64,000 nt of DNA, from NCBI GenBank assembly GCA_051294375.1, contig CM119263.1:28557280-28621279 (forward strand), read 5' to 3'. Of this stretch, positions 1-64,000 are shown one piece after another. The position numbers were made by a program, and so were the translations under genes. This stretch comes from Paraspadella gotoi. Taxonomy: Eukaryota > Animalia > Chaetognatha. Every line of letters begins with the position of its first letter. Positions within the stretch are counted from its first letter, which is position 1. The notes beneath the pieces were generated by a model that was not told where the DNA came from, made no database searches, and was given only the letters and a program-made list of their open reading frames with translations.

Positions 1-317
1 GGCTCCACACATCAAAAAGACGTTTTAACCAAAATCTTTCATAATCATTTTTGTCCCTAATCGCAAATTTAAATTCAAAACTGTGTATTGACCAATAAAG
101 TTAAACAATTTACAAAATGTGTTAACACAATAAAAATACTTTCTTCGTCCCCCCCAACCGCCAAGTCTCGAACCAACCCCCCAACCCACCTTCAACCACC
201 TTCCCCTTCTCAACCCCACCACCTTCATTTCTCTTCGCGCGATTCACGGATTCTTTGTCGGGCGATTAAATTTCCTCACGTTATTAATGGACGAAACGAG
301 GAACCGATAATTTCCGT

Positions 318-416
318 GTCGGTCGGCCAGGCGTCGGCCATGCGTCCGCCAGGCGTCGGCGAGGCGTCGGCCAGGCATCGGCCATGCGTCGGCCATGCGT
401 CGGCCATGCGTCGGGT
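318..416. repeat. 11-bp GC-rich minisatellite (GCGTCGGCCAK), about 8 copies
   Basis: Tandem gcgtcggccag/gcgtcggccat units read directly from the sequence. Confidence 0.85.
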
Positions 417-956
417 ACTTTTAATTCATTCCTCCCTCCCCTTTTCCTCCCAACCCAACTTCCCTCGTCGAAAAGAAAATTTACGATTTTCCGTTTTCCT
501 CCTTTTTTTTCCTTTTCCTTTTCTTTTTTTTTTTTTTTTTTTCTCTCTTTCCTTCCTTCTGTCATTGGTCGGAATTAACGATGAAAAAAAGGAAAAGGAA
601 ATTAGCAAAAAACATAATGTTTCTTTTTTTTGGGTTTTTTTTTTGGTGTGTTTGCAACTGATTTGTAAGTCATTCATTCTTGTATTTTGTTTCCTTTTTT
701 TTCTTTCTCTAGTAAACTTATTAAAATTGAAACAGGAAATTTTTATTTCTTGTTGAGAAAAGAGATGAGATATGCGAAATAACTGTCAAAAATAAGAACA
801 TATTAAGAAGATTGAATATTGAAATTTGTTTATTTTTTAATAAATTAGAAGAATTATCCGTCAGAAAAGGATTAACATATGCATTTTTAATTTTATTAGT
901 TTCGGTTACGTGTTGTTATAATTTTATAAGGTTGTGTACCTCGTAAAAAGACGGTT

Positions 957-988
<32 letters not shown>

Positions 989-2367
989 GTCCGCTCCTTC
1001 CTCTCCTTCTTTCTTCCGTCTCCTCTTCTAATCTCTCTCTCATCTCTCTCTCTCGTGCTCTCTCCTCTCTCTCTCTCTCTGCGCCTCTTTTTCGCTTTTT
1101 AATTGTCGGCGGCGACACAACTAAAGAGAGGCGTCGACTAATATTCTAGGCGAAGACAACGAAGAACGAATGAACCGACGACGACGGACGACGACGACGA
1201 CGAAATTGAACGAAGAATGACACGTCACTGAACGGACGAGGCGACGCAGTAATGACAAATGAACAACGATGACCAAGTAGTTGAAGATGACAAATTTTTT
1301 TTGGTTCGAAGAAAGTTCCGGTATGGCGCTAAAGTAATAAATAAATAAAGGTTTCATTTAAATTAATAATACCGGCATATGAATAAAATATTAAATGGCT
1401 TATTTAAATTTAATTGTGATGACCGGGGTTTACAATGTCAATAAAGGTTTATTAGCGGTTAGATAAGTGAAAGGCCAATAATTAGGATAGTAAGTCCAAG
1501 GACGTCGATGACAGAGGAATTCTGAAAAAAAGAATTGACAGACTTTACTGCCAATATAGCTGACAAAGGGCGGCGACAACGACAACGTGACGATCGCAAA
1601 ATCACGGATACGCCAACGATGACGACGACGACGACGAAACGCCAACGAAGACGACAACGAAGAAAGGGCGATCTTTTCCCTTAACTCGTCGTTGGGCGTC
1701 GCCTCGAATGTCGACGCTCGATTCGCACAGGAAACTTTGAAGTTTTATTTCGATCGCCAACGCGGAATTTTTTCTCTTTTAACTTTTATTTATCCTCTTT
1801 TTAAATTTTTTTTTTAGATCAGAAATTCGCTGAACGTCAAGAAGATGACGTCATGACGTAACGAACGGTCAAAAGTAACGAGGATTTCAGTCGCGGAGAG
1901 ACGGTAATCGTGTTGACGCGTCAAACGATATACTAATCCGTATTTTTCTTTTTATGGATTAAATAAAAAATAATATTTGAAAAAGGCTACACACGCACAT
2001 CGATAAGGGGCCAAAGGTAATTCAAAGAAAAAAACCTTTAAGAAAAGAAGTTTAACACTCGGGAGTGGATAAATATATCTTTTTTGCAATTTATTCAAGT
2101 AGTCAATATTTTGGTAAATGAAAATAAAAACAAAGAAGTTAAAGCTGAACATAAGCAGATTTACATTTACTTCTCGTTCACATCCTCCTTTTAATTCGTT
2201 CCAAGCCCCAACAAGCCCCAGCGATATCGTACAAAACAAATGAAAAAGAAAAGAAAAATAAACAAGGATAAAACGAAACAAAAAAAAAAAAAAAAGGAAA
2301 ATTAACATCAAATCGCCAACGAAACAGTTCCTCTCCCCGTTTGGATTAAAACCCCTCACCTAAAAAA

Positions 2368-5279
2368 ATGCCGCCTAACGGCGGGGCGCTGGAACAACCC
2401 GCGCCCAATACGAAGACCCCGCGGAAGAGAGTGAAACGGAATCAAGCCGGAAAAGTGAATGCGTCAATCATCGTCCCATCATTGTCATCATTTGGTCTTC
2501 ATCGACATTACTCGCCATGCTTCCTCTCTTGCTGCCCGCATTTGCTTGGGCGTCGGGGCAATGAACCGAAAGATGGAGACGACGGAAATCGGACGCGATT
2601 CTACGACGCCGATGGCCACGAGTCAGTTAGCAACGGGAATAAATAAATATACAAACGAACGAACGACAAAAATGTTGAAAGAGAGGAATAATCAAATTAA
2701 AAAACAAATTAAATGAAAAGCGCAAACAAAAAACAATATTTTTTGCGTTTATTATTGAGTTTCTTCGTATTATTAAAGAAAGTTAAGCTAATATAAACAA
2801 AATAAAGCCTATAAGAAAATAAACGCTTCCAAAAGTCAACATATTAGGATTAAGAACAAAATAAAACAATTAATATATCTCACCAAAAGCCAACTTGCTT
2901 TAGTTCTTACGATCTTTTCGTAATTTGTGTAATGTACTTATGAATAGTTCTTGAATATTACAAAACCGATTCTAATAAATATCCGCCGCCATTACAAGAT
3001 CACTAATTACGACGTGATCCGCTTGGAGCGCGAGAGTTGCAACGGATCGGACCTGCAGACGTCAAGGAGATGCTGGCGGCGATGCAGCGCAGCGTGCACC
3101 GCCTTTCCGCACCAGCGTCTCCGAGCGGCTATCCCTCGCTCAAGCAGTCGTCCACGGCGAACGAAAGTGAGTTCGACGAGACCAAAGGACGTCCAAGACC
3201 GTCGAGTCGGCCGTCGTCAAGATCCGCAACGAATCACTGGAGAAGCAGCTCCGACCACAACTCCTGGCAAGATGAAGAATCACGACGGAGACGTCGCAAG
3301 AACGCTGACCCGAGTTGGCGAATGAGCGTGGACGAGTTCGAGCGTGGCCGTGGAAAGATGGCCAAAGCCAATCACGAGCCTCAACGAAATGCTGGAGAAG
3401 TTGCGGCAGGGCAAGGTCCGCAAGCCCAACGACCCCAGTGGAAACGCGTTCAAGAGTTACAAGGACGTCTCCAAGCGGCTCGAACAAAGATCAACGACAC
3501 GGTTCTCCGTCGTCTCCAACAACGTCAAGGATGCGAGAACAAATCCAAAGCTCTGCTCAGGAGGTCGCTGGATCTGAACACCCAACTTGAAGACGCGAAC
3601 TTCAAGGACGTCAACGTCACTCTGGGCGACATGCAGAAGAAGTTGGAGGAGATGCAACAAGACGACCTCCAACATCACCTAATCGACGACGGATCCGCCG
3701 TCAAGAAGGCCTTCGACACCTACTTCAACAAACATCGTCTCAGAGTTGGACGAAAACGAGAAAAACGTCACGGAAAAAGTTGGAGGATGGCGACGTCGTT
3801 GCTCAAGACGGAGGTGGAGCAGCGAGACGTCCGTTTTGGTCAATCCTGGAGGATTCCTTCGATGTCCTTAACGGAAAATGAGTCTCAGGGACAAGTCTGT
3901 ACGAGTCTTGAGGCAAAAGAAGAACAACAAGACGCGTCCGAGGCTTATCAATGCGCGATTGCTACTTGGAGGCTCCTCCGGAAGCTCCTTCTCTCCTCCT
4001 CCTCTCGCACTTCCAGCAACTCTTCCTCTTCCACGAGCGGGGCGGAGGAAGTTCCCTCTTCTTCTTCTTCTCCTCCTCTCTTGGAGAGTCTCTACCCACT
4101 GGTTCCGCATCCCTTTCCCGCGCAATTATCTCATGGAGACGAAATTGGACGGCGTGAAGTGGAGTATCGAATCTGTGCCCGGATCATGGGGTGGTTTCTA
4201 TGCATCCGGGGATTGGGCAAGTGCTACGCAGTTATCAAGGTTCAACAAGAACTGGTTCTATCGGAAACGATTACTGGCAAGACAATGGGTAAGTTTTTGA
4301 ATTCGGGGAAAGAAAGTGGGAGATAGGTGGGAAGTAAGGACAATTTATAAGGGGTTTGATTTAGTGCATTTTGTTTTATGTATAAATTTTTACGTATTTA
4401 AATGAAAAGTTGTTTATTTATTTTTTTTAAAAAAGCTAACAAAGAATAGAATATAGAAAAAAGAAAGAGAGGAAAAAAAAAGAAAAAAAAAAAATAATAA
4501 AAAAGACATAAATAAAGACGCGAACAAGAAAGGAAAAAGAAAGTCTGAAAGAAGAAAGAGACAGAGAGAGACAGAAAAAATTCCCATTTTTTACCGCCCA
4601 CCATACAGGCGCGAGCCTGGTAATCCATCGAGTCAGCGGCCGAGAACGACCTTGGGTCACTCAAATCATCACTACGACTTGAACGTGAGCGTCGCTGGCA
4701 AATACTTTTGGATCGGCGGCCGGGAGACTCAGAACTTCAAGTGGGCGGCCGAGGGAAACACGCGCACCAAGGACAACCTCGCCGGGCCGAGCGCCGGAGC
4801 AGACCGGGCAGACGCGGGCAGACGAGTCAAACCAGTCAGACCAACCAGTCCAGACTAGCCAGACGCAGTCAAAGTGGTCAGACTAGCCAGAGTGGTCAGA
4901 CTAGCCATGACCAGTCAGAACAGCCAAACCAGTCAGAGCAGCCAGAGTCAGCAGTTCTAGCAGCAAAGTCTGGTACATCAGCAACGAAGCGGTTCAAACT
5001 CTGGCAGTTTTCTCCATTTTTGGCAAGCGGCGCAATAACGCAGCAGCAGCTCAAGCAGCAGCAGCAGTAGTAGTTCTATAAGGCAGCAGCAGGCACCAGC
5101 GGCGGCAACCCAGCAAACCGGCGGCTCCGCGGGGACGCAGACTTTCTCCAACATGGCCAGAGGACGGTTGAACTCTTGCCTTCGTGATCGACGTCCAGCA
5201 ACCGAAAGTGGCACTCACCTGGAAGTGCGACTGTTGTTCCTGTCACGGGATTCATTTGCGAGATTGAAACGCAGTTTAG
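2368..5279 (+). pseudogene. Frameshift-riddled mirror copy of the C-type lectin gene (more likely an uncorrected read than a true pseudogene)
   Basis: Fragments MPPNGGAL, LEDANFKDVNVTLGDMQKKLEE, WFRIPFPRNYLMETKLDGVKW and YFWIGGRETQNFKWAA occur in alternating frames and match 11623-14483(-). Confidence 0.8.
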
Positions 5280-6904
5280 TTTTTCTTTCTTTTTTTCTCT
5301 TAAAAATTAGTGAAAAATTAGCTGAAAATTAATATGTATTTTGTGACGGAGAAAGATAACTTTTTTTTTTTAGCGTTGTGCACTTTGGTTTCTGCTTAAA
5401 TTTTCGTTCTATTCTTTCATTTTTTAAAGAATAATCAATAAATTGTAATATTGAAAAAAAAAAAGCAGATCTCGAAATTGTAAATGTTTGATAAACTACC
5501 AAACGCTAACCTTTGAAGCATGATATTTTTTTTTCTTTATCGTTAAAATTGTAATTGTAAAAGAAACGATATTAAAATTACAGATTAGATAAGTTTACAA
5601 ACAGTTGTTTTCACTGGATGCCCGGGAATTCAGTCAATGCGTTAATTTCTTTGTTCAAAAAACTATATTTAAAAAGCCAAGCAGCTTTATTTCTTTTCAT
5701 TCCATTTATTTTTTGTAATTTCGATTAATTTTCTTTCTCTTTTTTCTCTCTTTTTATCATTCGTTTTTTTATTTCTAATTTAATTATATTCATTTCTATT
5801 CATGTTATACTCATTATCTTTCATTCCAAGTCAATTCTATTCATTTCTCTCTTCATTTCTCCTTCATTCCACATCATTCCTCTTCATTAACCGTTTAATC
5901 TCGTTCTCTACTCTTCCGAATTCGCGGTTCCAATTTTCTTCGCTAGCAGACGCCGTCTGCGCCCCCACCCCTACTACGGCCCGCCTCAAGGCTATCCCTG
6001 AGCTTTCAGACGAAGCTTGCCAAAGCGCACAGCTTTAGACGATAGCTTGCCAAAGGCCACAGCTTTGGACGAAAACCTTTGCTTTTTAATCTGTACTGTT
6101 TCGTACGAAGCTTGTCTTCCGATACACTCTGCCCGGCTTTTTGCCCCTTTCTACCAACGTCTGCTTGAGTAAGAAGAGTGTCATTCTAACTATTCAATTT
6201 TGGACATTTGTTTTTTTTCATCGTTAAATGAACGCTGCTTTGAATTAATCTAACATCAAAACTAAACTTCGTCATTCAACAACGCTCTGAGTCGCGCCAG
6301 GTAAAGTATTGCATGTACAAATAATAATTAAAATACATTAAAACTAACAAAACAACGTTAAGTCGTTCCGTCGGGGCGACGAGAACGATCGTTCATAAAT
6401 CGTTTCGTCGTCTTCGTCGTCGTCCTCGTCGTCTTCATCGTCGTCGGTATCGTCGTCCGGTCGTCGTCGTCGTCGTCGTCGTCTTCATCGTCGTCCTCTT
6501 CTCTCTCTTCCGTCTTAATCATTTGTTTTCGTCCCTTCGTCGACGCTAATCTCCTTTTTTCTCTCGCACTTGCTTTCCCGGTTTGACGTTGACGCTAATA
6601 CCGTTCGAGCGCGCACGTGCGAGCGTCGGTAGTTTTGAGTGGGCAGCGGCGGGAAACGTATCTGCTCTTCTGCGATGTTGCGAGGGACTGTGTATTTGCG
6701 AATATTGCAAATAGTTGCGAAAATGGAAGAAAGCAAAGATTAGTCTATTGGTTAAATAAAAGTGAAAAAAGGGGGCAAGAACAACCTGGTTGGGTCACAC
6801 CCGATGATATTGTTACCGGTTTGGGCTAAGGTATTGTCAAATTGATTAAATTGAGATTAAAAAAGAGTAAATATTGAATGTACCGAATCGAGAAACCGGG
6901 ATGG

Positions 6905-7650
6905 GGCGATGCGAATGAACGATGGCGATGACGATGGCGAGAACGACAGCGATGAACGATGGCGATGAATGATAGCGATACCGACGGGAATGAAACGCTT
7001 GCCAGATGAAGGACGGCGATGAATGATGGCGATGAACGGACGCGATGAAACGATGGGCGATGAACGACGGCGATGAACGATGGCGATGAACGAATGGCGA
7101 ATGAACGAGGCGATGAACGAGACGTGCCGCGATGAGAAACGATGGCCGATGAAGACGGGCGATTGAACGATGGCGATGAACGTTGGGCGATGAAACGATG
7201 GCGAATGACCGAGTGGCGATGAACGACGGCGATGCCGATGGCGATGGAACGAACGGGCGATGACCGATTGGCGATGAACGACGGCGATGAACGACATCGA
7301 ATGAACGATGGCGATGAACGCGGCGATGAACGATGGCGAATGAACGAACGGCGATGAACGACGGCGATGAACGATGGCGATGACCGATGGCGAATGAACG
7401 ACGGCGATGAACGGAGGGGGGGCGATGAAACGATGGGATGAACTATGGCGATGACGACAAGCGGATGAACGATGGCGATGAACGACGGGCGATGAACGAT
7501 GCGATGAAACGACAGTGATGAACTATGGCGATGAACGACACGATGAACGATGGCGATGATATGGCGATGAACGACGGCGATGAACAATTGCAGATGAAGG
7601 ACGGCGAATGAATGATGGCGTGAACGACGGCGATGAACGATTGCAGATGT
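6905..7650. repeat. 13-bp minisatellite (GGCGATGAACGAY)n, left-arm copy
   Basis: Dozens of tandem gatgaacgatggc/gatgaacgacggc units. Confidence 0.9.
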
Positions 7651-8783
7651 CCAAAGCCAACATTCTCCGCCTGTAAACGGCCTTAAGGTTGCGCGGGGGA
7701 AGACAATGGAAAAGGCGAGTTGGCCATGGAAAGCGATCGCGAAGAAAGAAGCGCGCCGGCGTTCACGCTTAGGCGCGCGGCAACGCAAGCTCGTAAAAGC
7801 GGAAAATGTTTTCAGCGGCCGAGACTTCGAGCTTCAATGACTCGGAAATCATCGAGAAATCTCATTCGACGCATTTTTATTAGCGACTCCTCTTGACTAC
7901 TATCTCTGTTCAGTCCTACAGCGCGCTGCTCTCTCTCTGCTGCTCTCGTCTCTCTCTCTGCTCCTCCTTCATTTTCCGGCCCACTGCCAGTATGGCAAAT
8001 GGAGCCTAACGAAAATATTTCCTTTTGACCAAATCAGTCGACGTCCTCATCGTCATTTTATTTTTGTTTCTTTTTGATTTATTTTTTTCCTTTTAACCTC
8101 ATATTTTTTACATTAACGTGCGCATCAATGCCATAAGATGGGGATGGGGATAGCGACGACGACGACGACGACGAGACGACGAACGAATACAGGGCCAAAA
8201 GACAACTTAACCGAAGGTCAAAAACAATTAGCTCGACAAGTTATTGCAGCGGAGGTCGTTCTTAATCTGATTGAAAAGAAGAACAGATCTCTATCGGGTG
8301 ATCAAACAACAAGATTATTTTCCTAGTTAAAAAAGATTTGAATTTTCTCTAATTGCGCTTTTTTTGTCTTATTTTTTCTTGTCGAAATAATATAGTCCTG
8401 AAGCTTTGATTTTTTTAAACTAATTAAATTAAGTTAATCTAATGTTTAAAAAGGATTAATTAAAATAATTTGAAAAAATCTTTTACAAAGTAAATACTGT
8501 CTAACTTCAAAAATTTCCCCTTTCCAAAAACNNNNNNNNNNNNNNNNNNNNNNNNNTAATTAGTTTAAAAAAATCAAAGCTGTCAGACTTATATCTTTCG
8601 ACAGAAAAAAAGACAAAAAAAGCGCAAATTAGGAAAATCAAATCTTTTTTAACTAGAAAATAATCTTGTTGTTGATCACCCGATAGAGATCTGTTCTTTT
8701 CAATCAGATAAGAACGACCTCCGCTGCATAACTGTCGAGCTAATTGTTTTTGACCTTCGGTTAAGTTGTCTTTGGCCTCGGTA

Positions 8784-8818
<35 letters not shown>

Positions 8819-8997
8819 TATCCCAATCCCCATCTTATGGCATTGATGCGCACGTTTAAGAAAAAATATGAGGTGTAAAATAGGAAAAAAATAAATCAAA
8901 AAGAAACAAAAAATAAAATGACGATGAGACGTCGACTGATTTGGTCAAAAGGAAATATTTTCGTTTTAGTCTCATTTGCATACTGCAGTGCGGAAAT

Positions 8998-9031
<34 letters not shown>

Positions 9032-9077
9032 GCGCGCTGTAGACTGACAGAGATAGAGTCAAGAGGAGTCGCTAATA

Positions 9078-9243
9078 AAAATGGCGTCGAATGAGATTCT
9101 CGATGATTTCCGAGTCATTGAAGCCTCGAGTCTCGGCGCTGAAAACCATTTTCCGTTTTACGAGCGGCGTTGCCGGCGCCCTAAGGTGAACGCCGGCGCG
9201 CTTCTTTTCTTCGCGATCGTTTCCATGGCAACTCGCCATTTTC
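9078..9243. promoter_or_regulatory. Promoter-like island with an RFX X-box and two YY1-type motifs
   Basis: GTTTCCATGGCAAC at 9219-9232 (one mismatch from the GTTGCCATGGCAAC palindrome), AAAATGGCG at ~9078-9086 and CGCCATTTT at ~9235-9243, in a CpG-rich context. Confidence 0.5.
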
Positions 9244-9307
9244 CATGTCTCCCCGCGCAACCTTAAGCCGTTTTACAGGCGGAGAATGTTGGCTTTGGAC
9301 ATCTGCA

Positions 9308-10055
9308 ATCGTTCATCGCCGTCGTTCATCTGCCATCATCATCGCCGTCATTCATCTGCAATTTGTTCATCCGCCCGTCGTGTCATCGCCACATTCCATC
9401 GCATCGTCATCGCTCGCATTGCCATACGTTCATACAACTGTCCGTTCACTCGACACCCGTTCTCGACCCGATCGTTCAATCTCGCAATCGCTTCATCTTC
9501 CGCTGTACGCGTTCATGGCGCCATACAAAGTCGCATCGAGCCATCCGAGTCTATATCGCCAATCAGTTCATGTACGCCGGTCGTCATCGCCTTACGGCAT
9601 CAGCCATCGCGTTCTCGCCGCTGCGTTCATTACCCGCTCGCATACGAGCCATCATGTTCATGATTCTCCCGCGTCGTTCTCAACGCCACATCCGTCATCG
9701 ATGTCGTCATCGCCATCGTTCATAACCCAAGTCGGTCATCGCCGTCGTATCACTCGCCACGGTCATCGCACATCAGTTACATGCGCACGGTCATACGCCA
9801 ATCGTCATCGCCGTCGTTCATCCATCGTCATTCGCGCCGTCGTCAATCGCGCGTTCATCCGCCAGTCGTCATCGCCATCGTCGTCATCGCCGTCGTTCAT
9901 CCGCCACGTTCATCGCCGTCGTTCACGCCATCATTAATCGCCGTCCTCATCTGCAATTCGTTCATCGCCGTCGTTCATCGCTACCATTCATCGACCATCC
10001 GTTCATCCGTGTCGTTCATCGCCATCGTTCATCGCCATCGTTCATCGCCATCGCC
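9308..10055. repeat. 13-bp minisatellite (TTCATCGCCRTCG)n, right-arm copy with a noisy centre
   Basis: Clean units at both ends (e.g. 10016-10053), with a degenerate middle. Confidence 0.85.
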
Positions 10056-10844
10056 CCATCCCGTTTCTCGATTCGGTACATCAATATTTACTCTTTTTTT
10101 AATCTCAATTTAATCAATTTGACAATACCTTAGCCCAACCGGTAACAATATCATCGGGTGTGACCCAACCAGTTTGTTCTTGCCCCCTTTTTTTCACTTT
10201 TATTAACCAATAGACGAATCTTGTTTCTTCCATTTTCGCAACTATTTGCAAATTCGCAAATAACAGTCCCTCTCATCATCGCAGAGGAGCAGATACGTTT
10301 CCCGCCGCTGCTCCACTCAACTACCGACGCTCGCAGGTGCGCGGCTCGAAACGGATTAGCGTCAACGTCAACCGGAAAGCAGGTGCGAGAGAAAAAAAGG
10401 AAATTAGCGTCGACGAAGGGACGAAAACAAATGATTAAGACGAGAAGAGAGAGAAGAGGACGACGATGAAGACGACGACGACGACGACGANNNNNNNNNN
10501 NNNNNNNACGACGACGAAGACGACGAAACGATTTATGACGATCGTTCTCGTCGCCCCGACGGAACGACTTAACGTTGTTTGTTAGTTTTAATGTATTTAA
10601 TTATTATTTGTACATGCAATACTTTACCTGGCGACTCAGAGGTTGTTGAATGACGAAGTTTTAGTTTTGATGTTAGATTAATTCAAGCAGCGTTCATTTA
10701 ACGATGAAAAAAAACAAATGTCCAAAAATGAATAGTTAGAATGACACTCTTCTTACTTCAAGCAGACGTTGGTAGAAAGGGGCAAAGCCGGAGAGTTGTT
10801 CGAAAGACAAGCTTCGTACGAAACAGTACAGATTAAAAGCAAGT

Positions 10845-10918
10845 TTCGTCCGAAAGCTGTGGCCTTTGGCAAGCTTCGTCTGAAAGCTGTGGCCTTTGGC
10901 AAGCTTCGTCGAAAGCTG
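10845..10918. repeat. 30-bp tandem repeat, about 2.5 copies (mirror at ~6002-6072)
   Basis: gaaagctgtggcctttggcaagcttcgtct repeated. Confidence 0.8.
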
Positions 10919-11622
10919 CAGGGTAGCCTGAGGGGGCAGTAGTAGGGGGGGGGCGAGACAGCGTCTGTAGCGAAGAAATTGAAACCGCGAATTCGGGAAG
11001 AGTAGGAACGAGATTAAAACCTTAATGAGAGGAATGATGTGGAATGAATGAGAAATGAACGAGAAATGAATAGAATTGACTTGGAATGAAGATAAATAGT
11101 CATAACATGAATAGAAATGAAATCAAATTAAATAGAAAAAAAAAAACGAAGAAGAATAAAAAAGAGAAGAAAAAGAAAGAGAAAAATTAACGAAATTAAA
11201 AAAAATAATGGAATGAAAAGAAATAAAGTGCTTGGTTTTTAATTATAGTTTTTGAACAAAGAAATTACGATTGACTGATCCCGGCATCCAGTGAAAACAA
11301 CTGTTGTAAAACTATTTTTCTTAATCTGTAATTTTAATATCGTTCTTTTACAATTAACAATTTTAACGATAAAGAAAAAAAAATATCATGCTTCAAAGTT
11401 AGCGTTTGTAGTTTATAAACATTTACAATTCGAGATCTGCTTTTTTTTTTCAATATTACAATTTATTGATTATTCTTTAAAAATGAAAGAATAAGAAACG
11501 AAAATTTAAGCAGAAACCCAAGTGCACAACGTAAAAAAAAAGTTATCTTCTCCGTCACCAAAATAATTATTAATTTTCAGCTATTTTTCACTAATTTTTA
11601 AGAGAAAAAAAAAGAAGAAAAA

Positions 11623-14483
11623 CTAAACTGGTTTCATCTCGCAAATGAATCCCGTGACTAGGACCAGACAGTCGCACTTCCAGGTGTGCCACTTTCCGGT
11701 GCTGGCGTCGATCACGAAGCAAGAGTTCACCTTGTCCTTGGCCATGTTGGAGAAAGTCTGCGTCCCCGCGGAGCCGCCGGTGCTGGTGCCGCCGCTGGTG
11801 CTGCTGCTGCTAGAACTACTACTGCTGCTGCTGCTTGAGCTGCTGCTGGTTATTTGCCGCTTGCCGATGGAGAAACTGCCAGAGTTTGAACCGCTCGTGC
11901 TGGATGTACCAGAGTTGCTGCTAGAACTGCTGCTCTGGCTGCTCTGACTGGTTTGGCTGTTCTGACTGGTCTGGCTAGTCTGACCACTCTGGCTAGTCTG
12001 ACCACTTTGACTGGTCTGGCTAGTCTGACTGTTGGTCTGACTGGTTTGACTCGTCTGCCCGGTCTGCCCGGTCTGTCCGGCGCTCGGCCCGGCGAGGTTG
12101 TCCTTGGTGCCGGTGTTCCCTCCGGCCGCCCACTTGAAGTTCTGAGTCTCCCGGCCGCCGATCCAAAAGTAGTTGCCAGGCGACGTCACGTTCAAGTCGT
12201 AGTTGATGATTTGAGTGACCAGGTCGTTCTCGGCCGCTGACTCGATGGATACCAGGCTCGCGCCTGTATGGTGGGGGTAAAAAATGGGAATTTTTTTCTG
12301 TCTCTCTCTGTCTCTTTCTCTTTCAGACTTTCTTTATTTCCTCATCTTTGTCTTTCGCGTCTTTATTTATGTCTTTTTTATTTATTTTTTTTTTTTTCTT
12401 TTTTTTTTCTCTCTTTCTTTTTTGCTATATTCTATTCTTTTTAGCTTTTTTAAAAAAATAAATAAACAACTTTTCATTTAAATACGTAAAATTTATACTA
12501 TAAACAAAATGACTAAATCAAACCCCTTATAAAATGTCCTTACTCCCACCTATCTCCCCTTCTTTCCCCGAATTCAAACTTACCCATTGTCTTGCAGTAA
12601 TCGTTTCCGAAGAACCAGTTCTTGTTGACCTTGATAAACTGGTAGCACTTGCCCATCCCCGGATGATAGAACCACCCATGATCCGGGCACAGATTCGATC
12701 TCCACTTCACGCCGTCCAATTTCGTCTCCATGAGATAATTGCGCGGGAAAGGGATGCGGAACCAAGTGGGTAGAGACTCTCCAGAAGAGGAGGAGGAGGA
12801 GGAAGAAGAAGAGGAACTTCCTCCGCCCCCGCTCGTGGAAGAGGAAGAGTTGCTGGAAGTGGAAGAGGAGGAGGAAGAGAAGGAGCTTCCGGAGGAGCCT
12901 CCAGTAGCAATCGCGCATTGATAAGCCTCGACGGTCTTGTTGTTCTTCTTTGTCCTCAAGACGGTACAGACTTGTCCCTGAGACTCATTTCCGTTAAGGA
13001 CATCGAAGGAATCCTCCAGATTGGACCAAAACGACGTCTCGCTGCTCCAGCCTCCCGTCTTGAGCAACGACGTCGCCTCCTCCAACTTTTCCGTGACGTT
13101 TTTCTCGTTTTCGTCCAACTCTGAGACGATGTTGTTGAAGTAGGTGTCGAGGGCCTTCTTGACGGCGGATCCGTCGTCGATGGTGATGTTGGAGGTCGTC
13201 TTGTTGATCTCCTCCAACTTCTTCTGCATGTCGCCCAGAGTGACGTTGACGTCCTTGAAGTCGGTCTTCAAGTTGGTGTTCAGATCCGCGACCTCCTTGA
13301 GCAGAGCCTTGGATTTGTTCTCGCAGTCCTTGACGTTGTTGGAGACGACGGAGACCGTGTCGTTGATCTTGTCGAGCCGCTTGGAGACGTCCTTGTACTC
13401 TTGAATCGGTTCCACTGGGTCGTTGGGGTTGCGGACCTTGCCCTGCCGCAACTTCTCCAGCATTTCGTTGAGGGCCTCGTGATTGGCTTTGGCCATCTTT
13501 CCCACGGCCACGTCGAACTCGTCCACGCTCTTCCGCAACTCGGTCAGGTTCTTGGCGACGTCTCCGTCGTGATTCTTCATCTTGTCCAGAGTGTGGTCGA
13601 GCTGCTTCTCCAGTTGTTCGTTGCGGATCTTGACGACGGCCGACTCGACGGTCTTGGCGTCCTTGGTCGAACTCACTTTCGTCGCCGTGGACGACTGCTT
13701 GAGCGAGGATAGCCGCTCGAAGACGCTGGTGCGGAAGGCGGTGCCGCTGCGCTGCATCGCCGCCAGCATCTCCTTGACGTCCTGCAGGTCCGATCCGTTG
13801 CAACTCTCGCGCTCCAAGCGGATCACGTCGTAATTAGTGATCTGGTAATGGGGCGGATATTTATTAGAATCGGTTTGTATATATATATCAAGAACTATTT
13901 CATAAGTACATTACACAAATTTCGGAAAAGATCGTTAGAACTAAAGCAAGTGCTTTTTGGTGAGATATATTAATTGTTTTAATTTTTTTTCTTAATCCTA
14001 GTATGTTGACTTTTTGGAAGGTTTATTTTCTTAAGGTTTATTTGTAAATTATCTAACTTTCTTTAATTAAGAGTATTTTACAGTACGAAAAAACCTCAAT
14101 AGATAAACGCAAAAAATATTGTTTTTTGTTTGCGCTTTTCATTAATTTGTTTTTTAATTTGTATTCCTCTCTTTCAACATTTTTGTCGTTCGTTCGTTTG
14201 TATATTTATTTATTCCCGTTGCTAAACTGACCTCGTGGCCATCGGCGTCGTAGAATCGCGTCCGATTTCCGTCGTCTCCATCTTCGGTTCCATTGCCCCG
14301 ACGCCAAGGCAAATGCGGGCAGCAAGAGAGGAAGAATGTGGCGAGAATGTCGATGAAGACGCAAATGATGACGATGATGAGGACGATAATGACGCAATTC
14401 ACTTTCCGGTTGATCCGTTTCACTCTCTTCCGCGGGTCTTCGTATTGGCGCGGGTTGTCCAGCGCCCCGCCGTAGGGCGGCAT
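11623..14483 (-). CDS. Type II transmembrane C-type lectin with coiled-coil neck, 716 aa, 3 exons (14483-14232, 13841-12584, 12263-11623)
   Basis: GT-AG introns with matching phases (0, 1). Basic cytoplasmic tail, then TM (VNCVIIVLIIVIICVFIDILATFFL), heptad-rich neck and Ser-rich linker. CTLD motifs: CPDHGW..KCY..W...CKTMGASLVSIESAAEND..FWIGG..FKW..C...GKW...C...FICE. Confidence 0.92.
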
Positions 14484-14986
14484 TTTTTTAGGTGAGGGGG
14501 TTTTTAATCCAAACGGGGAGAGGAAGCTGTTTCGTTTGCGATGTTGATGTTAATTTTCCTTTTTTTTTTTTGTTTTGTTTTCCAGTTTTATCCTTGTTTA
14601 TTTTTTCTTTTTCTTTTCATTTTGTTTGTACGATCATCGCTGGGCTTGTTGGGGCTGGAACAATTTAAAAGGTAGGATGTTGAACGAGAAGTAAATGTAA
14701 ATTGCTTATGTTCAGTTTAACTTCTTTGTTTTTATTTTCATACAAAATATTGACTATTGAATAAATGAAAAAAGATATATTTAGCCACTCCCGAGTTAAA
14801 CTCTTTTCTTAAAGGTTTTTTTTTTAATTACCTTTGGCCCCTTATCGATGTGGCGTTGTAGCTTTTTTCAAATTATTATTTTTTATTTTAATCCATAAAA
14901 GAAAATACGATGTAGTATATCCGTTTGACGCGTCAACACGATACCGTCTCTCCGCGACTGAAATCCTTCGTTACTTTTGACGTTCG

Positions 14987-15017
14987 TTACGTCATGACGT
15001 CATCTTTCTTGACGTCA
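14987..15017. promoter_or_regulatory. Cluster of three CRE/ATF-type sites about 500 bp upstream of the lectin ATG
   Basis: TTACGTCA 14987-14994, TGACGTCA 14995-15002, TGACGTCA 15010-15017. Confidence 0.45.
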
Positions 15018-15631
15018 AGCGGATTTCTGATCTAAAAAAAAAAATTTAAAAAGAGATAAATAAAAGTTAAAAGAGAAAAATCCGCGTTGGCGATCGAAAT
15101 AAAACTTCAAAGTTTCTGTGCGAATCGAGCGTCGACATTCGAGGCGACGCCCAACGACGAGTTAAGGAAAAAATCGCCTTTCTTCGTTGTCGTCTTCGTT
15201 TTCGTCGTCGTCGTCGTCATCGTTGGCGTATCCGTTGATTTTGCGATCGTCGACGTTGTCGTTGTCGCCGCCCTTTGTCAGCTATATTGGAGTAAAGTCT
15301 GTCAATTCTTTTTTTCAGAATCTCCTCTGTCATCGACGTCCTTGGACTTCACTATCCTAATTATGGCCTTCACTTATCTAACTCGTAATAACCTTTATTG
15401 ACATTTAAACCGCGGTCATCACAAATTAAATTTAAATAACAATTTTAATATTTTATTCATATGCCGGTATGTAATTTAATGAAACCCATTATTTATTTAT
15501 TACTTTAGCGCCATAGCCGGAACTTTCTCGAAAAAAAATTTGTCATCTTCAACTACTTGGTCATCGTTGTTGCATTTGTCATTGTTACTGTCGTCGCTCG
15601 TCCTTCAGTGGTTGTCATTCTTCGTCAAATT

Positions 15632-15685
<54 letters not shown>

Positions 15686-17922
15686 TCGTCTTCGTTGTCT
15701 TCGCCTAAGAATATTAGTCGACGCCTCTCTTTAGTTTGTCGCGCCCGACAATTAAAAAGCGAAAAAGAGGGCAGAGAGAGAGAGAGAGAGAGAGAGAAAC
15801 CGTCTTTTTACGGGTACACAACCTTATAAAATTATAACAAACGAACCGAAACTAATAAAAGTAAAAATGCATATGTTAATCCTTTTCTGACGGATAATTC
15901 TCTAATTTATTAAAAAATAAACAAACTTCAATATTCAATCTTCTTAATATGTTTCTTATTTTTGACAGTTATTTCGCATATCTCTAAGTATAAAAGGCTT
16001 TCGAAAATATTCTTGTCTTTCAAGGAAAAGTTACTTTTGTTTTCAGCATTAAGAATGATTTTTTAAAAGAAGATCTCACGAAAATAAATCAATTAAAATT
16101 ACCTGAGAGATGAAAACGGGACTAATCCCATCTCAAGTTTAAAAATTATCATATCATTTCGACAAAGGGTGTTGACATTACAAATTAAATAAACCGGTTT
16201 TTCAGGGTCGTTTTCGCTTTCCCTTTTTCCGGCAAAAATTGAGTAATTTTCCGAAACTAAAAGCGAGGACTCAATTCAATCTTAATTTAATTGTGCATCG
16301 GTTGTAATATTAACTTTTTAATTTATTATTAAACGCAAAAGTCATTTTTCGTTTGAAAATGAATAATGCAAAACTGCACAATATAAATACAGGCTAAATC
16401 CTAAAATATGGATACACCTTATAGTCGCAATGAATGGCAAGATTTATAGTTCTGCCACACACACCTTCGAGCAATGTTCATACTTTATATGTATGTTTGT
16501 TTGTTTGGATACAGTCGGTCGTGTACAAGAAGGGTAAACACCCTGCACAAAACCAAGGGGTGTTGCGCGGCCTGAAAACAAAAGGTTCAAAAATTATATA
16601 TATATAATATATATAAAACATTAGAAGAAAAAAAAATTAAACTCTTCAAGTCCCAATATAGAATATATTATGTAAAATAGTTTAGAATAACGACAAACCT
16701 TTTGTCTGGTGGTTAAGTTCAAAAAGACGAGATATTGACTAACTTTAAAGTGGCTCACTGGTTAATATTCGAACAAATTAGGGTGTGGACTCAATAACGG
16801 CATAACTCACGCATACGCAGAGTGTGAGACATAAGAGTGATAAATAGCACTTATCAAATAATCTGCACTGTCATGCAGGACAAGAGCTTGCAACACACTC
16901 GAGAGTCTAAGTGCGAATCGCTATGATTGCAGAGCGAGATGATACTATATATCGCTAATGCGCGGTGTGCATCTTTAGGACATTTGTCACCTGATACCAG
17001 AGCCATTGAATGACTGAGTATAATCGACTAATGACTCTGTCGAGTTCGCGTGGATCTGTTATAGTAAACACAATCTGCAATTTCGTACGTCATAGCGCAC
17101 GTACGCAGTGCACGAATCTGCCTAGCTCTAAATGCTTCAGTCTACTGACTAATCTCTTCTCTCTCGCTCCTCTTCTCTGCAGACACATCTTCATATACTC
17201 AACACACTCAAGTCCATCAGTGCTCTCGTCCTCTGCTATACTTCACCTCAAACTCCGGCCATACTCCTTCACATCATTACTTACTGCTGCAACTGAGACG
17301 CTTGCGAGTCAGGTTTAGTTCTGATGTCTCTCTGATCATGATTTTCTTGACATGATCCAGAAAACCGAGCAAACCGACAATCCCTTTTGCATCGAGGAAA
17401 GAAATTTTCCTGTTGACGTAGACCACAACCCAAAAAATCGTTGGACAAGAAAGAAAAAAAAACACTTTTTTTAATTTGAGGACAAAAAATAACAATTTGG
17501 GCAATGAGGTTGATACTATTGCCGTCTCGGGATAGCCAATTCCTTATTAATATGAAATGATTTCGTTATTGTTAGTTTGTTTGTTGTTTTTTTTATGTAT
17601 TGCTTATCCCCGGCAACGAGATAAAACACCAGAAGCAACAAAATTAGAGACGAAGAAAAGAACTTGTGACCGCAATTTATTCATGCCATTTTTTTCATTG
17701 AAATTAATCGTTCGCCTGGACATTTTACGAGACCTGACACGCCTACGAAGCGTGGCGCCATTTCGCCTCGTAGAAAACTATGATAATATTTGAATATATT
17801 TATATTTAATATATTATATTTAATAGATTTAATAGATATATTAATATATTATATTTAAATATATTATTATTAAATACATATTTTTCAAGGTCGCACAGGC
17901 AAAAGCTTTGTAACATTCACCA

Positions 17923-17953
17923 ACCGTGAGTTCCGGGTTCAATCCCTCACGGT
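17923..17953 (+). mobile_element. tRNA-derived SINE-like fragment (B-box in a hairpin)
   Basis: GGTTCAATCCC at 17936-17946 enclosed by accgtgag/ctcacggt. Shares ccgggttcaatccc with the element at 63369-63382(-). No clear A-box. Confidence 0.35.
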
Positions 17954-19741
17954 CACGCTGGCATAAACACTAAGGCGTAGTAAAATTTCTAATTTAACTT
18001 TAATTAAAAATTCTAAAAGTGCAGGAATGAACAACATTATTATTAATGAACATTTATGTAATTAAAAATAATTTATATAAATTTTTACAATTTACGCAGG
18101 TAGGCCCATATTTATACTAGTACTAAACCAATAAATGTTAAAAATTTCAAAACAGTTTTTTTCAAAGATATTTTTGCAGATTTGGATTCGTCATAAAAAA
18201 AAGTTGATAAAAAAGAAATATAACTCTTTTTGAAAATTCCTTCATTAAGTGGGTCAAAAATATAGAAAAAGCTATATTTTAAGCTGAAAAATTAACTTTT
18301 TATTATTAATATTAGTTTTTTTAATTTTAACCCATTAATGAAAGAATTTTTAAAAATGATTTATAATTTTCTTTTATCAACTTTTGACAAGGAATTCACA
18401 TCTGCCAATCAAAAAATAAGAAAAGCTTATTTTGAAATTTTTCGATTTTATAAGGATAGTACTAATATATAAATATAGCCTACTGCGAAATTGAAAAACA
18501 TAAAATTAATTTTTGTTTACAAAATTAATGTCACGATGGAAATGTAGTTCCATAATTGACTTTTAGAATTTTCGTATGTAACTGTTCAACATACGCCTTA
18601 ATAAACAACTTCAGTGACATGGGGGTGGTCACTGAGAGGTCATAAGCCAGCTGTCAAGGAGATAGCTCACTCCGCGGACTCCACTCACGTCTCCCCGTTG
18701 CCATAATATAATATTTCCTCGAAATCAATAATTAACAATTACATGAATTGGCTAAGGAACGTTTACTTGTATGATGAATAGGTTGGAAAGCATCCCTAAA
18801 GAATGCTTTGAATAATCAAGGTCTTATTATAGATAGGCGGTTAATAAAAACCGGCCCGTCACTCTTATCTAGAAAATTCCATAAATATCTAAATAAGTTT
18901 AAAAACATTTTTTCTTGTTATCTTTTTAAATTCAACTCTTATATACTTTTAACAAGAAAATTCGAATGAAAAATTCAAAATTTTACTGTCTCCAAATTAT
19001 CAGTGAAAATAAAACCTTAATTAAGAGCATTCGTTTGTGAAAATTTAATTATTTTATAATTTAATTAGGAATATTCACAAACTAGAAATACTACAATATG
19101 CAAATAAGACTAAGCGATCGATAGTCTGTTCACTTCCAATAGGTACAAAGAAAAAGGTTATTAAAAAAGTTATAAGACTGCTTTTGTTATTTTATTTACA
19201 TTTTTTGTTTTTAATAACTGTTAAGAATAATTATACTAATTTGGACAAGCAATTAAATTATAACTACAACGTTTTCCCACTCGAATGTTTTTTTCTTTTT
19301 ATTTCAAATGTTTATCGCCAGGGATCATGCCAGCCTTTCAATTCAAATAACAAATGAACACTACGTTTTTTTACGCCAATTTATTTACGCAAATCATAAA
19401 TTATTTTATCTCAGATTATTATTATTTTATTATTATTGCTTCATTATGATTACTATTTAAATTTTTTTAGACGCTAGCACTATTTTACCGCAAGCTTAAA
19501 TCGGCACGTAACGAATTAATATCCTTTCAATGTAATAAATTGCCGCTCACGTTTCGAATTTTTTATAAGTCACACAGAAATGAGTTTATGCAAGAAATGT
19601 TCACGGAATTATTAAGGCAAAAATGCGTTTCATTTTCGCTCTCATTCTTCCGATTTTATATTGGACATTGTTTTCCAATCAAGGTAAATACGTTTTGTTC
19701 GTCAAATAATAATGAATTTATTTAAAAAACGTTTTTGTTTG

Positions 19742-20941
19742 ATGGCAAGTAAGTGACGACTGACGAGTCTCACTTATCTTTTCGGAGACTTGGGTCATTT
19801 GTGGTCATGAGAGATTATTAAGACGGCAAGGATTTTTATTTATTTGCAGTCGGGGATAAAACCTGTTCAACCTTTTGTGCTTTTTTTTCTCATATATATT
19901 TATATATTTATATATTTATATATTTATATAATTATATATTTATATATTTATATTTTTATATATTTATATAATGAATTGCAGATGATAAAGTCTTTGCCAA
20001 TCCTCCGATATTTGATATCAAGCATGACGATCTTGAGGAACATACTGAACGAAATTGGCAGGTAAAATTAATAAAATAATTTGATTGACACAAGAAAACT
20101 CGAATATTTAAACAATTTTTTAATAATTATTTAAAATTTTAAATGGACAACAAAAAGATATTTTATGAGAAAAATTAAAAAGAAGAAGCTTTTGATGAGA
20201 TAAAAATAATAAAAATCAGACTCGCAATAAGATATAAGAGTGATGGAGGCCTTAAACCACCTAAGCCTGTCCATTGTCCAAAGTCAGGGGCAATATAGCT
20301 TAATTATTAAATGAATGGATAATTTTTATATTGGTTGTACGAATGTGATAAAAAACCAAGTCGGCTATTAGACGATTCGAGAATCAACAATAATAAAAAC
20401 ATTAAAACAAGAACAACTAGAATAACACATTTTTTTTTTTAATTCCCAGAGACAAATTTTTCCAATTTCGACGGGACAATATTCGCTGACGAAATGCAGA
20501 AACGATCTGAATTGGATCTGCGAGAATGTCGTCAGGACAAATCCTTCAAGAATGTGCAGGAAATATAAATGGAGGTTAGATTTGATGAGATGTTATAAAT
20601 TATAATTATATAATTATATAATTATAATTATATAATAATTATAATGTTAAATTATAATTATAGATTAAGGGAAAAAGAATTAAGATGAGAGGCGACTTTC
20701 CAACCGGCCTTTCTCTTACTTGCCCCTTCCTCCTTTCTCTCCTTCGTGCTGGTCAGTCGTGTCACATTTCTTCCCAGGGTATTAAGGATCGGTTTCCATG
20801 CATCGGTTTTGACATAAGACCCCATGTCTTCATTGAGGCCTCTGCACGGGCCACAATCGAGACGCCTCAATTGAAATGTTTGGCGGGGTGGAGGGCTTTA
20901 AATATCCCTGTTGTATTGTTTGACTCTCACCTGCTCTCTGA

Positions 20942-20976
<35 letters not shown>

Positions 20977-21437
20977 TAGCTCTCTTTTTCCCCTCATTTC
21001 ACTTCTACTCCATAACCTGAACGATGATCTGTCAATTAAGATCGAAATATTGGTTTTCAACAAAAATAAATTTTGCACACCCAAATTCGACGTCCTTCGA
21101 CGTCAGCATGCGCTGACTCTACAAAATTAATATTAAACGCATAATTCAATCCTTAACCCGAACCTAATCTTTAACCCTAAATTCGAGTCCCAAACCTTAA
21201 TCTTGAATTTAATCCCTAATTCCAACCTAATTTTAACTAATTAATTCATTTCCAAATTAGAAAAAAAAAAATTTTTTAACAAATTCAAAACAAACGTTTA
21301 AAAAACATTAAACGCAAAAAAAAAAGGTTAAAAAACGTTAAAAACAAAAACGTTTTAAAAAACGTTTTAGTGGGCTTCTAGAGGCAAAGTTTAACTTGTC
21401 ACCGACAACGCAGCAAGAAGTCGTTAGGATTGTATAG
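19742..21437 (+). CDS. Putative small orphan gene, ~92 aa, 4 exons (19742-19748, 19982-20061, 20450-20574, 21371-21437)
   Basis: Phase-consistent GT-AG chain giving MANDKVFANPPIFDIKHDDLEEHTERNWQRQIFPISTGQYSLTKCRNDLNWICENVVRTNPSRMCRKYKWSGLLEAKFNLSPTTQQEVVRIV. No recognisable homology. Confidence 0.3.
20253..20340 (+). repeat. Dispersed ~90-bp repeat (other copies 39570-39659, partial 51128-51177 and 37013-37032)
   Basis: Shared aagcctgtccaaagtcaggggcaa...ttattaaatgaatggataatttttatattggttgtac(caatttcat). Confidence 0.8.
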
Positions 21438-22602
21438 AACGAGGGGTTGGGAAGGTCCGTTCCCGCCCATGAGCCACTTGTATTGGCTTAAAGAAATCCA
21501 AGGTGAGGCGAAGGTGGTTCCACACTACGGGTTAACTTAGTTAAGTATAGTTTTAAAGATGTCAACAAACAATTCCCCCCCCCCAAATCCCCAAGATGCG
21601 AAGAAGCCTGCGAAAAAATATTTCCCAACATCGTGGAGGACGAACTTTGCCCGGACGGAGATTACAGCAACATTTGCCCATGGTTCGCGGATAAATGGCC
21701 CAACAAACTGAATGGCTTCTGCGCCGACGCCTTTCATCGAAGGGCATGTTGCTTTACTTGCAGAGTATTTTATGAGAGGGGAAATTAAAGAAATAATGGA
21801 GGTGAAGAATAATTTACCTCGCTAAGGCTCATTATCTGAGTCTCTTTCTCTTTTCCTGGTCAACCCGTCTGACCACTAGCTTTATCAGCATTGAAACCGT
21901 CCGGTTTAAGGTCGATTTTTAGTCCGGTTTTCCGTGATATTGTCATTCTAATGTTCGAATCATTGAAACGTCTTACCGTATGAAAATAAGTTTCTACGAG
22001 TTTTTTCGATGCAATAATAAAATATTCATTAACATTAACTCTTGTCGTACGTTTTGTACGGGCGACGCCTCAAACGCGCGACCCAAAGCATAGAAAATCA
22101 TAAACAATTTTCTGCAGGAGTTTTTCGGATCGACGCTCTGAAAATGAGGGACAGACAACTCCAGCCACTTTCGAATTCTTTCAATTAAACTCGTGACGTA
22201 AAAAAAATTAAACTATACATTCGAATCGGTAGATTGTTGCTTTTTTTTCAAGGGTCCCTGGGTTATCGAGAAATAGCGACTATTTTAAATTTCAGTCGTG
22301 TTGGTTTTATTCTGTCTGTTTTTATTCTTTGAGGAAAGTGCATTAGTGATGATATTTTTATTGTAGTCTTCCTATGAAAACTCTTTAAAAAAATATTTAT
22401 TAAGCTTTCGATGGTGCGAATAATAACATATAAAAATTGTGACACCAAAGTAAAAAAAAAATCTTACTCTCGCTTCTTTTCTTCTCCCGACGACACGCAA
22501 TATGACCCAAAAAAAGACGTGATCATTGACGTGATCATTGACCACGTGACCATTGTCCTAAGGCCAACAATGATCTCTACCGTCAACGCCTCCAACTCAT
22601 CT

Positions 22603-24385
<1,783 letters not shown>

Positions 24386-25740
24386 GATTGGGGGGGCGTG
24401 GGGAGACGGCGAAGACGAAGAAGAAAAAAATTTAAAAAAAACAAAAACTGAATGAAAATATGGAATCGATGCTAAGTTGAGGATAAAAGAGGGTAGAGGA
24501 GCTAACAAGGAGGAAGTTTTAATGACTATAACTCGATTCCACTTCACATTGATGTTACTTTTAAAAATATACAAAAATATATTTTCTGTTGGACATTTCT
24601 TTAAATAAATTTTGAACGTCGATCATTACGTCCATTTTTAAACAAACGATAGTGCTTAGATTATTCTGACCATGATTGCCAATCGTTATTGCGTCTCTAG
24701 GCGTTGGTTGGTGGAAAGTTGGAAACATTTCGGTTACTAGTGAGATATTACGCGGGCCATATCCTCGCAGTTTAAACTGTTAAACTTCGCGCAGTTTCGG
24801 GAAGAGAACTATAAGTTCACCGCAACTACGCCCTGTGGCGGTCTCTCTCTCTCTCTCTCCCTCTCTCTCTCTCTATCTATCTCTCTCTCTCAAACGTTCT
24901 TTGTTTTTTTGGGCTTCAAGGTATCTCAATAGCGATAACAATGAGGGTCACAGATTTGAATTTTTCTTTGCTTTCTTTTAATATATTTTTAAATACTACA
25001 GAAATATTAATGACAGAAAAAGTAAGAAAAAAAGAAAGAAAAAATATAGGAAAAAAAAAAAAGAAAAAGAAAAGAGAAAAGATAAATAAAAAAAGAAAGA
25101 AAGAAAGACAATATAGTATATTGTATGGGTAGAAAAGAGTGTTATTGAGCTGGATATACAGCTTCGATGGAATAGAGTGCTAATGAAGACTTGAATTAAA
25201 ATCAAAACAACAACAACAACAATGTCTCAAAATAAATCGTTGTTTGCTATAATTCAAACTTTTTTTCAATTCAAAACAAAGATGCTAAGTAACATTCTTT
25301 TGTTGTATTTTTTTATATGGTTTACCAATTTCATTCAAAAAATTATAATTCATTTGGATCAAAAAAAGAGAGACAGACAGACAGAGAGAAGAGAGAGAGA
25401 GAGAGATAATATATATATATATATATGAATATAAAAAGAAAGAGAGAAAGAGGAAGACAAAGAGAGAGAAAGAAAGTGAGAGAGAGATAAAAAAAAAGAA
25501 ATAGAGTGAGAAAGAGATAGAGATACAAAGAGAGATAAAGAGAGAGAGAGATAGAGAAAGAGACAGAGAGAAAGAGAGACAGAGACAGAGACAGAGAGAA
25601 AGAATATGAAAATAAAAAAAAGAGAGAGAGGTAGAAAGAGAGACAAAGAGAGAAAGAAGTGAGAGAGAGATAAAAATAGAAAAAAAAAAGAAAATAGAGT
25701 GAGAAAAGAGAGAGAGATACAGATTGAAAAGAGAGAGAGA

Positions 25741-25791
<51 letters not shown>

Positions 25792-26534
25792 GAAAAATGA
25801 AAAAGAGAAAGAGGAGTAGACCGAGAGAGAGACAGAATATAAAATAGAGGGTTTAGGAATGAATTAAATGCAAATAAATTATTTATTTTTAAAATTAGGA
25901 TTGTTAAGGTTTCGTATGTTTTAGTTAAAATATTTTTATAACAAGGACTGCCATGATGATGATTGACGGCGGGGACAGGGCTTTCAAACGTCAATCCCCA
26001 TCAAAAATAGTGGCGGGGATTCTCCGCCGTGGATAAGGCAGAAGGCTTCAAACAGTAATCCCGTAAAATAGTGGTAGGGATTCCCAAAACAGAGGGAAAA
26101 AAGACAGTTTTCGTGAACAGAAAGAGGGCGCAGTTGAAACTGTCCCCTTATAGCCAGTTCAAACTGCGCCTTATTGGACGGCGTCATACTTGTTACTAGT
26201 TAACTGCTTTAAGCTGCGCATCTTTTACAACTAACTTGAACCCGATAATACGTGTGACCTAATGCGATCTTGTTCTCAATATCGCTAAACCGGTTTTGAC
26301 GATCGCCAGATTTGAAAGAGACTGTCTTCTGAATGTCGAAAGCTGTTTTTTTGAATCACCGAATTGAAAATTATTATTTGTTTTAAAAGATAATTAATTA
26401 AATGCCCAAGTCCAAAACATAAGCGCGAAGATTTTTTTGATCTTTTCGACTCGATGACGTAATCGATGGATCATTTTCGTTCATGAAAAAAAAAATTTAA
26501 AGATTTCGACTGTTTTTACCACTCTCTCTCTTTC

Positions 26535-26636
<102 letters not shown>

Positions 26637-27141
26637 AATCCTGTCTAAGCATTCTCTTTCTGTATTTCTCTATCGCTCTTCAAAGTCAAAAAAGTTTCGA
26701 CGTCAAAAACCAATAAAAATAAAAACCCAATTGCTTTAGACTTTGGGATTTAAAATGTTAATTTTTTTCTTAAATTTGACGATGTATGTTTTAAAAAAAA
26801 TTTTATCTAAATAATTTCTTTTAACTTTTCTTATTGAAAAAAAAAAAGAATATTATTTAACAATCTATTCTTTCCGGACAATGGATGTAAAAAAAAGAAG
26901 ACTTTTCAAGGCGGTTGTTCCTCTTCCGACACCTCAAACCTTGCCGCTTGAACCGCTGGAACCCGGTGGATCTCTTAATAAAACGTTCTTTTCGGTCAAA
27001 TAGAGAGAGAAAGAGAGAGATGCTCGTTTTACTTTCTGAATCGATTTTAAGTAATGTAATTAAAGACAACAGCATCGTCGTTTTAGTCGTCGTCGTCGAT
27101 TTTTAAAAACTGATTTCGGTCTGATCCTTCGGAATTTAATT

Positions 27142-27173
<32 letters not shown>

Positions 27174-27863
27174 GGTGATGTTTATCTTTTAGCGTGTTCG
27201 TTTCTTGCTTCTTCCTATTCTCTCTCTGTCGGCGCATATCTTCTATTGCAATAAAAATTTTTGTTTAAATATTAAGTAATTTAACTAATGAATTAATTAT
27301 ATTTTTAAATCAGATTCTCGTCGAATCAGACTTTTATATTTCCCTCATATTCGAGTAAAAATTCCTATAAAAAAAAAAAGACCAATCAGTTTTCAACGGA
27401 CGATTTGAAGAATTAATGGCAATCAGCTTGACTCTCAATTTAGTTTTTAAAATGATTATTAAAAAAAAGTGAATTCTCTGACTAAATTTTAAAAAATTCC
27501 GACAATTTTTTTCTTTTTAATTGAGAATCATAAGTACAGTCTGTTAGGCTTATTGCATTACTGTGAAGAACAGCCTTTTTAACCCGCAGATCTTTAATCT
27601 CTAAATTGGAACAACCAGACACCGAATTTGATTCACGTCAAAATCACAGGATCTATCAAACGTAGTGAGAAAAAAACAATGAAAACAATAGCACTATAAA
27701 TTTTAAACCAGAAAAAGTTAACGTTGCAAAAAGTAGTGCTATCTCATCTTGATTCTTCTATCATGAAAAATGTGAAAATCCTAAAAATAATTCCCGCTCG
27801 ACTAATTCACACGAGTGTCAAGCAATTGACGCTAGTTCGACGCCAGCGTAACGTGTGATTCTC

Positions 27864-28869
27864 ATGTCCTTTACCTCCGCCCTCGTCATGGAAACGGGAA
27901 GCGACAAAGTCGGACTCCGATTGGCTGGAGCGAGAGATCGATTAGGGACGCTACAGGTGGGCGTGGCGGTTGGGTTAAATGATTTGATCGAAAGTTGGAA
28001 GATGTTAGTAAGGTCACAATAAAATATTTTTTTTTATTAATTATTATGATTATAAATTAGAACAGAAATGTTAAACATGTTAAATTTGTTCAAAATGTTA
28101 GTGTTAAAAATACTACTATGAAAAAAAACGACATAAGCAGTAGGGAGACACATTTATTATAAGCGAGGTAAAACATTGGCGAGACATAAAATAGTGAATA
28201 TGTTGAAACAGGCAATAACGTGATGTGAATAGTTCGAGGGTGTTAAACGGTTGCGTCTCTGGTGTCCACGGCCACGACGGAAGAAACCCGTTGAAGCCCG
28301 GGACGACGAGACCAATGACCGGAGGTCTAAGGTCATGGGTCCGTTGAGGGAAAAGAGAGAGAGAGAGAGAGTCGAGGTAGCTCGGCCTTAATACAATCAT
28401 TTCTAGGTAAAATAATAATGTACTTTGTTACCGACGTTAATTAAATCATTTCCCAAATCAGAATTACCAAATTTTTGTCTTTCCCTCAGGAGGAAACGGA
28501 TCCATTTTTGGACAACGAGGCCTCTCAGGTAAGATTACTCATTTACGATTTGTTTTTAAATTAATATTTTTTTAAAATTAATAACCACATATCTATGAAA
28601 ACTTTTAAAAATCTCCACCGTTCAGCGATTCATCGAACCGGGTATCAATAACAACAACGACGAAGACGTCGACAACAACAACGCCCTCCACGGTCAGGAA
28701 TTGAGTGAGACGAAACTGCTGCGGTCCACGCCGCAGCGGACGCCGCCGCAGACGCCACCGAGGTCGCCGCTGATGCTGCAGGCGCCTCAGACGCCGCAGA
28801 CGCAGATGCTGACGACGACGCCGCCGACGATGAGACGACAGACGAGGGATTTTCAATCGGTGGATGACA
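27864..28869 (+). CDS. Putative orphan low-complexity protein, 3' partial (exons 27864-27956, 28233-28331, 28490-28528, 28626-28869)
   Basis: GC-rich islands bounded by AG/GT with phase-0 junctions; strong sites ttccctcag|GAG...CAG|gtaaga and ...GACA|gtaagt. No homology recognised and the exon 2 acceptor is weak. Confidence 0.35.
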
Positions 28870-29391
28870 GTAAGTCTATCGGTCTGTCTTTCTGCCCGTC
28901 TGTCTGATTAAATGTATTTATCGGTCTTTTCAAGCTGTCTGAAACCCGATACTGACTACATTTATTGGTTTGCTTTCTTCATAGTTATCTTTCTCTCTCG
29001 TATTATTTTTAATGTATTCAAACTTGTAGTGAAATAACAAAGCAATATCATAAGTGTGATGCATAGTCTTCATTTTCATATGTCAACTATTTGTCCTCCT
29101 TAAATTGTTGTTACCTAATTTAGGCTTTTACATCTGGGCTGAATACTTTTATATTAATTATTACATAGCACTTAAATTTCCAAATCTATTGAATTGTAAA
29201 CCATTATGGGGCGGAAAACCTTTTTAAAAAATCAAAACAAAAGAACAAGAAAAACAAACAAAAGGGGAAAAAATAAAGGAGAAATAATGGATTGGAATTC
29301 TGAAGGATCGATTTTGTCGTCGTCGTCGTTGTCGTCGTCGTTTGTTTCTTTTTTTCGTGATTTGCATCGGATTTTTCTCTTTGCGGCGACG

Positions 29392-29615
29392 AAAGGTGGT
29401 TTAAGGCTGGGATGAAGGTGGTGGTTTGGGTGGAGATGGATAAATTAGAGTGGTTAGGACAAGAAAGGTGGTTTAAAGTTGGGATGGAGGTGGTGGTTGG
29501 GGTGGAGATGGAGAAATTAGGGTGGTTAGGACAAGAAAGGTGGTTTAAGGTTGGGATGGAGGTGGTGGTTGGGGTGGAGATGAAGAAATTACAAATTAGG
29601 GTGGTTAGGACGAGA
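29392..29615. repeat. 72-bp G-rich tandem repeat, 3 copies
   Basis: aaaggtggtttaaggttgggatggaggtggtggttggggtggagatggagaaattagggtggttaggacaag repeated. A compositionally similar C-rich tract lies at ~150-230. Confidence 0.85.
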
Positions 29616-29965
29616 GGTGAGTGGTCTGGATTGGTCACTGGCCAGGATTGGGTTGTGACGACCGTTTAAGTCGTCAGCTCTCTACTACTCGAGATTATAT
29701 CACATCTTAGATTAAGAAATTTTAGGCGTTGACTTGACGACGCCTAGGGTTTTCAGTGTGATAGACTGATAGATTAATAGACTATGTTGAAAAACCCCCA
29801 TTGTTTTTTAATGTGAATGGAAGAGAGGAAGTTATTTTATCATGTCTGTGATGGTGATGGTTAAAATTTTGTGGTGGTCACTGCGACGAAAAAATTGGTG
29901 GTTGATGACGCGCGAATAAAACGGAACCCGATTTCCTTTAACTTGATCCCGACGACGACGACGAG

Positions 29966-30010
<45 letters not shown>

Positions 30011-30994
30011 GACGGCGACGACGACGACGACGAGGACGGCGACGACAACCCGAAACACGTGATCGGGTTTTTACTAAAAAAAAACAATTCGTTTGAATTC
30101 GAAAGTGAGTTTTTAATCAAAGCGCGATTCGTCAATTTCGCATAACTGGAATTTCTCGCTAAATCTAAGAAAAAAGGATGGAAAAGTTCGCTAATTCGAT
30201 CTTCTTTTAAATCGATCCGCGAAAAAAAAACCTCTGCAAAATTTGTGCAGAGAAAACATTGAACGCGAACGTGAGAAATAAAAATCAATGGCGAAACGAA
30301 TTCTAAACTTTTTTCTGTCTGAACAACAATTCTGTCTGGAAAAAAGAAATAGTGGGTAGGATGAATGTTACGACCTGAAATAAATTTTGATCAAATGTCA
30401 ACATTTGAGAAAACGGACGAAAAAATTTATAATTTTGTCAAAACTAGCAATGAAACAGAGAATCAAATTTTTGAAAAACCATAAATGAAAGACCGAAAAC
30501 GTTTAATGTAAAAAAACATAAAATAAAGGATTAAACTTTCGAACGATATCAACAGCTGTCTTTTTTTAATAAAGTTTCATTTTTTAAAACATTTTGAAAA
30601 TAAATGTCGCGTCTCGGCGTGCGTCCAATATTCGTGGTACGAGCGAAACGTAAACACAGATAAGGTCGTCTTGCGGCGAGGGGTCCGAGCGAGGGGTCAG
30701 AGCGAGAGGTGGGATTGCATCGAGGCAGTGAGGTTCGAAACACCGGAGTCAGATGAAGGGTGAGTGAGTGAGAGATTGTGAAACGACGATCAATGAATTT
30801 CGACAAAAATCTGAAAAATTAAAATGTTTTGCAGCGAGTTGCAACTTTTTTTGTGACCAGAAAAAAATCATACTGTTGAAAAAAACTAACAATTCGTTTT
30901 TAAACAAAATGAAAATTGGACTGTAATCAACTTCGGATTGATTGTTACATGTATACAATGAACGTATTTAACTTTAAACAATAAAATTAAAACG

Positions 30995-32731
30995 ATGGAC
31001 AAGGAAACGAAATCTCGTCTCCCCGCCGACGAAATCAAAAGCGAAAATAATTTGTTTCGACCCGAAATCGATTTTCGTTTCGGAGTCGATGGACCGCAAC
31101 TGGTGCTGTTTAAAAATTCGCCGGACGATTTCACGGAACCGCTGCAAACTCAACCACAGAAGCAAGAACTCCAGCAGCATTCCTTGGGCGAGGCGGGACA
31201 ACTGAAATCGCAAGACCTTGAATCGCAGCAAGGGCAGCATGTCCAAGTAAATCGAGAACAACCGCAGCAAAATCCGCAACAACGTTGCCGCAAACTCGTC
31301 GTAGACTCCAGCGTCCAACTCCACCTCGACAATCGGGTCAAAGAGCGGCAGGTGTCCAGCGGCGCCGAAAAAAGAGTCGCCTTCGACGGCGTCGTGGAAA
31401 TCGACGCCGTGAAAGTCGACGTTGACTGCGACGTGGATAAAGAGGGCGTCGAAAATGAAGCACCTTGGCACGATGGCGGTGCTGAGGATCCTTCATGGCG
31501 CGATCGCGGTGCCAAGGATTATCCGTGTCTGCGCGATTGTAGTGCCGTTGATCGGTCGCGTTGCGATGGCGGTGCTGAGGATTCCTCGCGACGAGATTAC
31601 GGTGCTGAGGATCCGTCAGGGCGCGATTCTAGTGCCGAGGTAATATCTCGGCGCGATGTCGGAGCCGAAGATTCGTCCCGGCACCGTTTCGACCTCAAAA
31701 CTAAAAAAAAAGACTCCGCCGAGATTTCTCGGTCAGAGGAAAACAATTTCCTAAGCAACAACAACAACAACGACGACGAGACGTTTGAGATTCCCGGCCA
31801 AATTTGACGGCAGTCCCTGTCGAAACCGGCGCCGCTAAAAGGCGTGTCGACCAAAACCGGCGCCGTCTGGGGTTTTGCGGTTTTCGCGGTTTTTCGAAGA
31901 AGAAAGAAACGACGCCGACGACGATGGAATTGTCGAGTGGCGCGCAAATGGAAAACATCAAAGAAATTCTGCCATGTCTCAATCAGTTTAATCTCTTTGT
32001 GCCGTGTAAGAGTGAGAGATATACATATGTATATAATATATATTATATACTGATTATTGTAGTTTATATAAGTTTTTTTGTTGTTGTATTCGTTTTTGTT
32101 TACAGTTTTGTATTAAGAACTTAAGCTATACATCACATTACACTTTCCCTTAACAATTTTCTCGTTTAGTTTTTACTTTTCAATTTCACTTTTTAATTTC
32201 ACTCTCCACTTTCTAATTGCCTCTTTCCACTTTAAATTTTTTTCTTTCCACTTTCCACTTTCAATTTTCCACTTTCCACAGGCACGAACCGCCAAGAGCA
32301 CGACCGGCGTCTTTCCGTCTTCCTCGGAACGACGCAGCCTTTCCAACGAAGACGGACGCAGGAAGAGCAAGTAGGAACCGAATAATCATAATTAATTAAT
32401 TATCATAATATAAAACTTAATTGATAAGTTATCCTGTTTCACACTTTCACTATCAGAACCCTTTTTTTGTATTTTATAATTCTCCAAGAAACTCTTTGAA
32501 AACGTATTGAGTCTATAAAAAAGATAATTTAAGTTAATTTTAAATTTTTTTAAATCATTAAAACTCTTTCAAAGTCTTTTGTTTTTTCCCCAGGAAATTG
32601 ACAGCAACTTTCGTTGGTCGATGTGTCTATTTCATCGCTACACTCTCGTCTTCATCGCCTGCATCTCACTATTCATCGTCGGAATCACAATTAGTCTCAT
32701 CATGAAGAAACACAAGAGAAATATTCTGTGA
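30995..32731 (+). CDS. Orphan disordered, C-terminally tail-anchored membrane protein (~410 aa) with one frameshift at ~31803; exons 30995-32005, 32282-32370, 32594-32731
   Basis: The 270-aa ORF overlaps a -1 frame ORF at caaATTTGAcg. The second frame splices in phase (1, 0) to a terminal exon encoding YTLVFIACISLFIVGITISLIM-KKHKRNIL*. Contains KRVAF and 10-aa repeats. Confidence 0.6.
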
Positions 32732-32966
32732 GGAAACAGTAGTAAAAGCTTTTGCGAAGAAACCGTAGCGTAATTCTTTGTGAGGAAACTGTACTTAAAA
32801 TCCTCTGTGAGGAAACAGCAACGAAATCCTCCGCGAGGGAACAGTAGTGAAAACCTTGGTGAGGAAACGGCACTTGCATCCTCCCTTAGGGAACAGCAGC
32901 TAAATCCTCTGTGAGGGAACAGCAGTGAAAGCCTCTGTGAGAAATTTGCGCTACAATCCTTTGTGA
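32726..32966. repeat. Degenerate ~26-bp minisatellite (TGTGAGGAAACAGCAGTGAAATCCTC), about 9 copies, in the 3' UTR
   Basis: Recurrent gtgaggaaac...aatcctc at ~26-bp spacing. Confidence 0.8.
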
Positions 32967-33827
32967 ATTTCGTCGTCGGCTGCTTTATGGTGAGAAAACA
33001 TGCTGTTTTGTCTTTGGCGAAACAAGAAACAATCGTATTTGAGAATCGATTCACTTTTCTTCAAAGAAAACTGATCTAATCTGTGAATTGCATTACCCTT
33101 CGTCTCATAAACAAAAGAAAACAAATTATCTGTAAATGTGTTTTTTTTTCGTTCATTTTTCATCATTAAAAAAGTTTACCACCAGTGAAAAAATCTGCCT
33201 TATGACTCATAAATATAGAGAATTTGATTGTATCATCTAGAATAATTGCCGCCTTGTGAAAAACAAACTCCTTTTTATTATGAAATACTTCAAAATAAAT
33301 TGTGAACTGGACTCTTTTACAATTTTGAAGAAACGTTGACTATTGAATTATTCTAATGACATTTTTGTTGCCTTGTTGCTCTATGAAACAAAATTAAATA
33401 AAAATGTGCCATTTTAACAAAATTTATACATGTATGTTTATTCCGCAATTAAAAAAAAACAATTAGGAAAAAAAGGAAACATAAAAAACAAGAAAGAGAA
33501 GTAAGCGAGGTATGGGCAGATAAGGCTTCGACGGATATGAAAGACTAACAGCAAGCGGTAGGAATAACGGCTCCGTTATCAATGACAAATACTAATTTAT
33601 GAAGGCAGGAATAAAACCCAGAACAACCAAGGATACAATACTTGGGATATAAGATCGGTGTTATACATTTTCGACGAATTTAGCCCACCGAATGTCAAAA
33701 ACTAATATCACAAATATATAATAAAGTAAAGTATAAAGCATATTCTATAAATTAGTATTTTATATAATATCTATATTAAATTTGATTTATATTCGATCCA
33801 AAGCGCGTTTCACTTTTCTCTCCCTTC

Positions 33828-35528
<1,701 letters not shown>

Positions 35529-36598
35529 CTGGTGGGGAGAAAAAGTGGAAAGGGAATTAGAGGATTGATTGATTTATTGATATATTGATTGATGGGTGAA
35601 CATTTTTTTCTTTATTACGTAAGACTTTTTGTCTATACGTGTAGGGGAGTTTTGTTTTTGGTAAATTAGTTGGCGAATTCTAAAATCGATTGGAAATGGT
35701 AATGGTAATGGTTATTCCTGCGATGATTTGGTAATGATTGCTGATGCAATGCGACAATGTATGATGATATTGTGTTAACTTGTTGGTTATTTCTGTAATG
35801 ATTGTAAAATGAAGATTCATATAAATACTTTCGAACAAAGGTAGTTTGAAAAGATATTAAGTTTATGACGCTGGCGAGACGTTAAAAATCAAATGAATCC
35901 TCATTGTTTAAAGATTCTCGAAACGATTTCACGATTCAAGCATCTTCACGTTTTGATGAATGAAGTGAGACGGAGTCACGGATGAAGAGAGAAAAATAAG
36001 AGAGAGGAAAAAAATGTTGAAAACGAAAAAAAAAGAATAAAAGATTTAAGATCAGAATCGATATCAGAATCGAAAAAAAAATCCGATTTTCGACTTCGAG
36101 TTTTCACTTTCTCTTCGAATTCACGAGTCCGACCAGTTCGCCTTCACGGATGTGAAAAGGTTGCGACGTGAGACTCTCGCACCATAGATCCAGGGGAGAT
36201 CCGTGGATTATACGATCGCCTCGAAAGATCCGCGCACCATAGATCTGATGCGCGCATCATAAATCGACCATGCGTACTATAAATAGAATTTTTTATTATA
36301 TCGTTTACGGCCGCGTGTAAGAGTGAAATCGCGTGTAAAATCGCGTGCGCAATCGTGCGTCGGATTGCGTGCTTTTGGGCGTATTAAAGAAATACTGTCG
36401 AGGGTAAAAGATTCTGTGTATCAAAACAAACCGCTGCCTCCGCCGCCGCCGCTCAAGCAGCCGCTGCCGCTGCAGAGCAAAGTGTTAAGAAATGAAAAGG
36501 GGGAAAGTTGTGGATTCTCTTCAGTGCTTCTTTCTGAGGCCGGACGACTGTGGAATGTTCGACTGTGGCTCGAGTTACTCGGCCAGAGAGAGAGAAGA

Positions 36599-36636
<38 letters not shown>

Positions 36637-37573
36637 ATGTCGGCACGAAAAAATGAGTTTCTTTACTTAAATTTGTTTTCTGAGTGTAACTAGTATTAAT
36701 TCAATTTGTTCATTGAAAAATGAAATACGTAAAAGAGCTAGAAGAAGAGAGAGAAAGATAATGAAATTGAGTCATGATGCATTGATTTTTTACGCCATTC
36801 ATGGTTGTGATTAAGAACATTATTGACACGAAACATTGCTTAACGATATTTTTTAAAGCTTCAGAATTGGAGTGAAAGAAAAATTTGTGAGAATTTTTAT
36901 TTAGATTTTTAACTAGTAACTAGAGTAAAATTCTATCACATAGGACCATTAAGTTAGAAGCTGGAAACAATGAAATACGAAAAGCGAAATTTTACTAGTA
37001 TATATATATATAATTGGTTGTACCAATTTCATATCACTTTATCTGTATATCGTTATTTAAAACAGACAAACAGAACGCGGGGTTTTACCTATGTTTCGTT
37101 AATTTATTATATACATTGTTTTGAATTGTAAAAAAATTCAATTAATGCTTTTTTTGTGTTTGTGTGTGTGTGAATAGCATATTGAATGTACTTTTTCAAC
37201 AATTTTTTTATTAACCAATAAAACACGTGTCGTAAAAGTAGCCTGAATTTTACAAATAATTGGATTAACGTCTAAAGGTTGACCTGAATTTCTCAAGAGG
37301 CGCTTTTCATCTCAATTTTTGTCTCTTCGTCGATTTTATAATATTTTTGGACGAAATTATATCCCAAAAAATTTCAAGTTTAACAGTTAACAAATTAGAG
37401 GTAATCTGAGAAATTAAGGATTAAATACGAACAAATAAACTACATTTTCATTGTTTAATCTTCCCAGCTTGTGAAAAATTGATTTAAAAAATTGATTCAT
37501 CAAATAAATGTTTAATTGTTTCTTCTTCTCAGTTCCCGCATTGCCAACTTTCCCCTGGCACCAACAGCTCGCA

Positions 37574-39557
37574 ATGTCGACCCATTTGCAACGCCTCCTC
37601 AACGGAATACCCAAGAACGAGGTCAACACCTTCTACGACGATTGGGCGACGAAATACGACGAGGATGTGAGTTGCATCGGTTACGAGGCGCCGACTCACG
37701 CCGCGAGGGTCGTCATGGAAACCATCAAACCAAAAGAGGGGGAGCGTATCGTGGATTTTGCGGCCGGTGAGTCGGCCTCTTATTCCCCCCCTTTTCTTTT
37801 CTTTTCTTTTCTTTTCTTTTCTTTTCTTTTCTTTTCTTTTCTTTTCTTTTCTTTTCTTTTCTTTTCTTTTCTTCATTTTCTTTTCTTTTTACTACTTTTT
37901 GTCTTTCATCTAGTACTTACTTTTATTTGTTTACTTTTTTTCTCTGGCCCTTTTCTTTTTCTTTCTGACCTTATTATTATTTATTTTACTTTACTTCACA
38001 TTAATTCATGCGCTTTTGTTTTACTTTCTCTTCCTTTCTTTTCCTTTCTTTTCCTTTCTTTTCCTTTCTTTTTCTTTCAAATCTTTATCTTTATCCTCCA
38101 AGGCACAGGCCACGTCGCCGAACGCCTCCGCGACGCCGGCCTCCCTCCCGCAGTGTCCATCGACGCCGTGGACGCGTCGCCCGAGATGTTGAGAGTCGCG
38201 GAGGAGAAGCGCATCTACGCCAACTGCTTCGTCGGTTTCATTGGCGGCGGAGCGGAGTTGCCATTTGAGAAGGTGAGGAAAAGGGTGAGAAAAAGGGTGA
38301 GGGTCTGGGTGAGGAAAAGGGTGAGGAAAAGGGTCAGTAAAAGGGTAAGAGTCTGGGTGAGGTTTCTCAAGTCGCCAACAGAACATTAATAGAGAATTTA
38401 ATGGATTAGGAATTATTTGGTTTTGTACGTAATTTCATTAGAAATATATATATGACAAATACTGACAACGAGGATGTCGTTAAAGTATGAGGGTTCAGTT
38501 AAAAAACGTTACTATCTACTTGCAACAGCCGGGTTGTCAGGTTGCCTGTGATGCTCACCGGTAGGCGCCGCCTGCAACTGGCGCGGTTACCCTAGGTCGG
38601 TTTTCCTGGTGCAGTTGGAATGGTTCGTTTCCCCTCTGAGGCGATTGACTGAATAGAGTCGGAGGAGAGGCGGTGTGAATTTACCGCCACAAGATCCCGA
38701 CGTCCCCGTTGTATATTTACGTTTATAATTATCATTAAGGCGCATCCTGCCAGGTCCGCTTTCGGAGACCTTTGCCTTTGTTCGCAATTTTCTCTCACAA
38801 GGTTTGACTACACTTCAATGTAGTCTTTGGCCACTATCTATTTTTAGACAGTAGTTTCAGACATAAAAAGGTTGAAGTAAAATTGTTAAACTGACCCGTT
38901 ATCGTTTCAGGAGTCCTACGACGTGGCCACCATGATCGGTGGATTCTGTGAAAGTCACGTTCCCATCGACGGATGGGACTCGATCCTCGACGCAGTCAAA
39001 CCGGGTGGTCACGTCGTCTGCTCAATCTCAAGCGTGTGAGGTTTTGATCGCGAAAGATATTGTCGCGTCTTCGCTTTGTTAGAAGTTTAAAGAAATATTT
39101 AAAATTAGATCTGATAAAAGCTGAAAATATTTAATTATGCGGTATACGGCTCAAGCTTTTCGCGACTGAAAAATTGTCCTAAAATGTTACACATTTTTAA
39201 AAAAAAATAATTTATTTNNNNNNNNNNGTCGCGTCTTAGCTTTGTTAGAAGTTTAAAAAATATCTAAAATTAGATCTGATAAAAGCTGAAAATTTTTAAT
39301 TATGCAGTATACGGCTCAAGCTTTTCGCGACTGAACATAAAGCACCCAAAAATTGTCCTAAAATGTTACACATTTTTAACAAAAAATAATTTATTTTAAG
39401 GTGGATTGAAACAGTTCCGGAATATTTGAAGATGAACGAATACGTTGAGGAAATGTGCGAGCGAAAGGGGGCGGTGGTAAAGGAGAAGAGAGTTTACGAT
39501 AAATCTTATTATGACTTTGGTCTCATTCTTTGGGTCCTTCGAAAAAATGTTAAATAA
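37574..39557 (+). CDS. METTL27: Class I SAM-dependent methyltransferase, METTL27/WBSCR27-like, 214 aa, exons 37574-37766, 38103-38272, 38911-39035, 39401-39557
   Basis: FYDDWATKYDEDV..GYEAP N-terminal signature, motif I VDFAAGTG, DAVDASPEML, SYDVA..IGGF...HVP and VKPGG. Intron phases 1, 0, 2 are consistent. Confidence 0.9.
38491..38897 (-). mobile_element. GC-rich non-autonomous element in METTL27 intron 2, with degenerate terminal inverted repeats
   Basis: Left end gggttcagttaaaaaacgttact versus reverse-complemented right end gggtcagtttaacaattttact. Internal blocks are homologous to 41431-41626. Confidence 0.45.
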
Positions 39558-39904
39558 TTTAGTAATAAATAAACCACCAAAGCCTGTCCAAAGTCAGGGG
39601 CAAGATAGCGTATTTATTAAATGAATGGATAATTTTTATATTGGTTGTACCAATTTCATGTTTTATTTTATATTGTTAGGTTTCATTATCTTTTTTTTTT
39701 TTTGTACTAGAAGTTTTAATATTAATCAAAATGGTTGAGATGAGAAAAATTTTTCAGTTTTTTCTTTCCCTAAAAGTTTTTAAATCTTTTGTTTTTAAAA
39801 AGAGTTAGCCAAGATTCTCCCAGCTTGGCGCCAAAACGGCGAATTAATCGAGAACAAAAGATCTCTTTAAAAAAAAAATTGTAATAAGAGGAAAAAATGA
39901 AGAG

Positions 39905-39980
<76 letters not shown>

Positions 39981-39986
39981 AGAGAG

Positions 39987-40017
<31 letters not shown>

Positions 40018-41430
40018 TTTCCCCTGTGTCATTAGACAAATAGTCGTTCTGCCTTGCAAAGCAAACATTTTCAAATATTCATCTGAATCTTGTTTTTTAT
40101 TCAGAATTCAGTCGTGCGAAAAACACGAGAGACTCGCATCTGCCATATTATTCTGGCATTTAGAAGAAAGATGACGGTAAGAAAGACAGAAAGAAAGAGA
40201 GAAAGAAAGAAAGAAAGTTAACAAAAAATAAAAGAATTCGTGATTTAAAAAAAAAAGAGATTATAAAAAATATGAGAGCTAAAGATAGACACAGACCACG
40301 ACGCCAATGACGACGACGACTTTAAACCTCAAAAACGGAAAAAGGATCTTTGACTTGTTTGAAAAGGTTTAAGGGGGAGACGGAGAAAAACTTCGTTCAT
40401 AATTCTTCGCCTCTCGTTGGGTGACTTAAGGAAAGGTTGAAGTGAGTTGGACAAAGTTGTGGTGAGTCGGTGAAGGATGAAGGGAAAGTCCAGAGGGAAT
40501 TAGGATGAAGGTTGAATGGTAAAGAAATGACGAGGTAAGTAAATGGAATCAGGTAGGGAAGAAAGCTGAGACATAATGGAAGGTAAAGATAAATATATCA
40601 AAAATTTAATACTTCAAACATCAAATTAGCCTAAAAAGATTTTTAATCCTTCACGGAATTTCTTTTTCACAAATCTTGAATTTTTAAATGCCTTTTGCTT
40701 TCTATGATTTGCCACTTTATGTTCTTGAGCAAATGTACGTAATTCTTTTCAAGGCCAAAACATAAAAAATTTAACCACTAATAATTTTTATTCCACGAAA
40801 ATTACTCCTCTTCTCTCGGACGAAGTTTCAACCATAAATTTTATCACAAGAACATTTTTTTTTCTTCTTTCCATCTCCTTCGCCGTCGCTCGGTAAATTG
40901 GCGGGAAAAATAGGTGGCTGCGCCCTATTTGTCGATCGTGTGTTCAAGTTTAAGGTCCTTCTATCACATTTGAAGATAATTTCCGACAATGTTGAAATCT
41001 TTATTTTTAAGATTTTTAATTTTTAAAATATTAAATTAAATACTCAATTTAAACTCGCCAAAGGTAAGGCGCTTCGCTTACTTGATTTTAAAAAAACCTG
41101 TCTTTTTTCTCCCTCGCCTCTTCAACCTTTATGAAAAAGTGAAAGGGAAGAGAAAAAAGAAAGAGGGAGTAAGGAGGGATTGAGGGGGGAGGGGGAGAAA
41201 AGGGGTTGGGGAGAAAACGAAGATAAGGAAAAAGGTTTCGTAAATATCATCTTCTGTGAGAAATGGAAGAAAAAAAACTGAAGGAAAAAAATGGAAGAAA
41301 AAAATGGAAGGAAAAGTCAAGGAGACGTCATTTTTTTGGGGGGGATGGGGGGGAAGGACTGAGGGAGGGGTGGGGGGGAGAGACAGTAGAGGTTAGCTTG
41401 GGATGGAATAGGGGATGGGAGAAAGAGAGG

Positions 41431-41626
41431 ATTGTGGCGCCTCACAATCCTATTGGCTCACAGGGGGAACGCACCATCCCAAGTGATGCGTTCCATCCAC
41501 AGTGCTAACGACCGTCCTAGGGTAACCGCGCCAGTGACTGGAGACGTAACTGAGGGTCGGAAGACCCCAAGGCAAACAGTGAGATGCCCTTTCTCAATGG
41601 GCATCACAGGCAACCCGGCTGTTGCC
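41431..41626 (+). ncRNA. Candidate structured RNA or repeat element (multi-hairpin)
   Basis: Five hairpins: ggaacgca/tgcgttcc, cagtgac/gtaactg, gggtc-ggaa-gaccc, gatgccc/gggcatc, ggcaac/gttgcc. Conserved blocks are shared with 38521-38692(-). Confidence 0.4.
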
Positions 41627-43146
41627 ATAGGGTTTCGTTACAGGATAGAGAGAGAAATATTCTCACGCAACTGACGAGATAAAAATATGTGTGTATCAAG
41701 ATGTGAGCGTGGTTGTGAGCATAAACGTGGGCATAGTAGAAGTGTGGGAAGAGAAAGAAGTGTGCGTGGGTTTTTAAAGGAAAACCGATTTAATTAAAAG
41801 AGTCGTGATTCGAAGAGAAAATTGTAGGGCGTCTAAATGTGGGAAAATTAACAGGTTTGCGACGACGACGTCAAAGGAACGGAAGAAAAAAAAATTGCAA
41901 AATGAATACCTCTACTTTGATTTCTTAAATTTTCAATTAGAGGATTGCCAGCGAGATAGCTAAATAGTTTGTTAGTTTTATACAGCTTAACTAACTATTG
42001 TTTTCAGACTAGCTATTAGCGATCCTGCGTGGAAGCTTGCTTGCAACAGCGTGTTACATCTGACGCAGCGATATTTCGATCTTCAGCGATCCCGGAACTT
42101 CTTTCTATTTACGATAATCTCGCATCTTCCTTTCCTAATTTTTCCCCTTTTTTTTTTCCTTTCCTCATTTTTCCCCTTTTTTTTCCTTTCCTTATTTTCC
42201 CCCAACCTTGACTTTTCTCCCTTCCTTTTTTTTGTCTCTCTATCCGGGAAGTCGACGTCGACTTGACTCTCATATATCCTGTTCCACTTTAAATAATCCC
42301 AAGTCCGAAGTCAAAAGCCGCCAATTCCACTTTTGCTGCCAAAAGTATTTTCTCTCTCTTTTCACCTCTCTCTCCCTCTCTCCCTCTCCTCTTCTCCCTC
42401 TCCCTCCCACCCTTCTCCCTCTCGCCATCCACGAATTCCATTTTTTTTACTCCAAATTTTCGATCCTTTTTTTTTTATCCTCATTTTTTTTAGTTTTTGT
42501 ATGAAACGAACATTTTTTTGGAACTTTACTTTAATAAAGTCAACGCCATTTTTTTCGTTAGACTAGCCTCGACTAATTTCATTACTTTCTCAAAATATAT
42601 CTTTTGATACAAGTATTATAAGTCAGTACCTCTCTATTCTCTTCCTACCGCTTTCCTCTTTTACAAAATTCTCATCTCCTTTTCTGTTTCTCCCCCGCCC
42701 TTCAAAACTTCTCTTCTCTGTTTTTCTCTCCTCACCGCGACTCCCAGAACTTCTCTTCCTCTCGGCTCCCCCGTCCCCCGTCCCCTTCTTCTTGCCCATA
42801 TGGGCTCCCTCCTCTCTCCCAATCCCCTCCCCTCTTTCTCCCCTCCCCATTCTTTGCCCCAAATTTTTCCGTTCTGCCAAATTCCAATTCTGACCACGAC
42901 TACGGAATAAAAAAAGAGAATCGAATCGCAAAAATCTCAGATTTTCGTCGAATCTTCTGTGGGGAAAAATCGGGACGCACAACCCAAAGGAATTATGCAT
43001 TAGGATAAGTTTAGCCGCGCCCGCGACGCCTCCCTGGCGCTGCTTTATATCGCGAGAAAGTCACGGAGCCACAAAAATGAGCATCTCTGAATTTTCGTCA
43101 GGTTTTTGCAAAGTTGCGACGCATCAATTTGCGCAGTCGCACTCAC

Positions 43147-43252
43147 CTCTGAGTCTCTGACATAAGCAAACTTGTAGCTGCGTCGATCCAAAGCATCTGT
43201 ATCGACGGAGCAGCTGAACCTGATTCTTTGTTTAAAAAAGTAACAGCAACAC
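43147..43252 (-). other. Isolated exon-like segment of an unidentified minus-strand transcript
   Basis: ctctttggattccag| 106 nt |gtgagt, with open frame CCCYFFKQRIRFSCSVDTDALDRRSYKFAYVRDSE. Partner exons not found. Confidence 0.3.
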
Positions 43253-46200
43253 CTGGAATCCAAAGAGAGAAACAAAAGAGCAGAACACACACAAAAAAAA
43301 TACTGAGATGAACTTTTTTTTTACTCTTTTCATTTTTCTTTTTTTTTTCTTTTTCCAGATTAAACTGTGATGCGGTAAAAGTGAGGAAATATTTAATTTA
43401 AAGCTAAAACCTCAATTACGATGATTTTGTAGAGTTAAAGACGAGAAATATGCAATGAGGGGAAAAAAAAGAAAATAAGAACCGGGAAAAAAAGGGAAAA
43501 AATTAGAAAATGAGAAAGAAAGTGAGAAAGAAGAGAAATTTACGATTTGGAAATGAGAGAGTAAGTTAACCTAACTCTTATTTTCATAAGACACCTTTGC
43601 ATTTTATTTGTCATTTTTACAATCTTTATATCTTTAAAAATATTGAATGCTCCTCAATAAATATAAACAAATTTTCAAAGTCATCCCTAGCTATCTTCGC
43701 TTTTCCCAAAAAATACTTCAACGTCAGGTCTAATTCTATTTTCATCCTTTTCCAAACTTGAAGGTGAGTTTTTTTCGTTTGCGAATCAGAAGCGAGGAAA
43801 AAAAAGAAAATTATTCTGGCATTTAGAAGAAAGATGAAACGGTAAGCAAACGAACGCAAAGAAAGAGAGAAAGAAAAGAAAGAAGTTAACCAAAATAACA
43901 GAATTCCGCTGATTTCCAAAAAAAAAGAGATTATCAAAAATACTGAGAGGCTAAGATAGATCACCAGACCACGACCCATACGACGACTGACTTTTACACC
44001 TCAAAACGGAAAAAGGATCTTTGACTTGTTCTGAAAAGGTTTAAGGGGAGCACGGAGAAAACTTCGTTCATAATTCTTCGCCGTGCGTCTGGGTGATCTA
44101 CAGGAAGGGTTGAACGTGAGTCTGGACAAAGTTGTGGTGAGTCGGTGAAGGATGAAGGATAAGGGAAAGTCCAGAGGGAATTAGGATGAAGGTTTGAATC
44201 CGGTAAAGAATGACGAGCGTACAGGTAAATGGAATCCAGAAGGGAAGAAAGCAGACATATATGAAGATACAAGTGTACAATCATATATCAAAATTTACAT
44301 AGCTTCAACATGCAAATTGAGCGCTACGATTTTTTAATCCTTCACGGAATTTCTTTTTTCACAATCTTGAATTTTTAAATGCCTTTTTGGCTTTCTATGA
44401 ATCTTGCCCAATTTATTAGCAAGTAAATATTCCTTTTCAACAGGCAAAACATAAAAAATTTTAACCACTAAATAATTTTTATTCACGAAAATTACTCTCT
44501 CTCTCGGACGAAGTTTCAACCATAAATTTATCACAAGTAACAGTTTTTTTTTCTTTCTTCTTCGATTCCTTCGCCGTCGCTCGGTAATTGGCGGGAAAAT
44601 CGGTGCTGTCGCCCTATTTGCGTCGATCGTGTTTCAAGTTAAGGTCCTTTCTATCACCTTGAACGATAATTCCCGACAATGTTGAAATCTTATTTTTAAG
44701 ATTTTTAATTTTTTAAAATATTAAATTTAAAATACTCATTTAAACTCCGCCAAAGGTAAAGGCGCTTCGCTTACTTGATTTTAAAAAAACCTCGTCTTTT
44801 TTCTCCCTCGCCTCTTCAAACCTTTATAAAAGTGAAAGGGAAAGAGAAAAAGAAAGGAGGGAGTAATGGAGGGATTGAGGGGGAGGGGAGAAAAAGGGGT
44901 TGGGGCAGACAAAGAAGATAAGGAAAAGGTTTCGTAAATAGTCATCTTCGTGTGAGAAATGGACAAAAAAAAACTAGAAGGAAAAAAATGAAGAAAAAAT
45001 GGAAGGAAAAGTCAACGGAGACGTCATTTCTTTTATGGGGCGGGCTGGGGGGGAAGGACTGAGCGGAGGAGGCTGGGGGGGAGACAGTAGAGGTTAGCTT
45101 GGGATGGGAATAGGGATTGGGACGAAGAGAGGAATTGTGCGGCCCCACAATCCCTATTGTGTCACAAGGGAGGAACCACCATCCCAAGCTATGCGTTCCG
45201 TCCACGTTCTACGACTTCCCGCGTTAACGAGACCGTCCTAGGGTAACCGCGCCAGTGACTGGAGACGTAACTGAGGGCGGAAGACCCCAAGGCAAACGTG
45301 AGATGCCCTTTCTGCATGGCATCAACAGGCACACCCCGGCTGTTTGCCATTAGGGGTTTCGTTACAGGATCAGAGAGTAAATATTCTCACGCAACTTGAC
45401 GAGATTAAAAATATGTGTGTATCAAAGATGTGAGCGTGGTTGTGAGCATAAAACGTGGGCATAGTAGAAGTGTGGGAAGAGAAAGAAGTGGTGCGTGGGT
45501 TTTTAAAGCAGGAAACCGATTTAATTAAAGAGTCGTGTTCGAAGAGAAAATGTTTAGGGGGTCTAAATGTGGGAAAATTAACAGGTTTGCGACGACGACG
45601 GTCAAAGGGAGACGGAAGAAAAAAAAATTGCAAAATGAATACACCTCTACTTTGATTTCTTAAAATTTTGCAATTAAGAGATGTGCCAGCGAGATTAGCT
45701 AATAGTTTGTTATTTATACAGCTTTAACTAACTATGTTTTTCAGGACTAGCTATTAGCGATCCTGCGTGAAGGCTTGCTTGCAACAGCGTGTTACTCTGA
45801 CGCAGCGATATTTTCGACTTTCGCGACCCGGAACTTCTTTCCTTATCTTACGATAATCTCGACATCTTCCCTTTCCTAATTTTTCCCCTTTTTTTTTCCT
45901 TCCCTCATTTTTCCCTTTTTTTTCCTTTTCCTTATTTCCCCAACCTTGACTTTTCTCCTTCCCTTTTTTTGTCTCTCTATCCGGGAAGTCGACGTCGACT
46001 TGACTCTCATATATGCCCTGTTCCAGCTTAAATAATCCAAGTCCGAAGTCAAAAGCCCGCCAATTCCACTTTTGCTGCCAAAAGTATTTTTTTCTTCTTT
46101 CTTCTTTTCACCTCTCTTCCCTCTCTCCCTCTCCCTCTTTCCCTCTCCCTCACCACCCTTCTCCTCTCTCGCCATCCGCGAAGTTCTATTTTTTTTCTAC

Positions 46201-47738
46201 TCCAAATTTTCGATCCATTTTTTTTGTATCCTCATGTTTTTCTCTATGTTTTTGCGGTGAAACGAACATTTTTTTGAAAAAATTTACTTTAATAAAAGTC
46301 GACAGTAGCGCAATTTTTATTCGTGTAGACTAGCCTCGACTAATTTCTATTACTTTCTCAAAATATAGTCTTTTGATACAGTATTATCAAGTCAGTCCCT
46401 ACCTTCCTACGCTTCCTCCTTTCTAAATGCTCATCCTACCCTTTCTCTGTTTCCCCGCCCAAAATTCTCTTCATTTCTTTTCTCCCCCGCCTCTGTCCAC
46501 AAACTTCTCTCATCTCTTCTGGTCCCGTGCCGCGCGTCACCCTTCACTCGTTCGCACTCTTCGTCAATCTCCCCCGTCCCGCTCCCTCTCTCCTACCTCT
46601 CTCCCAATCCCCTCCCCTCTTTCTCCACCTCCCCATTCTTTGCCCCAAATTTTCTCCTGCTCTGCCAAATTCCATTCCCTGCACCACGACTGCACGAATA
46701 AAAAAAAGAGAATCGAATCGCAAAAGATCTCAGATTTTCGTCGAATCTCTGTGGGGAAAAATCGGGACCGCATAACCCAAAGGAATTAGTCAATTAGGAA
46801 AGTTTAGCCGCGCGCCGCGACGGCCTCCTGGCGCTGCGTTTGATTATGCGCGAGAAGTCAGCGGGAGCCACAAAAATGAGCATGCTGCTCGAATTTTTCT
46901 CAGTTTTTGGCAAAGTTGCGACCGCAGTCAATTTGCGCAGTCGCACTCACCTCTGAGTCTCTCTGGACATAAGCAAAGCTTGTAGCTGCGTCGATCGCAA
47001 AGCATGCTGTATCTGACGGACAGCGCTGAACCTGATTTCTTTGTTTAAAAAAGTAACAGAAACACCCTGGAATCCAAAGAGAGAAACAAAGAGCAGAAAC
47101 ACACACAAACAAAATACTGAGATGAACTTGTTTTGTTACTCTTTTCATTTTTCTTTTGTTTTTCTTTTTTCCAGGATATAAACTGGTGATGCCGGTAAAG
47201 GTGAGCGAAATTATTTAATTAAAGCTTAAAACCTCATTACGATGATTTTGTAGAGTTAAAGACGAGAAAATATGCAATTAGGCGGAAAAAAAGAAAATAA
47301 GAACCGGCGGGGAAAAAAAGGAAAAGAAATTAGAAAATGAGAAAGAAAGTGAGAAGAGAGAAAATTTACGATTTTGGAAATGAGATGAGTAGTTTACCTA
47401 ACTCTTTTTTTCATAAGACACCCTTTGCATTTTATTTGTCATGTTTGTACAATTTTATATCTTTAAAAAATATTGAATGCTCCTCAATAATATAAAACCA
47501 AATTTTCAACATAGGTCATGAACCCGTAGCTATCTTCGCTTTTCCCAAAAAATACTGTCAACGTCAGGTCTAATTCATTGTTCATTCCTTTTCCAAACTT
47601 GAGGTCGAGTTTTTTTCGTTTGCGAATCAGAAGCAGGAAAAAAAAGAAAGCGCGAAAAAAGATGGAAAGAAAAAAAGATTGCAACGAGAGAGAGAAGATA
47701 GAGAGAGAGAGAGNNNNNNNNNNNNNNNNNNNNNNNNN

Positions 47739-47770
<32 letters not shown>

Positions 47771-49632
47771 TGAGAGAGCTTTCTTTGTGAGCTTTATTCC
47801 GGGGAACGGCTTAACTTACCTTGCCTCACCTTTTCATCGTCGTCGTCAACGTCGTGCTCTGTGCGTAGATTTTAAAAAACGTCGGACGATCAGCAAAGGG
47901 GAACTAAAAACATCTTTCGAGTTTCTTTGCGTCATTAACGTGAAAATAATCACGTGAATATATTACCAGGCGCCGATGGCATCACGAATGGACGAGTGAT
48001 CAAATTGCGTTCATCACTTCAGATATCTATTTTTTAAATCACAAGAAATCAACTGAAATCAAAGAAAATTCATTTCCAAATATCAATTCTATTATTTTTT
48101 TCATTTCATTTCAATTCATTGATTGATGTAATAGTAATATCAATTCTATTATTTTATATTATTGCTCCCAATAAAAATTAAACGTCTAAGTCTTAGTCTT
48201 AAATTAAACTCAGTCTAAGTCTTAAACTCAGATTTAAAAAAAATATTACGGTCGAAGCCAATGAATTTCATTCAAATCATTAAAAATCACAAAAAGCATA
48301 AATATTACACGATGACTGGTAATTTAAATAATGTTTTACGTCATCCCTAAAAATCAGTAATAGTTCGCTAATGTTTGTCCCTCGGTTTGCATGGATCTGG
48401 TTTTAAATTTGAACTCAAAGAAAAAGGGCAAAGGTCGTGGGAACCTTAACTTGTCTCTTTTTGGCCAGATTCAATCACGCGTTTTTAATCTAATCTAACT
48501 AATCTTACAAATATAATCTGCGAAAATACTAATCCTATCGGATTATTTTCTAATAAAAGAATATATGACCATATTTTCTAAAAGCGTCCGATTTCATTTT
48601 AGTTTGAAGATAAGGTTAAGGATTAAGTAAGGGGTTAGGGATTTAGTAAAAAAATATGGTAAGATTTTGGGTTAGAATCAAGATCAGGGATGAAGGAACA
48701 GAGATAAGACCCTTTCGGAAAAATATTTTCTAAGAAATCATTTTCTTGAGGATTTTTGAATCACATCATTTTCTTATGTATATATATATTAACCTACAAA
48801 TTCATAAAGGTCGGATGTTTAAAACTTTATTTCGTTCCGACCTCAAAAAAAGAAAAAAAAAACTTGCAAAAATTTTCTTCCTCTGGGAAAAAAGAGTTGC
48901 GATTAAATTGGGTGACACTTGTTTGTTTTTCGGGCCGATGCTCTTTTTTTTCTTTTTGTTTTTTTTTTTGTTTTTGCCCAAAACCCGAAACCTGACGTCA
49001 AAATTCACCGCGACGCGAATTTTTTTCCCCCCCTTTCATTTTTTTTTGTTTCTCAATTTATTTTTGTTGCGTCCTCTTTCTTCCTTTATGGCTTACTCTG
49101 TATCTTTTCTTTCTTTCAATCTTTCCTTCTTTCTTTCTCTCTTTGCCTCATTTTTTTGTTTCTTGTTTTCTTTATTTCTTTTTTCATTTCTTTTTTTCTT
49201 TTTTTCTGTTTTTCCTTCTGCGCTTCTCTCTTTATATTTTCTTTCTTTCTTATATTTCATTACTTTTTTACTATTTACTTTCTCTCTTCTTACTTTTACA
49301 TTTTGCTTTCCTTTTTCTTTTTTTCTTTTCTTCTTTTAATTTCTTTTTTTCATATTTGATTTTACTTTTTCTCTTTCCTTTTCAATTTTTTTCTTCATTT
49401 CCTCTTTCTAACTTCCTTCCTTTTCCTTTTACTTTTTTGGTCCCTTATTCATTTCTAAATTCTTTCTCTCTTTCTATCTTTCTTTACTTCCTTCTCTTTT
49501 TCTATCCAATTTTTCTCTCTCTCTTCCGCCTCCGCTTCCCTTTTTTTAGCGTCTTTCTGTTTTTAATTTTCTCTGTTTTCTTTTTTGTTTGATGCCAAAT
49601 CTCACCGACGAATCAATTTATTTCTGTGGCTC

Positions 49633-49695
<63 letters not shown>

Positions 49696-49933
49696 TCGCT
49701 CTCACCTTTACCTTCACATTCAGACCTCATTTAAGATTAATTCCGTGAAACTTTTTTCAACTAAAGAGATTAAAATACGAAACCAAAATGAGGCCCGACG
49801 ATTCAATTGCGAAAAAACGAAATTCCATGTGCAAAACTTTGGAAAATCTTTGGATGTCTCGCCTTCACTTTCACGCGGCTTTGCTCTTGGTGAGATTAAA
49901 ATCAAAACAGGATTTGGATGGTGACTCAGGGAA

Positions 49934-49971
<38 letters not shown>

Positions 49972-50381
49972 ATTGTAAATAAAGAGTATCAGTTCTTACT
50001 AATTTCACTCTTCACACAATTTTAGTCAGATCTACTTATCGCTGATTCAGACTCTATAATCCACTTGTCGATTCAGCCGGTCCTACCCGAAAATCTTTTC
50101 GATAAATCACTTATATAAATAATAAAAATTATAATTATTAAAACTAAAATCAAATAAATATAAAAAAATGAAAGTTGCAAAATTACTTTTTATTGTCATT
50201 TATCACCCGAGTAGCTACTTACCTCTAAATAATCCTGGACAGATCCGACGTTGTTCGCTCAAACTTGTTTGTACATCAGATGAGATTATGTATATGATAA
50301 TATTTTCATCTTTTCCCATTTCATGACCATCAACCAACCCCTCACCCCCGAACTCACACTCCTCACCCTCCCCCCCCTCAG

Positions 50382-51198
50382 ACCGCTTCATCCCTCACTC
50401 TCGTCCACCCCTGCGTCGTCCACCAAGGACACTTCCCCCAAATGTCCGTGGAAGAGATTCTCTCGCGCGCCGACGTCGTCGTTTGGGGTCGCAACGAGCG
50501 ACACTTCTTCCCTCGACCCGACGATCATCTCGAGAACTCTCTCTTCAAAGTCTACTGCGTCTTCAAGGTTTGGGGAGCGGGGTTTGGTTTTTGTTTTGTG
50601 GGAGGTGGGAATCGGGTGTTTGTTTTTTTTTTTTTTTCAAGTCAGTTTTTTTTTCAAGTATAACTATAGATTTTATTATAGTTGACGTTTCTGTTTCGCG
50701 CTATATCAAGGTTGATCATGTTTAGTTTTTGAATTATGGAGGCTTCACTTTTTGTTTTATGTCTTAGTGTTTTGTGTCTAATTAAAAAGAAAATGTTTTC
50801 TCACGCGTAATCCATATAATAGTTATCATCATAATCACTGACATAAACCTCCTTTTCTTCTCCAGGACGACGGCGTCTCCATCTCTCACAACATCACCAT
50901 CCACGATGTCTCCCCCATCAATTCCTGCAAAGGAGAATCATTGACTCCCGGCGCAGAGTATCTCATTTGCTTGAGACGGAGTTCAGAGTTTCCCGAACTT
51001 TTCGAGGTTTGATTGCGGCGGGGACGAGGGCCGATGAAGCCTTCGGGCATTTTATAGAATGCATACCAAATCTAGGGAGAGTGTGTTTATAATCAAAAAG
51101 AATTTAAAAATAGGAGCGAGATCTAGTTTATTTATTGAATGAATGGATAATTTTATATTGGTTGTACCAATTTCATAAATATAGTTTTAAAACGTCTA

Positions 51199-51238
<40 letters not shown>

Positions 51239-52218
51239 GTAGTTTCAACCTTCGAGTTTCAAATCAATTTCTTTGGTTTCGCGATCGATTGATCGATTAT
51301 ATTTTGTTTAATGTTTTGTTATGTTCTATTATCATTTATTTGTTATCGTTTATTCATTCGGCCCTTAATCTCCCGGTCACCCCACCCTACCCTTACCCTT
51401 ACCGCAGCTCCACTCCCTCAAGGACAACAAGCTGCAGCCCGTTTCCTTTCCTTCGCCTTCATACGATCAACTCGGCCACGCGGCCAACGTCTGCGGTCTT
51501 CAACAAGTCCGTCCGAGCGGGACGGGGGGCGGCGGCGGCGGCGGCGGCGGAGGCGGCGGCGGCGGAGGCGGCGGCATTGGTGAGTTATCATCAAGATTTC
51601 TATTGGCGATGAAAGACATAACATATTCTCTAATTATTAATATCAATTTTTTATGTCATTTTTTTTATCAATATAAGTGATCTTACGTCATTTTACGTCA
51701 TTTTACCTCACGTTCGTTATTTGTGGTCATTGCTGATGGTCATTTATTATCAGGCAATGGAGTAACGGAGAGAAAATGCCCCCGGTCGACGGTGGACAAA
51801 GATAACTGCATTCGTGTTGATAAAAAGGCATTTTCAGGTGAGAGATTGCAATAGATTGATCAATATCTTTGTTGCTGCAATAGCTGGGTCAGTGAATTTT
51901 TATCAAATCATTTACGAGTAATAAATAACGAAATATTAGTAATAATTTATCATGTAACATTTTTTATCGTTTCCTGATTACCGATCAGGCTTGGAATCTT
52001 CTTCGAACTCTTATTCCACCAACTACAACAACAACAACAACGAAAACAATAACGACAACAGCAACAACGTCGTGACGACGCCTAGCGACGCCGTCAACAC
52101 ATGGAGTCACTCGTCGGTCAAAGACGGCGACGCCGGCAACGCCGCTTTCTCCGCGGCGCCCTCCTCTTTCATGCTGCTCCTTCTCCCGACTCTGTTCGCC
52201 CTGGCGGCGTTTCGATGA
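50382..52218 (+). CDS. GPI-anchored cell-surface protein with an NtA (agrin N-terminal)/TIMP-like OB-fold-like domain, 5' partial; exons 50382-50567, 50866-51006, 51408-51579, 51754-51837, 51989-52218
   Basis: Phases 0,0,1,1 are consistent. Motifs HPC..SVEEILSRADVVVWG..FKVYCVFK..NITI..SC..LTPGAEYLICL..VCGL..CP..C, poly-Gly and Asn-rich linkers, and small residues followed by a hydrophobic C-terminus (GNAA..FMLLLLPTLFALAAFR*). Signal-peptide exon not found. Confidence 0.75.
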
Positions 52219-52528
52219 ACTAATTCCGCGATTGTCTTTTGTTTCCTTTTTCGATGTGATGGCCTTTTCGTTTGTGTCCCATTGTGAGCGCGCGTTTGTT
52301 TGCTTCGAATACAATCTTCTTGAATATTCTTTTTTTCTATTTTGGAAATTTAATAAGCTTGTACGTAATTAAAATTCAATTTTAAGTTAGTAAACTCGGC
52401 AATTGTGTAAAATGCTATATTGTCAATTTTAGTATATTTTTATGAAATGAGTTACATTACTCAGTTCTCGATTGTGTTACCTAGCGATAAAATATGTTGC
52501 CGGTTAAAAAAGAATGGGGGTGAGAGAA

Positions 52529-52627
<99 letters not shown>

Positions 52628-53015
52628 AGAGAGAGAAGAGAGAGAGAGAGAGAGAAAGGAGAGAGAGAGAGAGAGTTAGAGAGTGAGAGCGAGACATTCT
52701 GGGTATACAGACCCCAATATATGATCTCCTAAACGCGCGACACGAATTTCAATGTTGTCTTTCTCCTTCAACTCCTTTTAACGACCCCACCGCAACGCCG
52801 CCCGCCGCCACGCCCCACGCGCCCGACGCCGCCACGCCGCCACGCCGTCCACGCCCACGCGTTCCACGCCGCCGACGCCGGTGCTCCCGTTCATCGAACG
52901 AACTTTCGAAATTCGGCACCGGTAGATTTTTCGACGCCGGTTCAATAGACTCGAATTCAAAGCACGAACCTCGTCGGGTTTCCGGCGCTGGAATATCTCC
53001 TCTCACAACAACAAA

Positions 53016-53909
53016 NNNNNNNNNNNNNNNNNNNNNNNNNNNNNNNNNNNNNNNNNNNNNNNNNNNNNNNNNNNNNNNNNNNNNNNNNNNNNNNNNNNNN
53101 NNNNNNNNNNNNNNNNNNNNNNNNNNNNNNNNNNNNNNNNNNNNNNNNNNNNNNNNNNNNNNNNNNNNNNNNNNNNNNNNNNNNNNNNNNNNNNNNNNNN
53201 NNNNNNNNNNNNNNNNNNNNNNNNNNNNNNNNNNNNNNNNNNNNNNNNNNNNNNNNNNNNNNNNNNNNNNNNNNNNNNNNNNNNNNNNNNNNNNNNNNNN
53301 NNNNNNNNNNNNNNNNNNNNNNNNNNNNNNNNNNNNNNNNNNNNNNNNNNNNNNNNNNNNNNNNNNNNNNNNNNNNNNNNNNNNNNNNNNNNNNNNNNNN
53401 NNNNNNNNNNNNNNNNNNNNNNNNNNNNNNNNNNNNNNNNNNNNNNNNNNNNNNNNNNNNNNNNNNNNNNNNNNNNNNNNNNNNNNNNNNNNNNNNNNNN
53501 NNNNNNNNNNNNNNNNNNNNNNNNNNNNNNNNNNNNNNNNNNNNNNNNNNNNNNNNNNNNNNNNNNNNNNNNNNNNNNNNNNNNNNNNNNNNNNNNNNNN
53601 NNNNNNNNNNNNNNNNNNNNNNNNNNNNNNNNNNNNNNNNNNNNNNNNNNNNNNNNNNNNNNNNNNNNNNNNNNNNNNNNNNNNNNNNNNNNNNNNNNNN
53701 NNNNNNNNNNNNNNNNNNNNNNNNNNNNNNNNNNNNNNNNNNNNNNNNNNNNNNNNNNNNNNNNNNNNNNNNNNNNNNNNNNNNNNNNNNNNNNNNNNNN
53801 NNNNNNNNNNNNNNNNNNNNNNNNNNNNNNNNNNNNNNNNNNNNNNNNNNNNNNNNNNNNNNNNNNNNNNNNNNNNNNNNNNNNNNNNNNNNNNNNNNNN
53901 NNNNNNNNN
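53016..53909. other. Assembly gap (largest; others at 8532, 10491, 39218, 47714, 54370, 54851, 55159)
   Basis: Run of N. Confidence 1.
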
Positions 53910-55928
53910 GACCATGTCACGTCGTGTCATGTCATGTCATGTCATGAACTCAACGGAAAAACGAACGAGAGATTCGTAAGAAAAAGCGAGAATGCAAAAA
54001 AAAATCTGCTCGACAAATTCTCTCTGAAAAAAAGGCGACGTTTTATCATTAAAAATTCATTAATTATTTTTAAATCTTTTAAACTTTTTTCCGATGGAAA
54101 TCGACTACGACAACAACAACAACAACAACGACGACGAATTCTCTCGAGGTCGTAAACAATCCTCGCGATTCTCTTATCTTCTCTCGAGTGACAGCGAACA
54201 TTTTTCCAACGTCGAACCTGTTCGTCTCTGGAGTGGCCTGTTCGTTTCTAGAAAGGCCTGTTCGTTCCGAGAAAGGCCTGTTCGTTTCTAAAGTGACAAG
54301 TCTGTTTCTGATTGGCCTGTCTTTTTCTAGCCTTGTTCTTCTTGACACGCCTTGTTCACTTCCACTCTCNNNNNNNNNNNNNNNNNNNNNNNNNNNNNNN
54401 NNNNNNNNNNNNNNNNNNNNNNNNNNNNNNNNNNNNNNNNNNNNNNNNNNNNNNNNNNNNNNNNNNNNNNNNNNNNNNNNNNNNNNNNNNNNNNNNNNNN
54501 NNNNNNNNNNNNNNNNNNNNNNNNNNNNNNNNNNNNNNNNNNNNNNNNNNNNNNNNNNNNNNNNNNNNNNNNNNNNNNNNNNNNNAATCTAATCTTTCCT
54601 TTTTCGCTCTTTCTCCCGCCTTTTCCTTTCCGCTTTCCGCCTCTAAATTGAATCGACGCTTGGCGGCGCGACAATCGTAAAAAAGTAAACAAGTAAACAA
54701 ACGAGGCGCGCATAAAAAAAGTATTGAATAAAAAACTCGTTTTCTCGATTTTCCGACTCCCATTTTGCTTCGCCTCTTTTTATTCTACGTTGCGGTCTTT
54801 CCTCGTGATTCAGAATTCACAATTTGAAAAATAGAAAATCAGGAATTCCTNNNNNNNNNNNNNNNNNNNNNNNNNNNNNNNNNNNNNNNNNNNNNNNNNN
54901 NNNNNNNNNNNNNNNNNNNNNNNNNNNNNNNNNNNNNNNNNNNNNNNNNNNNNNNNNNNNNNNNNNTTTTTTTTCTCCTGATTTTCTTTTTACATTTTCG
55001 TAGAAAGTGAAAATGGGGCAATTGTTCCATCAAGAGTCGGAAATGTTCCGAGTTTGCCGGAAATCGTTTGGTTGGCGCGTTTAAGTGAAATACGGGTAAA
55101 CTAATTTAGCGAACAATCGTTCTTAAATCAGAACGAACAACAACAACAACAACAACAANNNNNNNNNNNNNNNNNNNNNNNNNNNNNNNNNNNNNNNNNN
55201 NNNNNNNNNNNNNNNNNNNNNNNNNNNNNNNNNNNNNNNNNNNNNNNNNNNNNNNNNNGGGCTCTTTTGAGTCTTCCTTGCTGGCCCTTACTTAACGGCA
55301 GCACTTTCCTTTCTTATAGTTTGTGGAGGTAGTTATAGTTTTAGTTAGTTTATACATACCAAGCCACCTCTCCCCCCTCACTCACCCTCCCTCACCTGAA
55401 ATCCATCCAAAAGGCGAAGCCGCCTGCAGCCGACGACGGACTTTGTCCAATGGGCGTGTTCACTTTTTCCGGAAGAGATCACTCGGGGAGTTGAGGATCG
55501 AGGGCGCGGAAGTCGAAGAGCAGGGATGAGGAGGAGGAAGGAAGGTCGTCGACTTCATCCAGCTTCTTGGAGGATCTGATGACGACGAGGAGACGGCGTT
55601 GCTGCGGGAAAAGGAGGGGGGAGTGGGATTTTCGATGGTCTGTTCTTGTTGTCTGTCTGTCTGTTGTCTGTTTGTTTATTTTTATAATCTTCCTTGTCTT
55701 CCTTCATAAGGTTAAGAATTCTCCATCTGCCTGTCTATCTATCTTGTCTGTCCACATACTGTCGGTCTCATATGTTTGACGTTATGAAGACTATCTGTCT
55801 TATGTACATCTGGTATAATCGTCTCTCTGTAAGGGTTCCCTTGACTACAGGGTCTATCCGGTATTTTGTCTGGTTTGTTCTATTTCTCTCTCTCTTCTCT
55901 CCTTTCTCTTCTCTCCTCTCTCTCTCTT

Positions 55929-55964
<36 letters not shown>

Positions 55965-56703
55965 CTCTATCTCTCTCCTCCTTCTCTCTCTTCTCCCCTC
56001 CTTTCTCACCGATAGTCCAGCACGGCGAATAACGAGCAAAGGTACGACTTGTCGTATTCTTTTTAAATTCGCATAAAACTGGAGCGAATGTGCAATTTGG
56101 TTCTGTCGTTGGATATCGTTGAGGCAAAAAAGATTCGTCGCACTCTGGTCAGTACATTTTTTTTTGGGGGGGGGGGGCTGTCGAGAGTTTTCGATTTGGA
56201 TCGTTCCTTGGAATTGTCCTTGGCATTGTACGCTTTTGTCCTTTTGTCTTGTGGAATATTGTTCCTTGTCCTTGTAATTGTTTCCGCTTTTGTTTTTGAG
56301 AAACTAATTGATTTTATTTTTAAATTCTTGGCTTCGAAGAACTGTTTTTGTTGTTGTTGTTGTTGTTCGTTCTGATTTAAGAACGAATTGTTCGCTAAAT
56401 GAGTTTTTACCCGTATTTCACTTAAACGCGCCCCACCAAACGATTTCCGGCCAAACTCGGGAACGTTTTCCGACTCTTGCTGGAACAATTGCCATTTTCA
56501 TTTTCTTACGAGGAATGAAGAAGAAATCAGGAGAAAAAAAACCGGGAAGTTTTCCGGCACCTCTCGCACAATCGCCCAAATTTGCGTCGGTTTCCTTTGC
56601 GGAATTTTCCGGCGAAAACAACGACATTAAAACGACGAGACAAAAGAGATTCGAGAGAGAGAGAGAGAAGAGAGAGGAGAGAGAGAGAGAGAGAGAGAGA
56701 GAT

Positions 56704-56742
<39 letters not shown>

Positions 56743-57061
56743 TTCTGATTTTCTATTTTTCAAATTGCTGAATTCTGAATCACTTAGGAAAGACCGCAAA
56801 CGTAGAAATAAAAGAGGCGAAGCAAATGGAAGTTCGAAAATCGAGAAAAACTGAGTTTTTTATTTCAATACTTTTTATGGCGTCGCCTCGTTTTGTTTTT
56901 ACTTGTTTACGTTTTTTACGATTGTGCGCGCAAGCGTCGATTCAATTTAGAGGCGGAAAAGCGGAAAGGAAAAGGCGGGAGAAAGAGCGGAAAAAGGAAA
57001 GATTTAGATTCGCCTCAACGCTAATGAAGAGAAAAGAGAGAGAGAGAGAGAGAGAGCGAGA

Positions 57062-57131
<70 letters not shown>

Positions 57132-57619
57132 AGTTGAACAAGGCGTGTCAAGGGAAGAACAAGGCTAGAAAAAGACAGGCAATTCAGAAACAGACTTGTC
57201 ACTTTAAGAAACGAACAGGCCTTTCTCGGAACGGAACAGGCCTTTCCTAGAAACGGAACAGGCCCACTCAGAGACGAAAACAGGTTTCGACGTTGGATGA
57301 AAATGTTCGCTGTCACTCGAGAGAAGATAAGAGAATCGCGAGGATTGTTTCGACCCGAGGAGAATTCGTCGTCGTTGTTGTTTGTGTGTTTGTTGTCGTA
57401 GTCGATTTCCATCGGAAAAAAGTTCTAGAAAGATTTAAAATAATTGAAATGAATTTTTTAATGATAAAACGTTCGCCTTTTTTTGCAGAGAGAATTTGTC
57501 CCCCCCGAAAGCAAAAGAAAACGATTTTTTTTTGCATTTCCGTTTTTTCTTACGAATCTCTCGTTCGTTTTTTCCGTTGAGTTCATGATGACATGAACAT
57601 GACACGACGTGACATGGTC
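53910..57619. repeat. Inverted repeat with ~1.25-kb arms (53910-55158 and ~56346-57619) and a ~1.2-kb spacer
   Basis: gaccatgtcacgtcgtgtcatg at 53910 is the reverse complement of 57598-57619, and tcttaaatcagaacgaacaacaac matches 56350-56382. The left arm is gapped at microsatellites; the right arm is indel-rich. Confidence 0.9.
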
Positions 57620-58921
57620 ATGTGTAAAGTGACCAGCTTGGCCCAAATGAATCGATCGTCGTCCGTTGAATGAAAATTGTCAATCGCGGAATTCGGGAAA
57701 CGCGAACACCAATCGAGTGATCGATTATCAGTGAAGTTTAATTGATGAGTATCGGAGATATTTTATAACATAATTGGACCGAGTCGTTTTAATGGGGCTA
57801 TGGTTTAACAATTGTTTAACATTTATAAAGTTGAAAATAAAGGCAGGTTTATTTTACAATCAATTTTTTGCTTATGAACATTAAAAGTGATTAGATTTAA
57901 AATTAGATTTTGATTATATTTATAAGGATTTTTTAACTAGTAAGTTTTAATAAAATTAAATAAGAAAAGTTTGTAAATCATTGCGAAGATGAGGAATTTC
58001 ACGTAGACGAAATCGAAAGAGGGAAAGAATGGAGGCAGCGACGAATGACGCGACCGACCGACGGAAGGAAGAGAATCCAACGACGGACCGACGGCCATTA
58101 GTTTTGTCGGTCTGTCCCTTCGTCCGTTTGCCACCCCTTCGTCCGTCCCGGCCGTCCGGATGGACGACCTTGATAGCCACGTTTCCCTTTTTCCCTTTCG
58201 TTTCCTTGTATATTCTTCCATTTACCAATTTTCAACACAAACATCGACCAGACATCACAACACAGCTAACACCTTCTCCCGCGGTCACTCCACCACCCCA
58301 TCCCCCGACATCTCCAACCTCTCCAACCCACACAATTTTCACCCTCAACCACACATCCCACCACCCACCCAACAAACAACCCCCCAACCAATCACTGACC
58401 GACACAGACACACGCCAACAGCTCCATCACCACACTCACCACCCGACAGAACATCCAAACTGCGCTCCTGGGACTAAGGTGTAAGGTGAGAGGGAATATA
58501 GCTGATGGAAAATGCTGCCTACAGAAAGTAAAATGTTGAACCTAAAATTCGATGTACATATATTCCATTTCAAGTTTTTCAACTAATGTCCATTACCTTC
58601 CAAAGTTCAAAAGTTTCCCTAAAAAAATTAAGAATTTCTTTTCTTTTTTTAATTTTTCTTTTTTATTTTTATTTTTTTAAAGTTTCAACGGGAGCGCGTG
58701 GATTTTGGCGGCGATCAGTTTTGAACGAACCGTCGGGATGATTTACCCGATCAAAGTCAGTCAGGAAAGGTCGACCAACGGATCCGCCAAGGGTAAGGCG
58801 CCTTGGGTGGTTGTTGCGAAAGTAGGTCAAAACCGGACTGGGGAAAAAACAAAAGACCACTATTAAAGTCTTTACAAAAATATATGTCTCGTAAAAACGT
58901 AAGAAAATAACTATAAATAAT

Positions 58922-58958
<37 letters not shown>

Positions 58959-58959
<1 letters not shown>

Positions 58960-60094
58960 CTACGTGATCGTCGCTGTCATCGTCGTCATCACGACGCTTT
59001 CCAATCTCCCGCTGATCGTGATCCCCGACTACGCCGACGGCAACTGCACCGTCGCGCCCACTCGACTCACCAAGTGGCTCACCGTCGGACTCAAGGCCTT
59101 TTTCTACGGCTACTGCCCCATCGCCGTCATCCTCGTCTGCAATGCAATCACCATCTGCAAAATCGCGCCTTGGAGATGCGCACAGGTAGGTTTTATTGGT
59201 TGGTTGATGGTTCGTTAAATGCGTGTGGCAAATTGAGTAATGTGTGGATTGATGGATTGATTGATTTAATAATTAAAAATTTGGTGAATTGATGATGTGG
59301 ATTGATTGAATCATTGGTAGCAATCGTTGCGGATTTTTAGCTTGATTGATTGATTGATTATTTAGTTAATTAAGTGACCGATTGATTAATTTATTTCTGT
59401 TTAATATCTCGATAGATTAATTAATAAGTATTCTCTTTCTCCCACAGTTTCCCAATTCTCTTCTCTCCGCCCCCTCCTCTTCTCTCCGCCCTTCTTCCTC
59501 CCACCCCCGCCACCGCCTCCATCACACCCGAATCGTCGGCGCTCTTCTCACCGTCACATCCGCCTTCACCGTTTTGTGTCTCCCCTGGGCGATCCTCTGC
59601 ACCCTTCATCTCATCGACTTGGACTACAGGCGAGTTTGTGAATGTGGGACCGAAAAAAAAAAACATAAAAAAAATCAACTCAACCTTCCTTCACTTCCCC
59701 AACCAGCTGCGAGCGCACCTCCGATCCGCTCCTCCAAGGCGCCTTCCTTGCCGCCGATCTCCTGGCCAACCTCAATCACGCCGTCAACTTCCTCCTCTAC
59801 GCCTTCGCCTCGCCGCAGTTTCGCCAGCAGATGTCGACGATGCTGCGCGGTCGCGGAGAGAGCCTCGCCTCCACCACCTCTACCTCCGCTAGGACGAGAA
59901 AGTCGACCGCGTTCGTCCGAGAGGAAGACGGTGCGGCAGGCGCTGCAGGGGTCGGAGGCGCGGCAGGGACGCGAGGTGCTGCGGCGGAAGAGGAGAAAGG
60001 AGGGAGGGGAGAAGGGGGAGGAGAAGAGGGAGGAAGAGAGGAAGAGGAAGAAGAGGAGAGTCGAGAGAGAGAAAGAGTTGGTTGTCGAAGTTAG
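58959..60094 (+). CDS. Rhodopsin-family GPCR (FMRFamide/sex-peptide-receptor/GPR139-like), TM4 to C-terminus only; exons 58959-59185, 59448-59629, 59707-60094
   Basis: TM4 ..SNLP, ECL2 Cys, TM5 YGYCPIAVILVCNAITI, TM6 LLTVTSAFTVLCLPW, TM7 LNHAVNFLLY and helix 8 SPQFRQ. Confidence 0.88.
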
Positions 60095-60939
60095 AGAAGT
60101 TTGAGACGAGCAGCGTTCCTCCGGTGGAATTGTGAATAAAATGAGATGGAGGAAAGGGAAGGATTGGGAGAAGGGAGAAGAGGAGAGAGACACAAAAGTT
60201 TTGACATTTTCTTTTAATCTTTTTTTTATTTAAAGACGTAGTTATATTCATACCATTCTACATTCCGAACGATCTCACTTCTTTGACAGCTGTCCTATAT
60301 TTAATTAATTCAATGTACTTCTTATTAACTCGTTTAATGAAACTATTAATTGTTCGTGTCATCATGAAATTAAATACATTTTTCGATGATAAACTGTAAT
60401 TTGAAAACCAGATATGAAAAATGACTGAATTGATCAATGTAGCAACCATGACATTGTGGTGAGTCAATGAAATTACACGGGAACACAGACGAACAACGAA
60501 CAGGTGAACTGTTTTACACCGAGCGAAATTACGATACGTCAAGCTTTGTAATAAATATATAAATGTATAACTTCGTAATAATACTAATTTTTCAAAGAAA
60601 ACTAAAGGATTAATAAGGCACGTTATATGAAAATGAAAGAAGAGACGATTTGCATCTAATATTTTACGTTAAAAAATAAACATCTCAATTAGCGATTTTA
60701 TCACGTGACAGATTCTATTCTATGTTTTGAGTCATATTTTTGAATCACATGTGCGTCGAACACGTGACCTCGTTGTCCGTGAACTTCTCCCGAGGCGTTG
60801 AGTCTTCAAAGTTTGCGTTAACGACGCCGGTTTTGACGTCGACGCCGCCATTCGCCACGCCCGTCATTGTTCTGTTCTTTGTTTTCAAACCCGGCGCTCT
60901 CCTCCGAGGCGGGCGCCGTTTTCCATACCGGCGCCGTTC

Positions 60940-62743
60940 TCATCTCTCCGTCTCGCGGCGCCGAGCCTTCGACGCTGGACGATTCCATCTCCGAGTCCCA
61001 AAGCGCCTCGCGTCGACACTCTGGCGCGAGGAAGAAGATCCGGCGTCGGTGAGGGGCGAGACTCGTGATTCCTCTGGGTCAGAGATTAAATAATTATTAT
61101 TAGAATAAAAATAATTATTGAAAAACATAAACTAATCCATGGATGAAATTTAGTTTTTTAAATTTAAAATGATTTTTTGTATACTATCTTTTTTAAAAAT
61201 TTTTTTATCTAATTCTAAATTCTAAATTTCTAAATTCTAAATCTAAATTCTAAATTCTAAATTCTATATTACATATGTTATATATGTATTTTTCCTGTTT
61301 TTAGTCCGTTTCCTTATTTTTAATTCTTTTCAATTTGTATTTACGGTACTTACAGTCTTACAGTATCTATTTTTTTTTTGGGGGGGGGGATAAATAGATT
61401 TTTAGTAGGGTTCAATATCAAAAGGATAAATTTTTAGACCAAATTGCTACTTTGTGCCGAAATATGTACTGGTCACTGAATTGCCTTCAACCTTAACTTA
61501 CCCCAAACCCAAACACCAAAGGCCCAACCCAAACGCCGAACCTAAAACCCAAAACCCCGACTGACCCAAATTCGAATAAATGGTCCTGGATTTCCCGCTG
61601 GCCGTCGATTGTCCTTTTGTTCGCCTCCCGTCGCCTCGACCGAAGAGCATCTCGATGAAATCCTCGCGGAATCCTTTGCCGCTGGGTGAACATTTGAAAA
61701 ATGAAAAACAGATGAACATTCGAAATCAATTTTCTTATTGTTTTAGAATAACCTCATTGTGTAAACCAGAAAGTTAATGGCGTGACTGAGATTAGCGAGA
61801 ATGTCGGCGACGATTACCGCCGTTGTGAAGGCTTCTTTGTTCAAGTTCTGTGAAGATATTCGATCGGTCAATTTATTAGCATTTCAAGATTTTAATCTCT
61901 TATTTTTAGTAGGTAAGATTCTCTTTCCGACGTCTCGCCTTTTTGTCGACGACCAACTGGAGGATGTTGAGCACCGCCCACGGAGTGCAGCAGACGAGGA
62001 AAGTGAAGGAGACCGCGAGGAGCATGACGCCCACTCGCCGGTTCTGCCGCTGGCGGCGCTCGAATCTGGAAGGGGAAAGAAGGACAAAAATCCTTTACAA
62101 ATTTTACATTAATTTTATATACTAAACTTTGAATTTGTTTTAGCGTATTTCTCTCTTTCTCTCTTTCTCTCTTTCTCTCTTTCTCTCTATTTTTCTCTCT
62201 TTCTCTTTCATTCAATTTTCTTACCCCGACCTTACCTCTGGCACTTTCGGTTCTCCTCCGACTTGAAGGCCCCCGTCGACTGACACATTTTGGAGATGAT
62301 CAAGATGTTGAAGAGGAGATTGAGAGAGAGAGGGAGGATACCGTACATCAAAGACTTGGCCAAGTTTATCACCCACTTTCCCCTGCAGGAGGAAATAATG
62401 CAGTTGGTTCCGCTGGAGTCGAGGGTCTTGTACATCAAGATGGGGATGTTGCAGAGCATCACTGTTTGGGGGAGGAGGGGGTTTAGAGTAGTGGAGAAGG
62501 TGGAGGATCTGGAGGCCGTCCGGGAGAGTGACTGTTTTCAATTGGCTCGTTTCCAATTCCCACACAATCAACAATGACGACAACTACTTAACTGAAAACA
62601 AAAAAAAAACGTATTCGCAACAACGACGACGACGACCAATTTTTTTTTGGTTAAGTATAACTATTAATAAGTGGGCGTCTGTGCGGGCGGGGCCACTGGC
62701 ATTAGTCGAAGAAGAGTCATAATCCGTCTCAAGACGCAATCTT

Positions 62744-62789
<46 letters not shown>

Positions 62790-63890
62790 AGCCCAACAGC
62801 TGCCACACAGGCGACTTTCGCCCTGGCGACGGTGCAGAAGTCTTTGCTCTTGAGAGGAAAGAAGACGATGAGGAATCTCTCGGCGGTGACGAGAGTCACG
62901 ATCCAAACGGCGCCGTTGAAGAAAACGTCGATGACGAAAGGCCAGACTCGGCAGAGGACGGGGGAAGTGTCCCAGATGGTGACGTTGACGACGGCCTGTT
63001 TGGGTTTGAATTAAATTGGATCGATGAGAAAGAAAGTATTTGCGGGATTGATTGATTGATTAATTGATTTATTGATTTATTGGTTTATTGATTTATAGAT
63101 TTTTTAAAATAGAGGAAGGATTTTTTTAACAATTTTCTTTAATTTAGTTCATGCAATATATAATTGATGGGCTAATTTTTTAACTCATCAATATATTAAT
63201 ATGTTGATAAGGCGCTAAGTGGGCAGAAGATGACTATCCATAACTTCTATAACGCCCTCTAGCAGACATGGAACGGGTCCTGGGCTTGGAACCAGGCTTG
63301 AGGGTTTGCCACGCCCCCAAGGCGGCTTACGGCCGTCCTCACTCTTCCCGCAGGGTAGGTACCGGGTTGGGATTGAACCCGGTACCTAGTGGTCATGAGC
63401 TGATGGCTTTACTCAATGAGCCACCGGGTCACAACTGAAAGAGTCCTGCTTATAGGCGGGGTGAACCGAGGCAATGCCCGACTACAAATATTATATTAAT
63501 TCTTTATTCTTTTATTTAATAATTTATGCCTTAATTTGCGGAAATAGAAATACATAAATGTCGCTAAACTTTTCTTAAAAAACGATAGGATTGTTTTTTT
63601 CTAATTATAACCAAATATTTGATATTTATCTATTAGTTAAAACAAGACACAACATCAATAAGTTTACTCTCTTTCCTGCAAGAAACAATCGGTTGTGTTG
63701 GTGAGGATCGCTCCAGTGTCAAAGAGCGCCAAGCAACAGAGGATGAAGGCCGTTGATCTCTTGGAGGCAAATGGACAGAGAACCATGAAGGAGGCAGCGT
63801 TACCGATAGCACCGCAGTAGCAGATGACGACCAAGGGAAGAAGTTGGCGCGGGGAGGTGCAGGAGACGTCCGTCAACACCTCCAACGAGG

Positions 63891-63892
<2 letters not shown>
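60940..63892 (-). CDS. Rhodopsin-family GPCR (same subfamily), N-terminus missing; exons 63892-63676, 62995-62788, 62461-62236, 62065-61939, 61847-61753, 61681-61566, 61073-60940
   Basis: TM1 GAIGN, TM2 STAFILCCLALFD, TM3 LCRVWPF..WIVTLVTAERFLIVFFPLKSKDFCT, TM4 CNIP, TM5 YGILP..FNILII, TM6 MLLAVSFTFLVCCTPW, TM7 LSHAINFLVY and helix 8 GKGFRE. The last exon and stop are provisional. Confidence 0.9.
63251..63337 (-). ncRNA. Twister-ribozyme-like motif (type P1), possibly degenerate
   Basis: Minus strand reads GACG-gccg-UAA-GCC-GC-[CUUGGGGG/CCCUCAAG]-[CCUG-GUUCCAAGCC-CAGG]-15 nt-GCUA-GAGGG-CGUU. P3, P4, L4, T1 (UCC/GGG) and T2 (GC/GC) fit; the P2 register is imperfect. Confidence 0.6.
63345..63430 (-). 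mobile_element. tRNA-derived Pol III head (A and B boxes), SINE-like
   Basis: Minus strand GGTGGCTCATTGAGTAAAGC (A-box-like) and GGTTCAATCCC (B-box, 63379-63369) at tRNA spacing. No proper acceptor stem, so not a tRNA gene. Confidence 0.7.
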
Positions 63893-63978
<86 letters not shown>

Positions 63979-64000
63979 GAGATAGTAACGACGTCTCAGC

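What the first reader, a model, noticed from the sequence alone, without database searches (positions are those of the whole stretch)
63210..63485. tRNA-like Pol III head fused to a twister-like ribozyme inside a GPCR intron
Seen: a ~275-bp GC-rich island in an AT-rich intron, on the same strand as the host GPCR. 5' to 3' it has a TATAA ~25 nt upstream, an A-box, a B-box within an 11-bp hairpin (GGTACCGGGTT/AACCCGGTACC), then UAA-GCC-GC, an 8-bp P3, P4 with loop GUUCCAAGCC, and GAGGG. Known: this order and the GUNNCAAGCC/GAGGG pair are the twister core, found at the 5' ends of RTE-type retrotransposons; Schistosoma Sm-alpha is a tRNA-SINE carrying a hammerhead. Inference: a non-autonomous tRNA-head plus twister element, a twister analogue of Sm-alpha or retrozymes. 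Cleavage at U63329/A63328 would also cut the host pre-mRNA. P2 is out of register, so this copy may be dead.
Basis: partly seen in the sequence, partly recalled or inferred. Interest (0 to 1): 0.85.

Follow-up and report, generated by a model that had tools for sequence, protein, structure and literature searches.

The report
Twister ribozyme in a mini-retrotransposon LTR
This 285-base island is a lone end-repeat (LTR) of a very abundant miniature retrotransposon in an invertebrate; it carries a tRNA-like promoter and a conserved twister-ribozyme motif predicted to cut the element's RNA into unit-length pieces, likely only when two copies pair, a combination we did not find described.

Summary
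The motifs are real but the frame is different. The unit is 63486-63202 (minus strand, 285 bp). It begins 56 nt upstream of the tRNA-like head, has TG...CA ends and a 4-bp AATA duplication, and is a dispersed repeat of very high copy number. A related element in two biofilm runs reads LTR - about 120 nt - LTR, with a TGG primer-binding-site-like start. So it is a solo LTR of a Helenus-type TRIM, not a SINE. The twister core is not chance, but it fits the type-P5 permutation: the upstream GAGGA (63340-63336), not the downstream GAGGG, supplies the catalytic G and the pseudoknot. This core is nearly invariant across two lineages (3 of 53 sites vary, against 48 of 232 elsewhere), while the GAGGG region is variable. 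P1 is a loopless, invariant palindrome, CGGCCG. Best reading: an animal, Pol III-driven LTR retrozyme using a twister, probably as a double ribozyme between its two LTRs. Cleavage, circles and Pol III transcription are untested; Rfam score is below threshold and P2 is imperfect.

The parts
63202..63486 (-). Solo LTR, 285 bp, TGTAG...CAACA, of a high-copy TRIM family
   Evidence: Depth steps and loose ends at 63202 and 63486; ends read
63198..63201 (+). 4-bp target-site duplication AATA (left)
   Evidence: chance match 1.3-2.7% in these AT-rich flanks
63487..63490 (+). 4-bp target-site duplication AATA (right)
63431..63486 (-). U3-like part upstream of the head; holds TATAA at 63454-63450, which the biofilm relative lacks
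   Evidence: (loose ends at 63439)
63357..63430 (-). tRNA-derived Pol III promoter: A-box-like 63423-63412, B box 63379-63370; no cloverleaf; B box sits in a 13-bp hairpin 63388-63356
   Evidence: no T4 run anywhere in the LTR on this strand
63279..63344 (-). Type-P5 twister ribozyme motif (predicted)
   Evidence: variant tables
63341..63344 (-). P2 partner strand: pairs with GCC 63326-63324 as G.U, C-G, one-base bulge (63343), C-G
   Evidence: 63343 is free (A, C or U); one relative contig has a bulge-free 3-bp P2 (X12 record 12)
63336..63340 (-). GAGGA: predicted general base G63340 and T1 pseudoknot partner of loop UUCC (three Watson-Crick pairs)
   Evidence: 18 of 18 natural twisters with this loop use GAGGA
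63330..63335 (-). Loopless palindromic P1, CGGCCG: one pair plus GGCC loop in a monomer, 6-bp duplex between two copies
   Evidence: 0 of 6 sites vary against 7 of 9 in the P3 loop, p=0.006; duplex -10.7 kcal/mol
63328..63329 (-). Predicted cleavage site U^A
   Evidence: position in the twister consensus; not tested
63297..63321 (-). P3: 8-bp stem, hypervariable 9-nt loop
   Evidence: G.U at 63317/63301 is G-C in all covering contigs of the relative
63279..63296 (-). P4 (5 bp) and loop UUCCAAGC; T2 pairs with GC 63323-63322
   Evidence: 0 of 18 sites vary; the same 18-mer occurs in Rfam-grade bacterial twisters
63202..63278 (-).
   Evidence: 15 of 39 sites vary in 63278-63240, including the first G of GAGGG in 11-16% of host-family depth
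62789..62995 (-). Host GPCR exon downstream of the intron (TM3 region)
   Evidence: Pfam 7tm_1 E 1.4e-8; AG acceptor at 62997-62996
63670..63891 (-). Host GPCR exon upstream of the intron (TM1-TM2 motifs; limits approximate)
   Evidence: translation; no Pfam hit

Best explanation
This is a solo LTR of a high-copy Helenus-type miniature LTR retrotransposon whose LTR carries a tRNA-derived promoter followed by a conserved type-P5 twister motif that is predicted to cut the element's RNA in both LTRs, likely as a double ribozyme. Shown: the LTR anatomy, the high copy number, an LTR-internal-LTR junction with a PBS-like start in a relative, and conservation of the type-P5 core. Inferred: Pol III starts near 63430 in the 5' LTR and reads through (no T4 in the LTR) into the 3' LTR; the two CGGCCG palindromes pair to give one 6-bp P1 shared by two twisters, each using GAGGA from one LTR and UAA-P2-P3-P4 from the other; two cuts release an RNA of about 400 nt (285 + about 122) with 5'-OH and cyclic-phosphate ends that still holds the promoter copy from the 3' LTR; it is circularised, primed by a tRNA (Trp-like PBS) and copied and integrated by a Gypsy element, as proposed for plant LTR retrozymes. 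A single copy (the circle, or this solo LTR in the GPCR intron) would cut poorly, which would spare the host pre-mRNA.
For: Ends and TSD. 7,221 and 3,000 contigs laid in two host DNA runs, summed depth 0.66-2.4 million inside against 192 outside. X12 record 9 goes from the LTR 3' end through 142 letters into the LTR 5' part; 3 X10 contigs run from CA into C-TGGTGAGCCC, 9 of 10 letters like the tRNA-Trp PBS of Gypsy-32 and Helenus-2_SyJa. Matches Helenus on 4-bp TSD, LTR length and box motifs (PMC10886601). Type-P5 reading: T1 three Watson-Crick pairs; 18 of 18 natural twisters with this loop use GAGGA; natural 3-bp P2 exists (L022, L037); core 3 of 53 sites variable against 48 of 232, p=0.005; 1 of 16 around GAGGA against 9 of 16 around GAGGG, p=0.003; all P2 and most P3 changes keep pairing. 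P1 is dispensable for twister cleavage (PMC5408937 passages). Hammerheads with a weak helix cleave as dimers (PMC7761336 passages). Two wasp Helenus LTRs hold, by eye, a type-III hammerhead at the same place.
Against: No cleavage, transcript or circle data. Rfam Twister-P5 score 16.3 bits, E 0.45, far below 37.6. P2 needs a bulge in most copies, and the twister review warns that changes in P2 length may disrupt the active site. Without pseudoknots the monomer twister fold is -14.4 against an MFE of -25.3 kcal/mol, and the double-twister fold is -47.7 against -50.6 for two monomers and -62.7 for the best (inactive) dimer fold. The internal region and PBS were seen only in the biofilm relative (one collapsed contig, three short ones), not in the host; no PPT was visible; only one TSD could be read. 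One terminal P3 pair is broken in part of the relative's contigs (63314). The core was delimited, and variant tables under-report contig ends and copies under 80% alike. An invariant palindrome could serve RNA dimerisation without catalysis. No loopless palindromic P5 twister among 27 phage pattern hits, so no natural precedent.
Confidence: 0.55

Rival explanations
1. Helenus-type LTR with an active monomeric mini-twister: C63335-G63330 closes a GGCC tetraloop, each LTR cuts on its own, and solo copies cut host introns.
For: P1 is dispensable; the 6-nt linker tethers GAGGA next to UAA; all conservation data for the core apply equally. This is a variant of the best explanation and about 0.25 of its 0.55.
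Against: The four GGCC bases never vary, unlike the P3 loop (0 of 4 against 7 of 9, p=0.02); the monomer fold lies 11 kcal/mol above the MFE before pseudoknots; thousands of cutting copies in genes would be costly (inference).
Confidence: 0.25
2. Helenus-type LTR in which a twister-derived fold is catalytically silent and kept as a structural signal, for example a palindromic dimerisation or packaging site recognised by the helper Gypsy Gag; replication is by the ordinary linear R-region route.
For: Imperfect P2, sub-threshold Rfam score, competing folds; most Helenus LTRs read have no ribozyme-sized sequence after the tRNA part and evidently do without; 6-nt GC palindromes start dimerisation in retroviruses (recalled).
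Against: The bases that are invariant are the catalytic and pseudoknot ones (UAA, GC, UUCCAAGC, GAGGA), in two lineages; P2 variants keep or improve pairing.
Confidence: 0.3
3. One reading: tRNA-headed SINE with a type-P1 twister from an RTE 5' end, using the downstream GAGGG.
For: Motif order fits type P1; twisters sit at RTE 5' ends (PMC8501958, PMC7761336 passages); tRNA head plus RTE 5' UTR SINEs are common (PMC5786205), and one could be the ancestor of the insert; one X9 contig leaves the element at 63431, the head's first base.
Against: The unit extends 56 nt above the head with TG...CA ends, 4-bp TSD and no tail; PBS-like start and internal region in the relative; P2 0 of 3, no twister-P1 hit; GAGGG region most variable; an active ribozyme would cut off a SINE's head.
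Confidence: 0.05
4. Non-autonomous DNA transposon (Ginger-like TGT...ACA ends, 4-bp TSD; features recalled) that captured a SINE fragment.
For: Ends TGT...ACA and 4-bp TSD.
Against: No terminal inverted repeat beyond a few bases; direct-repeat junction with TGG start in the relative.
Confidence: 0.03

Closest known systems
Helenus TRIMs (TRIMp3; Kojima 2024, PMC10886601)
   Same: tRNA-derived A/B boxes inside a TG...CA LTR; 4-bp TSD in animals; LTR length within range (longest 323 bp); short internal part starting with a tRNA PBS; many solo LTRs; no functional tRNA.
   Different: About 150 nt after the head holding a twister motif; the paper's text never mentions a ribozyme in Helenus and no LTR in its data file holds the twister loop string (line breaks could hide one); host lineage not among its listed close relatives as far as one search shows.
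Plant LTR retrozymes (Cervera 2016, PMC4918200)
   Same: Non-coding LTR element, 4-bp TSD, PBS, ribozyme inside each LTR, Gypsy helper, proposed circular intermediate.
   Different: Plants, type-III hammerhead, tRNA-Met PBS, 300-600 bp internal part, no Pol III promoter described; here an animal, a twister, an internal Pol III promoter, about 120 nt internal part.
Helenus-2_SyJa / Helenus-2_SyUm LTRs (Synergus wasps; data file of PMC10886601)
   Same: By eye: tRNA-like promoter followed by a complete self-cleaving ribozyme in the LTR; tRNA-Trp PBS; two short shared motifs near the LTR 3' end.
   Different: Ribozyme is a type-III hammerhead; not noted in the paper; my reading was not computed.
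Type-P5 twister ribozymes (Rfam RF02684)
   Same: Order P2'-GAGGA-P1-UAA-P2-GC-P4; identical P4/L4 18-mer to Rfam-grade metagenomic examples.
   Different: P1 has no loop and is palindromic; long P3 present; P2 of 3 bp with a bulge; in an animal retroelement; 16.3 bits only.
Dimeric minimal hammerheads of Penelope elements, newt and viroid RNAs
   Same: A short helix that cannot close in one copy is supplied by pairing of two copies (PMC7761336 passages; palindrome detail recalled).
   Different: Different ribozyme class; here only a prediction.
Perere-3 / RTE twister variants (PMC8501958) and Schistosoma Sm-alpha
   Same: Twister or hammerhead serving retrotransposition.
   Different: Non-LTR; ribozyme at the very 5' end, type P1 with P1 made from the target site; here internal to an LTR and type P5.

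Membership tests
Helenus TRIM | LTR with TG...CA ends | tested here: met
Helenus TRIM | 4-bp TSD (animal families) | tested here: met
   AATA both sides, one locus only; chance 1.3-2.7%
Helenus TRIM | tRNA-derived box A (TRGCY..YGG) and box B (GGTTC) in the LTR | tested here: met
   TGGCT and GGTTC present; the YGG of box A is absent
Helenus TRIM | Two LTRs around a short non-coding internal part with PBS | tested here: met
   in the biofilm relative only: 142 letters between LTR parts, TGG start; not seen for the host among the 15 of 122 joints shown
Helenus TRIM | Polypurine tract before the 3' LTR | not testable with these tools
   letters of the internal part were not displayed
Helenus TRIM | Pol III transcription | not testable with these tools
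   only contigs available
Twister ribozyme type P5 | Rfam RF02684 at gathering score | tested here: not met
   16.3 bits against 37.6; penalised for P3 insert and missing P1 loop
Twister ribozyme type P5 | Conserved core bases and pseudoknots T1, T2 | tested here: met
Twister ribozyme type P5 | Stems P2 and P4 | tested here: inconclusive
   P4 5 of 5; P2 3 pairs with a bulge, bulge-free in one relative contig
Twister ribozyme type P5 | P1 as a closed hairpin | tested here: not met
   one pair in cis; 6 bp only between two copies
Twister ribozyme type P5 | Self-cleavage at U^A | not testable with these tools
   needs an assay
Twister ribozyme type P1 | P2 and P1 formed with the downstream GAGGG; RF03160 hit | tested here: not met
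   P2 0 of 3; no hit at E<=10 while 5 control matches score 35-48 bits
LTR retrozyme | Type-III hammerhead in the LTR | tested here: not met
   no hammerhead hit; works like one on my reading, but with a twister
LTR retrozyme | Unit-length circular RNA | not testable with these tools
   no raw RNA reads held
tRNA-derived SINE (bipartite RTE type) | Starts at the tRNA head, ends in a LINE-like tail, long variable TSD | tested here: not met

The most novel reading that the evidence does not exclude
A natural double twister: two loopless type-P5 twisters in the two LTRs of a Pol III-transcribed animal TRIM share one palindromic P1, so only full-length two-LTR transcripts are cut and circularised while circles and solo LTRs are spared; Helenus elements with swapped ribozymes (hammerhead in wasps, twister here) would form an unrecognised animal class of LTR retrozymes.
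Probability: 0.3. Interest if true: 0.85.

Novelty: new variant of a known kind. Interest (0 to 1): 0.72.

Why it matters
Retrozymes with LTRs are described mainly from plants and with hammerheads; eukaryotic twisters with an assigned role sit at the 5' ends of RTE LINEs. An animal LTR element that pairs an internal Pol III promoter with a twister would show that the ribozyme class is interchangeable in LTR retrozymes, give a role to a type-P5 twister in a eukaryote, and resolve the puzzle of a ribozyme downstream of its own promoter (the 3' LTR keeps the promoter). A shared palindromic P1 would be a dimer-dependent twister, a compact two-copy switch that is easy to test and of use in RNA engineering. 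It also warns that tRNA-head repeats called SINEs may be solo LTRs.

Tried and rejected
No whole genome is held, so no genome-wide alignment, consensus, R-scape or TSD survey. No second copy in the window. ARAGORN: no tRNA. Rfam at gathering score over the whole window: 0 hits. P4 pattern scans gave no relative of the element: 2 viral and 47 metagenome loci, 18 of the 49 being prokaryote-type twisters used as controls. Loopless type-P5 pattern in viral contigs: 27 hits, 0 palindromic, 0 with a full P2. GAGGA-palindrome-UAA 19-mer in prokaryote genomes: 5 hits, none with a twister loop. MAFFT misaligned the window copy with natural P5 twisters, so no covariance model was built. No RNA holder on record; X9 may be DNA and contigs cannot show starts or levels, so nothing is concluded on expression. 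Runs X14 and X15 (other organisms) hold no relative at 80%; no proof of absence. X11 holds two short low-depth pieces, possibly carry-over; not used. Sigma-70 scan irrelevant. Host not placed beyond 'animal without a close named relative'. Three look-ups of earlier findings were empty. Roth 2014 and Lunse 2017 were not held. Rejected: SINE, type-P1 wiring, tandem retrozyme of the Sm-alpha kind at this locus (single copy, unique flanks), MITE, conserved TATA box.

Full report
Observation. The island lies on the minus strand between two exons of a rhodopsin-family GPCR on the same strand: the downstream exon hits Pfam 7tm_1 (E 1.4e-8), the upstream one shows TM1/TM2 motifs by eye only. A twister-core descriptor matched once in the window, in 1 of 20,000 shuffles of the element and in none of 60 block-shuffled windows. 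ARAGORN finds no tRNA. The host is an animal with no close named relative: a conserved carrier in the window is mostly about 60% identical to named bilaterian proteins, with two unnamed ones at 75 and 82%.

Boundaries and copy number. No genome was held, so contigs of public runs were laid on the region. In two DNA runs of the host, from two studies, 7,221 and 3,000 contigs were laid; summed depth is 0.66-2.4 million inside against 192 in the flank (X1) and 86,000-451,000 against 16 (X5). The tool warns that this is no copy number; it shows a dispersed family, plausibly thousands of copies. X1 may be the source of the window. Depth and loose ends put the ends at 63486 and 63202, 56 nt above the tRNA-like head. 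The unit reads TGTAG...CAACA and is flanked by AATA on both sides (chance 1.3-2.7%). These are LTR marks, not SINE marks.

A full-length relative. Two biofilm metagenome runs hold a related lineage with fixed differences (10 and 12 contigs laid). One 320-nt contig (X12 record 9, depth 13.6) runs from the LTR 3' end through 142 other letters into the 5' part of the next LTR; about 20 of those are probably the diverged LTR start, leaving about 122 nt internal (inference). Three X10 contigs continue from CA into C-TGGTGAGCCC, a PBS-like start that matches 9 of 10 letters of the tRNA-Trp PBS listed for Gypsy-32 and Helenus-2_SyJa. Caveats: collapsed contigs, a metagenome, PPT not displayed, and no such junction among the 15 of 122 joints shown for the host.

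Class. Kojima 2024 (PMC10886601; parts 1-4 of 6 of the text and supplement parts 1 and 5-10 of 11 read, plus a term search of the whole file) defines Helenus: TRIMs with tRNA-derived boxes in the LTR, 4-bp TSD in animals, PBS and PPT, Gypsy helpers, many solo LTRs. The element fits every feature I could test. The text mentions ribozymes only in a reference.

Which twister. With the downstream GAGGG (type P1) P2 has 0 of 3 pairs and T1 needs a wobble; Rfam twister-P1 gives no hit at E<=10 although natural type-P1 controls score 35-48 bits. Rfam instead aligns Twister-P5 to 63343-63280, at only 16.3 bits. In that permutation the upstream GAGGA gives three Watson-Crick T1 pairs. Of 49 loci fetched with the P4 motif, 18 (15 distinct) parse as twisters, and all 18 pair loop UUCC with GAGGA; 7 of 12 sent to Rfam pass the Twister-P5 gathering score, the other 5 being type P1. 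Two have a 3-bp P2. In the element P2 is G.U, C-G, bulge, C-G.

Selection. Pooling variable sites (5% threshold, any run; contigs deeper than 5; one contig of depth 2 dropped): 3 of 53 core sites vary against 48 of 232 elsewhere (p=0.005); P4 and its loop 0 of 18; P3 stem 2 of 16 against loop 7 of 9; 1 of 16 sites around GAGGA against 9 of 16 around GAGGG (p=0.003). The first G of GAGGG is A in 11-16% of host depth. Of the three core changes, two keep pairing (G.U to A-U in P2; G.U to G-C in P3) and one opens the last P3 pair. The bulged base is free, and one relative contig has a bulge-free GCC/GGU P2. Limits: the core was drawn, linkage is mostly unknown, and this is not a formal covariation test.

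P1. Between GAGGA and UAA stand six bases, CGGCCG, a palindrome with no loop; none varies (0 of 6 against 7 of 9 in the P3 loop, p=0.006). In one copy it gives one pair and a tetraloop; twisters do not need P1 (PMC5408937 passages). Between two copies it gives a 6-bp duplex (-10.7 kcal/mol) whose two ends can each serve a ribozyme, with P2 also formed across copies in a nested fold. Energies without pseudoknots: monomer twister -14.4 against MFE -25.3; double twister -47.7 against -50.6 for two monomers and -62.7 for the best dimer fold, which is inactive. So the dimer narrows the gap but is not favoured outright. Hammerheads with a weak helix cleave as dimers (PMC7761336 passages). No palindromic loopless example among 27 phage pattern hits.

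Mechanism. Shown: solo LTR, family, relative with internal part, conserved core. Inferred: Pol III start near 63430; read-through, since the LTR has no T4 run; cuts in both LTRs; RNA of about 400 nt; circularisation and tRNA-primed copying by a Gypsy helper as modelled for plant retrozymes (PMC4918200 passages). In a SINE an active ribozyme would remove the head (PMC5786205 section 23); in a TRIM the 3' LTR keeps it. If two copies are needed, this intronic solo copy would rarely cut the GPCR pre-mRNA. TATAA is not kept in the relative.

Precedent and novelty. Twisters are reported at RTE 5' ends (PMC8501958 and PMC7761336 passages). LTR retrozymes are described as mainly plant and hammerhead-based (bioRxiv 10.64898/2026.07.22.740005 passages). 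A search for missing twister permutations found none (PMC10085705 passages). Nine full-text searches listed no paper on a twister in an LTR or TRIM or on a dimeric natural twister; the library lacks most subscription papers, Roth 2014 and Lunse 2017 were not held, Repbase was not searched, and bioRxiv supplements are closed. PMC6765202 and PMC13570524 were seen as passages. In Kojima's data file two wasp LTRs (Helenus-2_SyJa, -2_SyUm) hold by eye a complete type-III hammerhead right after the tRNA part, which supports ribozyme-bearing Helenus as a recurring design; this was not computed.

Verdict. New variant of a known kind: Helenus-type solo LTR (about 0.9), real type-P5 twister under selection (about 0.7), active in unit-length processing (0.55), double-ribozyme mode (0.3). 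Interest 0.72.

Noticed in passing
PMC10886601 supplement DataS1, Helenus-2_SyJa-LTR and Helenus-2_SyUm-LTR: By eye a complete type-III hammerhead (CUGAUGA...GAAA, 7-bp stem I, complementary loops) follows the tRNA-like promoter; not mentioned in the paper. These LTRs use a tRNA-Trp PBS and share two short motifs with the 3' end of this element.
   Followed up: partly
window:63268-63431, X9 record 23: A 1,416-nt contig leaves the element at the first base of the tRNA-like head; could be a head-starting (SINE-like) derivative or a chimera.
   Followed up: no
window:62996-63668: The apparent GT donor (about 63667) and AG acceptor (62997-62996) of the GPCR intron are out of phase; a micro-exon, another donor or an assembly error is possible.
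   Followed up: no
window:17890-17980 and 18007-18572: A B-box-like fragment (GGTTCAATCC, plus strand) of another repeat sits beside a 566-bp AT-rich foldback element.
   Followed up: no
window:1058-8426 / 8557-15796; 40147-43809 / 43810-47649; 53910-57619: Large inverted and tandem duplications at 85-89% identity; the first holds a coiled-coil ORF with a C-type lectin part (PF00059), one copy frame-broken. May be diverged paralogues or unmerged haplotypes.
   Followed up: no
window:33831-34940 (-): Long single-exon ORF of a calcium-binding mitochondrial carrier (SCaMC), about 60% identical to named animal proteins.
   Followed up: partly
window:58895-59850 (+): Second GPCR-like gene facing the host GPCR, by membrane-helix motifs; no Pfam hit on single exons.
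   Followed up: no
L010, L011, L032, L035, L041: Metagenome loci with two twisters 300-470 bp apart; L035 has a twister-P1 and a hairpin ribozyme on the opposite strand, as in virus-like circular RNAs.
   Followed up: no
window:63237-63394, run X11: A run labelled as another organism holds a 161-nt piece with 6 differences at low depth; carry-over or horizontal spread, not decided.
   Followed up: no
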